Below are positions 1-64,000 of a stretch of DNA of 64,000 bases, one piece after another. How positions within the stretch are numbered: position 1 is the stretch's first letter; the number at the start of each line of letters is the position of its first letter. The notes under the pieces are model-generated. The model did no database searches. It was not told the DNA's origin and saw nothing but the letters and a program-made list of their open reading frames with translations. Both the position numbers and the translations under genes were made by a program. This DNA is from Mobula hypostoma. Taxonomy: Eukaryota. The stretch is taken from assembly GCF_963921235.1 (NCBI RefSeq), contig NC_086108.1, positions 9,920,001 to 9,984,000 of the forward strand, in the 5' to 3' direction.

Positions 1-1006
1 TTCCAGTTTTCCATTGTTCTGTTGGGTGGTTTAATTAAGGCACATGATTCTCATTTGGGCAGGCAGATAAATACCTCTGAGGACCGGGGCTTGGCTGCTT
101 GATTGTTTCTGTCAAAGCCCCCTGTCTGAATCCCTTCTTGGCCCCTTCCTCCTGAAGCCTTGCCGTGCCTGAACCCTTGCCTCGCCTGCAACCTTTGCTT
201 GCACCGCTGTTAAGTTCAACTGCTGGAGCAAGATAAGGAATTGTCTATTGTTGTTTTGAACTGTCTCTGTGTCCACTCCTTCGCTAGGTAGGTCCGGCCG
301 TTTGCTGCTACCTTGAGTGGAGATCTGTCTCTCAGTCTTCTGCTATTGAGTCTTGGCCCTACATCCCGTTTCCAAGGAGGTGTCCCGGATCTGTGTTCCA
401 TGTTCCTTTCTCCCTCGACCACCGAGGCTCTGTGCTCCTGTCTCCCTTGACCACCAAGGCTCTGCACTCCTGTCTCCCTCGACCAAGTCAAGGCTTCATG
501 TTCTCATCCTGTCCATGTGCCTCGCCCAGCCCAGGAGTAATTCACCCAGCCTGGTGCTAGGGTTCCCTCGTCCTGTCCAGGAGTACCTTGTCCTGTCCAA
601 GTCACGTCCAAGTACCTCGCCCTGTCCAAGTCAAGGCTTTGTGCTCTCGTCCTGTCCATGTGCCTCGTCCTGTGCAGGAGTTCCACATCCTGTTCTGTAA
701 CCACATCCAGTTCTGTAGCCATGTCTCGTCCTAGCCTAGTTCCGGTGTCTGAGCCTGAGTAAAGAACCAGGTTCTGGGTTCTTGTCCAGTCTCTAGCTCG
801 GAGTCCAAGCCCAGGCTCCTAGTTCTCAGTTCCTTGTCCTGGTCCCGCTTGCCTAGCCAATGTCCTAGCCCAAGACTATGTTCTTGTCCCAGCTCCTAGT
901 CTGCATCCAGTCACGTCCCTAACTCTAGTCTCTAGTCAGGTCCTGTTCCTAGTAGTTCAGTGTCTGTCTTGCATCTGGGTCCGCTCCCAACGCCCCTCTT
1001 ATGACT
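1..1006 (+). mobile_element. LTR (solo or 3' LTR, 5' end outside window) related to the 47643-50155 element
   Basis: 500-1005 matches the reverse complement of the LTRs at 47643 and 49089 (cagtgtctgtcttgcatctgggtcc...ttatgac end, same internal short tandem repeats). TATA-like gataaata at ~66. Confidence 0.75.
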
Positions 1007-2066
1007 CAACCCTTCCCCGCAGAAAAAAACAGTCACAACAACATCAAATCCCACTCCCTCCCCACAGAAAAAAGTCACAACAGCATCAACTCCCTCACAC
1101 TTTCCCAGCAGAAATAACATTAACAGCATCAAATCCCATCCCTTCCCCACAGAAAAAACAGTTATAACCGCATTTAATCCCCAACCCCTTCCCCACAGAA
1201 AAAAACAGTTATAACAGCATTTAATCCCCAGCAAAAATAATGGTCCAAACAGCATCAAAGCCCAACCACTTCCACGCAGAAAAATCAGTCCCTACAGCAT
1301 TATAACACTCCCTGTTCCCCACAGAAAAAACAGTCATAACAGCATCTAATCCCCAACAGCTTCCATGCAGAAAAAACAGTTACAACAGCATGAATTCCTG
1401 AACATTCCATGCAGAAAAAAATAGTCACAATAGCATTAAATCCCCAATACCATTCCCACAAAAAAAACAGTAACAGCATCAAATCCCTCCCACTCCTGCA
1501 AAAAAACAGTCACAACAGCATCAAATCCCTCCCCTTCCCCACAGAAAAAACAGTCACAACATCAATTCCCCGAACCCCTTCCACACAGAAAAAGTCACAA
1601 GAGCATCAAATCACCCACCCCTTTCGCAGCAGAAGAAACAGTCACAATAGCATCAAATCCCTGACCCCTTCCCAGCAGAAATAACAATCAAAACAGCATC
1701 AAATCCCAACCACTTCCCGGCAGAAAAATCAGTCACAACAGCATCATTACACATCCCGTTCCCCGCAGAAAAACATTCACAACACCATCAAATCCCCAAC
1801 CCCTTGCCACACAGAAAAACAGTCACAATACCATCAAATCCCCACCCCATCCCCACAGACAAAACAGTCACAGCAGCATCAAATCCCAATCTCTTCCCCG
1901 CAAAAAAAAATTCACAAGAGCATCAAATCCCACCTGTTCCCCCCAGAAAAAACATTCACAACAGCGTCAAATCCTCAACCGTTCCCCGCAGAAAAACCAG
2001 TTGCAACAGCATCAAATCCCCAATCCCTTCCCTGCAAAAAAAAACATTCACAAAAGCATCAAATCC
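1007..2066. repeat. ~44-bp satellite, left part
   Basis: Diverged tandem unit like cagaaaaaacagtcacaacagcatcaaatcccaccccttcccc. Confidence 0.95.
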
Positions 2067-2070
2067 TTTT

Positions 2071-2505
2071 GATGGTAGTTTGCCTCCCTGGTGCCAGGGT
2101 CCGGGATGTTTCTGACCGCGTCCAAGATATTCTGAAGTGGGAGGGTGAGGGGCCAGAGGTCGTGGTACATATAGGTACCGATGACATAAGTAGGAAAAGG
2201 AAGAGGTCCTGAAAGGAGAATATAGGGAGCTAGGAAGGGAGTTGAGAAGAAGGACCGCAAAGGTAGTAATCTCAGGATTACTGCCTGTGCCACGCGACAG
2301 TGAGAGTAGGAATGGAATGAAGGGGAGGATAAATGTGTGGCTGAGGGATTGGAGCAGGGGGCAGGGATTCAAGTTTCTGGATCATTGGGACCTCTTTTGG
2401 GGCAGGTGTGATTTGTACAAAAAGGACAGGTTGCACTTGAATCCTAGGGGGACAAATATCCTGGCAGGGAGATTTGCGAAGCCTACTGGGGAGACTTTAA
2501 ACTAG
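2071..2505 (+). pseudogene. CR1 ORF1 SGNH-esterase domain, frameshifted
   Basis: CLPGARV, VVHIGTDD, VVISGLLP and D.LHLNPRG motifs. Confidence 0.85.
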
Positions 2506-2716
2506 AATGGTTGGGGGGGTGGGAATCAAATTGAAGAGAGTAGGAGAGAGGAGGTTAGTTCACAAATAAAGAAAGCTAGTAGACAGTGTGTGAGGGAGGA
2601 TAGACAGGGGACAGAGATCAGGAGCACTCAGACTGAAGATGTAGGGGAGAAGGAAGAAAAAGATAATAAAGTCGTTTGCACCATTAGGGATAAACAGAGT
2701 AAGAGGCGGAGAATTA

Positions 2717-5700
2717 CTTAAATGCATCTGTTTTAATGCTAGGAGCATTGTAAGAAAGGTGGATGAGCTTAGAGCATGGATTGATACCTGGAAATATGAT
2801 GCTGTAGCTATTAGTGAAACATGGTTGTAGGAGGGGTGTGATTGGCAACTGAATATTCCAGGATTTCGTTGCTTCAGGTGTGATAGAATAGGAGGGGCAA
2901 GAGGGGGAGGTGTTGCATTGCTTGTCAGAGAAAATATTACAGCGGTGCTTTGGCAGGATAGATTAGAGGGCTTGTCTAGGGAGGCTATTTGGGTTGGATT
3001 GAGGAATGAGAAAGGTGTAGTAATATTTATAGGGGTGTAATATAGACCACCTAATGGGGAGCGAGAATCGGAGAAGCAAACTTGTAAGGAGATAGCAGAC
3101 ATTTGTAGTAAGCACAAGGTTGTGATTGTGGGAGATTTTAATTTTCCACACATAGACTGGGAAGCCCATTCTGTAAAAGTGCTGGATGGTTTGGAGTTTG
3201 TAAAATGTGTGCAAGATAGTTTTTTGCAGCAATACATAGAGGTAGCAACTAGAGAAGGGGCAGTGTTGGATCTCCTGTTAGGGAATGAGACAGGGCAGGT
3301 GATGGAGGTATGTGTTGGGGAGCACTTCGGGTCCAGTGATCACAATACCATTAGTTTCAATATAATTATGGAGAAGGATAGGACTGGACCCAGGGTTGAG
3401 ATTTTTGATTGGAGAAAGGCTAACTTTGAGGAAATGCGAAAGGATTTAGAAGGAGTGGATTGGGACAATTTGTTTTATGGGAAGGATGTAATAGACAAAT
3501 GGAGGTCATTTAAAGGTGAAATTTTGAGGGTACAGAATCTTTATGTTCCTGTTAGGTTGAAAGGAAAGGTTAAAAGTTTGAAAGAGCCATAGTTTTCAAG
3601 GAATATTGGAAATTTGGTTTGGAAAAAGAGAGAGATCTACAATATATATAGGCAGCATGGAGTAAATGAGGTACTCGAGGAATATAAAGAATGTAAAAAG
3701 AATCTTAAGAAAGAGATTAGAAAAGCTAAAAGAAGATATGAGGTTGCTTTGGCAAGTAAGGTGAAAATAAATCCAAAGGGTTTCTATGGTTATATTAGTA
3801 GCAAAAGGACAGTGAGGGATAAAATTGGTCCCTTAGAGAATCAGAGTGGACAGCTATGTGCGGAGCCAAAAGAGATGGGGGAGATTTTGACAATTTCTTT
3901 TCTTCGGTATTCACTAAGGAGAAGGTTATTGAATTCTGTAAGGTAAGGGAAAAAAGTAGGGTAGTTATGGAAACTACGATGATTAAAGAAGAGGAAGTAC
4001 TGGCACTTTTAAGGAATATAAAAGTGGTTAAGTCTCCGGGTCCTGACAGGATATTCCCTAGGACCTTGAGGGAAGTTAGTGTGGAAATAGCAGGGGCTCT
4101 GACAGAAATATTTCAAATGTCATTAGAAACGGGGATGGTGCCGGAGGATTGGCGTATTGCTCATGTGGTTCCATTGTTTAAAAAGGGTTCTAAGAGTTAT
4201 CCTGGCAATTATCGGCCTGTAAGTTTGATGTGAGTGGTGGGTAAATTAATGGAAAGTATTCTTAGAGATGGTATATACAATTATCTGGATAGACAGGGTC
4301 TGATTAGGAACAGTCAACATGGATTTGTACTTGGAAATTCATGTTTGACAAATCTTACTGAATTTTTTGAAGAGGTTACTAGGAAAATTGATGATGGTAA
4401 AGCAGTGGATGTTGTCTATATGGACTTCAGTAAGGCCTTTGACAAGGTTCCACACGGAAGGTTAGCTAGTAAGGTTCAATCGTTAGGTATTAATATTGAA
4501 GTAGTAAAATGGATTCAACAGTGGTTGGATGGGAGATGCCAGAGAGTAGTGGTGGATAACTGTTTGTCAGGTTGGAGGCCAGTGACTAGTGGTGTGCCTC
4601 AGGGATCTGTACTGGGTCCAATGTTGTTTGTCACATTAGTGATCTGGATGATGGGGTGGTAAATTGGATGAGTAAGTATGCAGATGATACTAAGATAGGT
4701 GGCGTTGTGGATAATGAAGTAGGTTTTCAAAGCTTACAGAGAGATTTGGGCCAGTTAGGAGAATGGGCTGAAAGATGGCAGATGGAGTTTAATGCTGATA
4801 AGTGTGAGGTGCTACATTTAGATTAGATTATGAGGACACTCAGTCCTCGTTCATTGTCATTTGGAAATGCATGCATTAAAAAATGACATAATGTTCCTCC
4901 AGAATGATATCACAAGAAACACAGGACAAACCAAGACTAAAACTGACAAAACCAGATAATTATAACAATTAGTTACAACAGTGCAAAGCAATACCATAAT
5001 TTGATAAAGAGCAGACCATGGGCACGGTAAAAAAAAAATCTCAAAGTCCCGATAGCCTCATCATCTCACACAGATGGTAGAAGGGGAAACTCTCCCTGCC
5101 ATGAACCTCCAAGCGCTGCAAACTTGCCGATGCAGCACCATTGGAAGCACCTGACCGCAGCGGACTCTTGAGTCCGTCCAAAAACTTCGAGCCTCCGACC
5201 AGCTCCTCAGACACAGCCTCTCCGAGCACCATCCTCTGCCAAGCGCTTTGACCCCACCCCGGCCGCAAGCAACATGCAAAGCCGAGGACTTGGGGCCTTC
5301 CCTTCCGGAGACTCTGGATCACACAGTAGCAGCAGCAGCGAAGCAGGCATTTCAGAAGTTTCACCAGATGTTCCTCTGTGCTCTCACGTCCACCTCCATC
5401 AAATCAGGATTGTGCACGGCACCCTACTTGACCACCAGAGTGGCTACTGCGAGCTGCGTCACATCGCCACCTTCTCCTCCCTCTTGATAGGACTAATCAA
5501 AACAGGACATACATGGTAAACGGTAGGACATTGAGGAATGCAGTAGAACAGAGGGATCTAGGAATAATGGTGCATAGTTCCCTGAAGGTGGAATCTCATG
5601 TGCATAGGGTGGTGAAGAAAGCTTTTGGTATGCTGACCTTTATAAATCAGAGCGTTGAGTAGAGGAGTTGGGATGTAATGCTAAAATTGTACAAGACATT

Positions 5701-6150
5701 GGTGAGGCCAAATTTGGAGTATTGTGCACAGTTCTGGTCACTGAATTATAGGAAAGATGTCAACAAAATGGAGAGAGTACACAGGAGATTTACTAGAATG
5801 TTACCTGGGTTTCAGCACCTAAGTTACAGAGAAAGATTGAACAAGTTAGTCTTTATTCTTTGGAGAGTAAAAGGTTGAGGGGGGACTTGATAGAGATATT
5901 TAAAATTATGAGGGGGATAGGCAGAGTTGACGTGGATAGGCTTTTTTCATTGAGTGTGGGGGAGATTCAAACAAAAGGACATGAGTTGAGAGTTAGGGGG
6001 CAAAAGTTTAGGAGTAATATGAGAGGGAACTTCTTTACTCAGAGAATGGTAGCTGTGTGGAATGAGCTTCCAGTAGAGGCACGTTTGATTTTGTCATTTA
6101 AAAAAAATTGGATAGGTATATGGACAGGAAAGGAACCGAGGGTTATGGGC
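2717..6150 (+). pseudogene. CR1 ORF2 endonuclease/reverse transcriptase, disrupted
   Basis: [48 protein letters not shown] and YADD motifs with stops, frameshifts and an insertion at 4819-5483. Confidence 0.95.
4819..5483 (-). mobile_element. Non-coding non-autonomous retroposon nested in CR1 (same family as 10517-11132)
   Basis: Interrupts the CR1 at ctacatt/ttgatagg. Minus strand starts ggaggagaaggtggcg, ends aaatgacaatgaa...(taatc)n, and is collinear with 10517-11132. Confidence 0.8.
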
Positions 6151-6254
6151 TGAGTGCAGGTCAATTTGACTAGGTGAGAGTAAGAGTTCGGCATGGACTA
6201 GAAGGGCTGAGATGGCCTGTTTCCGTGCTGTAATTGTTATATGGTTATATGGTT

Positions 6255-7070
6255 AAATCCCATCTGTTCCCCGCAGAAAAAACAATCACAACAGCATTAA
6301 ATCCTCAACCCTTCCCCGCAGAAAAAAACAGTCACAAGAGCATCAAATCCCCAACTACTTCCATGCAGAAAAATCAGTCACAACCGCATCAAGTTACACC
6401 CCTTCCACGCAGAAGGAGCAGTCACAACAACATCAAATCCCCGAACCCCTTCCACACAGAAAAAAGTCAGAAGAGCATCAAATCACCCATCCTTTCGCAG
6501 CAGAAAAAACAGTCACAACAGCATCAAATCCCTGACCCCTTCCCAGCAGAAATAACAATCAAAACAGCATTCAATCCCAAACACTTCCCGGCAGAAAAAT
6601 CAGTCACAACAGCATCATAACACACCCCGTTCCCCACTTAAAAAACAGTCATAACACCATCAAATCCCACCCACTCTCTGCAGAAAAAACAGTAACAACA
6701 GCATCAAATTCCAACACCTTCCCCGCAGAAAAAGCAGTCACACAAGCAACAAATCTCACCCTGACCCCGAAGAACAAACAGTCACAGTTGTATCAAATCC
6801 CACCCCTTCCCTGCAGGAAAAACAGTCACAATAACATCAAATCCCACCCCTTCCCCACAGAAAAAACAGTCACAATTGCATCAAATCCCACCCCTTTCCT
6901 GCAGAAAAAACGGTCACAACAACATCAAATCCCTCCCTTCCCCCCAGAAAAAACAGTCACAACAGCATCAAATCCCACCCCTTCCCCTCAGAAAAACATC
7001 TGCGACAATAACAATCCCCTAACCCCCAACCTCAAACATGAACAGTGACAGTAGCATCAAAGTCCCCAAC
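6255..7070. repeat. ~44-bp satellite, right part
   Basis: Same unit resumes after the CR1; cagtcac-type motif recurs at 6823, 6867, 6911 and 6954. Confidence 0.95.
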
Positions 7071-8174
7071 CCACCCCCCACACATCAAAAATTAACAGAT
7101 CATCCACCTGCCAATCGGCCATGTGAATGAAAACAGCAAAAAACTGAGGGAGACCAATAATCGTGTAAATCTCAGAATATTAAAACATCTTTCCACCTCC
7201 GTTGGCAGCAATTGCTGACCAGGCTTGAATGCTGGTGACCTCACTGCTGACTGTTGTCAACCTGGTGGCCTCTGCTGGGACCCCCCTTTGTGTTCACCTC
7301 AATGCCTGAATCTTCCTCGATGCTTCGAAATGGAGTCATTCATGACCCATACCCCGTCTCTGATCTCCTCGAGTCATTTCATGTTCTCAGTCCCTTTGAC
7401 TCCCCGACTCTGATCTCTGAGTTAGCTCTCCGTGCACAGCAGTGCGCTGGATCATCTGATCGAGTTTCAACCTGCACGCCACAGGCTCCAACTGTTTCTG
7501 TAACGTTAACAAGACAGAAAGAACAAGCAGAAGGCATAGAGAAAGAGAAATAATTTGAGAGATTGGCTATCTGAATGATGTCACCCGAGGCTCACTAGCG
7601 CCATCTTGACCAGAGGTAAACCTATTAAACCCTTGTGATCAATTAAGGATTCAAAAGGTTCAAAGTTCATTTATCATCAAAGTCTGTCTGCAGTATACAA
7701 CCCTGAGATTTGTCTTCCACACAGCCAGCCGTGAAACAAAAAAACATGGAGTCCGTTCAAAGAAAAACACCTTCCCTTTCCACGTGCAAAAAAAAATCGC
7801 TCAAATGAAAGCAAAAAAAAAATGCGTGAAAACCCAGAATATAAAGCACAAAAATCGAAAGATTCCATACTTAGTTCAGCCCAGTGTTTCTTATCTGCAG
7901 GCTGCCCTAGTTCAAAATTGCCCAAGTAACAACAGAAAAAGGAGCAACCAGAAACCAGAAACATATTATAACGTGAACCACAGTCCACTCCACAAACCGC
8001 AGACCCAGAACTTCTGCACTATCCTTTGACAGCATCGAGGGAAGAGAGAGAGAGACCACTCGAATGCATATGGGATGTGGGAAGCATCTAGAGCACCCAG
8101 AGGAAATCCACATGGTCACGGGGAGAACATGCAAATTCCTTACAGACAATGGTGGGAATGTCACCATATACTAT

Positions 8175-8905
8175 CTTGAGATTAATTCAGGCAGTTTCAG
8201 GAAAAATAAATACAATGGAATTTATTAAAAAACTCTACATAAAGACTGACGAACAATTGATGTGCTGAAGAAGATAAGTTATGCAAATAACAAATAAATA
8301 ATATTGAGAACATGAGTTGTAGAATCCTTGGAAGTGAGTCTGCAGGATGTGTAATCAGTTCTGAGTTGTGGTGAGTGAAGTTATCCACACTGGTTCAGGA
8401 GCCTGATGGTTGTGGGGTAATAACTGTTCCTGAACCTGGTGGTGTGGGACCTGAGGCTCATTGTGGTGAGTGAAGTTACCCACACTGGTTCAGGAGCCTG
8501 ATGGTTGTGGGGTAATAACTGTTCCTGAACCTGGTGGTGTGGGACCTGAGGCTCATTGTGATGAGTGAAGTTACCCACACTGGTTCAGGAGCCTGATGGT
8601 TGTGGGGTAATAACTGTTCCTGAACCTGGTGGTGTGGGACCTGAGGCTCATTGTGGTGAGTGAAGTTATCCCCCCTGGTTCAGGAGCCTGATGGTTGTGG
8701 GGTAATAACTGTTCCTGAACCTGGTGGTGTGGGACCTGAGGCTCCTGTATCTCCAGTCCGATGGTAGTAGCAAGAAGAGAGCATGGTCTGGATGGTGGGG
8801 TGGGGGGAGGGTGTGGTGGTGTCCTAAGTTATTGGATGCTGCTTTCTTGTGGTAAAGCTGCTTGTAAATGTGCTCTGTAGTAGGGAGGGCTTTGCCTTTT
8901 ATGAC
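8175..8905 (-). mobile_element. Rex1/Babar- or L2-type LINE 3' fragment carrying a tandem array
   Basis: HALFLLLPSDWRYRSLRSHTTRFRNSYYPTTIRLLN C-terminal motif. Confidence 0.75.
8366..8744 (-). repeat. 95-bp tandem array, 4 units
   Basis: tggttcaggagcc recurs at 8391, 8486, 8581 and 8676. Confidence 0.95.
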
Positions 8906-9321
8906 AAAACATTCTGTCTTTTGTGTACAAGAACATCTCGATCCCTTGGTGTTCCACTCTCTTCCAGCCTTTCTCCATGTAGACAATAGCTTGCCTTTTG
9001 AATCCACTTACCAATGCATAACCTCACACTTTCTACAATAAACCCTACTTTGCTCATTTACTCAACCCGTTTATAATTTACTGTGCTCACAATATCCTTT
9101 TGCAACTATTTGAATATCATTTGTTAAGTTGAATATCCTACATTCGGCTGTCTCCTCTGAGTCATATTTGAGAGTTAAGAGCTGATCCATGTGGTGCTCC
9201 TCTGGTTACATCGTTCTGGTCTGAACAGACGCATTCAATGCCGTTGTTTGGCTTGAATCCACGTGAATTCACTTCCTTCAAAGCTGTGGCTTCTGTAACT
9301 TCAAAGCATTAAACTAATTCA

Positions 9322-9440
9322 AGCAACACACACAAAAAATGTTGGTGGAACATAGCAGGCCAGGCAGCATCTATAGGAAGAGGTACAGTCGATGTTTCGG
9401 GCCAAGACCCTTCGTCAGGACTAAATGAAAGAAGACATAG
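9322..9440 (-). mobile_element. Penelope-like terminal repeat with minimal hammerhead motif
   Basis: Minus strand AGTC-CTGACGA-AGGGTC-TT-GGCCC-GAAAC-ATC-GACT. Confidence 0.7.
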
Positions 9441-9639
9441 ATCTAACTTCGAGTTTAATTTAAGTGACGCACGTATCATATGATAGCACGAAGATGTATG
9501 CAACTAACGTATATTTTACACATGACCTGTAATGAATTATTTAAATGAACAAAATGCTTAATCAAACAATATATTTACAAGATTACTGAAATATTATTGA
9601 AATACTAAATACAGAGTAACAAGTCCCTCCTGATCACCA

Positions 9640-9830
9640 AGCCTGCGCTGCCCTATTACCCCCAGGTGACCGATTAAGCAACAATCCCGTACGTCTTTGA
9701 GAGGAAACCGGAGGAATCCCACACAGTGATGGGGAGAGTGTACAAACTCCTTATAGACGGCATCAGGATTTGAACCTGGGCCGCTGATGCTCCAAAAGTG
9801 TTGCACCGGTAGCTACGCTATTTGGCCGCA
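9640..9830 (-). mobile_element. V-domain tRNA-derived SINE (HE1-like); other copies ~8060-8160, 14300-14535, 21826-21960, 24050-24255, 36720-36960, 60470-60640, 62655-62755
   Basis: Variants of the ggagtttgtacgttctccccgtgactgcgtgggtttcctccgggtgctccggtttcctc V-domain; B-box-like ggttcaaatcc in this copy. Confidence 0.7.
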
Positions 9831-10516
9831 CAGGAGGCCCCGTCAGGAGTCTTGTAACAGAACGATTGAAGCTGTCTTTAAGCTCCAGCCTTCCAGGTGT
9901 CGCCACTCATTCGCTGCCAACAGAGCGTGCCCATAGTGCTCGGCAGAACAACACAGAACACAACAAAGCAAGCCTCGTTCCTCCCTCTCACCTTTCCTTC
10001 CACCCACCCACACAGACAGTCCCCCAACCCCAGGGCAGGCTTTCAGCCCTCGACTGGACTCACAGACATTGGGCACCCGAGGTCATATCATTGGAAACCT
10101 CGCAGAAATCCAACAACGTTTCATTCCAATTTAAGCACTGGGCAGAATTGGAAAGGCTGGGTACTGGGCAGCAGGGCCCAGCTCTGAGAGCGTGGGTTGG
10201 ACAATTTAAGCGCCGGGCCAGGGTGTCAGGGCCAGAGGCGAGGGATGGGCTATGAGGGTTACTTGTCTATACGTTGAGCTGAAGCTGTGACCTGTAACTC
10301 ACGGGCTCCTGGATTGGCTGCAGTGATGACGGGCTTCGCGACCGTGAACTCACATTTGTGAACTTCAGTTCTTTGAATGCTTTTGTTGTTTGCACGATTT
10401 GTGTCTGACGGTCTTCTTTTCTGTCATAGGTTCAACTGGATTTCTTTGTTTCGTGGCTGCCTGTAAGGAAATAAATCTCAAGGTTGTGTATACATAGTAT
10501 ACATAGCTCACAGGCA

Positions 10517-11132
10517 GGAGGAGAAGATGGCAACGTGCTGCGCATGCGCAGCTCTCTGGTGAAAAATGATATTGTAACTGTTAAATAGGGGCTGTGGACA
10601 ATTCTGATTTGATGGAGAGGGACGTGAAAGCACAGAGGAACATCTGGAGAAATTTCTGAAACGCCCATTTACTGCTGTTGTTACTGCGTGGTCGGGAATC
10701 TTTCAGAGGGTAGGCCTCAAAATCCCTGGCCTTGCCTGCTTTTGGCGACTGAGAAAGAGGTCGAATCGCTCGGACAGAGATGGTGCTCAGTACTCGGTGT
10801 CGGAGAGCTGATCAGAGCTCGAAGTTTTCGGATGACTCAGAGTCGGATTGTGGTCGGCATGGCAGGGAGAGTTTTTCTTCCTTCTCCCGCCTGCGTGAGA
10901 TGTGGGACATTTGAGAGACTTTGAACTTTACTGTGCTCATGGACTTCATCAAGTTGTGGTATTGTTGCACTGTTGTAACTACATGTTATAATTATGTGGT
11001 TCTGTCAGTTATTTTCAGTCTTGGTTTGTCCTGTGTTTTGTGATATCACACCGGAGGAAATAACGTATCATTTCTTAATGCATGCATTACTAAATGACAA
11101 TAAAAGGGGACTGCGTGTCTTTATAATCTAAT
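10517..11132 (+). mobile_element. Non-coding non-autonomous retroposon with AAGATGGC head
   Basis: Starts ggaggagaagatggcaac, ends aaatgacaataaa...ataatctaat, and is homologous to 4819-5483. Confidence 0.75.
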
Positions 11133-11218
11133 ACTGTGAACTTTGAACCTACAGATTCCCCTCGACTGATCGTTCACACAACTCGAGGAAATTGATTAAA
11201 CATGATTTTCCTTCTATG

Positions 11219-12128
11219 TGTGACAAGAATACACATAGATAAGATATTAGCTGTCCTGTGTGATCAGCAGTTGGTCTGACACCTGTCTTCGGGAGAGAGA
11301 GAGATAAGGAAGACAATGGAGCAGCTTTTGAAGATGTGTAATGAAGGGACGGGAGAGAGAGAGCTGTCTAGAGCGGCTCCCCCTTTGAACCCTGAACTGT
11401 TTGAAGTGATGGACAGGCGATCTGGAGATGTGTAATGAAGGGACGGGGGAGAGAGCTGTCTGGAGCGGCTCCCCCTTTGAACCCTGAACTGTTTGAAGTG
11501 ATGGACAGGCGATACCCCAGCAGGGGGATAAAAAGGGACAGGTTCGCTAAGGCAGGACACACGACACCCGAGGTAACGAGACCCTGGAAGCGGTGCGTCT
11601 CTCACAAGTCGGTGGGAAGTACCGGGCCTTAAACGCACAGGGTGGAAAGGCACGATCGGCGGGAACCTGGTGTGTGTCCACCCTTGCCTGGGTGCCAGGT
11701 TCAGCGCAGAGAAACGGTCATATCTGGAAACGGAGGGGTCACGGTCGGTGACCTCAGATGACATCACAAAGGACTCGCCCGAAAGCTGACTGCGAAGGTC
11801 TGTGTGGAAGCTGTGTTGAATATTCATTCGTCTTGCTCTCTCTCTCTCCCCCCCCCACTGTCCATCGCCACGGCAACGATTACTGCGAACTGAACTAAAT
11901 TGAACTGAACTTTGTGTCACTTTGAAACTGGTCATTTGCCCCTAGACAACGATAGAGCTTGATTGATCCTGTTATCTTAATTCTGTGCACATGTGTGTTT
12001 ATCATTGCTGAACTGTTGCATTTATTATCCTTTTGATTAGAGTACTGTGTTGCTTGTTTCTTTAATAAAACTTTCTTAGTTCTAGTAATCCAGACTCCAA
12101 CTGAGTGATCCATTTCTGCTGGTTTGGC
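11219..12128 (+). mobile_element. Solo LTR-like element with an irregular 3' junction, flanked by a 115-bp duplication
   Basis: Starts TGTGACA, has a gataaaa TATA-like motif (~11527), aataaa (~12064) and an internal ~90-bp tandem duplication (~11331-11512). Confidence 0.7.
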
Positions 12129-12369
12129 AGGGGACTGCGTGTCTTTATAATCTAATACTGTGAACTTTGAACCTACAGATTCCCCTCGACTGATCATTCA
12201 CACAACTCGAGGAAATTGATTAAACATGATTTTCCTTCTATGTTAACAGTTCAACTGCACCAGCTTCTCTAAGTGACTTGATTACAGTCTCTGTACCTTC
12301 CTATTAAACCCAGACATACAGTATAGCTTCTCACCTTTAGTCTCCTTCTCTTAACCAGGGCAATGACAC

Positions 12370-12797
12370 TACCAACCCTAGAACCATTTGGGAACTCAGT
12401 AAATGTTGAGTGAATCTTTTTCTTGGGGTTGAAATGTCTAATACCAGGGGGCATGTATTTAAGGTGAGCGGGGGTAATTTCAGAGGAGATGTGAGGGGTA
12501 AGTTTTTGACAGAGAGAGTGGAGGGGTGACTGGAGTGGTGGTCAGGGCAGAGACATTGGGGACAAAGGAGATGTGAGGGGTAAGTTTTTGACAGAGAGAG
12601 TGGGGGGGGGTGACTGGAATGCACTGCCTGGGGTGGTGGTTGGGGCAGAGACATTGGGAACTTCTAAGAGTCATTTAGATAGGCACACAAATATGTGGAA
12701 AAAGGGTGTTGGCAGAGGAGATTAGCATTTGATTAATAATTTAATTGGTTCAGCACAACACTGTGGGCTGAAGGGCCTGTTCCTGTGCTGTACGGTT
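12370..12797 (+). mobile_element. CR1 3' fragment with an internal duplication
   Basis: RGH.FKV and FLTERV-type remnants and a gggctgaagggcctgttcctgtgctgt 3' end. Confidence 0.75.
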
Positions 12798-12813
12798 CCT
12801 TAAGGTAGTTTTA

Positions 12814-13378
12814 GCCGGGGGTACTAGTGGAGATAAGCTCCCTCTACCTATTAAATGCTCCCAATGGCGTGAGTCTCAAACAGCCTCTGACACCCAAGTC
12901 CAGCTCCTGGCCTTCACATATTGCCTCTAACCCTGGTGGAACTGTCTCCACTGACAGGAGAGGGGGCAAAGGTGTGTTACAGGTGGCTTAAAACCAGTCA
13001 CTTCGGGCAGATGGGGCTCGTCAGCCGTGATTGGCAGCTTATCTTGGAGAAGGAAAACTCTGATCTCAAACCTCTACGGCCTTGAGGTTAAACTGACTCA
13101 CAGGGGAAGGCTTCGGGATTAAACCCCGAAGGAAAAATCTGGAACTGGAGTCCATAAGGCAGTTCTGCATCCAGTTCCACGCTGACTGGCAACTCCTGCG
13201 ATGCTGCTCGTACCAAATTGTATCAGTCTCTCCCTTACTTTTGTGTTCATTCAACACATGGAGAGGGGGAGCTTGCCACATGGACTACAGCTTGCTCTCT
13301 GTATTGTACTGCCCAGGCTTGTGTATCTAGACAGCTAGGACACTACATCCATGGTCGACCCTGACCGACAGAGGCCTC
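12814..13378 (+). mobile_element. Non-coding interspersed repeat, clade unassigned; second copy split at 29749-29948 and 33081-33440
   Basis: Collinear homology between copies (acctattaaatgc, aaaaccagtc.ctt.gggcaga, ggagaaggaaaactctgatc, gctgactggcaactcctgcg). Confidence 0.7.
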
Positions 13379-13383
13379 TGAAT

Positions 13384-13505
13384 GGTTCTGTGTTCTGCAT
13401 TTCATGTTCTGTGTTCTGCGTTCCATGTTCTGTGTTCCAGGTTCTGCGTTTTATGTTCTGCATTCCATGTTCTGTGTTCTGTGTTTTATGTTCTGTATTC
13501 TATAT
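13384..13505. repeat. Degenerate 7-mer repeat (tgttctg/ttccatg)
   Basis: Direct inspection. Confidence 0.8.
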
Positions 13506-14837
13506 TCTATAAAAATATCCATTTCAGATCTACCGCTACCCCTTGCCTCTTTTTATGCCCTAGTTTTCGATTTAGTTCATTTCTTGATTTCCTTTATCGT
13601 ACTTAATTCACAAGTCTCTTATTCAGACTGGAATAAAATTCTGTTTAATATCAGTCACAACTCACCCTGTGAACTTGTCTCCAGTCTCCACCTTAGTCCA
13701 CTCTGGACAAGTCCACCTCTGTACCTTTGTAATTGCCCTGATTTATGTTGAGGGCATTGTTCATCATATGGTTTAGCATGGATGAGATGGGCCAAAGGGC
13801 CTGTTTCTGTGCTGTATTCTTCTATGACTCTGCGACACTGGTTTTGGCCCTAAGGTGCTTGCCCTCAATCTCCATCACGTTGTGATCATCACCTCGAAGT
13901 GGGGGGTCATTTGCCATAGTGTCTCTTATGAATCTTGCCTCAGTACTCAGGACCTGTTGAAAGATAGATTGTTCCTGGGCAATTAACTGCCCGGCGAAAG
14001 AAATTCCTTATGCTCTCCACTAACTCCTCTTCCATGTACTCCTGTCAGTTCAATTCATCCAATCATGGCAATTCCTGGTAATCAACATGCAGATTACTGA
14101 TGATAATTATGGTTTCCTTCTTGCATGCCTTTAACGTTTCCCCATTTAGCTATCTATCTATCTATTAATCTACATATCTATCTATCTACAGGATCTATCT
14201 ATTGATCTGCCTATCTAATCTATGATCTATCTATTTATTCATCCATCTATCAATCTACTTTTTCCATTTATTTATATGTTTGTTTGTTCATTTGTTTACT
14301 TGTTTAGACATACAGCATGGTAACCGGCCTTTCTGGACCAACCTGCTCGTGCTGTCCAATTACACCCATATGACTGCACAGCCTCTTAAACTGGTCGGTC
14401 TTCGGGCTGTGGAAGGAAACCTGAGCACCCAGAGGAAACCCACGTGGTCACGGGGAGAAGGTACAAACTCCTTACAGGTGGAAGCAGGAATTGAACTCAG
14501 GTCTCTGGTACTGTAATAGTGTTACTACTGTACCACCCCACATCATTATTATCGGACACAACATCCGGAGGGCCCGTAGACCACCGTCCTCACTCCTGAT
14601 TCCACATCAGGAACAACTGCACCTTCAGCACTGCTCAGCACAGCGCTAACAGCAAGGCAAGTGCACACGCAACATAAAAACTTGCCACAGCGTCACAGGC
14701 AACATACAGAACTTAAAATTATACAGGAATCAGGATCTGGATCAGGTTTAATATCAACGGCATATGTCGTGAAATTTGTTGTTTGCAGCAGCAGTAAAAT
14801 GCAATACGTAATAATCAAAACTGAAAATTACAACTAT

Positions 14838-14983
14838 TATACACACACACAAACACACACACACACACATACACAAACACACAAACACATACACACAAAC
14901 AAACACACAAACAAACACACACACACACACACAAACACACAAACACATACACACACACACACACACACAAACAAACACACAAA

Positions 14984-15039
<56 letters not shown>

Positions 15040-15048
15040 CACACACAC
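14838..15048. repeat. (CA)n microsatellite with AAAC interruptions
   Basis: Direct inspection. Confidence 0.95.
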
Positions 15049-15104
15049 AAGTTGTAATTTGTAGTTTATATGTACTCTATAGAGAATAGCAGGGTGGCAC
15101 AGAC

Positions 15105-15316
15105 ACGGGATCAGGTGGTGGATGGTTGTATGAGCAGCCGGTGCAGATCACACGTCCTGGTTATGTGACCACTGACGCCAGGCAGACAATCTCTGAAGAG
15201 TATTGATAATGGCTGGAGTCACCTGCAAGCCACTTCTGTAGAAAAATTTGCCAAGACAATTACGATCTTGGAAAGACCGTGATCACCCACATCACAAGAC
15301 ATGGCACATAATGATC
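15105..15316 (+). mobile_element. 5'-truncated copy of RTE-tail non-autonomous family B
   Basis: Matches 26696-27035 and the reverse complements of 23263-23674 and 42841-43236. Confidence 0.75.
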
Positions 15317-15859
15317 GATATTTAAATTTAATTAAAAGAGAGCAAAAACATTTGTAGATAAAGAGAGGTGAAGAAGTGATCATGGGTTCAATGTCCATTC
15401 ATCATTCTGATGGCAGTGGGGAGAAAGCTGTTCCTAAACGTGCCTTCAGGCTCCTGTACCTCCTCCCTCCTGCCAGCAATAAGAAGAGGGCATGCCCTGG
15501 GTGGTGGGGGTCCTTAATAATGGATGCCTCCTTTATATAGAAGTCGGTGAAGAGAGAAAGAAGATCAAAAGCTGTGGAAAACTAGACCTCAGGGCAATAC
15601 AAGCAAGTTGTCACAGTGGTGCAAGTGGTGGTCCACGGTGTTCCTTTGCTGAGGTAGGATTAGGATTGGTTTACGAACCTGACCAGTGTAACCACCCTCT
15701 CTGCATCTCCTTTTGGAACGTTGGAATATTGAGTTTCCAGGGTCACCTGGCAACAAGTCTCTGTGATGGCTGCAAAATGAAACACATTTATTTCTATTTG
15801 TGTACCCAGTGCAAATGCTGCCAGCATTCAGATAAATGCCTTCATACAGTTTTTACTCA

Positions 15860-18505
15860 TACAGTCATAGAGTACAGCACAGAAGCAGGCCCTTCAGCCC
15901 ATCTAGTCCATTCTGAACTACTATTGCACCTAGTCCTATCAACCTGCACCCAACCATAAACCTTCATACCCCTCACATCCCCGTACCTATCCAAAGTTGC
16001 AATCAAACCCACATCTCGTTCCGCACTCTCACTACTGTCTGAGTGAAGAGATTTCTCCTCATGTTCCCCTTAAATATTTCACCTTTCACCCTAAAACTAT
16101 GACAAGAAAAACGCCTTTTCCAGTGCCCGCAGGAGAGTCCAGAATAAACTGTGTAAAATGCAAGATGCCTGGCTGAGCGCCAAGGCAGATGAAATACAGG
16201 GATACGCTGACGGAAATGACCTGAAATGATTCTATGAAGCTCTCAACACTCTCTATGGACCTCAGTCTCTTGGGAGCTCCCCCCTCCTGAGTATAGATGG
16301 TACAACTCTCATTACAGAGAAGGCTCAGATCATGCAGAGATGGGCTGAACACTTTGAAGCCGTCCTCAATCAATCACCATCTATTAACGATGAGGTGATA
16401 GACAGGATTCCCCAGGTCAACATCAACAGCGCCATGGATGACCCACCAGTAATAGCCGAAGTCACGAAAGCTGTCAGCCATCTATCCAGTGGCAAAGCCC
16501 CAGGGGCAGACGCCATACCTGCAGAGATCTACAAAGCCAGTGGTCCCGTACTTATAGAGAAGCTCACTGAGTTGTTCCAGTCTTTTTGGAAGCAAGGATC
16601 CATTCCTCAGGAACTTAAAGCTGCATCCATCGTACACCTCTACAAGAGGAAGGGTAATCAACAAGTATGTGACAACCAGCGAGGAATCTCGCTGCTCTCC
16701 ATTGCAGGAAAAACCCTTGCAAGAGTCCTACTAAATCGTCTGGTCACTCATCTGGAGCTGGGCCTGTTGCCAGAGTTGCAGTGTGGCTTTCGCAAAGGTC
16801 GTGGGACTATTGACATGATTTTTGCCGCGCGCCAACTTAAGGAGAAGTGTCAGGAGCAGAATCGCGAACTCTAAGCAACTTTTGTTGACTTCACAAAAGC
16901 CTTCGACACTGTCTGCCAACAAGGCATGTGGAGGATCATGTCAACGTTCGGCTGCCCCACCAAATTCATTCAGGTGTTATGCCAGTTCCATGATGGCATG
17001 ATGGCCAGAGTGCTGGACGGCAGAGAATCCTCTGAGACATTCCCAGTCACCAATGGTGTCAAACAGGGCTGTGTGCTCGCACCCACACTGTTCAGCATGA
17101 TGTTTTCTGCCATGCTGAATGATGCCTTCCAGGATAGTGATGCTGGAATCAGCCTCAAGTACAGAGTGGATGGGAAGCTCTTCAACCTGAGGAGACTTCA
17201 AGCCATTACCAAAGTGAAGGAGACTGTTCTGAGAGACTTCCTCTTTGCCGATGACTGCGCCCTGTATGCTGGCTCGGAGCCAGAGATGCAAGTCAATATG
17301 AACAAATTCTCCACGGCTTGTGACAATTTTGGACTCACCATCAACATCAAAAAGACCGAAGTCACGCACCAGCCTGCCCCTCATGCACCGTACACAGAAC
17401 CCAAAATCACAGTCAAAGGACAGAAACTGCAGGCAGTGGACCAGTTTACTTACCTTGGCAGCACCCTCTCCCGAGCAGTGACTATTGATACAGAAGTTAA
17501 CTGCAGAATAGCAAATGCAAGTTCTGCTTTCGGTAGACTGCGCTCCACTGTATGGGAACGTCGAGGAATCAGTCCAGCAACAAAACTGAAGGTCTACAGA
17601 GCCGTGGTACTCACTACCCTCCTGTATGCCTGTGAAACGTGGACTGTGTATGGAAGGCATGCAAGACAGCTCAACCATTTCCACATGACTTGTCTTTGCA
17701 GAATATTAGGCATCAGATGGCAAGACAAAGTACCAGACACTGAAGTTCTCTCTAGAGCAAGTCTGCCATCAGTCCACACGCTGCTGATGAGAGCACAGAC
17801 CCGGTGGGCAGGTCATGTCATCCACATGCTGGACGAGCGCATACCCAAGCAGCTCCTTTTTGTGGAACTCTCTGCTTGAAGACGCTCGCATGGAGGGCAG
17901 AAGAAACGTTACAAAGACACACTAATGGCCTCCCTGAAGTCATTTGACATAGACATGACCTCCTGGGAAATGCTGGCACAAAACCGCCCTGCCTGGCGCG
18001 GTCTCATCCACAAGGGCCGTCAGGCACATTGCTGAAACACAACGTGAGCGCGAGCTGCGCAAGTACAGAGCCACCAGCGCAACAACTGCAGTGCCTACAC
18101 ATGTCTGCCCAACATGTGCCAGGACATTCGGTGCCTGAATTGGCCTGACCAGTCATCTTCGGACACACCGCATCCAGTCTCAAAGTGACTAATGTTGTCG
18201 AGGTCTTCATCGACGACAACGGACGAACCATCATGACCTCTAGTTCTAGTCTCATCCAACTTCAGTGGAAAAAGCCTGCTTGCATTTACCCTATCTATAC
18301 ACCTATCTATAATTTTGTATACCTCTATTAAATCTCCCCTCGTACTCCTACGCTCCAGGAAATAGAGTCCTAACTTATTCAATTTTTCCCAATATCTCAG
18401 GTCCTCCAGTCCCAACAATATCCTTGTAAATTTTTCTCTGTACTCTTTCAACCTTATTTACATCTTTCCTGTAGGTAGTTGGCCAAACCTGCACACAATA
18501 CTCCT
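15860..18505 (-). mobile_element. CR1 3' fragment split by an RTE insertion (15860-16103 and 18233-18505)
   Basis: cacctttcaccctaaaactatgac continues as ctctagttctag after the RTE; RGDLIEVYKI on the minus strand. Confidence 0.85.
16104..18232 (+). mobile_element. RTE-clade LINE, 5'-truncated, with a few stops
   Basis: KAPGADAIPAE, QCGFRKGRGTIDMIF, GVKQGCVLAPTLF, LFADD, a C-terminal CPTC...HLRTH zinc finger, and TSD ATGAC (16099-16103, 18233-18237). Confidence 0.95.
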
Positions 18506-18954
18506 TACAGCAGCGACAGGAATCGAACTCAGGTTGCTGGTGCTGTTATAGAGTTACACTAATCGCTGCACTGTCCTGCCACTCTGACTTGGACTTGTGC
18601 CTTTCCCCACCAGTTAGTAAAACGTGTCTATGACCCTGTCGAGCAACACCACCAACGGGATTTGGCCACATCAGTGAGATCAGAATTCATGCGAAGAGTC
18701 TGAAGCATTGTTAAAGGATCTCAACCACCTATTCATTCCTTTCTCCCAATCTCCTTGACCCACGACCATCAGGAAGGAGGTACAGGAGCATCAGGACTAG
18801 GACTGCCAGAGTGGGTAACAGCCTCTTCTCTCAGGACTAATGAATACCCTGCCACCACTGAGGTCTCATCACGAGGACAGTGAGCCGTTTACTGTTTATG
18901 GTTTGCCTGTGCTGTGCATAACATTCACGTTGAATTAAGTGTCACAGAATAGAT

Positions 18955-19221
18955 GTTGATGACGATGACATCGACTCAGGCCTGAGGGGCCAGCGTCGGC
19001 CATTTTCATGCCTTACAAGGCGCGGATCCGAAGGCTGTCTGGGGCACCACTCCTCGCACAGACAGTTCGCAGTATTTTTCTTTATTTTACGCGGTCGAGT
19101 TGCGAGCTCAACACTCAACCCGGCACGGATGGAAAGCGTACTCGGGAACAGCCCGACTGGCTTCGAACCCGGGAACCTCCATTCCGGAGTCCGGCGCTGA
19201 TGTCACTGCGTCACCAGCCGA
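18955..19221 (-). mobile_element. tRNA-derived SINE
   Basis: Minus strand A-box-like TGACGCAGTGA, B box GGTTCGAAGCC, and a short (CAT)-type tail. Confidence 0.8.
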
Positions 19222-19229
19222 CGGAATAG

Positions 19230-19795
19230 AATAAGCACAAAAAAACAGGCACTTAGTCCCACCTAGTCCATGCGGAACCATTTAACCTGCCTGTTCCCAT
19301 GGACCTGCACCTGGACTGCAGCCCTCTGTACCCCTCCCATCCATGTACCTATCCAAGCTTCTCTCAAACGTTGACATCAAACCCATATCCACCACTTGGC
19401 ACTGGCAGTTTGTCCCACACTCTCACCACCCTCTGAGTGAAGAAGTTTACCCTTATGTTCCCAACAAGCATTTCACCTTTCACCCTTAACCCGTGACATC
19501 TGGTTGTAGCCTCACCCAACGTCAGTGGAAAAAACCTGCTGCCATTTACCCTCACCATACCCCTCAGAATTTTGTAACGTATCTTCCTTAATATATCTGC
19601 CTCTACCATCACCCCAGTAATGCGTTCCACACACCCACCACTTTCTGGGTTAAAAATTTACTTCTGTCATTCCCCCCCCCCCGTACTTTACTCCAACCAC
19701 CTTAAAATGAAACCTCCCTCATAATAGCTATTTTGGCCCTGGGAGAAAGTCTCTGGCTGTTTACTCGATCTCTCCTTCCTATTACTTTGTACACT
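19230..19795 (-). mobile_element. Two adjacent CR1 3' fragments
   Basis: FFTQRVVRVW-type remnants. Confidence 0.7.
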
Positions 19796-20254
19796 TTTCT
19801 CATCGTCTCTCTTTTGCCTCTTTTTTAATCTCTTCTCTGAACCTGTCACTGCTAACACCACCTCCTCTGCACCAACTGGTGTCTCTAAAACCCTTGAGGA
19901 ACATAGGTGGATGATTGACAGTGGCTAGGTACAGACAAGTCAGCCGTTTCACACACCGCAAAGCAGCAGGAGACACAAATTTGTTCTGTGCTCGAGCATA
20001 TCTGAACCTTCCAACGTGATGCAGCTCCCTGCAATTCTCTCTCTGGCTCGACACTCCCAGTACCAGACCTCTCCGATTGATTGCTGCTCATTTCCTGAGT
20101 TTATCCTCAGGTCAGGAATTAAAGTAAGTCAGGGGGTTTACTCCAGACTTATAGTTTCTCCTCCACTTTTGAGCTGAGTTCACTCCACGTGAGCCAGATC
20201 TAGTTGCTGTATTGATGGGTTGTTAACATTAGTGTGGGCAACCCATGTCAAATG

Positions 20255-20571
20255 TTTTAAATGGTTCCATTCAATGTATGAAAATGTATACAGCATGCCA
20301 CCTGAAATTCCTCTTCGCAGGCATCCACGAAACAGGGAAAAAACCCAAAGAATGAATGACTAAAATGTTAGAACACCAAAGACCCCTCTCCCCTTCCCAC
20401 ACACAAGCAACAGAAAAAGTATTAACCCTCCCCCTTTCCTTTCCCCACCTGTTCCAGCAAAAGCATCAATTCTCCCCACCACCCACCATGCAAGCAATAG
20501 AAAAGCCCCCAAAACACCATCAAAAGCTACAGTCCATCCCAACGCTTCGACCCATCAGACTCTCTCTCACT

Positions 20572-20612
<41 letters not shown>

Positions 20613-21610
20613 ACTCCTGCATCTGCGAGGGGGAGACCAACAGCTTGCTGTTTTGATGTTACCGTCTTCTGCGTTGCTTCTCCAAGCCCCCAACCCGAGG
20701 TCCAACGACTCTCATACTCCATCAAAAGAGGAAGAGAGAAAGGGAGGGAGGGGGGAGAGAGAGGGGGGAGGGGGAGAGAGAGGGGGAGGGGGAGTTGTGG
20801 GGGAGAGAGAAGGGGGAGGGGAGAGGGGGAGGGGGAGTTGTGGGGAGAGAGAGGGGGAGGGGGAGAGGGGGAGGGGGAGTTGTGGGGGAGAGAGAAGGGG
20901 GAGGGGGAGAGGGGGAGGGGGAGTTGTGGGGAGAGAGAGGGGGAGGGGAGAAAGAGGGGGAGGAGAGAGAGGGGGAGAGGGGAGGGGGAGAGGGGAGGGG
21001 GGAGAGAGAGAGGAGAGGGGAGGGGGCAGGGGGAGAGAGAGGGAAGAGGGGGGAAAGGGGAGAGGGGGAGTTGTGGGGGAGAGAGGGGGAGGGGAGAGGG
21101 AAGAGGGGGGAGAGGGGGGAAAGGGGGAGAGGGGAGAGGGGAGGGGGAGAGGGGGAGAGGGGAGGGGGAGAGGGAGGAAGGGGGAGAGAGGGGGAGGGAG
21201 AGAGAGAGAGGGGAAGAGAGGAAGAGGGGGAGAGGGAGAGAGAGAGAGGGGGAAGAGAGAGGGGGGGAGAGCGGAGAGGGGGCAGGGGAGAGAGAGGGAG
21301 AGAGGGGGAGAGAGGAAGAGGGTGAGAGGGAGAGGGGTGCTCAAGTACAGGGGCCTTCCGACAGCAATGTACACCACCGGCTGTCTCGATGTTTCAAACT
21401 CCTATGATGTTTCAGCCAGCGGCATTGGTGAGGAATTGGGACGTCCATGCGGCCACACCCCAAAGGCACAGGTCTTCCAGGCTGCTGTCGAAATTCCAGG
21501 CCACACGGCGATTCCGGGAATGAAAACCCATCACCCGTGGAGAGCTGTAGTCTGACCTACAGCTGTAGATCACAGACTCCAACAGGATCCTAGGCACCTT
21601 GAAATGAAAA
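20255..21610 (-). mobile_element. Non-coding LINE-tail repeat containing microsatellites (related to 60965-62620)
   Basis: Shares gccacctgaaatt...cgcag.catcc.cgaaa and cccaaagaatgaatg with 61018-61085. Confidence 0.55.
20725..21337. repeat. Polypurine G/A-rich low-complexity tract
   Basis: About 610 bp almost entirely G/A, with repeated gggggagttgtgggg; a (GA)n run lies at 20574-20610. Confidence 0.95.
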
Positions 21611-22240
21611 GAAAGGCGTGGGAAAAGTTTCCTCGCTGGCTGCTGTACGTGATGTGGTAACGTGTGTGGAGTCACCGGTTTTGGTGCCTTGAAATGCAAA
21701 GGCTTGGGATAAAGGCACTTGGCCTATCAGTCCTGTTCTGGGTCTTTGAAGCACTCTACAACTCAGGTTCTCGGTGTTAGTTCTTCACAACTTTTCTATT
21801 ATTTGCTAAGTTTGTCTTCTTTTGGGTGGCATGGCTAGCATCACACTGTTACAGTGCTAGCAACTAGACTTCAATTCCACCACTCTCTGTAAGGAGTTTG
21901 TACGTTCTCTGTGACTGCGTGGGTTTCCTCCAGGTGCTCTGGTTTCCTCCCTCAGCCCAAAGAAGGGTTGAGTTGTTCTCTAATCTTGGTAATTTACTTG
22001 CAAATGTTTCATCAGCATGAAAGAGATATCATCAGTGCACTGTTGATGGTGGTATGCCCTCTGAATGCGTGGCCTTTAGATACTTTTCAATCAGCTGATT
22101 GGACACCATTTTGGAAACTCAGTTTGTGATGGGGGAAGGAAATCTTGTCGCTGATTGGCCGTGTGGCAAACGTCATGGGTTGTGGTCGGGAATTTTGCCC
22201 ACATTGGCTCGAAAATAGGATTAAGTCCATTTTATTTCCA

Positions 22241-22922
22241 AAGTTCAAAGTTCAAAGTGCAACCTTCAGATTCGTCTCCTTACAGGCAGCCACTAAACAA
22301 AGAAACTGGAAAGAGCCCATTAAAAATGACAAACACTCAATGTGCAGAGAAAAAAACAAATCATGCAAACAATAAAATTAAGCAAATAGTATTTAGAATG
22401 GAAGTGAGTCCAAAGACACGGAGCCCAGAGCAGCCGGAGGAAGCCTACCCTCACCTCTGCTCCTGATACCCTGCCTTTTCAATCCATCTGACCTGGTGGT
22501 TAAATTGCTCAAACATTGGGTTGTTCTTCGCACCAGGAACTGGGCCTTGTCACGTTGATACACCCTGGGCCTGCCTCCTGCCGCCATGCTTTGGTCCATA
22601 CCTGACCTTTCCAAGTCAGCCCGGTGCTTAGATTGAGCCAACCTCGCCCTCGGTTCAGGTGGACGGGCCTCGAATCTGTCTCTCCTCCGGTCAGACCTCT
22701 CTCCACTCCACCAGCTCCGACTCCATTTTGAAACGCCTCAACCTCTCTCCGACTCTGTCTCGCATCGGCACGCTTCGGCCCTCAACTCAGCCTTGCCTTC
22801 TCTCACCTCTTTGTTTCTGGTGATTTTTGTTGCAGAAAGTGTTATTAATAAAGTATTTAGTTGTATTCCTTGCTTTGGGAACTGGTAGTAAGCTGTTGCT
22901 CACCCTCAGCATTGCCATCTTA
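22241..22922 (-). mobile_element. Non-coding retroposon with AAGATGGC head and (tttgaac)n tail
   Basis: Plus strand gccatctt at ~22914-22921 and aagttcaaagttcaaag at 22241. Confidence 0.55.
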
Positions 22923-23262
22923 ACTGAAATGACTGCAAGAAAATGAATGTCAGAGTAGAACATGGTGACTTTGATAATAAATGTTCATTGAACTTTGGAT
23001 CCAACTGCTCCCACATCACCGTTTTGTCTTCCCTAATTCCCCTCTCTTCATTTTGTCGGTCGGAATGTGATGAGAGAAAGGAGGGGTTAGCATAGTTCAG
23101 TGCAGAGCTAGCAGGCCGAGGGTCAGTCTCTGTGTTGTTTGACCCAATGACCCTTGTGCTGAGGGATACACCCTTTTTGCTCCTCGATGATTTGCCTGAA
23201 GACATGCAGTGGGCATTGAATGAATTATGTTGGGAAACCATTCAGCTGCACCAGCTGTAGGG

Positions 23263-23674
23263 ATCATCATTACGTGCCATGTCGTATGACATCATCATTA
23301 TGTGCCATGTTGTGTGACATGGGTGATCACGGTCTTTCTATGACCATGATTGTTCTTGGCAAATCTTTCTACAGAAGTAGTTTGCCATTGCCTTCTTCTG
23401 GGTAGTGTCTTTATAAGATGGGTGACCCCAGCCATTATCAATACTCTTCAGAGATTGTCTGCCTGGTGTCAGTGGTCACATAACCAGGACTTGTGATCTG
23501 CACCAGCTGCTCATACGACCATCTACCACCTGCCCTCATGGCTTCACGTGACCCTGATTGGGGTGGGAGAGGGATAAGCAGGTGCTACACCTTGCCCAGG
23601 GTGACCTGCAGGTTAGCAGAGGGAAGGAGCACCTCACACCTCCTTTGGTAGAGATGTAACTACACCTCGCCACC
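23263..23674 (-). mobile_element. RTE-tail non-autonomous family B, full length
   Basis: Four copies in the window; 3' end accgtgatcacccatgtc...ggcac followed by (TGA)n. Confidence 0.75.
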
Positions 23675-23844
23675 TGAATATAAAAATTCACCTGGAAGGA
23701 GCAACAGGAGACCATAAGACATAGGAGTATTAGGCCATTCAGCCTGTCAAGTCTGCTCCGCCACTCCATCATGGCTAATTTATTATCCCCCTCAACCCCA
23801 TTCTCCTGCCTTCTCCCTGTAACCTTTGACATGCTTAAAAAACA

Positions 23845-24490
23845 AGAATACTGTGCTCAGTTCTGGTTGTCTCATTACAGGAAGGATGTGGAAGCTTTAG
23901 AGAGGGTGCAGAGGAGACTCACCAGGATGCTGCCTGGATTAGAGAGCTTGTCTTATGAGGAGAATCTAAGTGAGTTGAGGCTTTTCTCTGTGGAGTGAAG
24001 GGCGATGAAAGATGACTTGATAGAGATGTACAAGTTGTTATGAGGCATAGGTCCTGCTGCCTGTAACGAGTTTGCACGCTCTCCCCGTGACTGCATGGGT
24101 TTTACTCCGGGTGCCCTGATTTCCTCACGCAGTCCAAAGACGTACTGGTTGCTAGGTCAATCGGTCATCATAAATTGCCCCATGATTTAAATTGGAGGAT
24201 TGCTGGGTGGCGTGACTTGAAGGACCGGAAGATCCTATTCCATGCCTTCTCTCAATAAAAAAATCAGCTGGAGACTTTTGTCTCCAGGACAGAAATGGCT
24301 AATACGAGGAGGCATCACTTTTGGAGAAAAGTACAAGGAGGTGTCAGAGGTAAATTCTTTACACAGGGAGTGATGGGTGTGCAGAACGCCCTGCCAGAGG
24401 TGGTGGTAGAGGCAGATACATTAGGGACATTTAAGAGACTCTTAGCTGGGCACATGGATGATCGAAAATTGGAGGGCTCTGTGGGAGGGC
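23845..24490 (+). mobile_element. CR1 3' fragment interrupted by a V-SINE
   Basis: EYCAQFW, ERVQRRLTRMLPGL and FFTQGV motifs. Confidence 0.8.
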
Positions 24491-24526
24491 CAAACAGCCA
24501 GGACTGTGATGTGTTCTGTGTTCTTT

Positions 24527-24623
24527 ATTGGAAGCAGCCCATGGCAACAGAGCCGTAATTGGAGGGCGGGCTCCGTTTGCGTGTGGGTCAGCAGCCCGGA
24601 AGTTTAGCAAAGCACAGACCAAT
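24527..24623. promoter_or_regulatory. Candidate promoter/enhancer motif cluster
   Basis: ATTGG x2 (24527, 24558), CCATGGCAAC (24539), GGGCGGG (24564), CCGGAAGT (24596) and CCAAT (24619) within 100 bp of apparently unique sequence. Confidence 0.4.
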
Positions 24624-25043
24624 TTCTATCCACTTGCTGCCTCCTAAAGGTGCCTTCAGGCACTGTTGATTCAACCCTTAATTGGATAGTCATGGGAGTG
24701 GGTAGTTTTGAGGCTGTTTGGCTTCAGGAAAGGGATAAGACACAAAACGCCGAGAGCAATGCTACACTCAGAAATCGATAGCTGGCAGCCAACAGTGTCT
24801 GAGAAGTGACTCGCACAAGCAACAAAATCAGATTCTTGAAAGAAAAATCAATAGCAGACTAATATACAATCTTAGGATAAATTATCAACTGTACTTGGAA
24901 AAGATGATTTTCTCTCATCACTTCTGAAGTGTATTTTGATTTATAAGTTGAGTGAGAACGTACACAATTTAACATTCCAGAAGGAAGTCAGTCAGGGACT
25001 GAAGTCACAGCCAGAAATTCTTTCTCCTCAGACAGACCTGTTA

Positions 25044-26015
25044 CACTGGACAACAAAGATTTTGCTTCCTGAATACTTTTGGGTGTATTTTAAGGATTTT
25101 GGACTGCTGATCAAGAAAATCACCATGAATTTTTCCTAACATGCTCTTCTTTTTTGGAATTGCTTATATTTGTTATTTCAATTCACAAATCAATTCAATT
25201 AGAATATTGCCCACAATGTAAGCTAAAATTTCTTTCTGTCTGGTCCAGGCATGCCTGTGCATGCTTAGGCAGGGCAGATGCTGCATGGTAGGATGGGTTT
25301 TAGAAAGGTTATAAAGCATCACGCGCACACTGTTGCATTTATATATATATCGATCTGTGATCAAGTTAATGTGCACGCTCTACATGCATAGCATTATTGT
25401 ACGTACTCATTATAATAAAGTAATTGTATTTTCAGGAATATTTGTGGTATCAAAAGTCTCACCAATGTTGCAACAACCGTGATACTTCCTGTTATATTTG
25501 TGGTGAGTATATGCATAAATCACAAAGATGAATCATGCCTATGAGCCTATGAGCTCTACTTTGGGTGTAAAGTTGTTCACCAAGACAAAGCCTGGGCTCC
25601 TCACATCTGTGGAATTCCCATTTAGACTTCTTCGCTGCAAATCTTGGCGCTGTCAATGACCAGCATGGTGAATGGTTTCACCAGGACATTGCAGTCATGG
25701 AGAAACGGTATCAGGGCAGCTGGAATCCATCAGTGCTGGCTGATTATTGTTGGACACTTAAGCAAGAAGCCTCAGACACTGAGTGCAAATGAAAACCATC
25801 AACAAAACATTTTTAGCTTAGTAGAATTATTGCAAAGAATCAGCACCGCTATGTAATTAAACGTATTATACAGTATATTCAATAAAAGTTAATTCCTTGG
25901 TTCTCCAAATTCCTGAGTGATACAAATAGTCTGAAATTATATGTGTATTCAGCTTCAAGCAGTCTGTCATAACCAAAAAAAAAGAATTCTGAGGAAGCAA
26001 CTCTTTTGTCCAGTG
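25044..26015 (+). mobile_element. Internally deleted Chapaev3-like (CMC) DNA transposon
   Basis: TIRs CACTGGACAA...TTGCTTCCT, flanks TTA/TCA, and transposase remnants CYICGEY, YFGCKVVHQDKAWAPHIC and LGAVNDQHGEWFHQDIAVMEKRYQG.W...LADYCWTL. Confidence 0.8.
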
Positions 26016-26304
26016 TCAATTTGTACACTGCACAATCCCAGAAGAAATAAAACTAACTCATTACTATAGTGATGGTTAAAGGCTAATAGCCATCACCAGG
26101 ACAAGAAGAAGAACATCTTGGCACATTCACAGTTTAGAGTTTTGAGAATTCCGGAGCTTAATGCAGCTGAGGGTCTGGGAACCTCATTCTTCAAATACTC
26201 ACCTCAATCTCTACCTTCAGGGCCTACCTTTAATGCCTACTTCTCTCTGAGCATTTGGTCACCTCTCCCAACATCTCACTTTAATGCCAAAGTCACGAAA
26301 GATT

Positions 26305-26690
26305 CTCGCAAATTTTTACAGATGTACTGTAGAGCATTCTGACTGGTTGTATCACAGTCTGGTATGGAGGTGCCAACGCATAGGATCAGGAAAAGCTGCT
26401 GAGGGTTTCCGACTCAGCCAGCCCCATCACGGGCACTAGTCTCTTCAGCATTCAAGACATCTTCAAAGGGTGGCGCCTCAAAAAGGCAGCATCCATCATT
26501 AAGGACCCCCATCACCCAAGACATGTCTTCTTCTCATTGCTACCATCAGGAAGGAGGGACAGGAGCCTGAAGGCACACACTCAATGATTCCGGATCAGCC
26601 TGTTTGCCTCTGGCATCAAATTTAGAAACAGTTCATGAACCCATGAGTACTACCTGTTATTCAATTTTTTTGCATTAGTTATTTATTTTT
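26305..26690 (+). mobile_element. Rex1/Babar-L2 LINE 3' fragment; similar relics at 27826-28310, 34335-34990, 38500-39030, 40990-42530, 51080-51640 (-), 53360-53760, 54050-54430
   Basis: ESILTGCIT.WYG, IIKDPHHP.H.LF.LLPSG and R.RNSFFP motifs. Confidence 0.75.
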
Positions 26691-26695
26691 TGGAT

Positions 26696-27035
26696 AGTGG
26701 GGTGGGGATATGTCTCTATCAAAGGAGGTGTAGCTTACTCCTTCCCTCTGCCAGCCTGCAGGTTACCCGTGGGCAAGGCGTAGCACCTGCTTATCACCCC
26801 TACCCCCGATCAGGTGGTGGATGGTCGTATGAGCCCCTGGTGCATATCACCAGTCCTGGTTATGTGACCACTGAGGCCAGGCTGACAACGTCTGCAGAGT
26901 ATTGACCATGGCTGGGGTCACCTGTCCTGTAAAGCAGAAGAATGACAAATCACTTCCTTAGAAACATTTTGCCAAGAACAATCATGGTTATGGAAAGACC
27001 ATAATTACCTACGTTATACGATATGGCACAGTGAA
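26696..27035 (+). mobile_element. RTE-tail non-autonomous family B, full length
   Basis: Homologous to the reverse complement of 23263-23674. Confidence 0.75.
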
Positions 27036-29139
27036 TGAACAGTTAATTTTAATTATCATAATTTTATGGCTTTCCACTGTATATATTCCATGTCATCTGA
27101 GTCTGATCCTGAATAGAGGAGCAGGAAATGAGGTGTCTGAGTGTATTAATCCTTGAACGATTAGCAGAGTACACAGAACCTGGGAACAGCTTCTACCCCT
27201 CTGCCACCAGATTTCTGAATAGACTATGAGTCCGTGAATACTCCATGAACACTACCTCACTATTCTGTTCTCATTTTTGATGAATTATTTATATTTTTAT
27301 TATATACAGTAAAGTGCTAAAGTCTTAGGCACATATATGTAGCTAGGGTGCCTAAGACTTCTGTACAATACTGCAGTAATTTTATATATTGTTCTGTACT
27401 GCTGCCACAGTGATATGGGTCTCTGTTGTGGACGGGGACTGAGAGTGGGAAAGGGGACAGGGAGAGGGGAATCATGGTTGGGAAAAGGGGAAGGGAGAGG
27501 GGAGGGAGCAGGAAGCACCAGAGAGACATTCTGTAATGATCAATAAACCAGTTGTCTGGAATCAAGCGACCCTGCCTGGGTGTCTGCATTGCATTACCCT
27601 CACCTGCCCGTAGCAGTCCTTCTCTGCCACCTGTTCCCTTGCTCCTGCAGTTCTCCGCTTCACATTGACAAATACAGTCCTGAGTAAAAGTCTAGCTGTC
27701 GATACGTGCCCAAGACCTGTGCACAGCCATATATTTCTTATTGTAATTTAAAGCAATTTTTATGCATTCCACTACACTGCTACCATAAAAGACGAAGCTT
27801 TGTGACACTTGTCAGTGACTCTGATTTTGCACAACTGAGAGCATCCTGACTAGCTGCATCGCTGCCTGGTATGGGAACCGTACCTCCCTTAATCTCAGGA
27901 CTCTGCAGAGAGTGGTGCGGATAACCCACCACATCTACAGTTGTGAACTTCCCACTATTCAGGACATTTACAAAGACAGGTGTGTAAGAAGGGCCCGAAG
28001 GATCACTGGGGACCCAAGGCACCCCAACCACAAACTGTTCCAGCTGCTACCATCTGGGAAATGGTACCGCAGCATAAAAGCCAGGACCAACAGGCTCCGG
28101 GACAGCTTCTTCCACCAGGCCATCAGACTGATTAATTCACACTGATTTGAGTTTATTTCTATGTTACATTGACTGTTCTATTTATTATAAATTGTTATAA
28201 ATTACTATGATTGCACATTGCAGATTTAGACAGAGACGTAACGTAAAGATTTTTACTCCTTGTGGATATGAAGGACGCAAGTGATAAAGTCAATTCAATT
28301 CAATTCAATGTCTTGTGAAACCCCTATGATGCCAGCTCACAGCTGGTAGATCAACACGAAGGAGACATTAGCAAGTTTAGTGTTTGGGTAACGGACAGTG
28401 CATTAGACTGCACGGAATACAGAACAGTCTTACTCCATTAACATAACATGAATGGAGTAAAGGATCATGGGATGTGCTTTGAAAGTGGATAAGTTTCTTG
28501 ATCCACACACAGATTGAATGCAGATGGTAGATCAGGCAACCATCAGGCTCTTGAATCAAGTGGGATAACTTCACTCAACTTGACTTGCCCCATCTCCAAA
28601 CTTTTCCCGCAACCAATGGACTCTTCATCTCATGTTCTCAATATTTAATGCCTACTTATAATAATAATAATAACAATTATTTTTTGTATTGTGCAGTTCG
28701 TTGTCTTTTGCCGAGTGGATATTTGTCCTTCCTGTTGGGGGCAGTTTTTCATTGATTCTATTGTGTTTCTTTCTACTCATTGTGAATGCCTGCAAGAAAA
28801 CGAATCTCAGGGTTGTACTGTATATGGTGATATAGATGTACTTAGATAATACATTTACTTTGAAGAGGTTTAAGGTCATTCGAGGTCCTGTGTTGATTGA
28901 GTTTGGGAAAAGGAGAATCAGGATCAAATCAGGTTTAATATCATTGAATTATGTCATGAAATTTGATTGTTTTGTGGTAGCAGTGCATTGCAATACAACC
29001 TCACCAACCTTTGAGTGAAGAAGTTCTCCCACAGGTTCCCCTTAAGCATTTCACCTTTCACCCTTAACCATGCGACTTAATTCTACTGCTATCTCTGAGG
29101 TCTTACGTGAAAAATACATGAAGTTGAATCTGACCAGTA

Positions 29140-29695
29140 CTCACTGGAATTTGGAAGAATGGAATTTGAAAGGCATCAATAGAGTGGATGAGGAGAGGAT
29201 GTCTTCGATAGTGGGAGGGTCTAAGACCAGAGGGCACAGCCTCAGAATAGAGGGACGTCCATTTAGAATGGAGATAAAGAAGAATTTCTTTAGCCAGAGA
29301 ATGGGGAATCTGTGGAATTCGCTGCCACAGGTGGCTGTGGAGGTCAAGTCATTATGTATATTGAAGGCAGAGGTTGATTCTTGATTCACCAGGGTTTCGT
29401 CGCCCCCTTCACCAAACTGTTCCCATAAACAATTGACTTACTTTCAAGGGCTTCTCATCTCATGTTCTCGATATTTATTGCTTATTAGTTATTGTTATTA
29501 TTTTGTATTTACGCAATTTGTTGTCTTTTGCAGACTGTATGTTTGTCCTTCCTGTTTGGGGCAGTTTTTCATTGATTCTATGAGGAGAAGGCAGGGAGAC
29601 TGGAGCTGAGAGGGAAATTGGATCAGCCATGATGAAATGGTGCAGCAAACCCAATGGACCAAATGGCCTAATTCTGCTCCTATATCTTATGGTCT
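29140..29695 (+). mobile_element. CR1 3' fragment with an inserted LINE-UTR fragment (~29396-29581)
   Basis: TRGHSLRIEG and NFFSQR motifs; CR1 3' UTR resumes at 29582. Confidence 0.7.
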
Positions 29696-29948
29696 GATGC
29701 CCTTATGTGCTTCTGTAGCCTCTCTACAGGTTCCTTAAATTTATTATAGCCAGAGATGGTAATGAGGACAAGTTCCCATTACCTATTAAATGCTGTTAAT
29801 AGTGCGCACCTCAAATAGCCTCTGACCACCAAGTTCAGCTCCTGGCTACTAAAGGAACTGTTTCTATTGAAAGGTGGGTCACTGGAGCTTTAAAACCAGT
29901 CGCTTTGGGCAGACGGGGCTCGTCAACCGTGGCTGGCAGCTCATCTAG

Positions 29949-32900
29949 AAACATAGGAACATAGGAAACCTACAGCACATTACGGACCCTTTGGACCACA
30001 ATGTTGTGTCGGCCATGTAACCTACTCTAGAAACTGTCTAGAATCTCTCTACCGCATAGCCCTCTATTTTCCTAAGCTCCATGTTCCTATCTAAGAGTCT
30101 CTTAAAAGACCCTATTGCATCCGCCTTCACCACTGTCACTGGCAGTGCATTCCATGTATCCACCACTCTTTGTGTAAAAAACTTAGCCCTGACTTCCTCC
30201 TTGTATCTACTTCCAAGCACCTTAAAACTATGTCCTCTTGTGTTAGCTATTTCAGCCCTGGGAAAAAGCCTCTGATCTACACGATCAATGCCTCTCATCA
30301 TCTTGTACACCTCTATCAGGTCACCTCTCATCTTCCATCGCTCCAAGGAGAGAGGGCCAAGTTCACTCAATATATTGTTAAGTGCGTCCAGGATGGATTC
30401 CTGTCACAGTATGTGGACAGGCTGACTAGGGGGAATGCCATACTAGATCTAGTACTAGGTAATGAACTGGGTCAGCTCACAGGTCTCTCAGTGGGTGAGC
30501 ATCTGAGGGACAGTGACCACCGCTCCCTGGCCTTTAGTATTATCATGGAAAAGGATAGAATCAGAGAGGACAGGAAAATTTTTAATTGGGGAAGGGCAAA
30601 TTATGAGGCTATAAGGCTAGAACTTGCAGGTGTGAATTGGGATGATGTTTTTGCAGGGAAATGTACTATGGACATGTGGTCGGTGTTTAACATAATGTAA
30701 CATCTCTTGCAGGATGTTAGGGATAAATTTGTCCCAGTGAGGAAGATAACGAATAGTAGGGTGAAGGAACCATGGGTGACAAGTGAGGTGGAAAATCTAG
30801 TCAGGTGGAAGAAGGCAGCATACATGAGGTTTAGGAAGCAAGGATCAGATGGGTCAATTGAGGAATATAGGGAGCAAGAAAGGAGCTTAAGAAGGGGCTG
30901 AGAAGAGCAAGAAGGGGGCATGAGAAGGCCTTGGCGAATAGGGTAAAGGAAAACCCCAAGGCATTCTTCAATTATGTGAAGAACAAAAGGATGACAGGAG
31001 TGAAGGTAGGACTGATTAGAGATAAAGGTGGGAAGATGTGCCTGGAGGCTGTGGAAGTGAGCGAGGTCCTCAATGAATATTTCTGTTCGGTATTCACCAA
31101 TGAGAGGGAACTTGATGATGGTGAGGACAATATGAGTGAGGTTGATGTTCTGGAGCATGTTGGTATTAAGGGAGAGGAGGTGTTGGAGTTGTTAAAATAC
31201 ATTAGGACGGATAAGTCCCCGGGGCCTAACGGAATAGTCCCCAGGCTGCTCCACGAGGTGAGGGAAGAGATTGCCAAGCCTCTGGCTAGGATCTTCATGT
31301 CCTCGTTGTCCACAGGAATGGTACCGGAGGATTGGAGGGAGGCGAATGTTGTCCCCTTGTTCAAAAAAGGTAGTAGGGATAACCTGGGTAATTATAGACC
31401 AGTGAGCCTTACGTCTGTGGTGGGAAAGCTGTTGGAAAAGATTCTTAGAGATAGGATCTATGGGCATTTAGAGAATCATGGTCTGATCAGGGACAATCAG
31501 CATGGCTTTGTGAAGGACAGATCATGTCTAACAAGCCTGATAGAGTCCTTTGAGGAGGTGACCAGGCATATAGATGAGGGTAGTGCAGTGGATGTGATCT
31601 ATATGGATTTTAGTAAGACATTTGACAAGGTTCCATATGGTAGGCTTATTCAGAAAGTCAGAAGGCATGGAATCCAGGGAAGTTTGGCCAGGTGGATTCA
31701 GAACTGGCTTGCCTGCAGAAGGCAGAGGGTGGTGGTGGAGGGAGTACATGCAGATTGGAGGATTGTGACTAGTGGTGTCCCACAAGGATCTGTTCTGGGA
31801 CCTCTACTTTTCGTGATTTTTATTAATGACCTGGATGTGGGGGTAGAAGGGTGGGTTGGCAAGTTTGCAGATGATACAAAGGTTGGTGGTGTTGTAGATA
31901 GTGTAGAGGATTGTTGAAGATTGCAGAGAGATATTGATAGGATGCAGAACTGGGCTGAGAAGTTTGCAGATGAAGTTCAACCTGGAGAAGTGTGAGGTGG
32001 TACACTTCGGAAGGACAAACCCCAAGGCAGAGTACAGAGTAAATGGCAGGATACTTGGTAGTGTGGAGGAGCAGAGGGATCTGGGGGTACATGTCCACAT
32101 ATCCTTGAAATTTGCCTCACAGGTGGATAAGGTAGTTAAGAAAGCCTATAGCGTGTTAGCTTTCATAAGTCGAGAGATAGAGCTTAAGAGTCGCGATGTA
32201 ATTATGCAGCTCTGTAAAACTCTGGTTAGGCCACACTTGCAGTACTGTGTCCAGTTCTGGTCGCCTCACTATAGGAAGGATGTGGAAGTATTGGAAAGGG
32301 TACAGAGGAGATTTACCAGGATGCTTCCTGGTTTAGAGAGTATGGATTATGATCAGAGATTAAGGGAGCTAGGGCTTTACTCTTTGGGGAGAAGGAGGAT
32401 GAAAGGAGACATGATAGAGGTGTACAAGATAATAAGAGGAATAGATAGAGTGGATAGCCAGCGCCCCTTCCCCAGAGCACCACTGCTTAATGCAAGAGGA
32501 CATGGCTTTAAGGTGAGGGGTGGGAAGTTCAAGGGGGATATTAGAGGAAGGTTTTTTACTCAGAGAGTGGTTGGTGCGTAGAATGCACTGCCTGAGTCAG
32601 TGGTGGAGGCAGATACACCAGTGAAGTTTAAGAGATTACTAGACAGGTATATGGAGGAATTTAAGGTGGGGGGTTATATGGGAAGCAGGGTCTGAGGGTC
32701 GGCACAACATTGTGGGCTGAAGGGCCTGTACTGTACTGTACTATTCTATGTTCTATGGTCTATGTTCTATGTATTCTCATAAGGCATGCTCTCCAATTCA
32801 GGCAACATCCTTGTAAATCTCCTCTCTATAGCATCCACATCTTTCCTGTAATGAGGTGACCAGAACTGAGCACAATACTCTAAGTGGTGTCTGACTAAGG

Positions 32901-33080
32901 TCTCATATAGCTGTAACGTTACCTCAGCTCTTGAACTCAATCCCACTGTTGATAAAGGTCAACACGCCATACATCTTCTTAACAACACTGTCAACCTGTG
33001 CAGCAGCTTTGAGTGTCCTATGGACACGGACCCCAAGATCTCGCTGATCCTCCACACTGCCAAGAGTCTTACCATTAATA
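29949..33080 (-). mobile_element. CR1 fragment (29949-30370 and 32772-33080) split by a younger CR1
   Basis: gttcactcaa continues as tattctcataaggcatgc after the inner element; RGDLIEVYKM on the minus strand. Confidence 0.85.
30371..32771 (+). mobile_element. Young 5'-truncated CR1, ORF2 nearly open
   Basis: 328-aa RT ORF 30931-31917 ([14 protein letters not shown]), C-terminal ORF 31934-32581, and a (ttctatg)n tail. Confidence 0.95.
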
Positions 33081-35374
33081 TAGGAGAAGGAAAACTCTGA
33101 TCGGAAACTCCCACTGCCTTGGAAGGCTTCGGGTGTAAACCCCGAGGGAAAAATCCAGAGCTGGAGTCCCTAAGGCAGTCCTACATTGAGTTCAATGCTG
33201 ACTGGCAACTCCTGCGTCACTGCTGGTACCAAACTGTATTGGTCTCTGCCGTTCCTTTGGGTTCATCAGATGCGTGGAGAGGGAGAGCTTGCTCTCCGTA
33301 TCGTATGGTCTCTGTCGTTCCTTTGGGTTTTTCTGATGCATGGATGGGTGGGGGAGCTTGTTCTCTATATCGTACTGCCCAGGCTTGCATATCTAGACAT
33401 CGGGGACACAATATCCATAGTCAAATCTGACCAACGGATATTCAGAACTACCTACCCCTCCGCCTACCTTTGAATCGACTGCAAATTTGCAACAAAACTA
33501 TCAATTCCGTCATTAAAGAGAAATCTTCCCTGACAAATCTGTTGGAATTCTTCGAGGAAATAACAGGCAGGATGGACAAAGGTGAGTCACTGGATGCTGC
33601 TTGTTTAGATTTTCAGAAGGTATTTGACATGGTGCCATACATGAGGCTGCTAAGGAGGATAAGTGCCCCTTGTATTACAGGAAAGATATTGGCATGGATA
33701 GAAGACTGGTGACGCCTTTGGATGAGTAATTTTGTATCATTGTGTCTGAACCTAAAAACAGTTCTGGGCAAGACTGACTTGTGTGAATCAGAATCAGGTT
33801 TAATATCACCTCACATGTTGTGCAATTTGCTGCTTTGGTCTTATGTCTATACTGGATTAGCACCAAGCCTCTTCCTTCTCCTGGAGCTGGGAACCCAGCG
33901 CTGCACACTTTCACAGAATATAATTTAATTCTTCAGCTATTAACTCGACAAATGCACTGACAGACAAGTTCCTTCCAAATCTTTAAAAGGCATCATTTAT
34001 TAAAGAAACATGTATAATTCATTTTGGCATTAAATCTGCACTCATAAATATTAACAAGTAATAACGCATTATTATTTGAGTCAATGTTTACACAGATTCA
34101 GGCATGACAAAATATTCCTTTCAATACCTGGTTCTAAAGATCAGACATGGCCCTTACTGCCAGGTCAATGAGCTGAGACTGTGATTTAGATTAATGACCA
34201 GTGTTGTTAACTCTGGTGAGGGGAACGGACCTTTCTAATCCTTGCATCAGGGTTTTGAATTGAACAGCTTCAATAAAACTGCAGCAAAGGCATAAAATTG
34301 GTTGAGAAACCCTGGGCCTCTTGGCTAGCTTAGAATGTGGACTTCAGAAAGGGTAAGATGAGGGAACACATGCCAGTCCTCACAGAGGAATCAGAACTGG
34401 AGAGAGTGAACAGTTTCAAGTTCAGTGTCAACAACTCTGAGGATCTATCCTGGGCCCAACACATCAATGCAGCAACAAAGAAGACACAACAGTGGCTATA
34501 TTTCATTAGGAGTTTGAAGAGATTTGGTATGTCACCAAATGCACTCACAAACTTCTACTGAGGTACTGTGGAGAGCATTCTAACTGGCTGCATCACCGTC
34601 TAGTATTGAGGGGTGGGGCCCGTGGCAAGGGATCGAAGTAAGTTGCAGAGAGTTGGAAATGTAGTCATCACCATCATGGGCACTAGCCTCTGAAGTATCC
34701 AGGACATCTTCAAGGAGCGATGCCTCAAAAAGGCGGTGTCCATCATTAAGGACCCCCATCACCCAGGTCATGCCCTCTTCTCATTGCTACCATCAGGGAA
34801 GAGGTACAGGAGCCTGAAGACACACACTCAGAGATTCAGGAACAGTTTCTTCCCTTCCACCATCAGATTTCAGAATGGACAATGGACCCATGAACACTAC
34901 CTCACTGTTCTTGCTGTCATCTTGCACTGCTTATTTAATTATTAATATTTTTATTATACTGTGTATATTTCTTATGGTAATTTGTTGTATTTTTGTGTAT
35001 TGAAGAGAGTGCCCAAGTTGGGTGGACTTTCACTGATTTTGTTATGGTTATTATTCTATAGATTTATTGAGTATGCCAACAGGAAAATGAATCTCAACTG
35101 TGTATATGGTGACATAATTATACTTCGATAATAAATTTACTCTGAACTTTGAACCTTGCTCCCTAGAATCAAGTTACAAACTAGAATTTTTAGAGGCTTC
35201 GGAGGAATCATAGGGAGGTACAGACTGAGGTATAGTCTTATTGCAGTGTACTTCTGTTGTAAAGCAACACATTTCATGTCATACAGTATGGCAGTGATAA
35301 TGAACCTGATTCTGATTAGGAGATGACCTGATACCATGGTGGGAACTTGCTGTATCAACTTCCCAAACTCAATT

Positions 35375-36172
35375 AGAACAGTACATCGCAGGAACAGGCA
35401 CTTCGGCTCACAATTTGGGTTGAACCAATTATGTTAGGAATCAAATGGCCAGCTAAACCAATCTCTCCTGCCGACACAACCTGTCATGGTGGTCGCTGGC
35501 CATGACTTGGCCCAGGAGTGGAGGAATTGCAGACCCCCTTGAAGAGACGGAAACAAGAGGTTAGACACAGAAATACCACCAGAGCATTGGAGGCACGACC
35601 GAGCAACACTGCGAGACAAATCGTTCTCCACAAACACACCGGGATTCTGCTTACAGAGCACAATAAGATCCCCTTTAAATAATCCTAGAACCCTGGAAAC
35701 ATGTGCAGATCAAAATTAACTTGATACGATTAAACTGAAAGTACCTGGCCTTAACAACTCTAAAAATCAGTAAATACAGGTGCTCTAGAAACCCTGAATC
35801 CCAAATATCTACAGCAAGCCACAGAGGTCCGCAGGGCTGATGACACAACGTTCATATGTCTCCATTTTTCTCACGTTCGTGTGCCTATCTAAACGTCACT
35901 TAACAGTCTCTAATATATCTGCCTCTACCACCACCCCAGGCAGTGCATTCCAGGCATCCACCAGTCTCTGAGTAAAAAAACTTGCCCCTCACATCCACCT
36001 TTGAAATTACCCCCTCTCACCTTCAATGCATACCCTCTGGTAATAGACATTTCTACCCTGGAAAAAAGATACTCCCTGTCTACTCTCTCTATGCCTCTCA
36101 TAATCTTATAAACCTCTATCAGATCTCCCCTCAGCCTCCGACACTCCAGAGAAAACAACCCAAGTTTATTCA
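35375..36172 (-). mobile_element. CR1 3' fragment hosting the solo LTR
   Basis: KLGLFSLECRRLRGDLIEVYKIMRG. Confidence 0.85.
35482..35845 (-). mobile_element. 364-bp solo LTR inside a CR1 3' UTR
   Basis: TGTCAT...ATGACA termini and flanks CAACC/CAACG (5-bp TSD, 1 mismatch). Orientation inferred from a minus-strand tatttaaa. Confidence 0.7.
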
Positions 36173-37091
36173 AGTTGAAGCGGAAGCTGAACTTTGATTA
36201 TCATTCAACCACACATGGCCATAGCCAAACGAAACAGTGTTCCTCCCGGGCCAAAGGGCAAAACATAATACCGACAGCACACAGCACACTGCACATAGCA
36301 CAAATAGCACATATGGTTATGGCAGCAGAACAAAGAAAATAAACATAATATAGCCCAAGTCCCTGGTGGCATGGAATGGAGACTCATGGGAAGTTGTCCT
36401 GGTCCAGCTTGTTCTTTTCCTGAGCTAACACTGGAGGGCAGCACCAAGAGGATGGCCAGCCTCAGGACGAATTCCAGCTCTTGCACAGAGCCTTCTGCTC
36501 TCTCTGGCATCTCTGCCCTTGGGCAACTGCAATAGCTGACTCTGCAGCCCACAAGCCTAATCCTCACCACAACTGAGAAAGCGTAGCTCCCCTGTTGTCG
36601 GTGTCACCAAATGAGCCAGTAAACTGGACTTGCAGTCTGCTACATTGCCAATGTCCAACCAGGTCCTGCGATGCGAATAAAAATGTCCAAGGCAATCACC
36701 TAAGCTCTTGCGGCCCTTCGAGCCATGCTGCCCAGCAATCCCCTGATTTAATCTGATACTTTACATTGACAAATTGTACACAGAACAATTTACAATTAAC
36801 CTATCAACTGGTAGATCTTTAGACTGTGGGAGGAAACCAGAAGACCAGGAGGAAACCATGTGGTCGCAGGAAGAACGTGCAAACTCCTTATAGGCAGAAG
36901 TGGGAATTGAACCTGGGTCAACGGCACTGTGAAGTGTTGCGTCAACCATTATGTTACCAGTCTGCCTGGTTAAACACATGGATGGGTTATACTCCATCTG
37001 CCATTTCTCTGTCCATATCTGCAAATGATCTGTATTGTGTTGTATTCTGTACTGTACAGGCCCTTCGGTCCCCGATGTTGTACTGACCTTT

Positions 37092-37882
37092 TAGAGTCAT
37101 ACAGTGCAAAAACAAGCCCTTCGGCCAATCTGGTCATGCTGAAACCATTTAAACTGGCTATTCCCATCCACCTGTACTGGGACCATAGCCCTCCATACCC
37201 CTACCATCTCTGTATCTATCCAGACTTCTCTTAAACATTGAAATTGAGCTTGCATGCACCAGTTACGTTGGCAGCTTGTTCCACACTCTCACCACCCTCT
37301 GGGTGAAGAAGTTTTCCTTCACTTTCCACTTAAACTTTTCACCTTTCACCCTTAATCCATGAACTCTGGTTGTAGCCCCACCCAACCTCAGTGGAAAAAG
37401 CCTGCTTGCATTTACCCTATCTATACACCTCATAATTTTGTATACCTCTATCAAATCTTCCCTTAACTTTCTAATTTTCAAGTAATAAAGTCCTAACCTA
37501 GTCAACCTTTCCTTACAACTCAGGTCCTCCAGACCCAGCAACATCCTTGTAAATTTTCTCTGTATTCTTTCAACCTTATTTACATCCTTCCTGTAGCGAG
37601 TTGGCCAAACTTGCACGCTATAGTCCAAATTAGGCCTCACCAATGTCTTACACAACTTCAACATGACATCCCATCTCCTGTATCTACTACTTTGATTTAT
37701 GAAGGCCAATGTGCCAAAAGCTTTCTTTACAACCCTATCTACCTGTGATGCCACTTTCAATGAATTGTGGACCTGTATTCCCAGATTCCTTAGCTCTACT
37801 GCATTCCTACTGTTCACTGTGTAAGACCTACCCTGGTTGGTCCTACTGAAGTGCCACACCTCAGTGTTGTCTGCATTAAACC
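37092..37882 (-). mobile_element. CR1 3' fragment
   Basis: 198-aa ORF 37263-37859 with KTLVRPNL and FTQRVVRVWN. Confidence 0.9.
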
Positions 37883-40539
37883 TACTCTAAGAGCAATCTA
37901 ACCCTTACCTTCCACATACCCCTCCTTTTTTCTGTCATCCACGTGCCAGGAGACTGCAGGTGCTGGAACAATGAACAGCTTGCTGAAGGAGTATCTGTAT
38001 GGTGGGTTGGGTGGGGGGAGGGGGGGTGTGGTAGGACTGAAGAGAATGAGTTTCAGTTAGTTGATTTAGCGATACAGGCTCTGCCCTTCTGGGCCAACAA
38101 GTCCGCACTGCCCGATACGTTCATGTGACTAATTAACTCACTAACCCGTACCTCTTTGGGCTGTGTGTGGGGGGTGGGGAGGGGGAGACTCACGCGGTGG
38201 AATTGGCTGAATCTCAGATCGTGACAAGGAGGCGTACAAGGTTGAGATACACTCACTGGTTGAGTAGTGTCCAAATAACAACCTTTCACTCAATGTTGGC
38301 AAAATTAAATAAATAATGCAAAAAATAGTGAGGTGGTATTCATGGGTTCAACGTCCATTCAGAAATCAGATGGCCGAGGGGGAGAAGCTGTTCCTGAATT
38401 GTTGAGTGTGTATCTTCAGGCTCTTGATGGTAGTAATGAGAACAGGGCATGTCCTGGGTGATGGGGGTCCTCGCTCTGCAAATGGTTCTTGACTTACTCG
38501 TTGGGAGACCACACAGTTTGTGCTGATTGGAAGTAACGTCTCCTCCTCACTGATGCACCTCAAGCCCACTGCTCTACTCTCTCTACTCCACGACTGCGTA
38601 GCTTGGCACAGCTCAAATGCCGTCCATAAATTCACCGATAACACAACTGCCATTGGCTGAATCTCAGATCATGACAAGGAGGCGTACAAGGTTGAGATAC
38701 ACTCACTAGTTGAGTAGTGTCCAAATAACAACCTTTCACTCAATGTTGGCAAGACCAAGGAACTGATTGTGGACTTCAGGAAGGGGAGGCTGGGAGAACA
38801 CACACTCGGGCGTGTAGCTTTAACTTCCTGGGCATCATCTCAGAGGATTTTTTGGGGGCCCAACACATTGATGCAGTCAGGACAAAGGCTATAGCCAGCT
38901 CCGTCATGGACACAACACTCTGCAGCATCGAGGACATCTTCAAAAGGAGGTGCTTCAAAATGGTGCAGCAATCATTAAGAACTCACCATGCCCTCTTCTC
39001 ACTGCCGCCATCAGAATCAGGTTTAATATCGCTAGCTTTTGTCATGAAATTTGTTAACTCTGCAGCAGCAGTACAATGCAGTACACGATAAATATAGAAA
39101 AAAAATGAATTACAGTAAAAATATATATAGTAGTTCAATTAAGGTAAGTAGAGAAAAAACAGAAATAAGCCAAAAGCAGTGAGGTCATGTTCATGGGTTC
39201 ACTGTCCATTCAGAAATCAGATATCAGAGGAGAAGCTGTTCCTGAATCATTGAGTGTGTGTCTTCAGGGTTCTGTACCTCCTTCCTGATGTCCTAGGTGA
39301 TCAAGTGTCCTCAAACTCCTGATGAAATATAGCCACTGTTGTACCTTCTTTGTAACTGCAACAATATGTGGGGACCAGGTTAGATCCTCAGAGACCTTGA
39401 CACCCAAGAACTTCAATCTGGGAGGAGGTTCAGGAGCCTCAGTGCTTTCTTCCCCTCCACCATCAGATTCCAATACCATCCATAAACCCATGGACTCTTC
39501 CTCATCATTCTTCTTCAAAAGTATTTGCTTATATCTGTAACTTACAGCAAATTTTCAGTCTTGCACCGTGCTGCTGCCACCAGATAACAAATTTCACAAC
39601 CTATGTTAGGGATAATAAACCTGATTCTAAAGAGAAACGGGATAATTTCATACCGTCACACAATTTCCAATTATCTGCTCATAAAACCTCTCTACAACTA
39701 ACAAGAAGTTATTACAACTAGTGGTGGAAGTGTCAGTGCAATTTTCGAAGGATGGAGGCTTACAAATTCCTCAACATGTGTTCAACTATTTTTGTTTGAT
39801 TTTATGAGCTCCCAGATTACATAATCAATGTTATAGCTAATTTCTAACTGATAAACTTGTGTCCCTTAACAGTTATTACCCTCCATCATCAGGCTCCTGA
39901 ACCAGTGGATAACTTCACTCACCTCAACTCTGAACTGACTCCACAACATGCTCTTATTATTATTTATTACTTATTATTATTTTTCTGTATTTTCAGTTTC
40001 TTCTTTTGCGCATTGATAGTTGTCCGTCTTTGTGTGTAGTTTTTCATTGATTCTATTGTGTTTCTTTGTATCTGGTGTGAATACCTGCAAGAAAGTGAAT
40101 CTCAGGGTAGCATATGGTGACATATATGTACTTTGATAATAAATTTTCTTTGAACTTTGAACTTCACCATTAGCTTCCACCTGAGAACTTCCCATCAAAG
40201 GTGAAACAGTGACATCTCAATTGCGGACATCTTCAAAAGGAAGTCCCTCAAAATGATACATCAATCATTATGAACTCACCATCCAGGACAAGCTGAGATA
40301 CAGGGGAGCGAAGGGTTTGGGTTGATGTTAAGGTTTCTCTTGAGGGCTGAGAGGCTGGAGTCAGGGTCTGGAATCACGCTGGCCATGGCTTGTGCCTGTG
40401 AGGTTAAGGACACAAACATTAGGAGCAGGAGTCCTGTTATTCACCCGACATCATGGCTGGTCTTCCTCAATCTATCTTCCTGCTCTGTCCCTCTAACCTC
40501 ATATTTCATTTATGTAGCCTCAAGCCTGATAACATGAGC

Positions 40540-40895
40540 AGTGATTGCTCTAATTTTGGGGAAGAACTTTTGCCCTTATTTCTTTTTCCATTCCCCATTC
40601 TGGGTCCCTCTATCCTGTCTCTTCTCCTCTTGCTCATCACCTCCTTCTAGTTCACCTCCTCCTTCCCTTTTTCCTATAACCCTCCTATCAGATTCCTTCT
40701 TCTTCAGCCCTTTATCTGTTCCACCTGTTAGCTTCCAGCTTCTTATTTCATCAGCACCTCCCCTATGATCTGGTCTCACCTATCACCCAGTTTATACTAC
40801 TTCCCTTTCCCCCACCTTCTTCCTCCTACCTTTCCAGACCTGATGAAGGGTCTCAGCCCAGAATGTCAACTCTTCATAGACACTGCCTGACCTTC
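40540..40895 (+). mobile_element. Penelope-like terminal region
   Basis: Pyrimidine-rich UTR ending cctgatgaagggtctcagcccagaatgtc; reverse-complement homology to 63180-63420. Confidence 0.65.
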
Positions 40896-41199
40896 TGACA
40901 AGAGGGTGGTGATGGGCAAATGATGGCACTGTTGTTTCAATCTCTGGGACGGAATGAGAGCATCCTTCAGGAGGATGAACCCACAGAGAGGACCTGGCCC
41001 AGACGGGGCACCTGACCTGTGCTGGAATATTTACTGACTTTGGCTCTCTGATGTACCCACCTGCTTCAAGCAGACTTCAGTCTCTGTACCCAAGAAGAAC
41101 CTGACACCCTGCCTCAATGTCTCTCATCCAGTAGCACTTACATCCACTGTGATGAAGTGATTGGAGAGGTTGCTGACGAATATGTCAACTCTTTCCAAG

Positions 41200-41423
41200 G
41201 AGGAGGGGAACGTTGACTCAGACCATGAGAGACCTGCGTCGGGCATTTTCACGGCTTACAAGGCGCAGATTGGAAGTGTGTGTGGGGCACCACTCCTCGC
41301 ACAGACACTAGAGCAATGTGTGGTTAAGTGCCTTGCTCAAAGACACAAACATGCTGCCACAGCTGAGGCTCGAACTAGCAACCTTCAGATCACTAGTTGA
41401 ATGCCTTAACCACTTGACCACGT
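41200..41423 (-). mobile_element. tRNA-derived SINE with CORE-like segment (second copy 42541-42763)
   Basis: Minus strand TGGTCAAGTGG A box, AGTTCGAGCC B box and gtgtctttgagcaaggcacttaac. Confidence 0.8.
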
Positions 41424-42540
41424 GAGAAGTGACCTGGATCTTATTCAAGTTGCCTACTGGAAAGCAGGTCCATGGCAGATACCATTTCATTGGCTCTTTG
41501 CTCAGCTCTGAAACATCTGGACAGTGAAGATATATATATCAGGATGCTCTTCATTGACTACAGTTCAGCATTCAATATTATCAACCTCTCAAAACTAATC
41601 AATAAGCTTCAAGACTTAGGCCTCGACACCTCCCTGTGCAACTAGGGATTTTCCCATTTGCAGACTTCAGTCTGTACAGATTGGAAACAATATCACGTCT
41701 CGAAGCTTCCTCAGTACAGATGTACCACAAGGCTGTGTGCATAACTCCCCCCACCCCCTGCTCTACTCTCTTTATACCCAATCAGGGCATGGCTACATAC
41801 AGATCCAATGCCATACTTAAGTTTGCTGATGATACCACTGTTGTTGACGAATCAAAGGTGGTGACAAATTGGCATATAGGAAGGAGAGTGAAAATCTGGT
41901 TGAACAATACTATAACAACAACCTTTTAATCAACATCAGAAAAACCAAAGAGCTGATTATCAACAGGAGGAGGAAACCAGAGGTCCATGAGCCAGTCCTC
42001 ATCAGGGAATCAGAGGCGAAGAGGGGCAGTAACTTAAAATTCCTTGGTATCATCATTTCGGAGCTTCTGTCCTGATCTAGCACGTAAGTGCCTTTACAAA
42101 GAAGGCAACGCAGCACCTCTACTTTCTTAGAAGTTCGCTTAGAATTGTAATATCATCTAAAACTTTGACAAATTTCTATAGGTGCACAGTGGAGAGTATC
42201 TTGACAGGTTGCATCCTGGCCTGGTATGGAAAAATGCCCAAGAATAGAAAAAGCTACAGAAGGTGATGGATACAGTTCAGTCCGTCACTGACAAACCCCT
42301 CACCACCATTTAGCATATCTACATGGAGGCCTGCCGCAAGAAAGCAGCATCCATCATTAATGACCCACCCCTCCACCCACCCTCCACCATCCAGGCCATG
42401 CTCTCTGCCATCGGATACATGGTGCAGGATCCTTAGGTCCCACGCCACAGGTTCAGGAGCATTTATAACCCTTCAACCATCAGGCTCTTGAATCAGTGTG
42501 GATAACTTCACTCACCTCAACACTGAACTACTTTGACTCA

Positions 42541-42763
42541 GGGAACATCGACTCAGACCATGAGAGGCCTGCGTCGGGCATTTTCATTCCTTACAAGGCG
42601 CAGATTGGAAGTCTGTGTAGGGCGCCTCTCCTCGCTCAGACACGAGAGCAATGTGTGGTTAAGTGCCTTGCTCAAGGACACAAATACACTGCCACAGCTG
42701 AGGCTCGAACTAGCGACATTCAGATCACTAGACGAATGCCTTAACCACTAGGCCACGTGCCCA
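42541..42763 (-). mobile_element. tRNA-derived SINE, same family as 41200-41423
   Basis: Collinear, highly similar copy. Confidence 0.8.
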
Positions 42764-42840
42764 CAAACATGTATTTGACAAAATATAGACAGAATTTCAA
42801 GAACTCTGCAACTCATGTTCTTGGTATTGTTTATTTTTGT

Positions 42841-43236
42841 GTCATCATCATGATGTGCTGAGTTGTATGATGTGGGTGATCATGGTCTTCTGTCTGTCAT
42901 GACCATGATTGTTCTTGGCAAACTTTTCAATGAAATGGTTTACTGTTGCTTTCTTCTGGGCAGTGTCTTTACAAGATGGGTGACCCCAGCCATTACCAAT
43001 ACACTTCAGAGATTGTCTGCCTGGTGTCAGTGGTCATATAACCAGGACTTGTGATATGTACCAGCTGCTCATAGGACCATCCACCACCTGCTCCCATGGC
43101 TTCACGTGACCCTGATCGGGGGAGGGGTGCTAAGCAGGTGCTACACCTTGCCAAGATCTGTAGGTTAGTGGTGGGAAGGAGCACCTTACACCTCCTTTGG
43201 AAGAAACACTGGAAACACATCTGCACCTCGACACCC
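42841..43236 (-). mobile_element. RTE-tail non-autonomous family B
   Basis: Homologous to 23263-23674. Confidence 0.75.
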
Positions 43237-44015
43237 ATATGGAAAAAATATGTACACACACACATATACATATATATGTATACATGCATACATATATATG
43301 TATGTATATATATACACACACACAGACATACATTTTTTATTTGTCTACTTCTGCACATTAGTTGTTTTGTCAGTCTTTATGTATAGTTTTTCATAAATTC
43401 TATTGTATTTCTTAATTTCCTGTAAATTCCTGGAAGAAAATGAATCTTAGTGACGACATAAGACGTACGATAGATATAGAAGCAGAATTAGGCTGTTTGG
43501 CCCTTTGATTCTGCTCTGCCATTTCATCATGGCTGATCCATTTCCCTCTCAACCCCAATCTCCTACCTTCCTTCCGTATCCCTCTATGTCCTGACTAATC
43601 AAGCATCTATCAACCTCTGCCTTATATACACCCAATCACTTTGATAATAAATTTACTTTGCCTTTGTTTTGGGAAGAGGTAAGGGGGAGCCAGTCCGGGG
43701 AATAGTGGAAGAGAGAAGCAGATGATGATGCCACCTTTTGAAGATATCCTGATGGATAATTCCAGGATAAAGGTGCTGGAGGAATGCTGCACTGTCCAAG
43801 GTGCTGATCCCTGTCCTTGCCCTCCCAACATAGCAACATTCCATAGTAGTAAGCTGAAGAAGAGCTGTGATAAACCCTTCCCACTGATCCTGGGGCAATA
43901 TTTATCTGTCAAATAACAAAACTAGTCCAGGTAATCTGGTCACTGTCATCTTAATGTGTGTGGGAGTTTGAGTATGTCAATATGTGATGGATAGTGCTTG
44001 GTAACCACATTCTGT

Positions 44016-44022
44016 GCACACA

Positions 44023-44073
<51 letters not shown>

Positions 44074-44154
44074 ACACACACACGCACGCGCGCACACACA
44101 CACACACACACGCGCGCGCGCACACACACACGCGCACACACACACACACACACA

Positions 44155-44201
<47 letters not shown>

Positions 44202-44212
44202 ACACACACACA
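44016..44212. repeat. (CA)n/(CG)n alternating purine-pyrimidine microsatellite
   Basis: Direct inspection. Confidence 0.95.
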
Positions 44213-44269
44213 TTGCCTTGTCATTCTGCTGTAATTGCACTGAGTGTGCACTCTTCAGTGTATTTTCCA

Positions 44270-44728
44270 TATAACCATTTAACCATATGACAACTACAGC
44301 ACAGAAAACAGCCATCTTGGCCCTTCTAGTCCGTGCCGAACTCTTACTCTCACCTAGTCCCACCGACCTGCACTCAGCCCATAACCCTCCATTCCTTTCC
44401 TGTCCATATAGCTGTCCAATTTAACTTTAAACGACAACATCGAACCTGCTTCAATCACTTCTGCTGGAAGCTCGTTCCACACAGCCACCACTCTCTGAGT
44501 AAAGAAGTTCCCCCTCATGTTACCCCTAAACTTTTGCCCTTTAACTCTCAACTCATTTCCTCTTGTTTGAATCTCCCCCAGTCTCAATGGAAAAAGCCTA
44601 TCCACATCATCTCTATCTATCCCCCTCATAATTTTAAACACCTCTATCAAGTCCCCCCTCAACCTTCTACGTTCCAAAGAATAAAGACCCAACTTGTTCA
44701 ATCTTTCTCTGTAACTTAGGTGATGAAA
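44270..44728 (-). mobile_element. CR1 3' fragment, same subfamily as 2067-6254
   Basis: RLRGDLIEVFKIMRG...KFRGNMRGNFFTQRVVAVWNELP and a matching atatggtt tail. Confidence 0.9.
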
Positions 44729-44851
44729 ACCTTGTATATTCTTATAATGTATCCTAAATGGTTTGGCTTTACAGTGCTTTTCCTGCCATACATGATGAAA
44801 TATTCCATTTCTTTAGTAATGGGGATGTGTAAATGTGTCTATGTTGTTTGT

Positions 44852-46468
44852 ATAGAACATAGAACATAGAATAGTACAGCACAGTACAGGCCCTTCATCC
44901 CACAATGTAGTGCCGACCCTCAAACCCTGCCACCCATATAAGCCCCCAACTTAAATTTCTCCATATACCTGTCTAGTAGTCTCTTAAATTTCACTAGTGT
45001 ATCTGCCTCCACCACTGACTCAGGTAGTGCATTCCAGCACTAACCACTCTCTGAGTAAAAAATCTTCCTTTAATATCCTCCTTGAACTTCCCACCCCTTA
45101 CCTTAAAGCCATGTCCTCTTGTATTGAGCAGTGGTGCCCTGGGGAAGAGGCGCTGGCTATCCACTCTATCTATTCCTCTTATTACCTTGTACACCTCTAT
45201 CATGTCTCCCCTCATCCTCCTTCTCTCCAAAGAGTAAAGCCCTAGCTCCCTTAATCTCTGCATACACTCTAAACCAGGCAGCATTCTGGTAAATCTTCTC
45301 TGTACCCTTTCCAATACTTCCACATCCTTCTTATAGTCAGGCGACCAGAACTGGACACAGTACTCCAAGTGTGGCCTAACCAGAGTTTTATAGAGCTGCA
45401 TCATTACATCGTGACTCTTAAACTCTATCCCTCGACTTATGAAAGCTAACACCCCATAAGCTTTCTTAACTACCCTTGTGAGGCAACTTTCAGGGATCTG
45501 TGGACATGTATCCCCAGATCCCTCTGCTCCTCCACACTACCAAGTATCCTGCCATTTACTTTGTACTCTGCCTTGGAGTTTGTCCTTCCAAAGTGTACCA
45601 CCTCACACTTCTCTGGGTTGAACTCCATCTGCCACATCTCAGCCCACTTCTGCATCCTATCAATGTCTCTCTGCAATCTTTGACAATCCTCTACACTATC
45701 TACAACACCACCAACCTTTGTGTCGTCTGTAAACTTGCCAACCCACCCTTCTACCCCCACATCCAGGTCGATAATAAAAATCACGAAAAGTAGAGGTCCC
45801 AGAACAGATCCTTGTGAGACACACTAGTCACAACCCTCCAATCTGAATGTACTCCCTCCACCACCACCCTCTGCCTTCTGTAGGCAAGCCAATTCTGAAT
45901 CCACCTGACCAAACTTCCCTGGATCCCATGCCTTCTGACTTTCTGAATAAGCGTACCGTGTGGAACCTTGTCAAATGCCTTACTAAAATCCATATAGATC
46001 ACATCCACTGCACTACCCTCATCTATATGCCTGGTCACCTCCTCAAAGAACTCTATCAGGCTTGTTAGACACGATCTGCCCTTCACAAAGCCATGTTGAC
46101 TGTCCCTGATCAGACCATGATTCTCTAAATGCCCAGAGATCCTACCTCTAAGAATCTTTTCCAACAGCTTTCCCACTACAGATGTAAGGCTCACTGGTCT
46201 ATAATTACCCGGACTATCCCTACTACCTTTTTTGAACAAGGGGACAACATTCGCCTCCCTCCAATCCTCCGGTACCATTCCCGTGGACAACGAGGACATA
46301 AAGATCCTAGCCAGAGGCTCAGCAATCTCTTCCCTCGCCTCGTGGAGCAGCCTGGGGAATATTCGGTCAGGCCCCGGGGACTTATCCGTCCTAATGTATT
46401 TTAACAACTCCAACACCTCCTCTCCCTTAATATCAACATGCTCCAGAACATCAACCTCACTCATATTG
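44852..46468 (-). mobile_element. Young 5'-truncated CR1, same subfamily as 30371-32771
   Basis: Near-identical peptides ([32 protein letters not shown]). Confidence 0.95.
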
Positions 46469-47642
46469 TATGTGGTATTTAAGGTAGACACTTCGGTTTA
46501 TTTTGTAATATGATTCTAACTTATTGTGGGGCGCAACATATTCTAATTCATGTGTAGTCTTGTTAACTTATTGGGTAATGAAAGATGGTATGCCCTGGTG
46601 CCTAATAAACAGGGCTCATCACTCTCAGGGAGCTGCCAGGCATTCACACTGAAAGTAGCATGGAGCTATTTATTGTCTTTTCTAGTAGAAATCTTTTTGC
46701 AAATATTGGCAGTTTTGTTTACACTAGTTTCACTAATTGTTGTAAGTTGGATTGCTGACACATCAAGTAAACACCCTTGCTCAAAATTGCTAAGTGACTC
46801 CAGCCATCTATTTCTTTGGTCAAAACCCATGTACATAATACTGTACTTCCCCTCCATTACAACAAGGACTTCTCTTCAAAGTACTTCAATGGTTTAACAA
46901 ATTGGGGATGTTCTGAAAGGGAAATGCAAGAGGTTATCGAAAAGCAAATCCTAACTTCTCTTATTAATTTATTTATTCTAATGTTGAAAACTTCTGTTCA
47001 TTTTTCCAATCAACGGACTTGTCTGAACAGACTTTTTTTTCAAAGATTATAAAACCCTTAGACCATCTATAACTGCCAAAGTCTCTTAATTGAGATTGTG
47101 TGGGACTGAGAAGGTCTTCTTTACCATTAATCAGAAATCGTCTGCAGCTGCTGCAACACTTTGGAGATCAATAGGTGGCTGGGACACTGGGCGGCTTTGT
47201 CTGTTGTCCCAACGTAGTGCGTGACACTCCAAAACAGCACTGCTGTCCGAGCCTGAAACCTGGCCATATACCCTCCAAACGAAGACTAAACCTATCACCC
47301 ACTCAGGAGCTGTGGGAGGTGCGGGCAAGGAGTCACACAATTTGTTTCACCCATTGCAACAGTCTGGTGGTGTTCAGAGACAGAGTGTTAAAAAGACGTG
47401 GGAGCTGAAAGAGAAAGAGAGAGACAGAGAGAAAAAAGAAGGAGCGGGAGAGACACAGAGACAGAGAGGAGAGAGAGAGTGAGGCAGAGAGAGAGAGACA
47501 GAGAGTGAGAGAGAGAGGAGTTATAGGAAGAGAGCATTTGGGGGAAAGGGAAGAAGGTACAAGAGCCTCAGGACTCACACCACCAGGTTAAAGAACAATT
47601 ACTTCCCCTCAGCCATCAGGCTCTTGAACCAAAGGGGATAAC

Positions 47643-50155
47643 TGTTATAAGGGGGGGGGCATTGATGGTGGACCCAAATGCAAGACACAGACACTGAAGT
47701 ATGAGGAACAGGATAAGGTGTATCAAGAAAGCAAGGGGAGTCAGGAAGAAATGACGCTGGACATGGACACAGGCCCTGGACGAGACAAGGACACCGGGCC
47801 TGGGTTAGGACTAAGACTAGGAAAGCGGGACCAGGACAAGGAACTTGGAACTAGGAGCCTGGGCTAGGACTTCTAGCCAGAGACTGGACAGAGACCCGGA
47901 ACATGGGTCTTGACTCGGGCTCAGGACCCCGGATCTAGGCGAGGACAAGACGTGGCTACAGGACTGGATGTGGAACTCTTGCACAGGACGAGGCACATGG
48001 ACAGGACAAGAACACAAAGCCTTGACTTGGACAGGACAAGTTTCTTGGACTAGGCTTGGACAAGGTGAGGTACTTGGACGTGACTTGGACTAGACAAGGT
48101 TCTTGGACGTGGCTGGGACTAGACAAGGTTCTTGGACGTGGCTGGGACTAGACGAGGTTCTTGGACGTGGCTGGGACTAGACGAGGTTCTTGGACGTGGC
48201 TGGGACTAGACGAGGTTCCTGGACGTGGCTGGGACTAGACGAGGTTCTTGGACGTGGCTGGGACTAGACGAGGTTCCTGGACGTAGCTGGGACTAGACGA
48301 GGTTCCTGGACGTGGCTTTGATTAGACTAGGTTCTTGGACATGGCTAGGACTAGGGACTCCTGGACTGGAAGAGAGACTCCTGGACAGGATGAGGGATCT
48401 CCAGCACTGGGCTGGGCAAAGTACTCCTGGGCTGGGCGAGATACTCCTCGGCTGGGCGCGGTACTCCAGCGCAGGACGAGGAACTCCAGGGCAGGACAAG
48501 GAACTCCAGGGCAGGACGAGGAACTCCAGGGTAGGACGAAGAACTTCAGGGCAGAACGTGTAACTCCAGAGCAGGACTTGGCTCTTGGACTCGGCTCGGT
48601 TAGGCCCTTGGGTACAGAGCTGGGACTCCTTCTAGGACACAGGACCGGGACCCTTTCTAGGACGCAGGGCCGAGGATACTTGCTGAGGTAAACTGCTGAG
48701 GAAACCGCCGAGGAAACTGTCAGTGGTTCAGATGGGGAGGGGAAGGGAACAGTCCAGCAAAAGAAGCTGAATCTGGAAGCTATTTATGTAGCCAGCCCAA
48801 AACTAGAAACAGGTGCCTCGATTAAGGAGCCCAATGGAACCGGGGAAAACAGGGAAAACCCAGAATATGGATTGATGGACCAGACCGTGAACCGGAATGC
48901 AGACTAAATGGACCGGATCATGACAGTATCCACCTCCCCTCCATGGGAGCATCTTGGTGGCCCAAAAAGCTTTCCCAGACTATGGATGACATGGGCAGGT
49001 GGGGGGGCATTCAACAGGAGGGAACCCGGGATGGCGAGAGTTAAACGACAGTGTCTGTGTCTCTGGGTCCATATTTGATGGACTGCTCTGTTATAAGGGG
49101 GCTATTGATGGTGGACCCAAATGCAAGACACAGACACTGAAATACTAGGAACAGGACAAGGTTTATCGAGAAAGCAAGGGAAGTCAGGAAGAAACGACGC
49201 TGGACATGGACACAGGCCCTGGGCAAGACAAGGACACCGGGCCTGGGCTAGGAATAAGACTAGGAAAGCGGGACCAGGACAAGGAACTTGGAACTAGGAG
49301 GCTGGGCTAGGATTCCGAGCCAGAGACCGGGAACCTGGGTCTTGACTCGGGTTTGGACCCTGGATCTAGGCGAGGACAAGACGTGGCTACTGGACTGGAT
49401 GTGGCTAGGCTACAGGACTGGACATGGAAATCCTGCATAGGACAAAGCACATGGACAGGATGAGAACACAAAGCCTGGACTAGTACAGGATGAGGTTCTT
49501 GGACTAGGCTTGGACTAGACTAGGTACTTGGATGTGGTTAGGACTAGACAAGGTACTTGGACGTGGCTTGGACTAGATGAGGTTCTTGGACTAGGGACTC
49601 CTGGACTGGATGAGGGAACTCCTGGACTGGACGAGGGAAGTCCAGCATAGGACGAGGAATCTCCAGCACCGGGCTGGGTGAGAAACTCCTGGGCTGGGCG
49701 AGGGAACTCCTGGACTGGACGAGGGAAGTCCAGCATAGGACGAGGAATCTCCAGCACTGGGCTGGGCGAGGTACTCCTGGGCTGGGCGAGGTACTCCAGC
49801 GCAGGACTTTGCTCTTGCACTAGGCTCAGTTAGGCCCTTGGGTATGGAGCCGGGACTCCTTCTTGGAGTGCAGGGCCGGGACCCTTTCTAGTACGCAGGG
49901 CCGGGATGACTGCCAAGTATATTTGCCGAGGTGACTGCTGAGGAAACCGTCAGGGATTCCGATGGGGAGGGGAAGGGAACAGTCCAGCAAAAGAAGCTGA
50001 ATCCCGAAGCTATTTATGTAGCCAGCCCAAAACTAGAATCAGGTGCTTCGATTAAGGAGCCCAACGGAACCGGGGAAAACAGGGAAAACCCGAAATACAG
50101 ATCGATGTACCAGACTGTGAACTGGAATGCGGACTTCACGGACCGGACCATGACA
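47643..50155 (-). mobile_element. Miniature non-autonomous Ty3/Gypsy (Tf1/sushi-like) LTR retrotransposon
   Basis: Two LTRs (47643-48925 and 49089-50155) with TG...CA ends, a 163-bp internal region, PPT GGAGGGGAGGTGG, and TSD ATAAC at 47638-47642 and 50156-50160. Confidence 0.9.
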
Positions 50156-52807
50156 ATAACTACACTTTCCCACAATAAATGGATTCAATTTTAAGGACAC
50201 TTCAGCTCATGTTGTTGATAATTATTGCTTATTTATTTATTATTATTATTATTATTACTTTCCTTCTGTATTTGCACACTTTGCTGCCTTCTGCACTCTG
50301 ATTGAGCATTCAGGTTGGGTGGTCTTTCATTGTTTCTGTTATGGTTACTATTCTATAGATTTATTGAGTATGCCTACAAGGAAATGAACCTCAGGGTTGT
50401 ATATGGTAACATATACGTACTTTGATAATAAATTTGCTTTGAAGTTTGAGCTTTGAGTCTGTGTATGTGCATATGTGCTTGTGTGTGTGGGAGAGAGAGA
50501 GAGAGAATGAGAGAGAGAGAGAGAAGGCAGGGAAAGAATAAGAGAGTATTCCTGAAACAGAACAGGAAGATGGAGATGTGACACAAAGTGTTCACAGCTC
50601 CCTCTCATTCTGTCCCCATCACTTCAGCATCTCTCTTCACCTCCTATTCCCTCCTGTCCTTGATTACGGAAGACCAGAGGGAATTCATTCTCTGCAGCTT
50701 GCTCCACACTCTCACCACCCTCTAAACGAAGATGTTTTCCCTCAGGTTTCCCCTTAAATATTTCACCTTTCACCCTAAGCATCTGACCAAGAATTCTATC
50801 TCATCCAACAGTGGGAAAAACCTTTCAAATTCAGCAGCTTTCAAGGAGATCCCCCACCTCAGCTCCTAATTCACATTCTTCACCACCTCCCAATCACGGT
50901 GTCTGTTCTGAGTCCCTCTGGCAATCTGCGTGTTGCTCCAGAAGCCAACATCTGCAGTCACCTATGCCTCCAGTGTCTGCCACTGATGGGGGCACCAATC
51001 TAGCGCACAATATTCCATTGTATCTCATGTAATTCTGCGATTTGGCCCCAAGGTCAACAATAGTTTAGAAAGAATAGAATGGAATAGGATTTTATTGTCA
51101 TCACCCAAGACAACGAGATTGTGGTGCTACCCCTGTCCATGTAAAACAGATGCTTACAACACACGTGATACGACTTAGGTAATTAAAAAGAAAATTCCCA
51201 TATTTACTCGTAACAAGTGACTTCGATAGACCATAATGCTCATAGCCATTGGCAAGCTGGAGTGTAGCATTATTCAGCTGCACAACAGCCCTGGGGAAGA
51301 AGCTGTTTTTCAGTCTAACTGCCTTTGCTAAGATGTTTCTGTATCTCCTACCAAATGGCGGGAGATTGAACAGATAGTGTCTGGGATGGGATGGGATGCA
51401 TCTTTAATAATGTTGCGAGCTGCCGTAGGCATTCAGAGTTGTAGATTGTCTCCAAGTCTGGTAGTTGAGTCTCAGTGATGTGCCGAGCCGTCCTAATCAC
51501 CCGTTGGAGAGCTTTGTGATCTGTCTTGCTGCAGCTAGAGTCCCACACCATCATTCCATATGTCAGTATGCTCTCTGTCACTCAACGGTCAAAGTTAGCC
51601 AGCAATATTTGGGGCAGATGAGCACCCCAGGTGCATCATAGAAATGCTGTGAACTTCATTTCATAGACACCAGAGATTCTGCAGATGCTGGAAATCCAGA
51701 GCAACACACACAAATTGCCGGAAGACTCAGCAGGCCAGGCAGCCTTCAAGGAAAGTCAACATTTTGGGCTGAGACCCTTCACTGGGACAATTTATTTCAG
51801 AGTTTCAGCAACTGCACTATTTTTGTTGTTCAGAGAAATGCAAGTCTTTTCTTGTCCATTGTAACAGTCATGTTTAGGCTTCAGTTTGACTCCACAAGTA
51901 ACACTGGCATCCACATCAATCGTATATAGTTTCTTTGAACTTTGAACTTTAATAGAGTTCTGTTGACTGATCCATTTTGCCTTTAAGCAAGAGGAGGCTT
52001 CCACCTGTGATCCACACAAAGCAACCCCTGCACCTAAAAGAGTTCCAAGAGCCCATTTATTGGAGGGACAGGAACCCATCTCAAGTCCCCTGAATTCCTT
52101 CTGTCTCTGGCACATAGTACCTGAACATATTGCCTTGCCTTCTGCAATAAGGATTGAAGTAGTGATTTCAGCTGAAAGGCAAAAGGTTATGTTCTCAGCC
52201 CTGATGAAGGGTCTCTGCCTGAAACATTGACTGTTTATTCCTCTCAGATGCTGCCTGAGCTGCTGAGCTCCTCCAACATTCTGTGTGTGTTACTGTGGAT
52301 TATCGCGTCTGCAGAATCACCCCTGCTTAGGGTCATATCCTGTATTCTCATGTTCTTCATACTTCATCCTTTACAACGTAAGACACTGCACACTCTCAGT
52401 TCTGATGCAGGTTCTTCACTGGCATGTTGACCATCCCTCTGCCTTCTGAGGTCTTGCTCGACCCATTCAGTGCCTCCTTTAGCTCCAGAATCCAGTATCT
52501 GCAGTGTTTTGTGTCTCCACATGGACCAAGTCCCCTTCACAGACAAATTCCTACTCCCTGGTCTAAAGATAAGGGAGATGGTTATTGACTTTAGGAGAAC
52601 TTGCACCATTGCACATCCTTCTTTACACCGGCGGCACAGCAGTGGATACTGAGTAGTTTCAAACTCCTGGGAGTGCATAATCTCGCACAACCTCTCATGC
52701 TCCCAGAACACCAACTCACCAGCTCCTCTGCTTTCTGAGGAGGCAGGAAAGAGCCGGACTATGCCCATCAATATGCATGTCGTTCTGAAGATGTGTACAG
52801 GGTGTAT

Positions 52808-52990
52808 GGGGTGTCAGGGAGGGGTAGCACCTCTGGTGGGGGAACATGTCGTGTCCTTTTCAAGGCGGTTAGTCCACCTTTGGTCCCCACCTGGCACTCA
52901 GCTCTCACCTGTGGCTCCCCGTAGCTGTTTGCATGCGACAGCGGCCACACCCCGGGCAATGGCTTCGACAAGCCGGCTAAACCAGGTGAG
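52808..52990 (+). ncRNA. Candidate HDV-like self-cleaving ribozyme
   Basis: P1 GGGGTGT/ACACCCC, P2 CTCACCTG/CAGGTGAG, P3 GGC/GCC, P1.1 CC/GG, P4 GGCTT/AAGCC and J4/2 GGCTAA, all in the correct order. Confidence 0.6.
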
Positions 52991-53358
52991 GGTAGCCGAC
53001 GGGTCTCAAACCCTCGGTGAGATAGGGTGATGTCTATCCCAGCATGTGAAGACAGACTCCGGCGGATTGATCGGACGAGACCAATGGAAGGTCCAACGGT
53101 CAGGAAGGTGGTCTCTGCAAGCGTCATGGAACGTGTAGAGCAGGACAAGACACAGAAGACATCCTGGTCATCCACTGCGCCTAGTCCCATCTCCAGCCGT
53201 CTAGACTCTGTCTTGCCACTGGATCCAGATGGGAATTGGGAAGAGAGAGTGAGGCTGACGCTGCGCAACTCTCCCTCACTTAAATCCAAATCACGCGCTA
53301 GTCTCGACACCATCATAATGGTGTTGAGGTCTTCTTCGACGAAGACGATGGACGAACA
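52808..53358 (+). mobile_element. Bipartite non-autonomous RTE derivative (family A)
   Basis: 3' end taatggtgttgaggtcttcttcgacgaagacgatggacgaac matches the RTE tail at 18190-18228; it interrupts an older LINE relic. Confidence 0.8.
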
Positions 53359-54440
53359 TGGAGTAGAGAACATCCTAACAAGCTGCTTCACTGTATGGTA
53401 TGGAAACTGCAGTACAGCGGACAATGGGGAGTCAAAACTGTCCAATGCGATCACCGGCACCAGCCTACCCCTCCATCCGGGACATATATATATAAAACAT
53501 ATTGTTTGCCCCACTCCCATCAGGGAGGAGGCTACATAGCGTCCACGCCAGGGCCACCTGACTGAAACACAGTTACTTTCCCCAAGCAGCAAGGCTGATC
53601 AACACCTCCACCTGCTAACTTCACCACTATCATTTCCTGTCAGTTACCTTAGTACTGCCTAGAGTCACTTTATGGACATACAATAAATCTATGTATATAC
53701 TCTCTCTTATGCATTTATATTTATTATGTTATTATTGTTGTGTTCTTTATCTTTTGTGCTGTATTGGATCTGGAGTAAAATTGTTTCACTCTCCTTTACC
53801 CTTGTGTACAGGAAATGACATAATACTTGCAGCTGTGGTTAATGTTTCATGTCCTCAGTGCTGTTTTGTGTGCTATCTGTTTGCTTTCTGCTGTTTACGT
53901 GATTTCTTTTTAAAATCACTTGTCTGATGATCTTGTTGTGTGGGACTTCTCTTCAGATGGATTCTATGGCGTTTCTTTGTTCTCACTGTCTGCAAGAAAA
54001 CAAATCTCAAGGTTGAATACTGTATAATGCACTTCGAACAACCTTGAACCCTTAAACTTCTATAGGTGGGCAATGGGCATGGTCTGGCTGCATCACAGCC
54101 TGATGGGGAAACACCAATATCCTTGAATGGAAAATCCTACACAAAGTAGTGGATTCAGGCCAGTCTATTACAGCTGAATCCCTCCCAACCACTAAGGACA
54201 TCAACGTGTCGTAGGAAAGCAGCATCCATCATCAGGGATCCCCACCACCCAGATCATACTGTCATCAAGAAGAAGATACAGGAACCTCAGGACTCCCACC
54301 ACAGGTTAAAGAACAGTACTACTCCACAACCATCAGGCTCTTGAACCAAAAGGGAAAATGTTCCCACAACCAATAGGCTCGCCTTCCAGGTCTCTTCATT
54401 TCATGTTCTTGTCATTTATTGCTATTTATTTATTTATGTT

Positions 54441-54996
54441 TCTATTTCCTGAGGAGACTGAGGTCCTTTAACATCTGCCGGACAATGCTGAGGATGTTCT
54501 ACGAGTCTGTGGTGGCCAGTGCTATCATGTTTGCTGTTGTGTGCTGGGGCAGCAGGCTGAGGGTAGCAGACACCAATAGAATCAACAAACTCATCTGTAA
54601 GGCCAGTGATGTTGTAGGGATGGAACTGGACTCTCTCACGGTGGTGTCTGAAAAGAGGATGCTGTCCAAGTTGCATGCCATCTTGGACAATGTCTCCCAT
54701 CCACTACATAATGTACCGGGTGGGCACAAGAGAACATTCAGCCAGAGACTCATTCCACTGAGGTGCAACACAGAGCGTCATAGGAAGTCATTCCTGCCTG
54801 TGGCCATCAAACTTTACAACTCCTCCCTTGGAGGGTCAGACACCCTGAGCCAATAGGCTGGTCCTGGACTTATTTCCTGGCATAATTTACATATTACTAT
54901 TTAACTATTTATGGTTTTATTACTATTTATTATTTATGGTGCAACTGTAACGAAAACCAATTTCCCCCGGGATCAATAAAGTATGACTATGACTAT
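54441..54996 (+). mobile_element. Young 5'-truncated Rex1/Babar-type LINE
   Basis: Open C-terminal frame YFLRRLRSFN...HPLH...RKSFLPVAIKLYN and a gggatcaataaagt(atgact)n tail. Confidence 0.85.
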
Positions 54997-55350
54997 TTGC
55001 ATTTGCACAGTTTGTTGCCTTCTGTACGCTGGTTGAGTGCCCTAGTTGGTCTGGTCTTTCATTGAGGTTGATGGGGAGAGAGAGGCAGTTGTGCATCCTG
55101 AGGCTTGTTTGTCAGGAAGTCCAACATCCAGTTGCTCTGAGTTGTCTTTAGACCAACGAGGACGAGCTTGTTCATCGAAGTCTGTGGGGCAGTGGTGCTG
55201 AATGCCAAGCTGAAATCCAGAAGCAGCATTCTGACATAGCTTTGCCCAGTTATAAGGAGCTTTGCCTCAAGAAAACGGCATCCATCACCAAGGACCCCCA
55301 CCTTCCGGTCATGTTCTCTTCCCCCTGCTGCTATCGGGCAAGAGGTACGG

Positions 55351-55820
55351 GAGCCTCAGGTCCCACACCACCAGGTTCAGGAACAGTTATTACCCCACAA
55401 CCATCAGGCTCCTGAACCAGTGTGGATAACTTCACTCCCCACAATGAGTCTCAGGTCCCATACCACCAGGTTCAGGAACAGTTATCACCCCACAACCATC
55501 AGGCTCCTGAACCAATGTGGATAACTTCACTCACCACAATGAGTCTCAGGTCCCACACCATCAGGTTCAGGAACAGTTATTACCCCACAACCATCAGGCT
55601 CCTGAACCAGTGTGGATAATTTCACTCACCACAATGAGCCTCAGGTCCCACACCACCAGGTTCAGGAACAGCTTATTATCCGACAACCATCAGGCTCCTG
55701 AACCAGTGTGGATAACTTCACTCACTACAATGAGCCTCAGGTCCCACACCACCAGGTTCAGGAACAGTTATTACCCCACAACCATCAGTATCCTGAACCA
55801 ACATGGATGACTTCACTCAC
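55351..55820 (+). repeat. 95-bp tandem array, 5 units, within a LINE 3' fragment (55250-56070)
   Basis: Unit is the reverse complement of the 8366-8744 unit. Confidence 0.95.
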
Positions 55821-56264
55821 TTCAACACTGAACTGATTCCATAACCTATGGACCCACTTTTAAGAACTCTACAACTCATATTCTCAGTATTATTGATTGG
55901 TTGAATTTTCACAGTTTATCTTCTTTTGCACATTGGTAGTTTGTCAGTCTTTGTGTGCCTTTTTTCATTGATTCTATAGTATTTTTGTTCTGCTGTGTAT
56001 GCCCACGAGAAAGAGAATTGCAGGGTAGTATATGGTGACGTTCCTGTACTTTGATAATAAATTTATTTCAGGATTTAAGATTGTTTATTGTCATTTCCAA
56101 TACACAAGAGTAAAGGAGAACAACATAATTGTTACTCTGGATCCAATGTAGCACAAAAAATCACAATAAAAAAACACAATAAATATAATTATTTATGTAT
56201 CTTATACACATGGATTGATCGAATGTCTATAAAGTGACACTAGGCACAGGCGTGTCTGTACATA

Positions 56265-56775
56265 CGAGGGGTGATTGATAAGTTCGTGGCTTAAGGTAGA
56301 AGGAGTCAATTTTAGAAAACCTAGCACATTAATTTTTCCTACATTTACACATTTAGTCCAGCAGTCGTGGAGCATACGGATACCTTCTTTGTAGAAGTCA
56401 GCGTCTTGGACCTCCAGTAAGTGGTCCACAGCAGGGGTGATTGATAAGTTTGTGGCCTAAGGTAGAAGGAGCTGAGTTTTACAGCTCTTGTTACATGCAC
56501 GTGCAGTTCAACTCTTTGAGTGAAAATGCAGAAAGTTTGAAGTTAATAACTCATCTCCTTCTACCTTAGGCCACGAACTTATCAATCACCCCTGCTGTGG
56601 TCCACTTTCTGGAGGTCCAAGATGCCGTCTTCTACAAAGAAGGGATCTGTATGCTCTATGACCGCTGGACTAAGTGTGTAAATGTAGGAGGGGATTATGC
56701 TGAAAAATAAAAGTGCTAGTTTTTCTAAAATTGACTCCTTCTACCCTAGGCCACGAACTTATCAATCACCCCTCG
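56265..56775. mobile_element. Mariner-derived palindromic MITE
   Basis: TA TSD, termini cgaggggtgattgataagttcgtggc, ~215-bp inverted arms, and transposase C-terminus DADFYKEGIRMLHD.WTKCVNVG. Confidence 0.9.
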
Positions 56776-57019
56776 TAAGATGACTCTGACAGGAAATGAT
56801 AAAGCAGTGATGGTTGGGGGTGTGGAGGGGTGGGTTAGTATGTGGAGGTGTTGATCAACCTTACTGCCAGGGGAAAGGGACTGTTTTTTAGTCTGGTGGT
56901 CCTGGTGTGGACACTACACAGCCTTCTCCCTACTGGGAGTGGTACAAACAGTCCACAGGCAGGGTGGGTGTGGTCCTTCATGTTACTGGCCCTTTTCCAG
57001 CACCTTTCTGTATATTTTA

Positions 57020-57625
57020 TGTATAAATGTCTTTATTAGTCAAGGCATTGAGTTCAAGAATCAAGAGGTTATGTTACAAAAGTACTGTTCTGATCACCCC
57101 ACTACAGGAAGGATGTTGAGGCTTTGGAGAGGATGCAGAAGAGGTTCACCAGGATGCTGCCTGGTTTAGAGGGCATGTGCTATCATGAGAGGCTGGGTAA
57201 ACTTGGGTTGTTTTCTCTGGAATGTCGGAGGCTGACGGGAGATCTGATAGAGGTTTACAAGATTATGAGAGGCAGAGATAGAGTGGACAAGGGAGTATCT
57301 GTTTCCCAGGGTAGAAATGTCTAATACCAGAGGGCTTGCATTGAAGGTGAGAGGGGAGTAGGTTAAAAGGGGATGTGAGGGGCAAGTTTTTTACTCAGAG
57401 AGTGGTGGATGTCTGGAATGTGCTGCCTGGTATGGTGATAGAGCCAAGTACATTAGGGGCTTTTAAGAGACATTTGGATAGCCACATGGATGTGAGGAGG
57501 ATGGAGGGATATAGACATTGCCTATGTAGGAGTGATTAGTGTTTGGGTGTTGTTTTGATTTGCTTTTCAGCAGGTTTGCCACAACGCTGTGGGCTGAATG
57601 GCCTTCTCCTGTGCTGTACTCCAGT
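57020..57625 (+). mobile_element. CR1 3' fragment; further fragments at 59095-59445 (-), 59545-59905 (-), 62908-63170 (+)
   Basis: ERMQKRFTRMLPGL...GDLIEVYKIMRG. Confidence 0.85.
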
Positions 57626-58209
57626 ACGTTCTCTGTCCTATATGTCCTTGATGGCTGGTGGGCTAGTACTGGTGATGTGTTGGCCACTTCTGAATACTTG
57701 CTGTTCCTGAACTGACACGAGAGAAGGAACAAGGGCAGGAAATGCATGAGATGTGAAGCATCTGCCTGGGAGGGAGAAATCTGCATTCTGTAATCCTTTG
57801 ACATATATCCCGAGGTTCTGAAAGCGATTTGATGGCACTGGGAGTGAAAGGGCAGCTGGATAATGGACTGTGAAATTGCAAGGTTATTTAATCATCAAAG
57901 TTAATGGTAAGTTTGAGAGAGCTGACATCGTGTCCATTGGCCCTCAATCTGATTTGTTACAGCTGGTTATTAAGAGGAGAAGAGAGAAGCAATCAGACAC
58001 ACAGCAGGCTGGTAAATCTTTTCTGTGAACTTGGTGCTGAGGAGTGTCAATACACAGTAGCAGAGAATGCACTAATCAGATTGAGAATCAGAATCAGGTT
58101 TAATATCTCTGGCATTTGTCCTGAAATATGTTGTTTTGCAGTGGCAATACAATGCTATACATAATAATTAAAAAACATAAATCACATAAGAAATATGTAT
58201 AAAAAAACA

Positions 58210-58560
58210 ACACACACACACAAAGTACCAGAGGAACTCAGCAGGTCAAGCAGCATCTATGGAAATGAATAAACGGCCGAGACCCCTATTTACGACGGGT
58301 CTCACCAGTGTGGAGGAGGTCACATCTGGAGCCTTGGACACAACCGGCAACCCCAGCAGATCCACAGGTGAGGTGCCGTCTCACCTGAAGGGACCGTTCG
58401 GGGGCCCTGAATGGGAGTGAGAGAGGAGGTGAATGGGCAGGTGTGGCACTCCAGTCACTGGCAGGGTTAAGCGCTGGGAGGGAGATGAGTGGGGATGGAT
58501 GAATGGACAAGGGAATCACAGAGGGAGTGATCCCTGTTTAAAGTGGAGGTGGAGGGAGAG
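58210..58560 (-). mobile_element. Penelope-like fragment (terminus plus GIY-YIG start); related piece ~58810-59010
   Basis: PERSLQVRRHLTC...LLHTGETRRK. Confidence 0.7.
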
Positions 58561-61459
58561 GTAAAGAAACATTTAAATTAAGTAGTAAATAGCAAAAAAT
58601 ATTGAGGTAGTGTTCATGGGTTCAGTGTCCATTCCGAAATCCGATGGCAGAGGGGAAGAAGCTGTTCCTGAATCGTCGAGTGTCTTCAGGCTTCAGTTCC
58701 TCCTCCCTGATGACAGCAATGTGAAGTGGGCATGTCCTGGGTGATGGAGGTCCATAATAATGGATGCCACCTTCTTTGGGACATCGCCTTTTGCCGGTAT
58801 CCTCGATCCTCAGACGGCTTGCAGGATTAATGTTGGGAGGAGAGGTTAGTGGGGAGCGATGAATGGACAAGGGAACCACAGAGGAAAGTGGAGAGAGGGG
58901 GAGGTGGCAGGATCCCTTTGGAGACGGTGGAAGTTGCGGAGGATGATGTGTTGGGTACGGAGGCACATGGGGTGCTAGGTAAGGGCAAGAGGAACTCCAT
59001 CGCTGTTATATTAAGGCTTTGCTATTTGAAGATGTCCTCGTTGCTGGGCAGGCTGTTGCCTATGAAGCAGCTGGCTGAGTTTACAACTTTCTGTTGTAAT
59101 ACAGCACAGGAACAGGACTTTTGGCCCACCTCATTCCTGCTGATCGAATCTTCTGTGTAGGTCCATCTAGCTGTGCTGGGACCATAGCCCTCCATACCCC
59201 TCCCATCCATATTCCTATCCAAACTTCTCTTAAATGTTAAAATCGAGCTGATATGCACTACTTGTGCTAGCAGCTCGTTCCACACTCTCACCACCCTCTG
59301 AGTGACGAAGATTCCCCTCATGTTCCCATTAAACTTTTCACCTTTCACCCCTAACCCATGAACTCTGGTTGTCGTCCCACCCAACCTCAGTGGAAAAAGC
59401 CTGCTTGCATTTACCCTATCTATACCCCTCATAATTTTGTACACTTCATTAAGATGTCTCTTCAGTGGTTTTGGAGGTACAACATGATAACAGGCCCTCC
59501 CAGGGATCATGCACCCAATGACCAATTAACTAAATAACCCATAAAATCATAGGATCATAAGACATAGGTGCAGAATTAGGCTATCTGGCCCATCGAGTCT
59601 GCTTCGCCACTTCATGATGGCTGATCCTGGATCCCACTCAATCCCAAACACCTGCCTTCTCACCGTATCCTTTGATGCCCTGACCAATCAGGAAACTATC
59701 AAACTTTCACTTTAAATATACCCACGGACTTGGCCTCTACTGCAGTCCGTGGCAGAGCATTCCACAGATTCACTACTCTCAGGCTGAAAAAAAAAATTCC
59801 TCCTTACCTCTGTTCTAAAAGGTCACCCCTCAGTTTTGAGGCTTTGCTCTCTAGTTCTGGATACCACCACCATAGGAAACATCCTCTCCACATCCAGCCT
59901 ATCTAGTCTCAGTCCTGCACTCGAGCCATCTCCCATCCTGGCACTCCTTCTCTGCCAGCTCTCCCGCACCCCTCCCGCGGTGCTCCACCCTCGTCATTCC
60001 CAACATCTCTGCTCCCGCCAGATTTACAAAGTCACCCTCGGCTCCTCATTGACGAATTCAGTACTGTGCAAAAGTCTCAGACACCCAAGCTGTATATGTA
60101 CATGCCTAGACTTTTGCAATTTAATCCCCTTCTGAACTACATGCTAATTTCTGAATCTATGCTAAGTGAACTATATGCTAATATTTGAAGCAATGAGGAA
60201 TTATTACTTCAGAACCATCACAGCAAGAAACAACAATGTTCATAAATCTCCTGAAAACAATATAGTACCTTCCATATTTCAAGGTTGGTTCTTGACTATT
60301 GTTTTATTGAAGGTTTTCTCCCTACCCCACTACAGTATAAAAAATAGCATAGGGTGCAGAATACCCATCAGATGACACTGCACAATGGGGTAAGCAGGCT
60401 ATTGTCTCTCACAAGTTAGCTCTGTCACCTTGTGTTTCAGAATGAGATTTAATATCACTGGCATGCTCTTTCCCGTCCGTGTGCAGCCTTCCTCCAGGTG
60501 CCCAGGTTTTCTCCCACAATCCAAAGGCATGCTGGTGAGAAGGTTAATTGGTCAGTGTAAATTGTCCCCTGATTAGGCTGGGGTTAAATTGGTGGGAGAA
60601 GCTGGAAGAGCTGGGAGATCCTGTTCCACACCATATCTCTCAATAATGTGAAAAAGCTGTAATGACTTCCATTTATAACGCACCAGTGTGGAAATGTAAT
60701 GAAAACACAGCAGGACAGCTGCACCCAGCAAACTCTCATTTGCAGCTATGAAATAAATATACCCTCTGCACGGTTGATGGATAAGTGTTAGACCAGAACC
60801 CCGGGGAAATTGGCACCATTGGCGCACTTTCCAGACCGGTGCATTATTCATTTTACTTTCTTTTGATTGAGATACAGTGTGGAATAGGCCCTTCCAGACC
60901 TCTGAGCTGCACAGCAGCCCACCAATTTAACCTCAGCTTAATCATGGGATAATTTATAATGACCAAAAGCTCAATGGTTCAACAGTTTCATTTCATACCA
61001 GAGAATGTATACAATATGCCACCTGAAATTTTCACTCTCCGCAGACATCCTCGAAAACAGAAGAAAACCCCCCAAAGAATGAATGGCAGGAAAGAGACAT
61101 GAACCCTAAAACCCCTTTCTCCTCCCATGCACAAGCAGATTCAACATTCCCCCCTCTCCCTCCCCCTCCCCCCACTTATTCCAGCATAATGCATCAGCAT
61201 TCCCACCTGCACACTATGCGAGCAACAGCAAAGCCCCCGAAGAGAGACCATGGTCTACAGTCCATCAAAAACTAACTGTTCATACCAACATTTCAACGTC
61301 CCACAGGCTCTCCCTCTCACCAACAAGGGAGAGAACAGGTATCGCTCCTTCCACAGCAAAAGGGGAGACAACGGTCGCTATTTCACTGTTACAGTCAGTC
61401 TGAAGCGTTGCTTTTTTATTTTGAGATCTCTGACTTGAGAATTAGCAAATCAATGACCA

Positions 61460-62607
61460 AGTGCAGAGCCCTCTGCAAGCCCCTCTCGCTGAACTCGACG
61501 TTCCGAGTGCAGAGCCCTCTGCAAGCCCCTCTCGCTGAACTCGACGTTCCGAGTGTAGGGCCCTCTGCAAGCCCCTCTCCCTGAACTCGACGTTCCGAGT
61601 ACAGGGCCCTCTGCAAGCCCCTCTCGCTGAACTCGACGTTCCGAGTGTAGGGCCCTCTGCAAGCCCCTCTCGCTGAACTCGACGTCCCGAGTACAGGGCC
61701 CTCTGCAATCCACTCTCGCTGAACTCGACGTTCCGAGTACAGGGCCCTCTGCAAGCCCCTCTCGCTGAACTCGACGTTCCGAGTGCAGGGCCCTCTGCAA
61801 TCCACTCTCGCTGAACTCGACGTTCCGAGTGTAGGGCCCTCTGCAAGCCCCTCTCGCTGAACTCGACGTCCCGAGTACAGGGCCCTCTGCAAGCCCCTCT
61901 CGCTGAACTCGACGTCCCGAGTACAGGGCCCTCTGCAATCCACTCTCGCTGAACTCGACGTTCCGAGTGCAGGGCCCTCTGCAATCCACTCTCGCTGAAC
62001 TCGACGTTCCGAGTGCAGGGCCCTCTGCAAGCCCCTCTCGCTGAACTCGACGTTCCGAGTACAGGGCCCTCTGCAATCCACTCTCGCTGAACTCGACGTT
62101 CCGAGTACAGGGCCCTCTGCAAGCCCCTCTCGCTGAACTCGACGTTCCGAGTACAGGGCCCTCTGCAATCCACTCTCGCTGAACTCGACGTTCCGAGTGC
62201 AGGGCCCTCTGCAAGCCCCTCTCGCTGAACTCGACGTTCCGAGTACAGGGCCCTCTGCAATCCACTCTCGCTGAACTCGACGTTCCGAGTGCAGGGCCCT
62301 CTGCAAGCCCCTCTCGCTGAACTCGACGTTCCGAGTGCAGGGCCCTCTGCAAGCCCCTCTCGCTGAACTCGACGTTCCGAGGGCAGGGCCCTCTGCAAGC
62401 CCCTCTCGCTGAACTCGACGTTCCGAGTGCAGGGCCCTCTGCAATCCACTCTCGCTGAACTCGACGTTCCGAGTGCAGGGCCCTCTGCAAGCCCCTCTCG
62501 CTGAACTCGATGTTCCGAGTGCAGGGCCCTCTGCAATCCACTCTCGCTGAACTCGACGTTCCGAGTGCAGGGCCCTATGCAAGCCCCTCTCCCTGAACTC
62601 GACGTTC
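61460..62607. repeat. 46-bp CpG-rich minisatellite, ~25 units
   Basis: Unit gagtgcagggccctctgcaagcccctctcgctgaactcgacgttcc; period 46 (ttcc at 61501 and 61547). Confidence 0.97.
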
Positions 62608-62834
62608 TGGATCCCACTACGCTTCAGTATGTGACAGTGGTGAGAATGAACCTACTAACCGGTATGAACCCGGAGCACCCGGAGGAAACCCACGTGCTCA
62701 CAGACAGGAAGGAACGTATAAGCTTGCTTAGAGAGAGCACTGGAATTGAACTCTGAAAGATGTCAGCCTTGACATGGCATCACTCCCTCTGTAACACACT
62801 GCAATGTAGGCTTGGATCTGTCTAAAGCGACCGA

Positions 62835-63790
62835 CACACAATGCAGATCAGACAGCTTCTATGAAAATGAATAAACAGTTGGTGTTTCAGGCCGAGACCC
62901 TTCATCAAGAGAGGACACAGTTTTAAGGTGCTTGGAAGTAGGTACAGAGGAGATGTCAAGGGTAAGTTTTTACGCAGAGAGTGGTGAGTGCAAGGAATGG
63001 GCTGCTGGCAACGGTGGTAGAGGCGGATACAATAGGGTCTTTTAAGAGACAGATACATGGTGCTTAGCAAAATAGAGGGTTAGGTAATTTCTAAAGGACA
63101 TGTTCGGCACAGCTTTGTGGACAGAAGGGCCTGTATTGTGCTGTAGGTTTTCTATGTTTCTATCTTTCTATCAAGACGAAGAAGGAACAGGGAAGATGCC
63201 AGAATAAAAAAGTGGGGGGAGGGGAGGGAGGCTAGCTAGAAGGTGATAGGTGAAGCCAGGTGGGTGGGAGAGGTCAAGAGCTGGAGAGGAAGGAATCTGA
63301 TAGGAGAGGAGAGTGGACCACAGGAGAAAGGGGAAGAGGAGGAGACCCAAGGGGAAGTAATGGGCAGGTGAGAAGAGGTAAAAGGCCAGAGTGGGGAATA
63401 GAAAAAGAGGGGAGGGGGAGGGAACATTTTTTTACCAGAAGGAGAAATCAATATTCGTGCCATCAGGTTCGAGGCTACCCTGACGGAATATAAGTTGTTG
63501 CTCCTCCACCCTGAGGGTGGCCTCATCCTGGCACAAGAGGAAACCATGGTCCGACGTGTCAGAATGGGAATGGGGATCAGAATTAAAGTGTTAGGCATCT
63601 GGGAAGATTCACTTGCGGCAGATGGAGCAGAGGTGCTCGACGAAGCGATTCCCCTGATTTACGACGGGTTTCACCAACGTAGAGGAGGCTGCCTTGGGAA
63701 CACCGGACCAACCCCAGCAGATTTGCAGGTGAAGTTTTGCCTCAACTGGATGGACATTCTGGGGCCAGGAATGGAAGTGAGGGAGGAGGT
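62835..63790 (-). mobile_element. Penelope-like element 3' part (degraded GIY-YIG endonuclease, UTR, hammerhead-type terminus), interrupted by a CR1
   Basis: Minus strand QNFTC, LLYVGETRRK, RFVEH, HFNS and EEQQLIFR.GSLEPDG.NIDF; terminus tgatgaagggtctcggcctgaaac at ~62884-62907. Confidence 0.8.
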
Positions 63791-64000
63791 CTGTCTATCG
63801 GAAGCAACTGTGTACAAAATCATTGTGCAACAGGTCATTTTACAAACTCGATAATTTGATCAGAATCACGGGGTGACTATCTCCAAGGGGCCCACAATCT
63901 TGCCACAGGGTCTGAGGCTTGCGTACCTCATTGATCCAGAGAGCTATACTGGCTGGAGTCAGGGGCTTGTGCTAGGTCATCCATGCCAAACAGGTCAAAG

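What the first reader, a model, noticed from the sequence alone, without database searches (positions are those of the whole stretch)
49049..50018. tRNA-independent self-priming signature plus U5-leader stem in the mini-LTR element
Seen on the minus strand: the 10 nt right after the 5' LTR are GAGCAGTCCA (49088-49079), with no TGG tRNA-type PBS. About 30 nt downstream of a TATA-like CATAAATA (50018-50011) lies TGGACTGTTC (49986-49977), which pairs with all 10 nt (one G-U). The PBS is also bracketed by inverted repeats cagtgtctgtgtct/agacacagacactg (14 bp) and tgggtcca/tggaccca (8 bp). Established: Tf1/sushi-group elements prime from their own mRNA 5' end. Inference: this element loops out an exceptionally long (~890 nt), repeat-filled R-U5.
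Basis: partly seen in the sequence, partly recalled or inferred. Interest (0 to 1): 0.7.

Follow-up and report, generated by a model that had tools for sequence, protein, structure and literature searches.

The report
Self-priming protein-free fish LTR retrotransposon
This old, protein-free jumping gene has a primer site that pairs with a short stretch just behind its own promoter-like signal, so it likely started copying itself with the first bases of its own RNA instead of a host tRNA, a trick already described for yeast Tf1 and its fish relatives.

Summary
Observation confirmed. A 2.5-kb non-coding LTR element (minus strand 50155-47643, 5-bp target duplication, LTRs 1067/1283 nt, 163-nt interior) has a 10-nt primer site whose only full partner in the LTR lies 24 nt behind a TATA-like motif (4 of 1000 shuffles give any partner, 0 give one there). 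In contigs of four sequencing runs most related copies have a Watson-Crick pair where this copy has G-U, and many pair one base more (11 nt, as in Tf1). A U5-leader stem is predicted at near certainty and leaves the primer site in a loop. Against or open: the start site is unmapped, no compensatory change was seen, the third duplex of the Tf1 'pretzel' is absent, and no coding partner was found, so the clade is inferred. The 889-nt loop is mostly repeat-expanded R, against 258-561 nt in related fish-like LTRs; longer, not a new mechanism. LTR divergence (K2P 0.09-0.16) marks an old copy. The scan noted a like element in this genome (e1-8034992) and a fungal one (e1-7502298). Verdict: real, new member of a known kind.

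The parts
50156..50160 (-). left target-site duplication (GTTAT)
   Evidence: same 5-mer after the 3' LTR
49089..50155 (-). 5' LTR, 1067 nt, TG...CA
49988..50155 (-). predicted U3 (168 nt, 36% T)
   Evidence: boundary inferred from TATA position
50011..50018 (-). TATA-like motif CATAAATA, the only TATA-like match in the LTR
   Evidence: aligned with TATA-like motifs of related LTRs
49977..49987 (-). predicted self-primer (10 nt pair in this copy, 11 in many related copies); predicted 5' end of the RNA
   Evidence: start site inferred
49489..49906 (-). 20-, 21-, 25-, 29- and 88-nt tandem repeats that lengthen R; four octamers here and at ~49397 pair with the first 8 primer bases
49162..49167 (-). 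poly(A)-signal-like GATAAA, at the place of AATAAA in related LTR L006
   Evidence: role inferred
49126..49139 (-). U5 arm 1 (14 bp) of the U5-leader stem
49112..49119 (-). U5 arm 2 (8 bp) of the U5-leader stem
49079..49088 (-). primer-binding site, non-tRNA type (no TGG start), directly after the LTR
49064..49071 (-). leader arm pairing with U5 arm 2; overlaps an ATG at 49072-49070 that opens a 30-codon frame without database match
49049..49062 (-). leader arm pairing with U5 arm 1
48926..49088 (-). whole interior, 163 nt, no gag/pol gene; ends in a purine-rich tract (~48943-48930)
47643..48925 (-). 3' LTR, 1283 nt, with the same TATA motif (48788-48781) and primer segment (48756-48747) and an 11-copy 29-nt array
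47638..47642 (-). right target-site duplication (GTTAT)
1..1006 (+). related LTR of another subfamily or decayed copy, cut by the window start, no primer site behind it

Best explanation
The element is a protein-free LTR retrotransposon with two long LTRs and a 163-nt interior, whose primer site pairs with a segment behind a TATA-like motif in its own LTR, and it likely primed reverse transcription as Tf1 does, using proteins predicted to come from an autonomous Tf1/sushi-type partner. Steps: (shown) architecture, target duplication, complementarity, family conservation of both sites; (predicted) Pol II starts about 30 nt from the TATA at 49988-49986, so the RNA begins with the primer; (predicted by folding) U5 pairs with the leader and holds the primer site in a loop, so primer-PBS pairing makes a pseudoknot across ~890 nt of repeat-expanded R; (inferred from Tf1, PMC7175516) RNase H of the partner's reverse transcriptase cuts after the duplex and frees a 10-12-nt primer. 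This copy is old (LTR K2P 0.09-0.16) and probably inactive.
For: Unique, non-random complementarity at the expected distance from TATA. Contigs of 4 DNA-type runs: at + 49086 the other letter that turns G-U into A-U holds depth 318.7 of 318.6 (16 contigs), 794 of 840 (13), 110 of 143 (12), 152 of 184 (13); an extra paired base at the far end of the site appears as an inserted letter in 10, 7, 9 and 1 contigs and as a changed letter in 2, 5, 4 and 5 (40 of 224 variant rows shown). In 4 RNA-guessed runs no variant at 15% or more lies in 48737-48766, which holds the primer, while 48772-48782 has four (table complete). TATA-to-primer 66 nt differ by 4.5% between the two LTRs against 14% for the first 356 nt. 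The PBS is the best site for the primer in the transcript (-16.1 kcal/mol). U5-leader stem P 0.87-1.0. Four fish-like solo LTRs from metagenome contigs share the U5 motif and a TATA plus primer-like motif at the same spacing. Tf1 uses its first 11 bases (PMC7175516); self-priming is reported as common to Tf1/sushi elements of fungi and vertebrates.
Against: No start-site data. No compensatory pair change seen; in the stem one family variant keeps a pair as G-U (49112) and one breaks a pair (49062, 4407 of 5293 depth in X1). The third pretzel duplex is absent: segment after the primer with the U5 end -4.1 kcal/mol; best R partner of either LTR end no better than shuffles (25 and 19 of 40 as good). 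In the nested fold the primer is taken up by a local hairpin (unpaired 0.01-0.22 at six bases), and four repeat octamers bind its first 8 bases at -14.5 to -13.8 kcal/mol. No coding relative was found, so the clade is not shown.
Confidence: 0.8

Rival explanations
1. The primer comes from a host RNA (tRNA fragment or other small RNA) that happens to share the sequence; the LTR match is secondary.
For: No start-site mapping. Half-tRNA priming exists in other LTR groups (PMC6317226).
Against: The site lacks the TGG needed for a tRNA CCA end. It would leave unexplained a unique, conserved complement 24 nt behind TATA. From recall, not from a call: the base after an anticodon is a purine, which does not fit reading the primer as an anticodon arm. 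No tRNA library was on hand to test; Rfam gave no relevant match in 47000-51000.
Confidence: 0.05
2. Self-priming is real but the element descends from a non-chromovirus Gypsy lineage, or uses a reduced two-duplex fold unlike Tf1.
For: No protein link to Tf1/sushi; LTR end motifs do not separate Sushi from rGmr1 (PMC3601003 Table 3); third duplex absent; the scan noted other self-priming Gypsy groups in this genome (unchecked).
Against: Those other groups pair with the poly(A) region, whereas this one pairs at the post-TATA position as Tf1 does; T-rich U3 and poly(A) signal near the LTR end fit the Sushi LTR description; the unchecked note e1-8034992 files a like element with Tf1/sushi.
Confidence: 0.12
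3. The complementarity is chance or a by-product of the repeat-rich LTR, and has no role.
For: The LTR holds four octamers that match part of the site.
Against: 0 of 1000 shuffles and 12 of 21330 false sites reach the pairing at that position; related copies pair better than this one.
Confidence: 0.03

Closest known systems
Tf1/Tf2 of Schizosaccharomyces pombe, Tj1, Tosmo1-3, Tcry1 (self-primed Ty3/gypsy chromoviruses; passages of PMC7175516, PMC4600332, PMC10085805 read)
   Same: PBS directly after the LTR, complementary to 10-11 nt at the predicted RNA 5' end; LTR sequence pairs with the leader beside the PBS.
   Different: No coding capacity; LTRs of 1067-1283 nt against about 406-414 nt for Tcry1; only two of the three pretzel duplexes found; cleavage and priming not tested.
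Vertebrate Tf1/sushi (V-clade) elements such as sushi-ichi (Butler et al. 2001, not held, title and citing passages only; Sushi LTR model in PMC3601003)
   Same: Vertebrate host, T-rich U3, TATA early and poly(A) signal near the LTR 3' end, TGTYANR-type 5' end, predicted self-priming.
   Different: Non-autonomous, 163-nt interior, repeat-expanded R (Sushi training LTRs average 572 nt); no protein evidence for membership.
TRIM-type non-autonomous LTR retrotransposons (PMC6934838 passages)
   Same: Two terminal repeats around a short interior with PBS and polypurine tract; would move in trans.
   Different: TRIMs are defined there as under 1000 bp with 100-250-bp repeats and a tRNA-type PBS; this element is 2513 bp with LTRs over 1 kb and a self-complementary PBS.

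Membership tests
LTR retrotransposon (non-autonomous) | two direct LTRs with TG...CA ends, target-site duplication, PBS and polypurine tract, no coding genes | tested here: met
   (flanks join in an empty copy of the host repeat at 54434-54269)
Tf1/sushi self-priming group | PBS complementary to an LTR segment at the predicted RNA 5' end, no tRNA-type PBS | tested here: met
Tf1/sushi self-priming group | duplex between LTR (U5) and the sequence just downstream of the PBS | tested here: met
   (folding prediction only)
Tf1/sushi self-priming group | third pretzel duplex, between the sequence just upstream of the PBS and LTR sequence behind the primer | tested here: not met
   whether vertebrate members keep this duplex could not be read (Butler 2001 not held)
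Tf1/sushi self-priming group | transcription start at the first base of the primer | tested here: inconclusive
   only contigs; depth across the predicted start rises in 1 run, falls in 2, is flat in 1
Tf1/sushi self-priming group | RT/integrase phylogeny with Tf1 and sushi-ichi; chromodomain | tested here: inconclusive
   element has no pol; interior frames gave no match; no coding relative found in scans
Tf1/sushi self-priming group | covariation of primer and PBS across families | tested here: inconclusive
   only conservation seen; related LTRs L006, L007, L012, L014, L021 and 1-1006 have no PBS behind them
Tf1/sushi self-priming group | RNase H cleavage after the duplex to free the primer | not testable with these tools
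   needs biochemistry
TRIM | under 1000 bp, terminal repeats of 100-250 bp, tRNA-type PBS | tested here: not met

The most novel reading that the evidence does not exclude
An abundant family of protein-free vertebrate LTR elements self-primes with a stripped two-duplex pseudoknot that spans 0.9-1.1 kb of tandem repeats and lacks the third Tf1 duplex, possibly outside the chromoviruses; the U5-leader stem alone would then present the primer site, and the 90-160-nt interiors would define the minimal cis signals for self-priming and packaging in vertebrates.
Probability: 0.15. Interest if true: 0.45.

Novelty: new member of a known kind. Interest (0 to 1): 0.2.

Why it matters
Self-priming has been shown by experiment in yeast Tf1 and inferred for vertebrate relatives. 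A protein-free family with a tiny interior and a very long R shows how little sequence must be kept and that loop length seems tolerated, which makes it a handy natural test case. It does not change the known mechanism, and the scan has already noted a like element in the same genome, so the gain is modest.

Tried and rejected
No whole genome held, so copies could not be read one by one. No RNA holder listed on record. RNA-guessed contigs: depth across the predicted start (48739-48755 vs 48756-48772) is 279 vs 98, 116 vs 145, 75 vs 87 and 104 vs 96; no consistent step, U3 also covered, no listed piece bridges LTR end and leader with 31 letters each side; no verdict on start or expression. Pattern scans: viral 1, 0 and 9 hits, genome collection 3 hits; all 13 lie in phage or prokaryote-type sequence with no LTR context. 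Metagenome scan: 20 hits, of which 5 (L006, L007, L012, L014, L021; L006 and L012 are the same site) are LTR-like, 15 show no similarity beyond the motif; L021 failed my distance pattern and was left out of the R-U5 lengths, L012 was not measured. Idea that the interior is a gag start fused to a chromodomain tail (resemblance from recall): no match in Pfam, 1.84 billion representatives or the homologue search; kept only as a lead. Splicing out of the long loop: no GTRAG or AG/GTR donor in either R-U5. Decoy octamers as a family trait: 4 in the 5' LTR, 1 in the 3' LTR, 0 in LTR 1-1006, rejected. Rfam: 3 weak miRNA matches outside the element; no tRNA gene in the window. ViennaRNA cannot fold the pseudoknot; forcing primer-PBS as a nested fold costs 11.7 kcal/mol. 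Papers: Butler 2001 and Esnault and Levin 2015 not held; 8 searches listed no description of this family; Repbase/Dfam could not be searched, so it may be catalogued there.

Full report
Anatomy. On the minus strand the finding lies in a complete small LTR element: GTTAT target duplication at 50160-50156 and 47642-47638, 5' LTR 50155-49089 (1067 nt), interior 49088-48926 (163 nt), 3' LTR 48925-47643 (1283 nt). The two flanks join in an empty copy of an older repeat at 54434-54269, so this is a true insertion. The interior has no gene: its frames matched nothing in Pfam, among 1.84 billion representative proteins, or in the homologue search. The LTRs differ by K2P 0.157 over the first 356 nt and 0.093 over the last ~390 nt and carry different tandem arrays, so the copy is old. 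The window is animal-like DNA rich in broken LINEs; that the host is a ray comes from unchecked notes of the scan. No whole genome was held.

Observation. [quoted passage not shown] False primer sites from the window succeed in 12 of 21330 cases in that region and 19 of 1600 anywhere in the LTR. The U5-leader stem forms with pair probability 0.87-1.0 and leaves most of the primer site unpaired in a ~40-nt loop; among 6398 windows only the leader and opposite-strand U5 copies reach its energy. Primer-PBS pairing crosses this stem, so it is a pseudoknot that ViennaRNA cannot score.

Family evidence. Contigs of four DNA-type runs laid 4343, 4216, 4969 and 3058 pieces on 48690-49210. At the third base of the primer site most related copies carry the letter that makes a Watson-Crick pair (depth 318.7 of 318.6, 794 of 840, 110 of 143, 152 of 184; 12-16 contigs per run), and many pair one base further, to 11 nt (inserted letter in 10, 7, 9, 1 contigs; changed letter in 2, 5, 4, 5). 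Only 40 of 224 variant rows were shown there. In four RNA-guessed runs, with a complete table, no variant of 15% or more falls in 48737-48766, which holds the primer, while four fall in 48772-48782. This is conservation, not covariation. In the stem, one family variant keeps a pair as G-U and one breaks the end pair of the 14-bp arm. Five of 20 metagenome hits to the U5 motif are fish-like solo LTRs (four sites) with TATA and a primer-like motif at the same spacing; none has a primer site behind it.

Mechanism. Shown: architecture, complementarity, conservation. Predicted: transcription starts about 30 nt from the TATA motif, at 49988-49986 (spacing from general knowledge of Pol II promoters); U5 pairs with the leader; the RNA 5' end pairs with the looped primer site across 889 nt, mostly R lengthened by tandem repeats. 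Inferred from Tf1, where the first 11 bases pair with the PBS and RNase H cuts between bases 11 and 12 (PMC7175516 passage): a partner's reverse transcriptase frees the primer. Against: no start-site evidence (one search is inconclusive); the third duplex of the 'pretzel' (PMC10085805 and its preprint, passages) is absent; the primer has a local competing hairpin and four partial decoy sites; no splice donor shortens the loop.

Comparison. It works like Tf1, Tj1 and the Tf1/sushi group, for which self-priming is reported from fungi to vertebrates (PMC6317226, PMC4600332, passages). Membership is likely but not shown: there is no pol, no coding relative was found, and one defining RNA duplex was tested and not met, so I file it as a new member of the self-priming LTR kind rather than as a proven Tf1/sushi member. 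T-rich U3 (36%) and a poly(A)-like signal near the LTR end fit the Sushi LTR model, but the end motifs do not separate Sushi from rGmr1 (PMC3601003 passages). It fails the TRIM size definition (PMC6934838 passage). The loop is about two to four times that of related LTRs (889, 1105 and 899 nt against 557, 561 and 258). Butler et al. 2001, the paper on vertebrate members, was not held; I saw its title and citing passages only. No supplements were read.

Novelty and verdict. Eight paper searches listed no description of this family, but repeat libraries could not be searched. The scan noted a like non-coding self-priming element in this genome (e1-8034992, with a claim of covariation in coding relatives that I did not check) and one in a fungus (e1-7502298); other self-priming Gypsy notes in this genome (such as e1-8035212) concern pairing with the poly(A) region, a different layout. 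The feature is real and well supported, the mechanism is known, and the long repeat-filled loop is a quantitative twist. Interest 0.2; the bolder reading (two-duplex fold or a different clade) has probability about 0.15.

Noticed in passing
window 49717-49397 (minus): Four repeat octamers pair with the first 8 primer bases at -14.5 to -13.8 kcal/mol against -16.1 for the true site, but miss the primer's 3' end; not shared by the other LTRs (1 and 0 copies).
   Followed up: yes
window 49980-49930 (minus): The predicted primer folds locally with a partial PBS-like stretch about 50 nt downstream, which could compete with the long-range pairing.
   Followed up: partly
window 48900-49035, contigs: Joints such as 48903-48998, 48925-48998, 48928-49003 and 48899-49001 suggest family members with interiors 70-100 nt shorter still; most rest on one contig each with short sides.
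   Followed up: no
window 49104-49157: The U5 motif has by far the highest summed contig depth (up to 874,422 in X1 against 146-6132 in the interior), with many varied flanks at both LTR ends, which suggests very many solo LTRs; depth is no copy number.
   Followed up: partly
window 49072, run X12: Two contigs show an LTR end like that of LTR 1-1006 followed by the same 11-base primer site and a different spacer before the ATG; this speaks mildly against a different PBS for that subfamily.
   Followed up: partly
L006, L007, L012, L014, L021: Fish-like solo LTRs in metagenome contigs share the 18-nt U5 motif and the TATA-plus-primer-motif layout; R-U5 258-561 nt where measured.
   Followed up: partly
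window 49072-48920 (minus): One reading frame with one stop runs from the ATG across the purine tract into the 3' LTR; from recall it resembles a gag start joined to an integrase tail, but no search matched.
   Followed up: yes
window 47500-47642 and 50156-50460: The element sits inside an older dispersed repeat; an empty copy lies at 54434-54269, and 95-nt tandem arrays of its right part lie at 8380-8752 and 55292-55825.
   Followed up: partly
window 16230-17879, 30871-32581, 44994-46497: Broken non-LTR retrotransposon frames; the first two tested match RVT_1.
   Followed up: partly
window 1007-2070 and 61450-62600: Tandem arrays with units of roughly 40-45 nt, seen by eye.
   Followed up: no

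What the first reader, a model, noticed from the sequence alone, without database searches (positions are those of the whole stretch)
52808..52990. HDV-like ribozyme fold with a hairpin-extended L3 at the head of a non-coding RTE derivative
Seen in sequence, in nested double-pseudoknot order: P1 5' GGGGTGT (52808-14), ~89-nt J1/2, P2 5' CTCACCTG (52904-11), P3 5' GGC (52913-15), L3 starting TCC, P3 3' GCC (52944-46), P1 3' ACACCCC (52947-53), GGGCAA, P4 GGCTT-cgac-AAGCC (52961-74), J4/2 GGCTAA with putative catalytic C52977, and P2 3' CAGGTGAG (52983-90). Established: HDV-like ribozymes process the 5' ends of R2, RTE and L1Tc-type LINEs, and L3 is normally about 7-8 nt. Here L3 is 28 nt and contains its own GCTGT/ACAGC hairpin, which standard descriptors would probably miss. 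P1 starts within ~10 nt of the element's apparent 5' boundary. Inference: this is a promoter-less, ribozyme-headed short retroposon that cuts itself out of read-through transcripts.
Basis: partly seen in the sequence, partly recalled or inferred. Interest (0 to 1): 0.85.

Follow-up and report, generated by a model that had tools for sequence, protein, structure and literature searches.

The report
Ribozyme-headed short retroposon, HDV type

Summary
A relaxed HDV descriptor hits only this site in the window and about 1 site per 25 shuffled window-strands.

The site heads a 559-bp non-coding retroposon, 52800-53358, with about 3,600 young copies and an older sister family. The element consists of the first ~510 nt of a LINE 5' UTR joined to that LINE's ~45-nt 3' end and (ACA)n tail. 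The LINE has one endonuclease-RT ORF and looks RTE-like.

A relative of that LINE in a metagenome carries a canonical HDV-like ribozyme at the collinear place. It has a 7-nt L3 (UCCCCGC) and compensatory changes in P1, P2, P3 and P4. The element's L3 is therefore the canonical heptamer plus a 21-nt hairpin insertion.

One correction: the family starts GGGGTGTAT-GGGGTGTCAGG, two tandem P1-capable units. Copies start at the first unit: 695 exact with four G against 116 without. An RNA-seq contig also starts there. Cleavage itself is untested. I rate it a new variant of a known kind.

The parts
52800..53358 (+). This copy of the 559-bp non-autonomous retroposon (family F1). It lacks the family's first G (52799 is A here) and is inserted in an old L2-like LINE remnant.
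   Evidence: Limits from BLAST against 29+30 genomic copies. Target-site duplications of 7-13 bp and (ACA)n or (CCAA)n tails in other copies. No clear duplication in this copy.
52800..52805 (+). Unit 1, GGGTGT. In the family it reads GGGGTGT and is the likely P1 5' strand, pairing with 52947-53. The predicted cut is 5' of the first G, which is the element's 5' end.
   Evidence: four-G start is modal; 7 standard pairs in four-G copy L020; RNA-seq contig begins here.
52808..52818 (+). Unit 2, GGGGTGTCAGG.
   Evidence: MFE fold. The domain folds to -42.7 kcal/mol with Ha and -32.3 when the first 7 nt are kept free. The sister family keeps the helix through an inserted C plus T52892G and G52894A.
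52819..52889 (+). Inner part of the structured J1/2 domain.
   Evidence: Family-level compensatory pairs: GC in 13 rows and AU in 12 at alignment columns 50/88; AU in 13 and GC in 11 at columns 56/83.
52890..52899 (+). 3' half of helix Ha.
52904..52911 (+). P2 5' strand (pairs with 52983-90).
   Evidence: Invariant between F1 and F2. Different but complementary sequence in the LINE relatives.
52913..52915 (+). P3 5' strand GGC (pairs with 52944-46).
   Evidence: The middle pair is flipped, G-C to C-G, in both LINE relatives.
52916..52922 (+). Canonical L3 heptamer TCCCCGT. C52917 and C52918 pair with G52955 and G52954 (P1.1).
   Evidence: The same heptamer is the whole L3 in L147 (TCCCCGT) and L105 (TCCCCGC). 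TCC is invariant between the families, while 52919-20 is CC in F1 and AA in F2.
52923..52943 (+). 21-nt insertion between L3 and the P3 3' strand: A, then hairpin 52924-28/52938-42 with a 9-nt loop, then G.
   Evidence: Present in F1, F2 and the contig of organism H. Absent from the LINE relatives.
52944..52946 (+). P3 3' strand GCC.
52947..52953 (+). P1 3' strand ACACCCC.
52954..52960 (+). P1.1 GG (52954-55) followed by the variable joiner: GCAAT or GCAAC in F1, TACAC in F2.
52961..52974 (+). P4 hairpin GGCTT-CGAC-AAGCC.
   Evidence: First pair is G-C in F1 and C-G in F2 (CG in 17 rows, GC in 9). The same pair of changes appears in contigs of two other organisms. Pairs 4 and 5 are changed on both sides in L105.
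52975..52982 (+). J4/2 GGCTAAAC with the putative catalytic C52977.
   Evidence: Invariant between F1 and F2 (the F2 loci were picked with a pattern that includes it). GGCTGAA in L105 and GCGAA in L147.
52983..52990 (+). P2 3' strand CAGGTGAG.
52996..53017 (+). Hairpin just after the ribozyme: CCGA(C)GGGT / ACCCTCGG.
   Evidence: 5 of 8 pairs show a change on both sides in some rows. At family level, A52999G goes with loss of T53014. Its function is unknown.
53030..53308 (+). Body homologous to an inner stretch of the partner LINE's 5' UTR.
   Evidence: Consensus 231-509 matches L091 302-583 at 76%, E 1e-53. Consensus 259-513 matches metagenome LINE L105 902-1161 at 72%.
53303..53358 (+). 3' module: hairpin 53303-13/53318-28, hairpin 53329-34/53341-46, then the terminal GATGGACGAACA (53347-58). 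This is the likely recognition end for the LINE reverse transcriptase.
   Evidence: Hairpins read. Consensus 534-559 matches the LINE 3' end L092 189-214 at 81% over 26 nt, followed there by (ACA)n. Metagenome LINE relatives have the same ...CGAAGGACGAACA(ACA)n end.

Best explanation
The head of this element is a genuine member of the HDV-like ribozyme lineage that sits at the 5' end of a group of RTE-like LINEs. The element is a 559-bp internal-deletion derivative of such a LINE: ribozyme head, a piece of 5' UTR and the 3' recognition end. Proposed mechanism (inferred, not shown): a copy is transcribed as part of a longer host or read-through transcript. The first GGGGTGT unit pairs with ACACCCC (P1), while the second, nearly identical unit is locked into the stem that closes the J1/2 domain. 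P2, P3, P1.1 and P4 complete the double pseudoknot. C52977 in J4/2 catalyses scission 5' of the first G, leaving an RNA whose 5' end is exactly the element's 5' end. The LINE's reverse transcriptase then recognises the 3' stem-loops, GACGAACA and the (ACA)n tail, and copies the RNA into a new site with a target-site duplication. Compared with its canonical relatives, the ribozyme carries a 21-nt hairpin between the L3 heptamer and the P3 3' strand. The window's own copy lacks the first G (A at 52799).
For: (1) The fold is present and is rare by chance. (2) Homology to a canonical ribozyme. A covariance model of the nested core (P2, P3, L3 hairpin, P4; no P1) finds one place upstream of a LINE-relative ORF in metagenome contigs (18.2 bits, rough E 0.02; L105, L106 and L108 are one locus). 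That place lies collinear with sequence homologous to the element's body. It has a 7-nt L3 (TCCCCGC), GG, a C-bearing J4/2 and a 7-bp P1 partner 141 nt upstream. (3) All helices are standard pairs in three lineages, with both-sided changes relative to the element. P1: 1 of 7 in L105 and 1 of 7 in L147. P3: 1 of 3 in each. P2: 7 of 8 and 6 of 6. P4: 2 of 5 in L105. (4) Within the genome, the majority sequences of the two families differ at 0 of 50 core positions and at 28 of 142 other head positions (Fisher p = 1.2e-4). The differences fall where HDV-like ribozymes are free to vary, namely mid-L3, the joiner after P1.1, P4 (compensatory) and J1/2 (compensatory). (5) The 5' ends fit. 695 exact GGGG starts against 116 non-G. 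In 57 loci: 23 with four G, 5 with three, 3 with two, 1 with five and 25 with other changes. In target-site-resolved cases the extra G lies outside the duplication. The two L147 ribozyme copies become alike exactly at their P1 G. (6) An RNA-seq contig of another organism (run X20, about 89% alike) runs from 52800 to 53027. It is preceded by 17 letters that I recall as an Illumina adapter end, plus one G. (7) LINE link. (8) Established knowledge: HDV-like ribozymes process the 5' ends of R2, L1Tc, baggins and RTE elements and of some non-autonomous derivatives (passages read in PMC6765202, PMC7761336 and PMC3774820).
Against: No cleavage was measured. No Rfam HDV-type model matches the window, or the metagenome relatives at E up to 0.1. 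The MFE is not better than shuffles. P1, P2 and P3 never vary between the two genomic families, so inside this genome they are neither supported nor refuted. On the 32-row alignment, only 14 pairs have both-sided changes against 11.2 in shuffles, and 72 of 500 shuffles reach that. The L105 and L147 ribozymes were found with tools that presuppose the pairings (R1 for P2/P3/P4, the descriptor for all), so their 'all paired' status is partly by construction. L105, L106 and L108 count as one locus. An insertion next to the catalytic L3 could inactivate the fold. The seven partner-LINE 5' regions sampled in this genome carry no such core. A narrow pattern for a canonical-L3 version finds none in the genome. 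A single extra 5' G is also what reverse transcription of a cap gives (recalled from L1 work), so a transcription start at that base is not excluded. The adapter-joined contig is one contig from one study.
Confidence: 0.75

Rival explanations
1. Relic or re-used fold. The head descends from a LINE ribozyme, but the L3 insertion killed catalysis. The precise 5' end would then come from a transcription start (internal promoter) at GGGGTGTAT, and the conserved head would serve as promoter, RT-binding or stability element.
For: The extra G at the 5' junction is compatible with a cap (recalled). Conserved blocks outside the HDV core also exist between the families, for example 52815-38 and 52875-91 without a single difference. 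The insertion sits beside the active-site loop. No Rfam hit.
Against: All 50 core positions, including GG, the L3 UCC and the J4/2 C, are unchanged between families that differ at 28 of 142 other head positions. The 5' end coincides to the base with the first nucleotide of a 7-bp P1. There is no tRNA, 5S or 7SL likeness for a Pol III start, and the box-B-like P4 covaries as RNA.
Confidence: 0.13
2. One reading: P1 is formed by 52808-14, the cut is 5' of G52808, and J1/2 is an 89-nt linker.
For: It is a perfect 7-bp P1. In copies that lost the first G, such as this one, it is the only perfect one. Both units are conserved in both families.
Against: An RNA cut there would give copies that start at 52808. 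None of 29 loci does, and 1 of 30 starts at consensus position 9. Genome-wide, only 124 intact unit-2 24-mers lack T at -3, and about two thirds of the 100 listed still keep 'AT' of unit 1, against 811 with unit 1 intact. Freeing unit 2 costs about 10 kcal/mol of the J1/2 domain. Helix Ha is kept by compensating changes in F2.
Confidence: 0.07
3. Chance resemblance in a G+C-rich repeat.
For: MFE z-score of -0.97. No Rfam match. The descriptor was written after seeing the site.
Against: Shuffle rates, the homologous canonical ribozymes in LINE relatives, and the core-versus-periphery conservation.
Confidence: 0.02

Closest known systems
HDV-like ribozymes at the 5' end of non-LTR retrotransposons (R2, R4/Dong, baggins, L1Tc, RTE; Ruminski et al. 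2011 as cited in PMC6765202 and PMC7761336; R2 in PMC3774820)
   Same: Nested double pseudoknot, 7-bp P1 whose first G is the element's first base, 3-bp P3, a U-C-C... L3 giving a 2-bp P1.1 with GG, C in J4/2, and variable J1/2 and P4. A long J1/2 is normal: 216-498 nt in silkmoth R2 (PMC3774820 passage).
   Different: L3 plus insertion is 28 nt instead of 7. The P1 5' strand is present twice in tandem, with the second copy built into the J1/2 stem. The first pair is G-C rather than the G-U seen in L105 and L147. No Rfam model detects it.
NARTc (from L1Tc) and R2 SIDE elements: non-autonomous deletion derivatives that keep the parent's 5' ribozyme (PMC3383444 and PMC3414825, abstracts in the search listing)
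   Same: Short, non-coding; head ribozyme plus the 3' end of the autonomous partner; no Pol III-type head.
   Different: Host (a 3.48-Gb animal genome), partner (RTE-like LINE) and copy number: about 3,600 near-intact F1 cores and 677 F2. The partner copies sampled in the same genome no longer carry the ribozyme head.
The metagenome LINE relative L105 and the compact ribozymes of L147
   Same: L3 heptamer UCCCCGY, P3, GG, and ACACC in the P1 3' strand. In L105 the body downstream is collinear and the P1 strand is repeated in tandem (GTGGT-GTGGTGT, two registers 5 nt apart).
   Different: They lack the 21-nt insertion. L147 has a 2-nt J1/2 and the classic GCGAA J4/2.

Membership tests
HDV-like self-cleaving ribozymes | Strand order P1-P2-P3-L3-P3'-P1'-(P1.1)-P4-J4/2-P2' forming a nested double pseudoknot | tested here: met
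   all helices are standard pairs in this copy (with unit 2) and in four-G copy L020 (with unit 1).
HDV-like self-cleaving ribozymes | P1 of about 7 bp whose first nucleotide (G) is the first base of the released RNA | tested here: met
   Family start GGGGTGT equals the P1 5' strand. An RNA-seq contig end falls there. The chemistry of the end (5'-OH) was not testable.
HDV-like self-cleaving ribozymes | 3-bp P3 closed by a short L3 (about 7 nt) whose C residues pair with GG after P1 (P1.1) | tested here: inconclusive
   P3, the UCCCCGU heptamer and P1.1 are present. However, 21 further nt (a hairpin) separate the heptamer from P3'. The length criterion is not met, and the effect on folding is unknown.
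HDV-like self-cleaving ribozymes | Catalytic C in J4/2 | tested here: met
   C52977 in GGCTAAAC, unchanged in F1, F2 and the X20 contig. The equivalent C is in GGCTGAA (L105) and GCGAA (L147). Its catalytic role was not testable.
HDV-like self-cleaving ribozymes | Compensatory substitutions in the helices among relatives | tested here: met
   Across three lineages in P1, P2, P3 and P4; within the genome only in P4 and J1/2. Caveat: the relatives were found with structure-aware tools.
HDV-like self-cleaving ribozymes | Match to a curated Rfam HDV-type model | tested here: not met
   No match at gathering score or at E up to 10. Expected, given the 98-nt J1/2 and the L3 insertion. The canonical relatives are not matched at E up to 0.1 either.
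HDV-like self-cleaving ribozymes | Mg2+-dependent self-scission | not testable with these tools
   Needs a bench assay.
Non-autonomous derivative of an RTE-type LINE | Shares its 3' end and tail repeat with an autonomous LINE of the same genome | tested here: met
   26 nt at 81% plus an identical GGACGAACA(ACA)n end. LINE relatives have the same end. The match is short.
Non-autonomous derivative of an RTE-type LINE | Internal sequence derived from the LINE | tested here: met
   279 nt at 76% to the LINE 5' UTR. The element's own frames match no protein family, and only 14 short ORF-like hits exist in 1.84 billion representatives.
Non-autonomous derivative of an RTE-type LINE | Partner belongs to the RTE clade | not tested
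   Single ORF of about 1,070-1,130 aa with Exo_endo_phos and RVT_1 domains, elements of about 4 kb, a ~50-nt 3' UTR and a trinucleotide tail fit my recalled description of RTE. No tree with named references was made.
Classical SINE | Head derived from a Pol III gene (tRNA, 5S, 7SL) | tested here: not met
   No such Rfam match in 52700-53100 at E up to 10. It should not be filed as a classical SINE.

The most novel reading that the evidence does not exclude
The 21-nt hairpin between L3 and P3, together with the duplicated P1 strand whose second copy is locked in the J1/2 stem, defines an active, previously undescribed structural subclass of HDV-like ribozymes. Standard descriptors and Rfam models cannot see it. 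It would be carried by thousands of retroposon copies in several related animal genomes, so that many host transcripts contain a self-cutting site. The two P1 registers could act as a switch between cutting and not cutting.
Probability: 0.45. Interest if true: 0.72.

Novelty: new variant of a known kind. Interest (0 to 1): 0.6.

Why it matters
The L3 loop is part of the catalytic heart of the delta fold and is treated as fixed in length by the searches that defined the family. If the insertion variant is active, a helix can be grafted beside L3, and current surveys undercount these ribozymes.

The case also shows a ribozyme head surviving in a short derivative while the sampled partner LINE copies in the same genome carry a different, G+C-rich 5' end. 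That bears on how promoter-less retroposons obtain defined 5' ends.

With some 4,000 copies, the element could place self-cleavage sites in many host transcripts. If the variant is inactive, this is simply one more ribozyme-derived repeat.

Tried and rejected
- **Rfam:** scans of the window and of 16 LINE-relative loci found no HDV-type match.
- **Plain MFE:** not informative for a pseudoknot.
- **Element frames as protein:** the + frame from 53030 and a minus frame open over all 559 nt match no Pfam family. They gave 2 and then 14 short hits that are translated copies of the repeat. The fully open minus frame occurs in 29 of 2,000 shuffles, and I dropped it as a lead.
- **P0002 and P0007:** these join repeat-like residues to an endonuclease piece. 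Only the endonuclease part matches the LINE. They served as a pointer to the LINE, nothing more.
- **Head against the genome's own LINE 5' end:** the best local score, 23, is below the shuffle mean of 26. Model R1 and the descriptor find no core there. One relaxed 6/5 hit occurs in a single copy only and was judged chance.
- **MAFFT alignment of the four ribozyme lineages:** it misplaced P3 and L3, so pairs were read by coordinates in a script.
- **Runs X17 and X15:** they are only guessed to be RNA, and all runs are contigs, so no depth or end is claimed from them.
- **Tail query:** gave 40 full-length matches, but loci could not be cut out.
- **Earlier findings of the scan:** nothing for this genome or sequence; one unrelated note from another genome.
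- **Papers not held:** Ruminski 2011 and Webb 2009. What I say of them comes from reviews or recall.
- **Literature searches for an L3 insertion or a vertebrate ribozyme-headed short retroposon:** terms 'HDV-like' + 'L3 loop', 'HDV-like ribozyme' + 'fish', 'HDV-like' + ribozyme + non-autonomous + RTE, HDV-like ribozyme + retrotransposon + SINE, and 'HDV-like' + self-cleaving + RTE + non-LTR. Judged by titles and abstracts only, none was listed. One search was badly framed and useless.

Full report
**1. Observation**

The strand order is that of the HDV double pseudoknot.

I wrote a deliberately loose descriptor after seeing the site. It requires a 7-bp P1 starting with G, a J1/2 of up to about 190 nt, a P2 of 6 bp or more, a 3-bp Watson-Crick P3, an L3 of 6-30 nt with CC near its start, GG after P1, a P4 of 4 bp or more, and a C in J4/2. 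It matches only this place on both strands of the 64-kb window. It matches 8 of 20,000 dinucleotide shuffles of the 211-nt head, and 1 site in 25 block-shuffled windows, one strand each.

Against this, no Rfam family matches at gathering score or at E up to 10. The nested MFE of 52808-52990 is ordinary (z = -0.97).

**2. The element**

The window lies in a 3.48-Gb assembly. A 301-nt query found 40 scored matches of 1,929 first-look candidates, all 95-100% identical.

Against 29 fetched copies the homology runs from 52800 to 53358. 23 of 29 start within 2 nt of 52800, 5 carry an extra 8-9-nt unit in front, 1 starts at 52805 and none starts at 52808. A second sample of 30 loci was chosen through the middle of the element, so it is not biased to the head. 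These are 90-97% identical to the majority sequence. They start at consensus position 1 in 19 loci, at 2-3 in 4, at 6 in 3, and at 9, 12, 16 and 126 in one each.

Copies end in GATGGACGAACA followed by (ACA)n or (CCAA)n, and are flanked by 7-13-bp target-site duplications. A 28-nt pattern over P4 and J4/2 counts 3,558 places with up to 2 mismatches, and 0 for the reversed control.

The window's copy sits inside an old L2-like LINE reading frame. I recognised that frame by eye from motifs I recall; it was not tested.

**3. A sister family and what varies**

Contigs of other organisms laid on the element showed a second form, with G52961C together with C52974G. A pattern for it finds 677 places in this genome.

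This older family, F2, is homologous over the head and body and ends in a related ...CGATGGACAACCACC tail. On an alignment of 13 F1 and 19 F2 heads, the majority sequences differ at 28 of 142 positions outside the HDV core and at 0 of 50 core positions (Fisher p = 1.2e-4). The core comprises both strands of P1, P2 and P3, the L3 UCC and last G, the P1.1 GG, and J4/2. The F2 loci were picked with a pattern that covers J4/2 and P4.

The differences fall in these places:
- mid-L3: CC in F1, AA in F2;
- the joiner after GG: GCA in F1, TAC in F2;
- P4: first pair G-C in F1 and C-G in F2; fourth pair U-A in F1 and U-G in F2;
- the J1/2 domain, where two pairs switch on both sides: GC in 13 rows and AU in 12; AU in 13 and GC in 11.

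For the whole structure, 88.0% of cells pair, against 86.6 +/- 0.3 in shuffles (0 of 500 reach it) and 36-47% when partners are slid. However, the count of pairs with both-sided changes (14 against 11.2) is reached by 72 of 500 shuffles. P1, P2 and P3 do not vary at family level, which says nothing either way.

**4. Which strand is P1**

The family begins GGGGTGTAT-GGGGTGTCAGG, that is, two tandem units each able to pair with ACACCCC.

Genome-wide, the exact 33-mer with four G occurs 695 times, and with any other base in front of GGG 116 times. In target-site-resolved copies the fourth G lies outside the duplication. Of 57 located heads, 23 have four G, 5 three, 3 two and 1 five; 25 carry other changes, several of them also with four G.

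Only 124 intact unit-2 24-mers lack T three bases upstream. About two thirds of the 100 listed still keep the 'AT' of unit 1. So the RNA that is copied starts at unit 1, not at G52808.

Unit 2 pairs with 52890-99. With that helix the J1/2 domain folds to -42.7 kcal/mol; with unit 2 kept free it folds to -32.3. F2 keeps the helix through an inserted C that pairs with T52892G, plus G52894A.

In four-G copy L020, unit 1 makes seven standard pairs with ACACCCC. The window's copy has A at 52799, so its unit-1 P1 has six pairs.

**5. An RNA end**

One contig of an RNA-seq run from another organism (X20, 253 nt, depth 11.5, 23 other letters and 3 gaps) covers 52800-53027. It is preceded by 18 loose letters: 17 that I recall as the end of the Illumina read-1 adapter, then G.

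I take this as a weak hint from a single contig and study. It suggests that molecules end at the four-G start, and it fits either cleavage or a transcription start.

**6. The partner LINE**

Chimeric database ORFs (P0007, P0002) led to 1,050-1,100-aa proteins with endonuclease and RT domains on contigs of about 4 kb. The genome holds many full-length copies: 43 scored matches at 63-68% identity over residues 4-1066, with open frames up to about 1,130 aa.

One copy ends ...CGAAGGACGAACA(ACA)n about 50 nt after its stop codon, matching the element's last 26 nt at 81%. Its 5' UTR matches consensus positions 231-509 at 76%. Relatives in metagenome contigs have the same 3' end.

The element is therefore LINE 5' UTR plus LINE 3' end. 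The features fit what I recall of RTE elements, but no tree was made.

The 5' regions of seven genomic LINE copies have a different, G+C-rich start. They have no likeness to the head (best score 23, shuffle mean 26) and no hit with model R1 or the descriptor.

**7. Canonical relatives**

I built model R1 from the nested core of 19 F1 and F2 copies. Searched over 16 metagenome loci that hold the LINE's N-terminus with upstream DNA, it finds one place at 18.2 bits and a rough E of 0.02. It appears three times, but the three contigs are the same locus.

There the order is: P2, GCC, TCCCCGC, GGC, ACACCAT, GG, TAACT, GGCAG-loop-CTGCC, AGGCTGAA, P2'. The descriptor, which knows nothing of homology, finds the same site. 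It places the P1 strand GTGGTGT 141 nt upstream, in two registers 5 nt apart.

The descriptor also finds a compact ribozyme at both ends of L147: GGGGTGC, a 2-nt J1/2, L3 TCCCCGT and J4/2 GCGAA. These are the only hits in 207,529 nt on both strands.

Downstream of the L105 ribozyme lies sequence 72% identical to the element's body, so the two heads are collinear. All helices are standard pairs in the three lineages. Relative to the element, both-sided changes occur as follows:

| Helix | L105 | L147 |
|---|---|---|
| P1 | 1 of 7 | 1 of 7 |
| P3 | 1 of 3 | 1 of 3 |
| P2 | 7 of 8 | 6 of 6 |
| P4 | 2 of 5 | not compared |

The first P1 pair is G-U in both relatives and G-C in the element. The pairing of these relatives is partly built into the tools that found them. 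P1 of L105 is the one helix not in R1.

The comparison shows that the element's L3 is the canonical heptamer TCCCCGT followed by 21 extra nt (A, a 5-bp hairpin with a 9-nt loop, G) before P3'. A narrow pattern for the uninserted form finds none in this genome.

**8. Known context**

I read passages, not whole papers.
- HDV-like ribozymes cut R2 out of rRNA co-transcripts, and their J1/2 loops reach 216-498 nt (PMC3774820).
- 5' processing and translation initiation are the proposed roles (PMC7761336).
- NARTc and R2 SIDEs are ribozyme-keeping deletion derivatives (abstracts in the listing).

My searches listed nothing on an L3 insertion or on such an element in a large animal genome. That rests on titles and abstracts only, and Ruminski 2011 and Webb 2009 could not be read.

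**9. Verdict**

It is wrong in register: P1 and the cut lie one unit, 9 nt, upstream in family terms.
- Activity is inferred from conservation, from the exact coincidence of P1's first G with the copies' 5' ends, and from the youth and number of copies. It has not been shown.
- I place it as a new variant of a known kind, with confidence 0.75 and interest 0.6.

Noticed in passing
window 52560-52799 and 53359-53640: The element interrupts a decayed reading frame of an L2-like LINE (motifs such as ...VIDFRR... upstream and ...VWYGNC... downstream, recognised from memory). The host frame continues exactly across the insertion, with no clear target-site duplication.
   Followed up: no
window 52801-53358, minus strand: One minus-strand frame is open over the whole 559-nt element, in the majority sequence and in most young copies. 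29 of 2,000 dinucleotide shuffles do as well. There is no Pfam match.
   Followed up: partly
L007, L012, L015 (5' ends): Three of 57 copies carry one or two additional GTGTATGGG units in front, as if the P1 unit can be re-copied at the 5' end.
   Followed up: no
L147 19-110 (minus) and 892-983 (plus): Two nearly identical compact HDV-like ribozymes face outward at both ends of a 1,002-nt metagenome contig, around a reverse-transcriptase fragment. The two copies become alike exactly at the first G of P1.
   Followed up: partly
P0015-P0149: The partner LINE's protein has relatives at 55-70% identity named from tapeworms, amphioxus, a frog and sea slugs, and on hundreds of ~4-kb contigs. This breadth suggests horizontal spread or very slow change. 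It was not analysed.
   Followed up: no
L091, L093-L100 (G000 LINE 5' regions): The genome's own LINE copies start with a G+C-rich stretch of about 300 nt or more (GATGCCRCCTCTTGGTGAG...) that replaces the ribozyme head. L094 shows a 5' inversion of this stretch.
   Followed up: partly
window 61365-62722; 1011-2087 and 6246-7041; 8271-8839 and 55292-55902; 20729-21200: Tandem arrays: a 46-nt unit in 24 copies; a ~45-nt unit in two blocks; a 95-nt unit in two inverted blocks 46 kb apart; and a G/A-rich low-complexity run.
   Followed up: no
runs X1-X18: At least seven differently coded organisms hold half or more of the element's sampled 31-mers, so the young family is shared almost unchanged among several species.
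   Followed up: no
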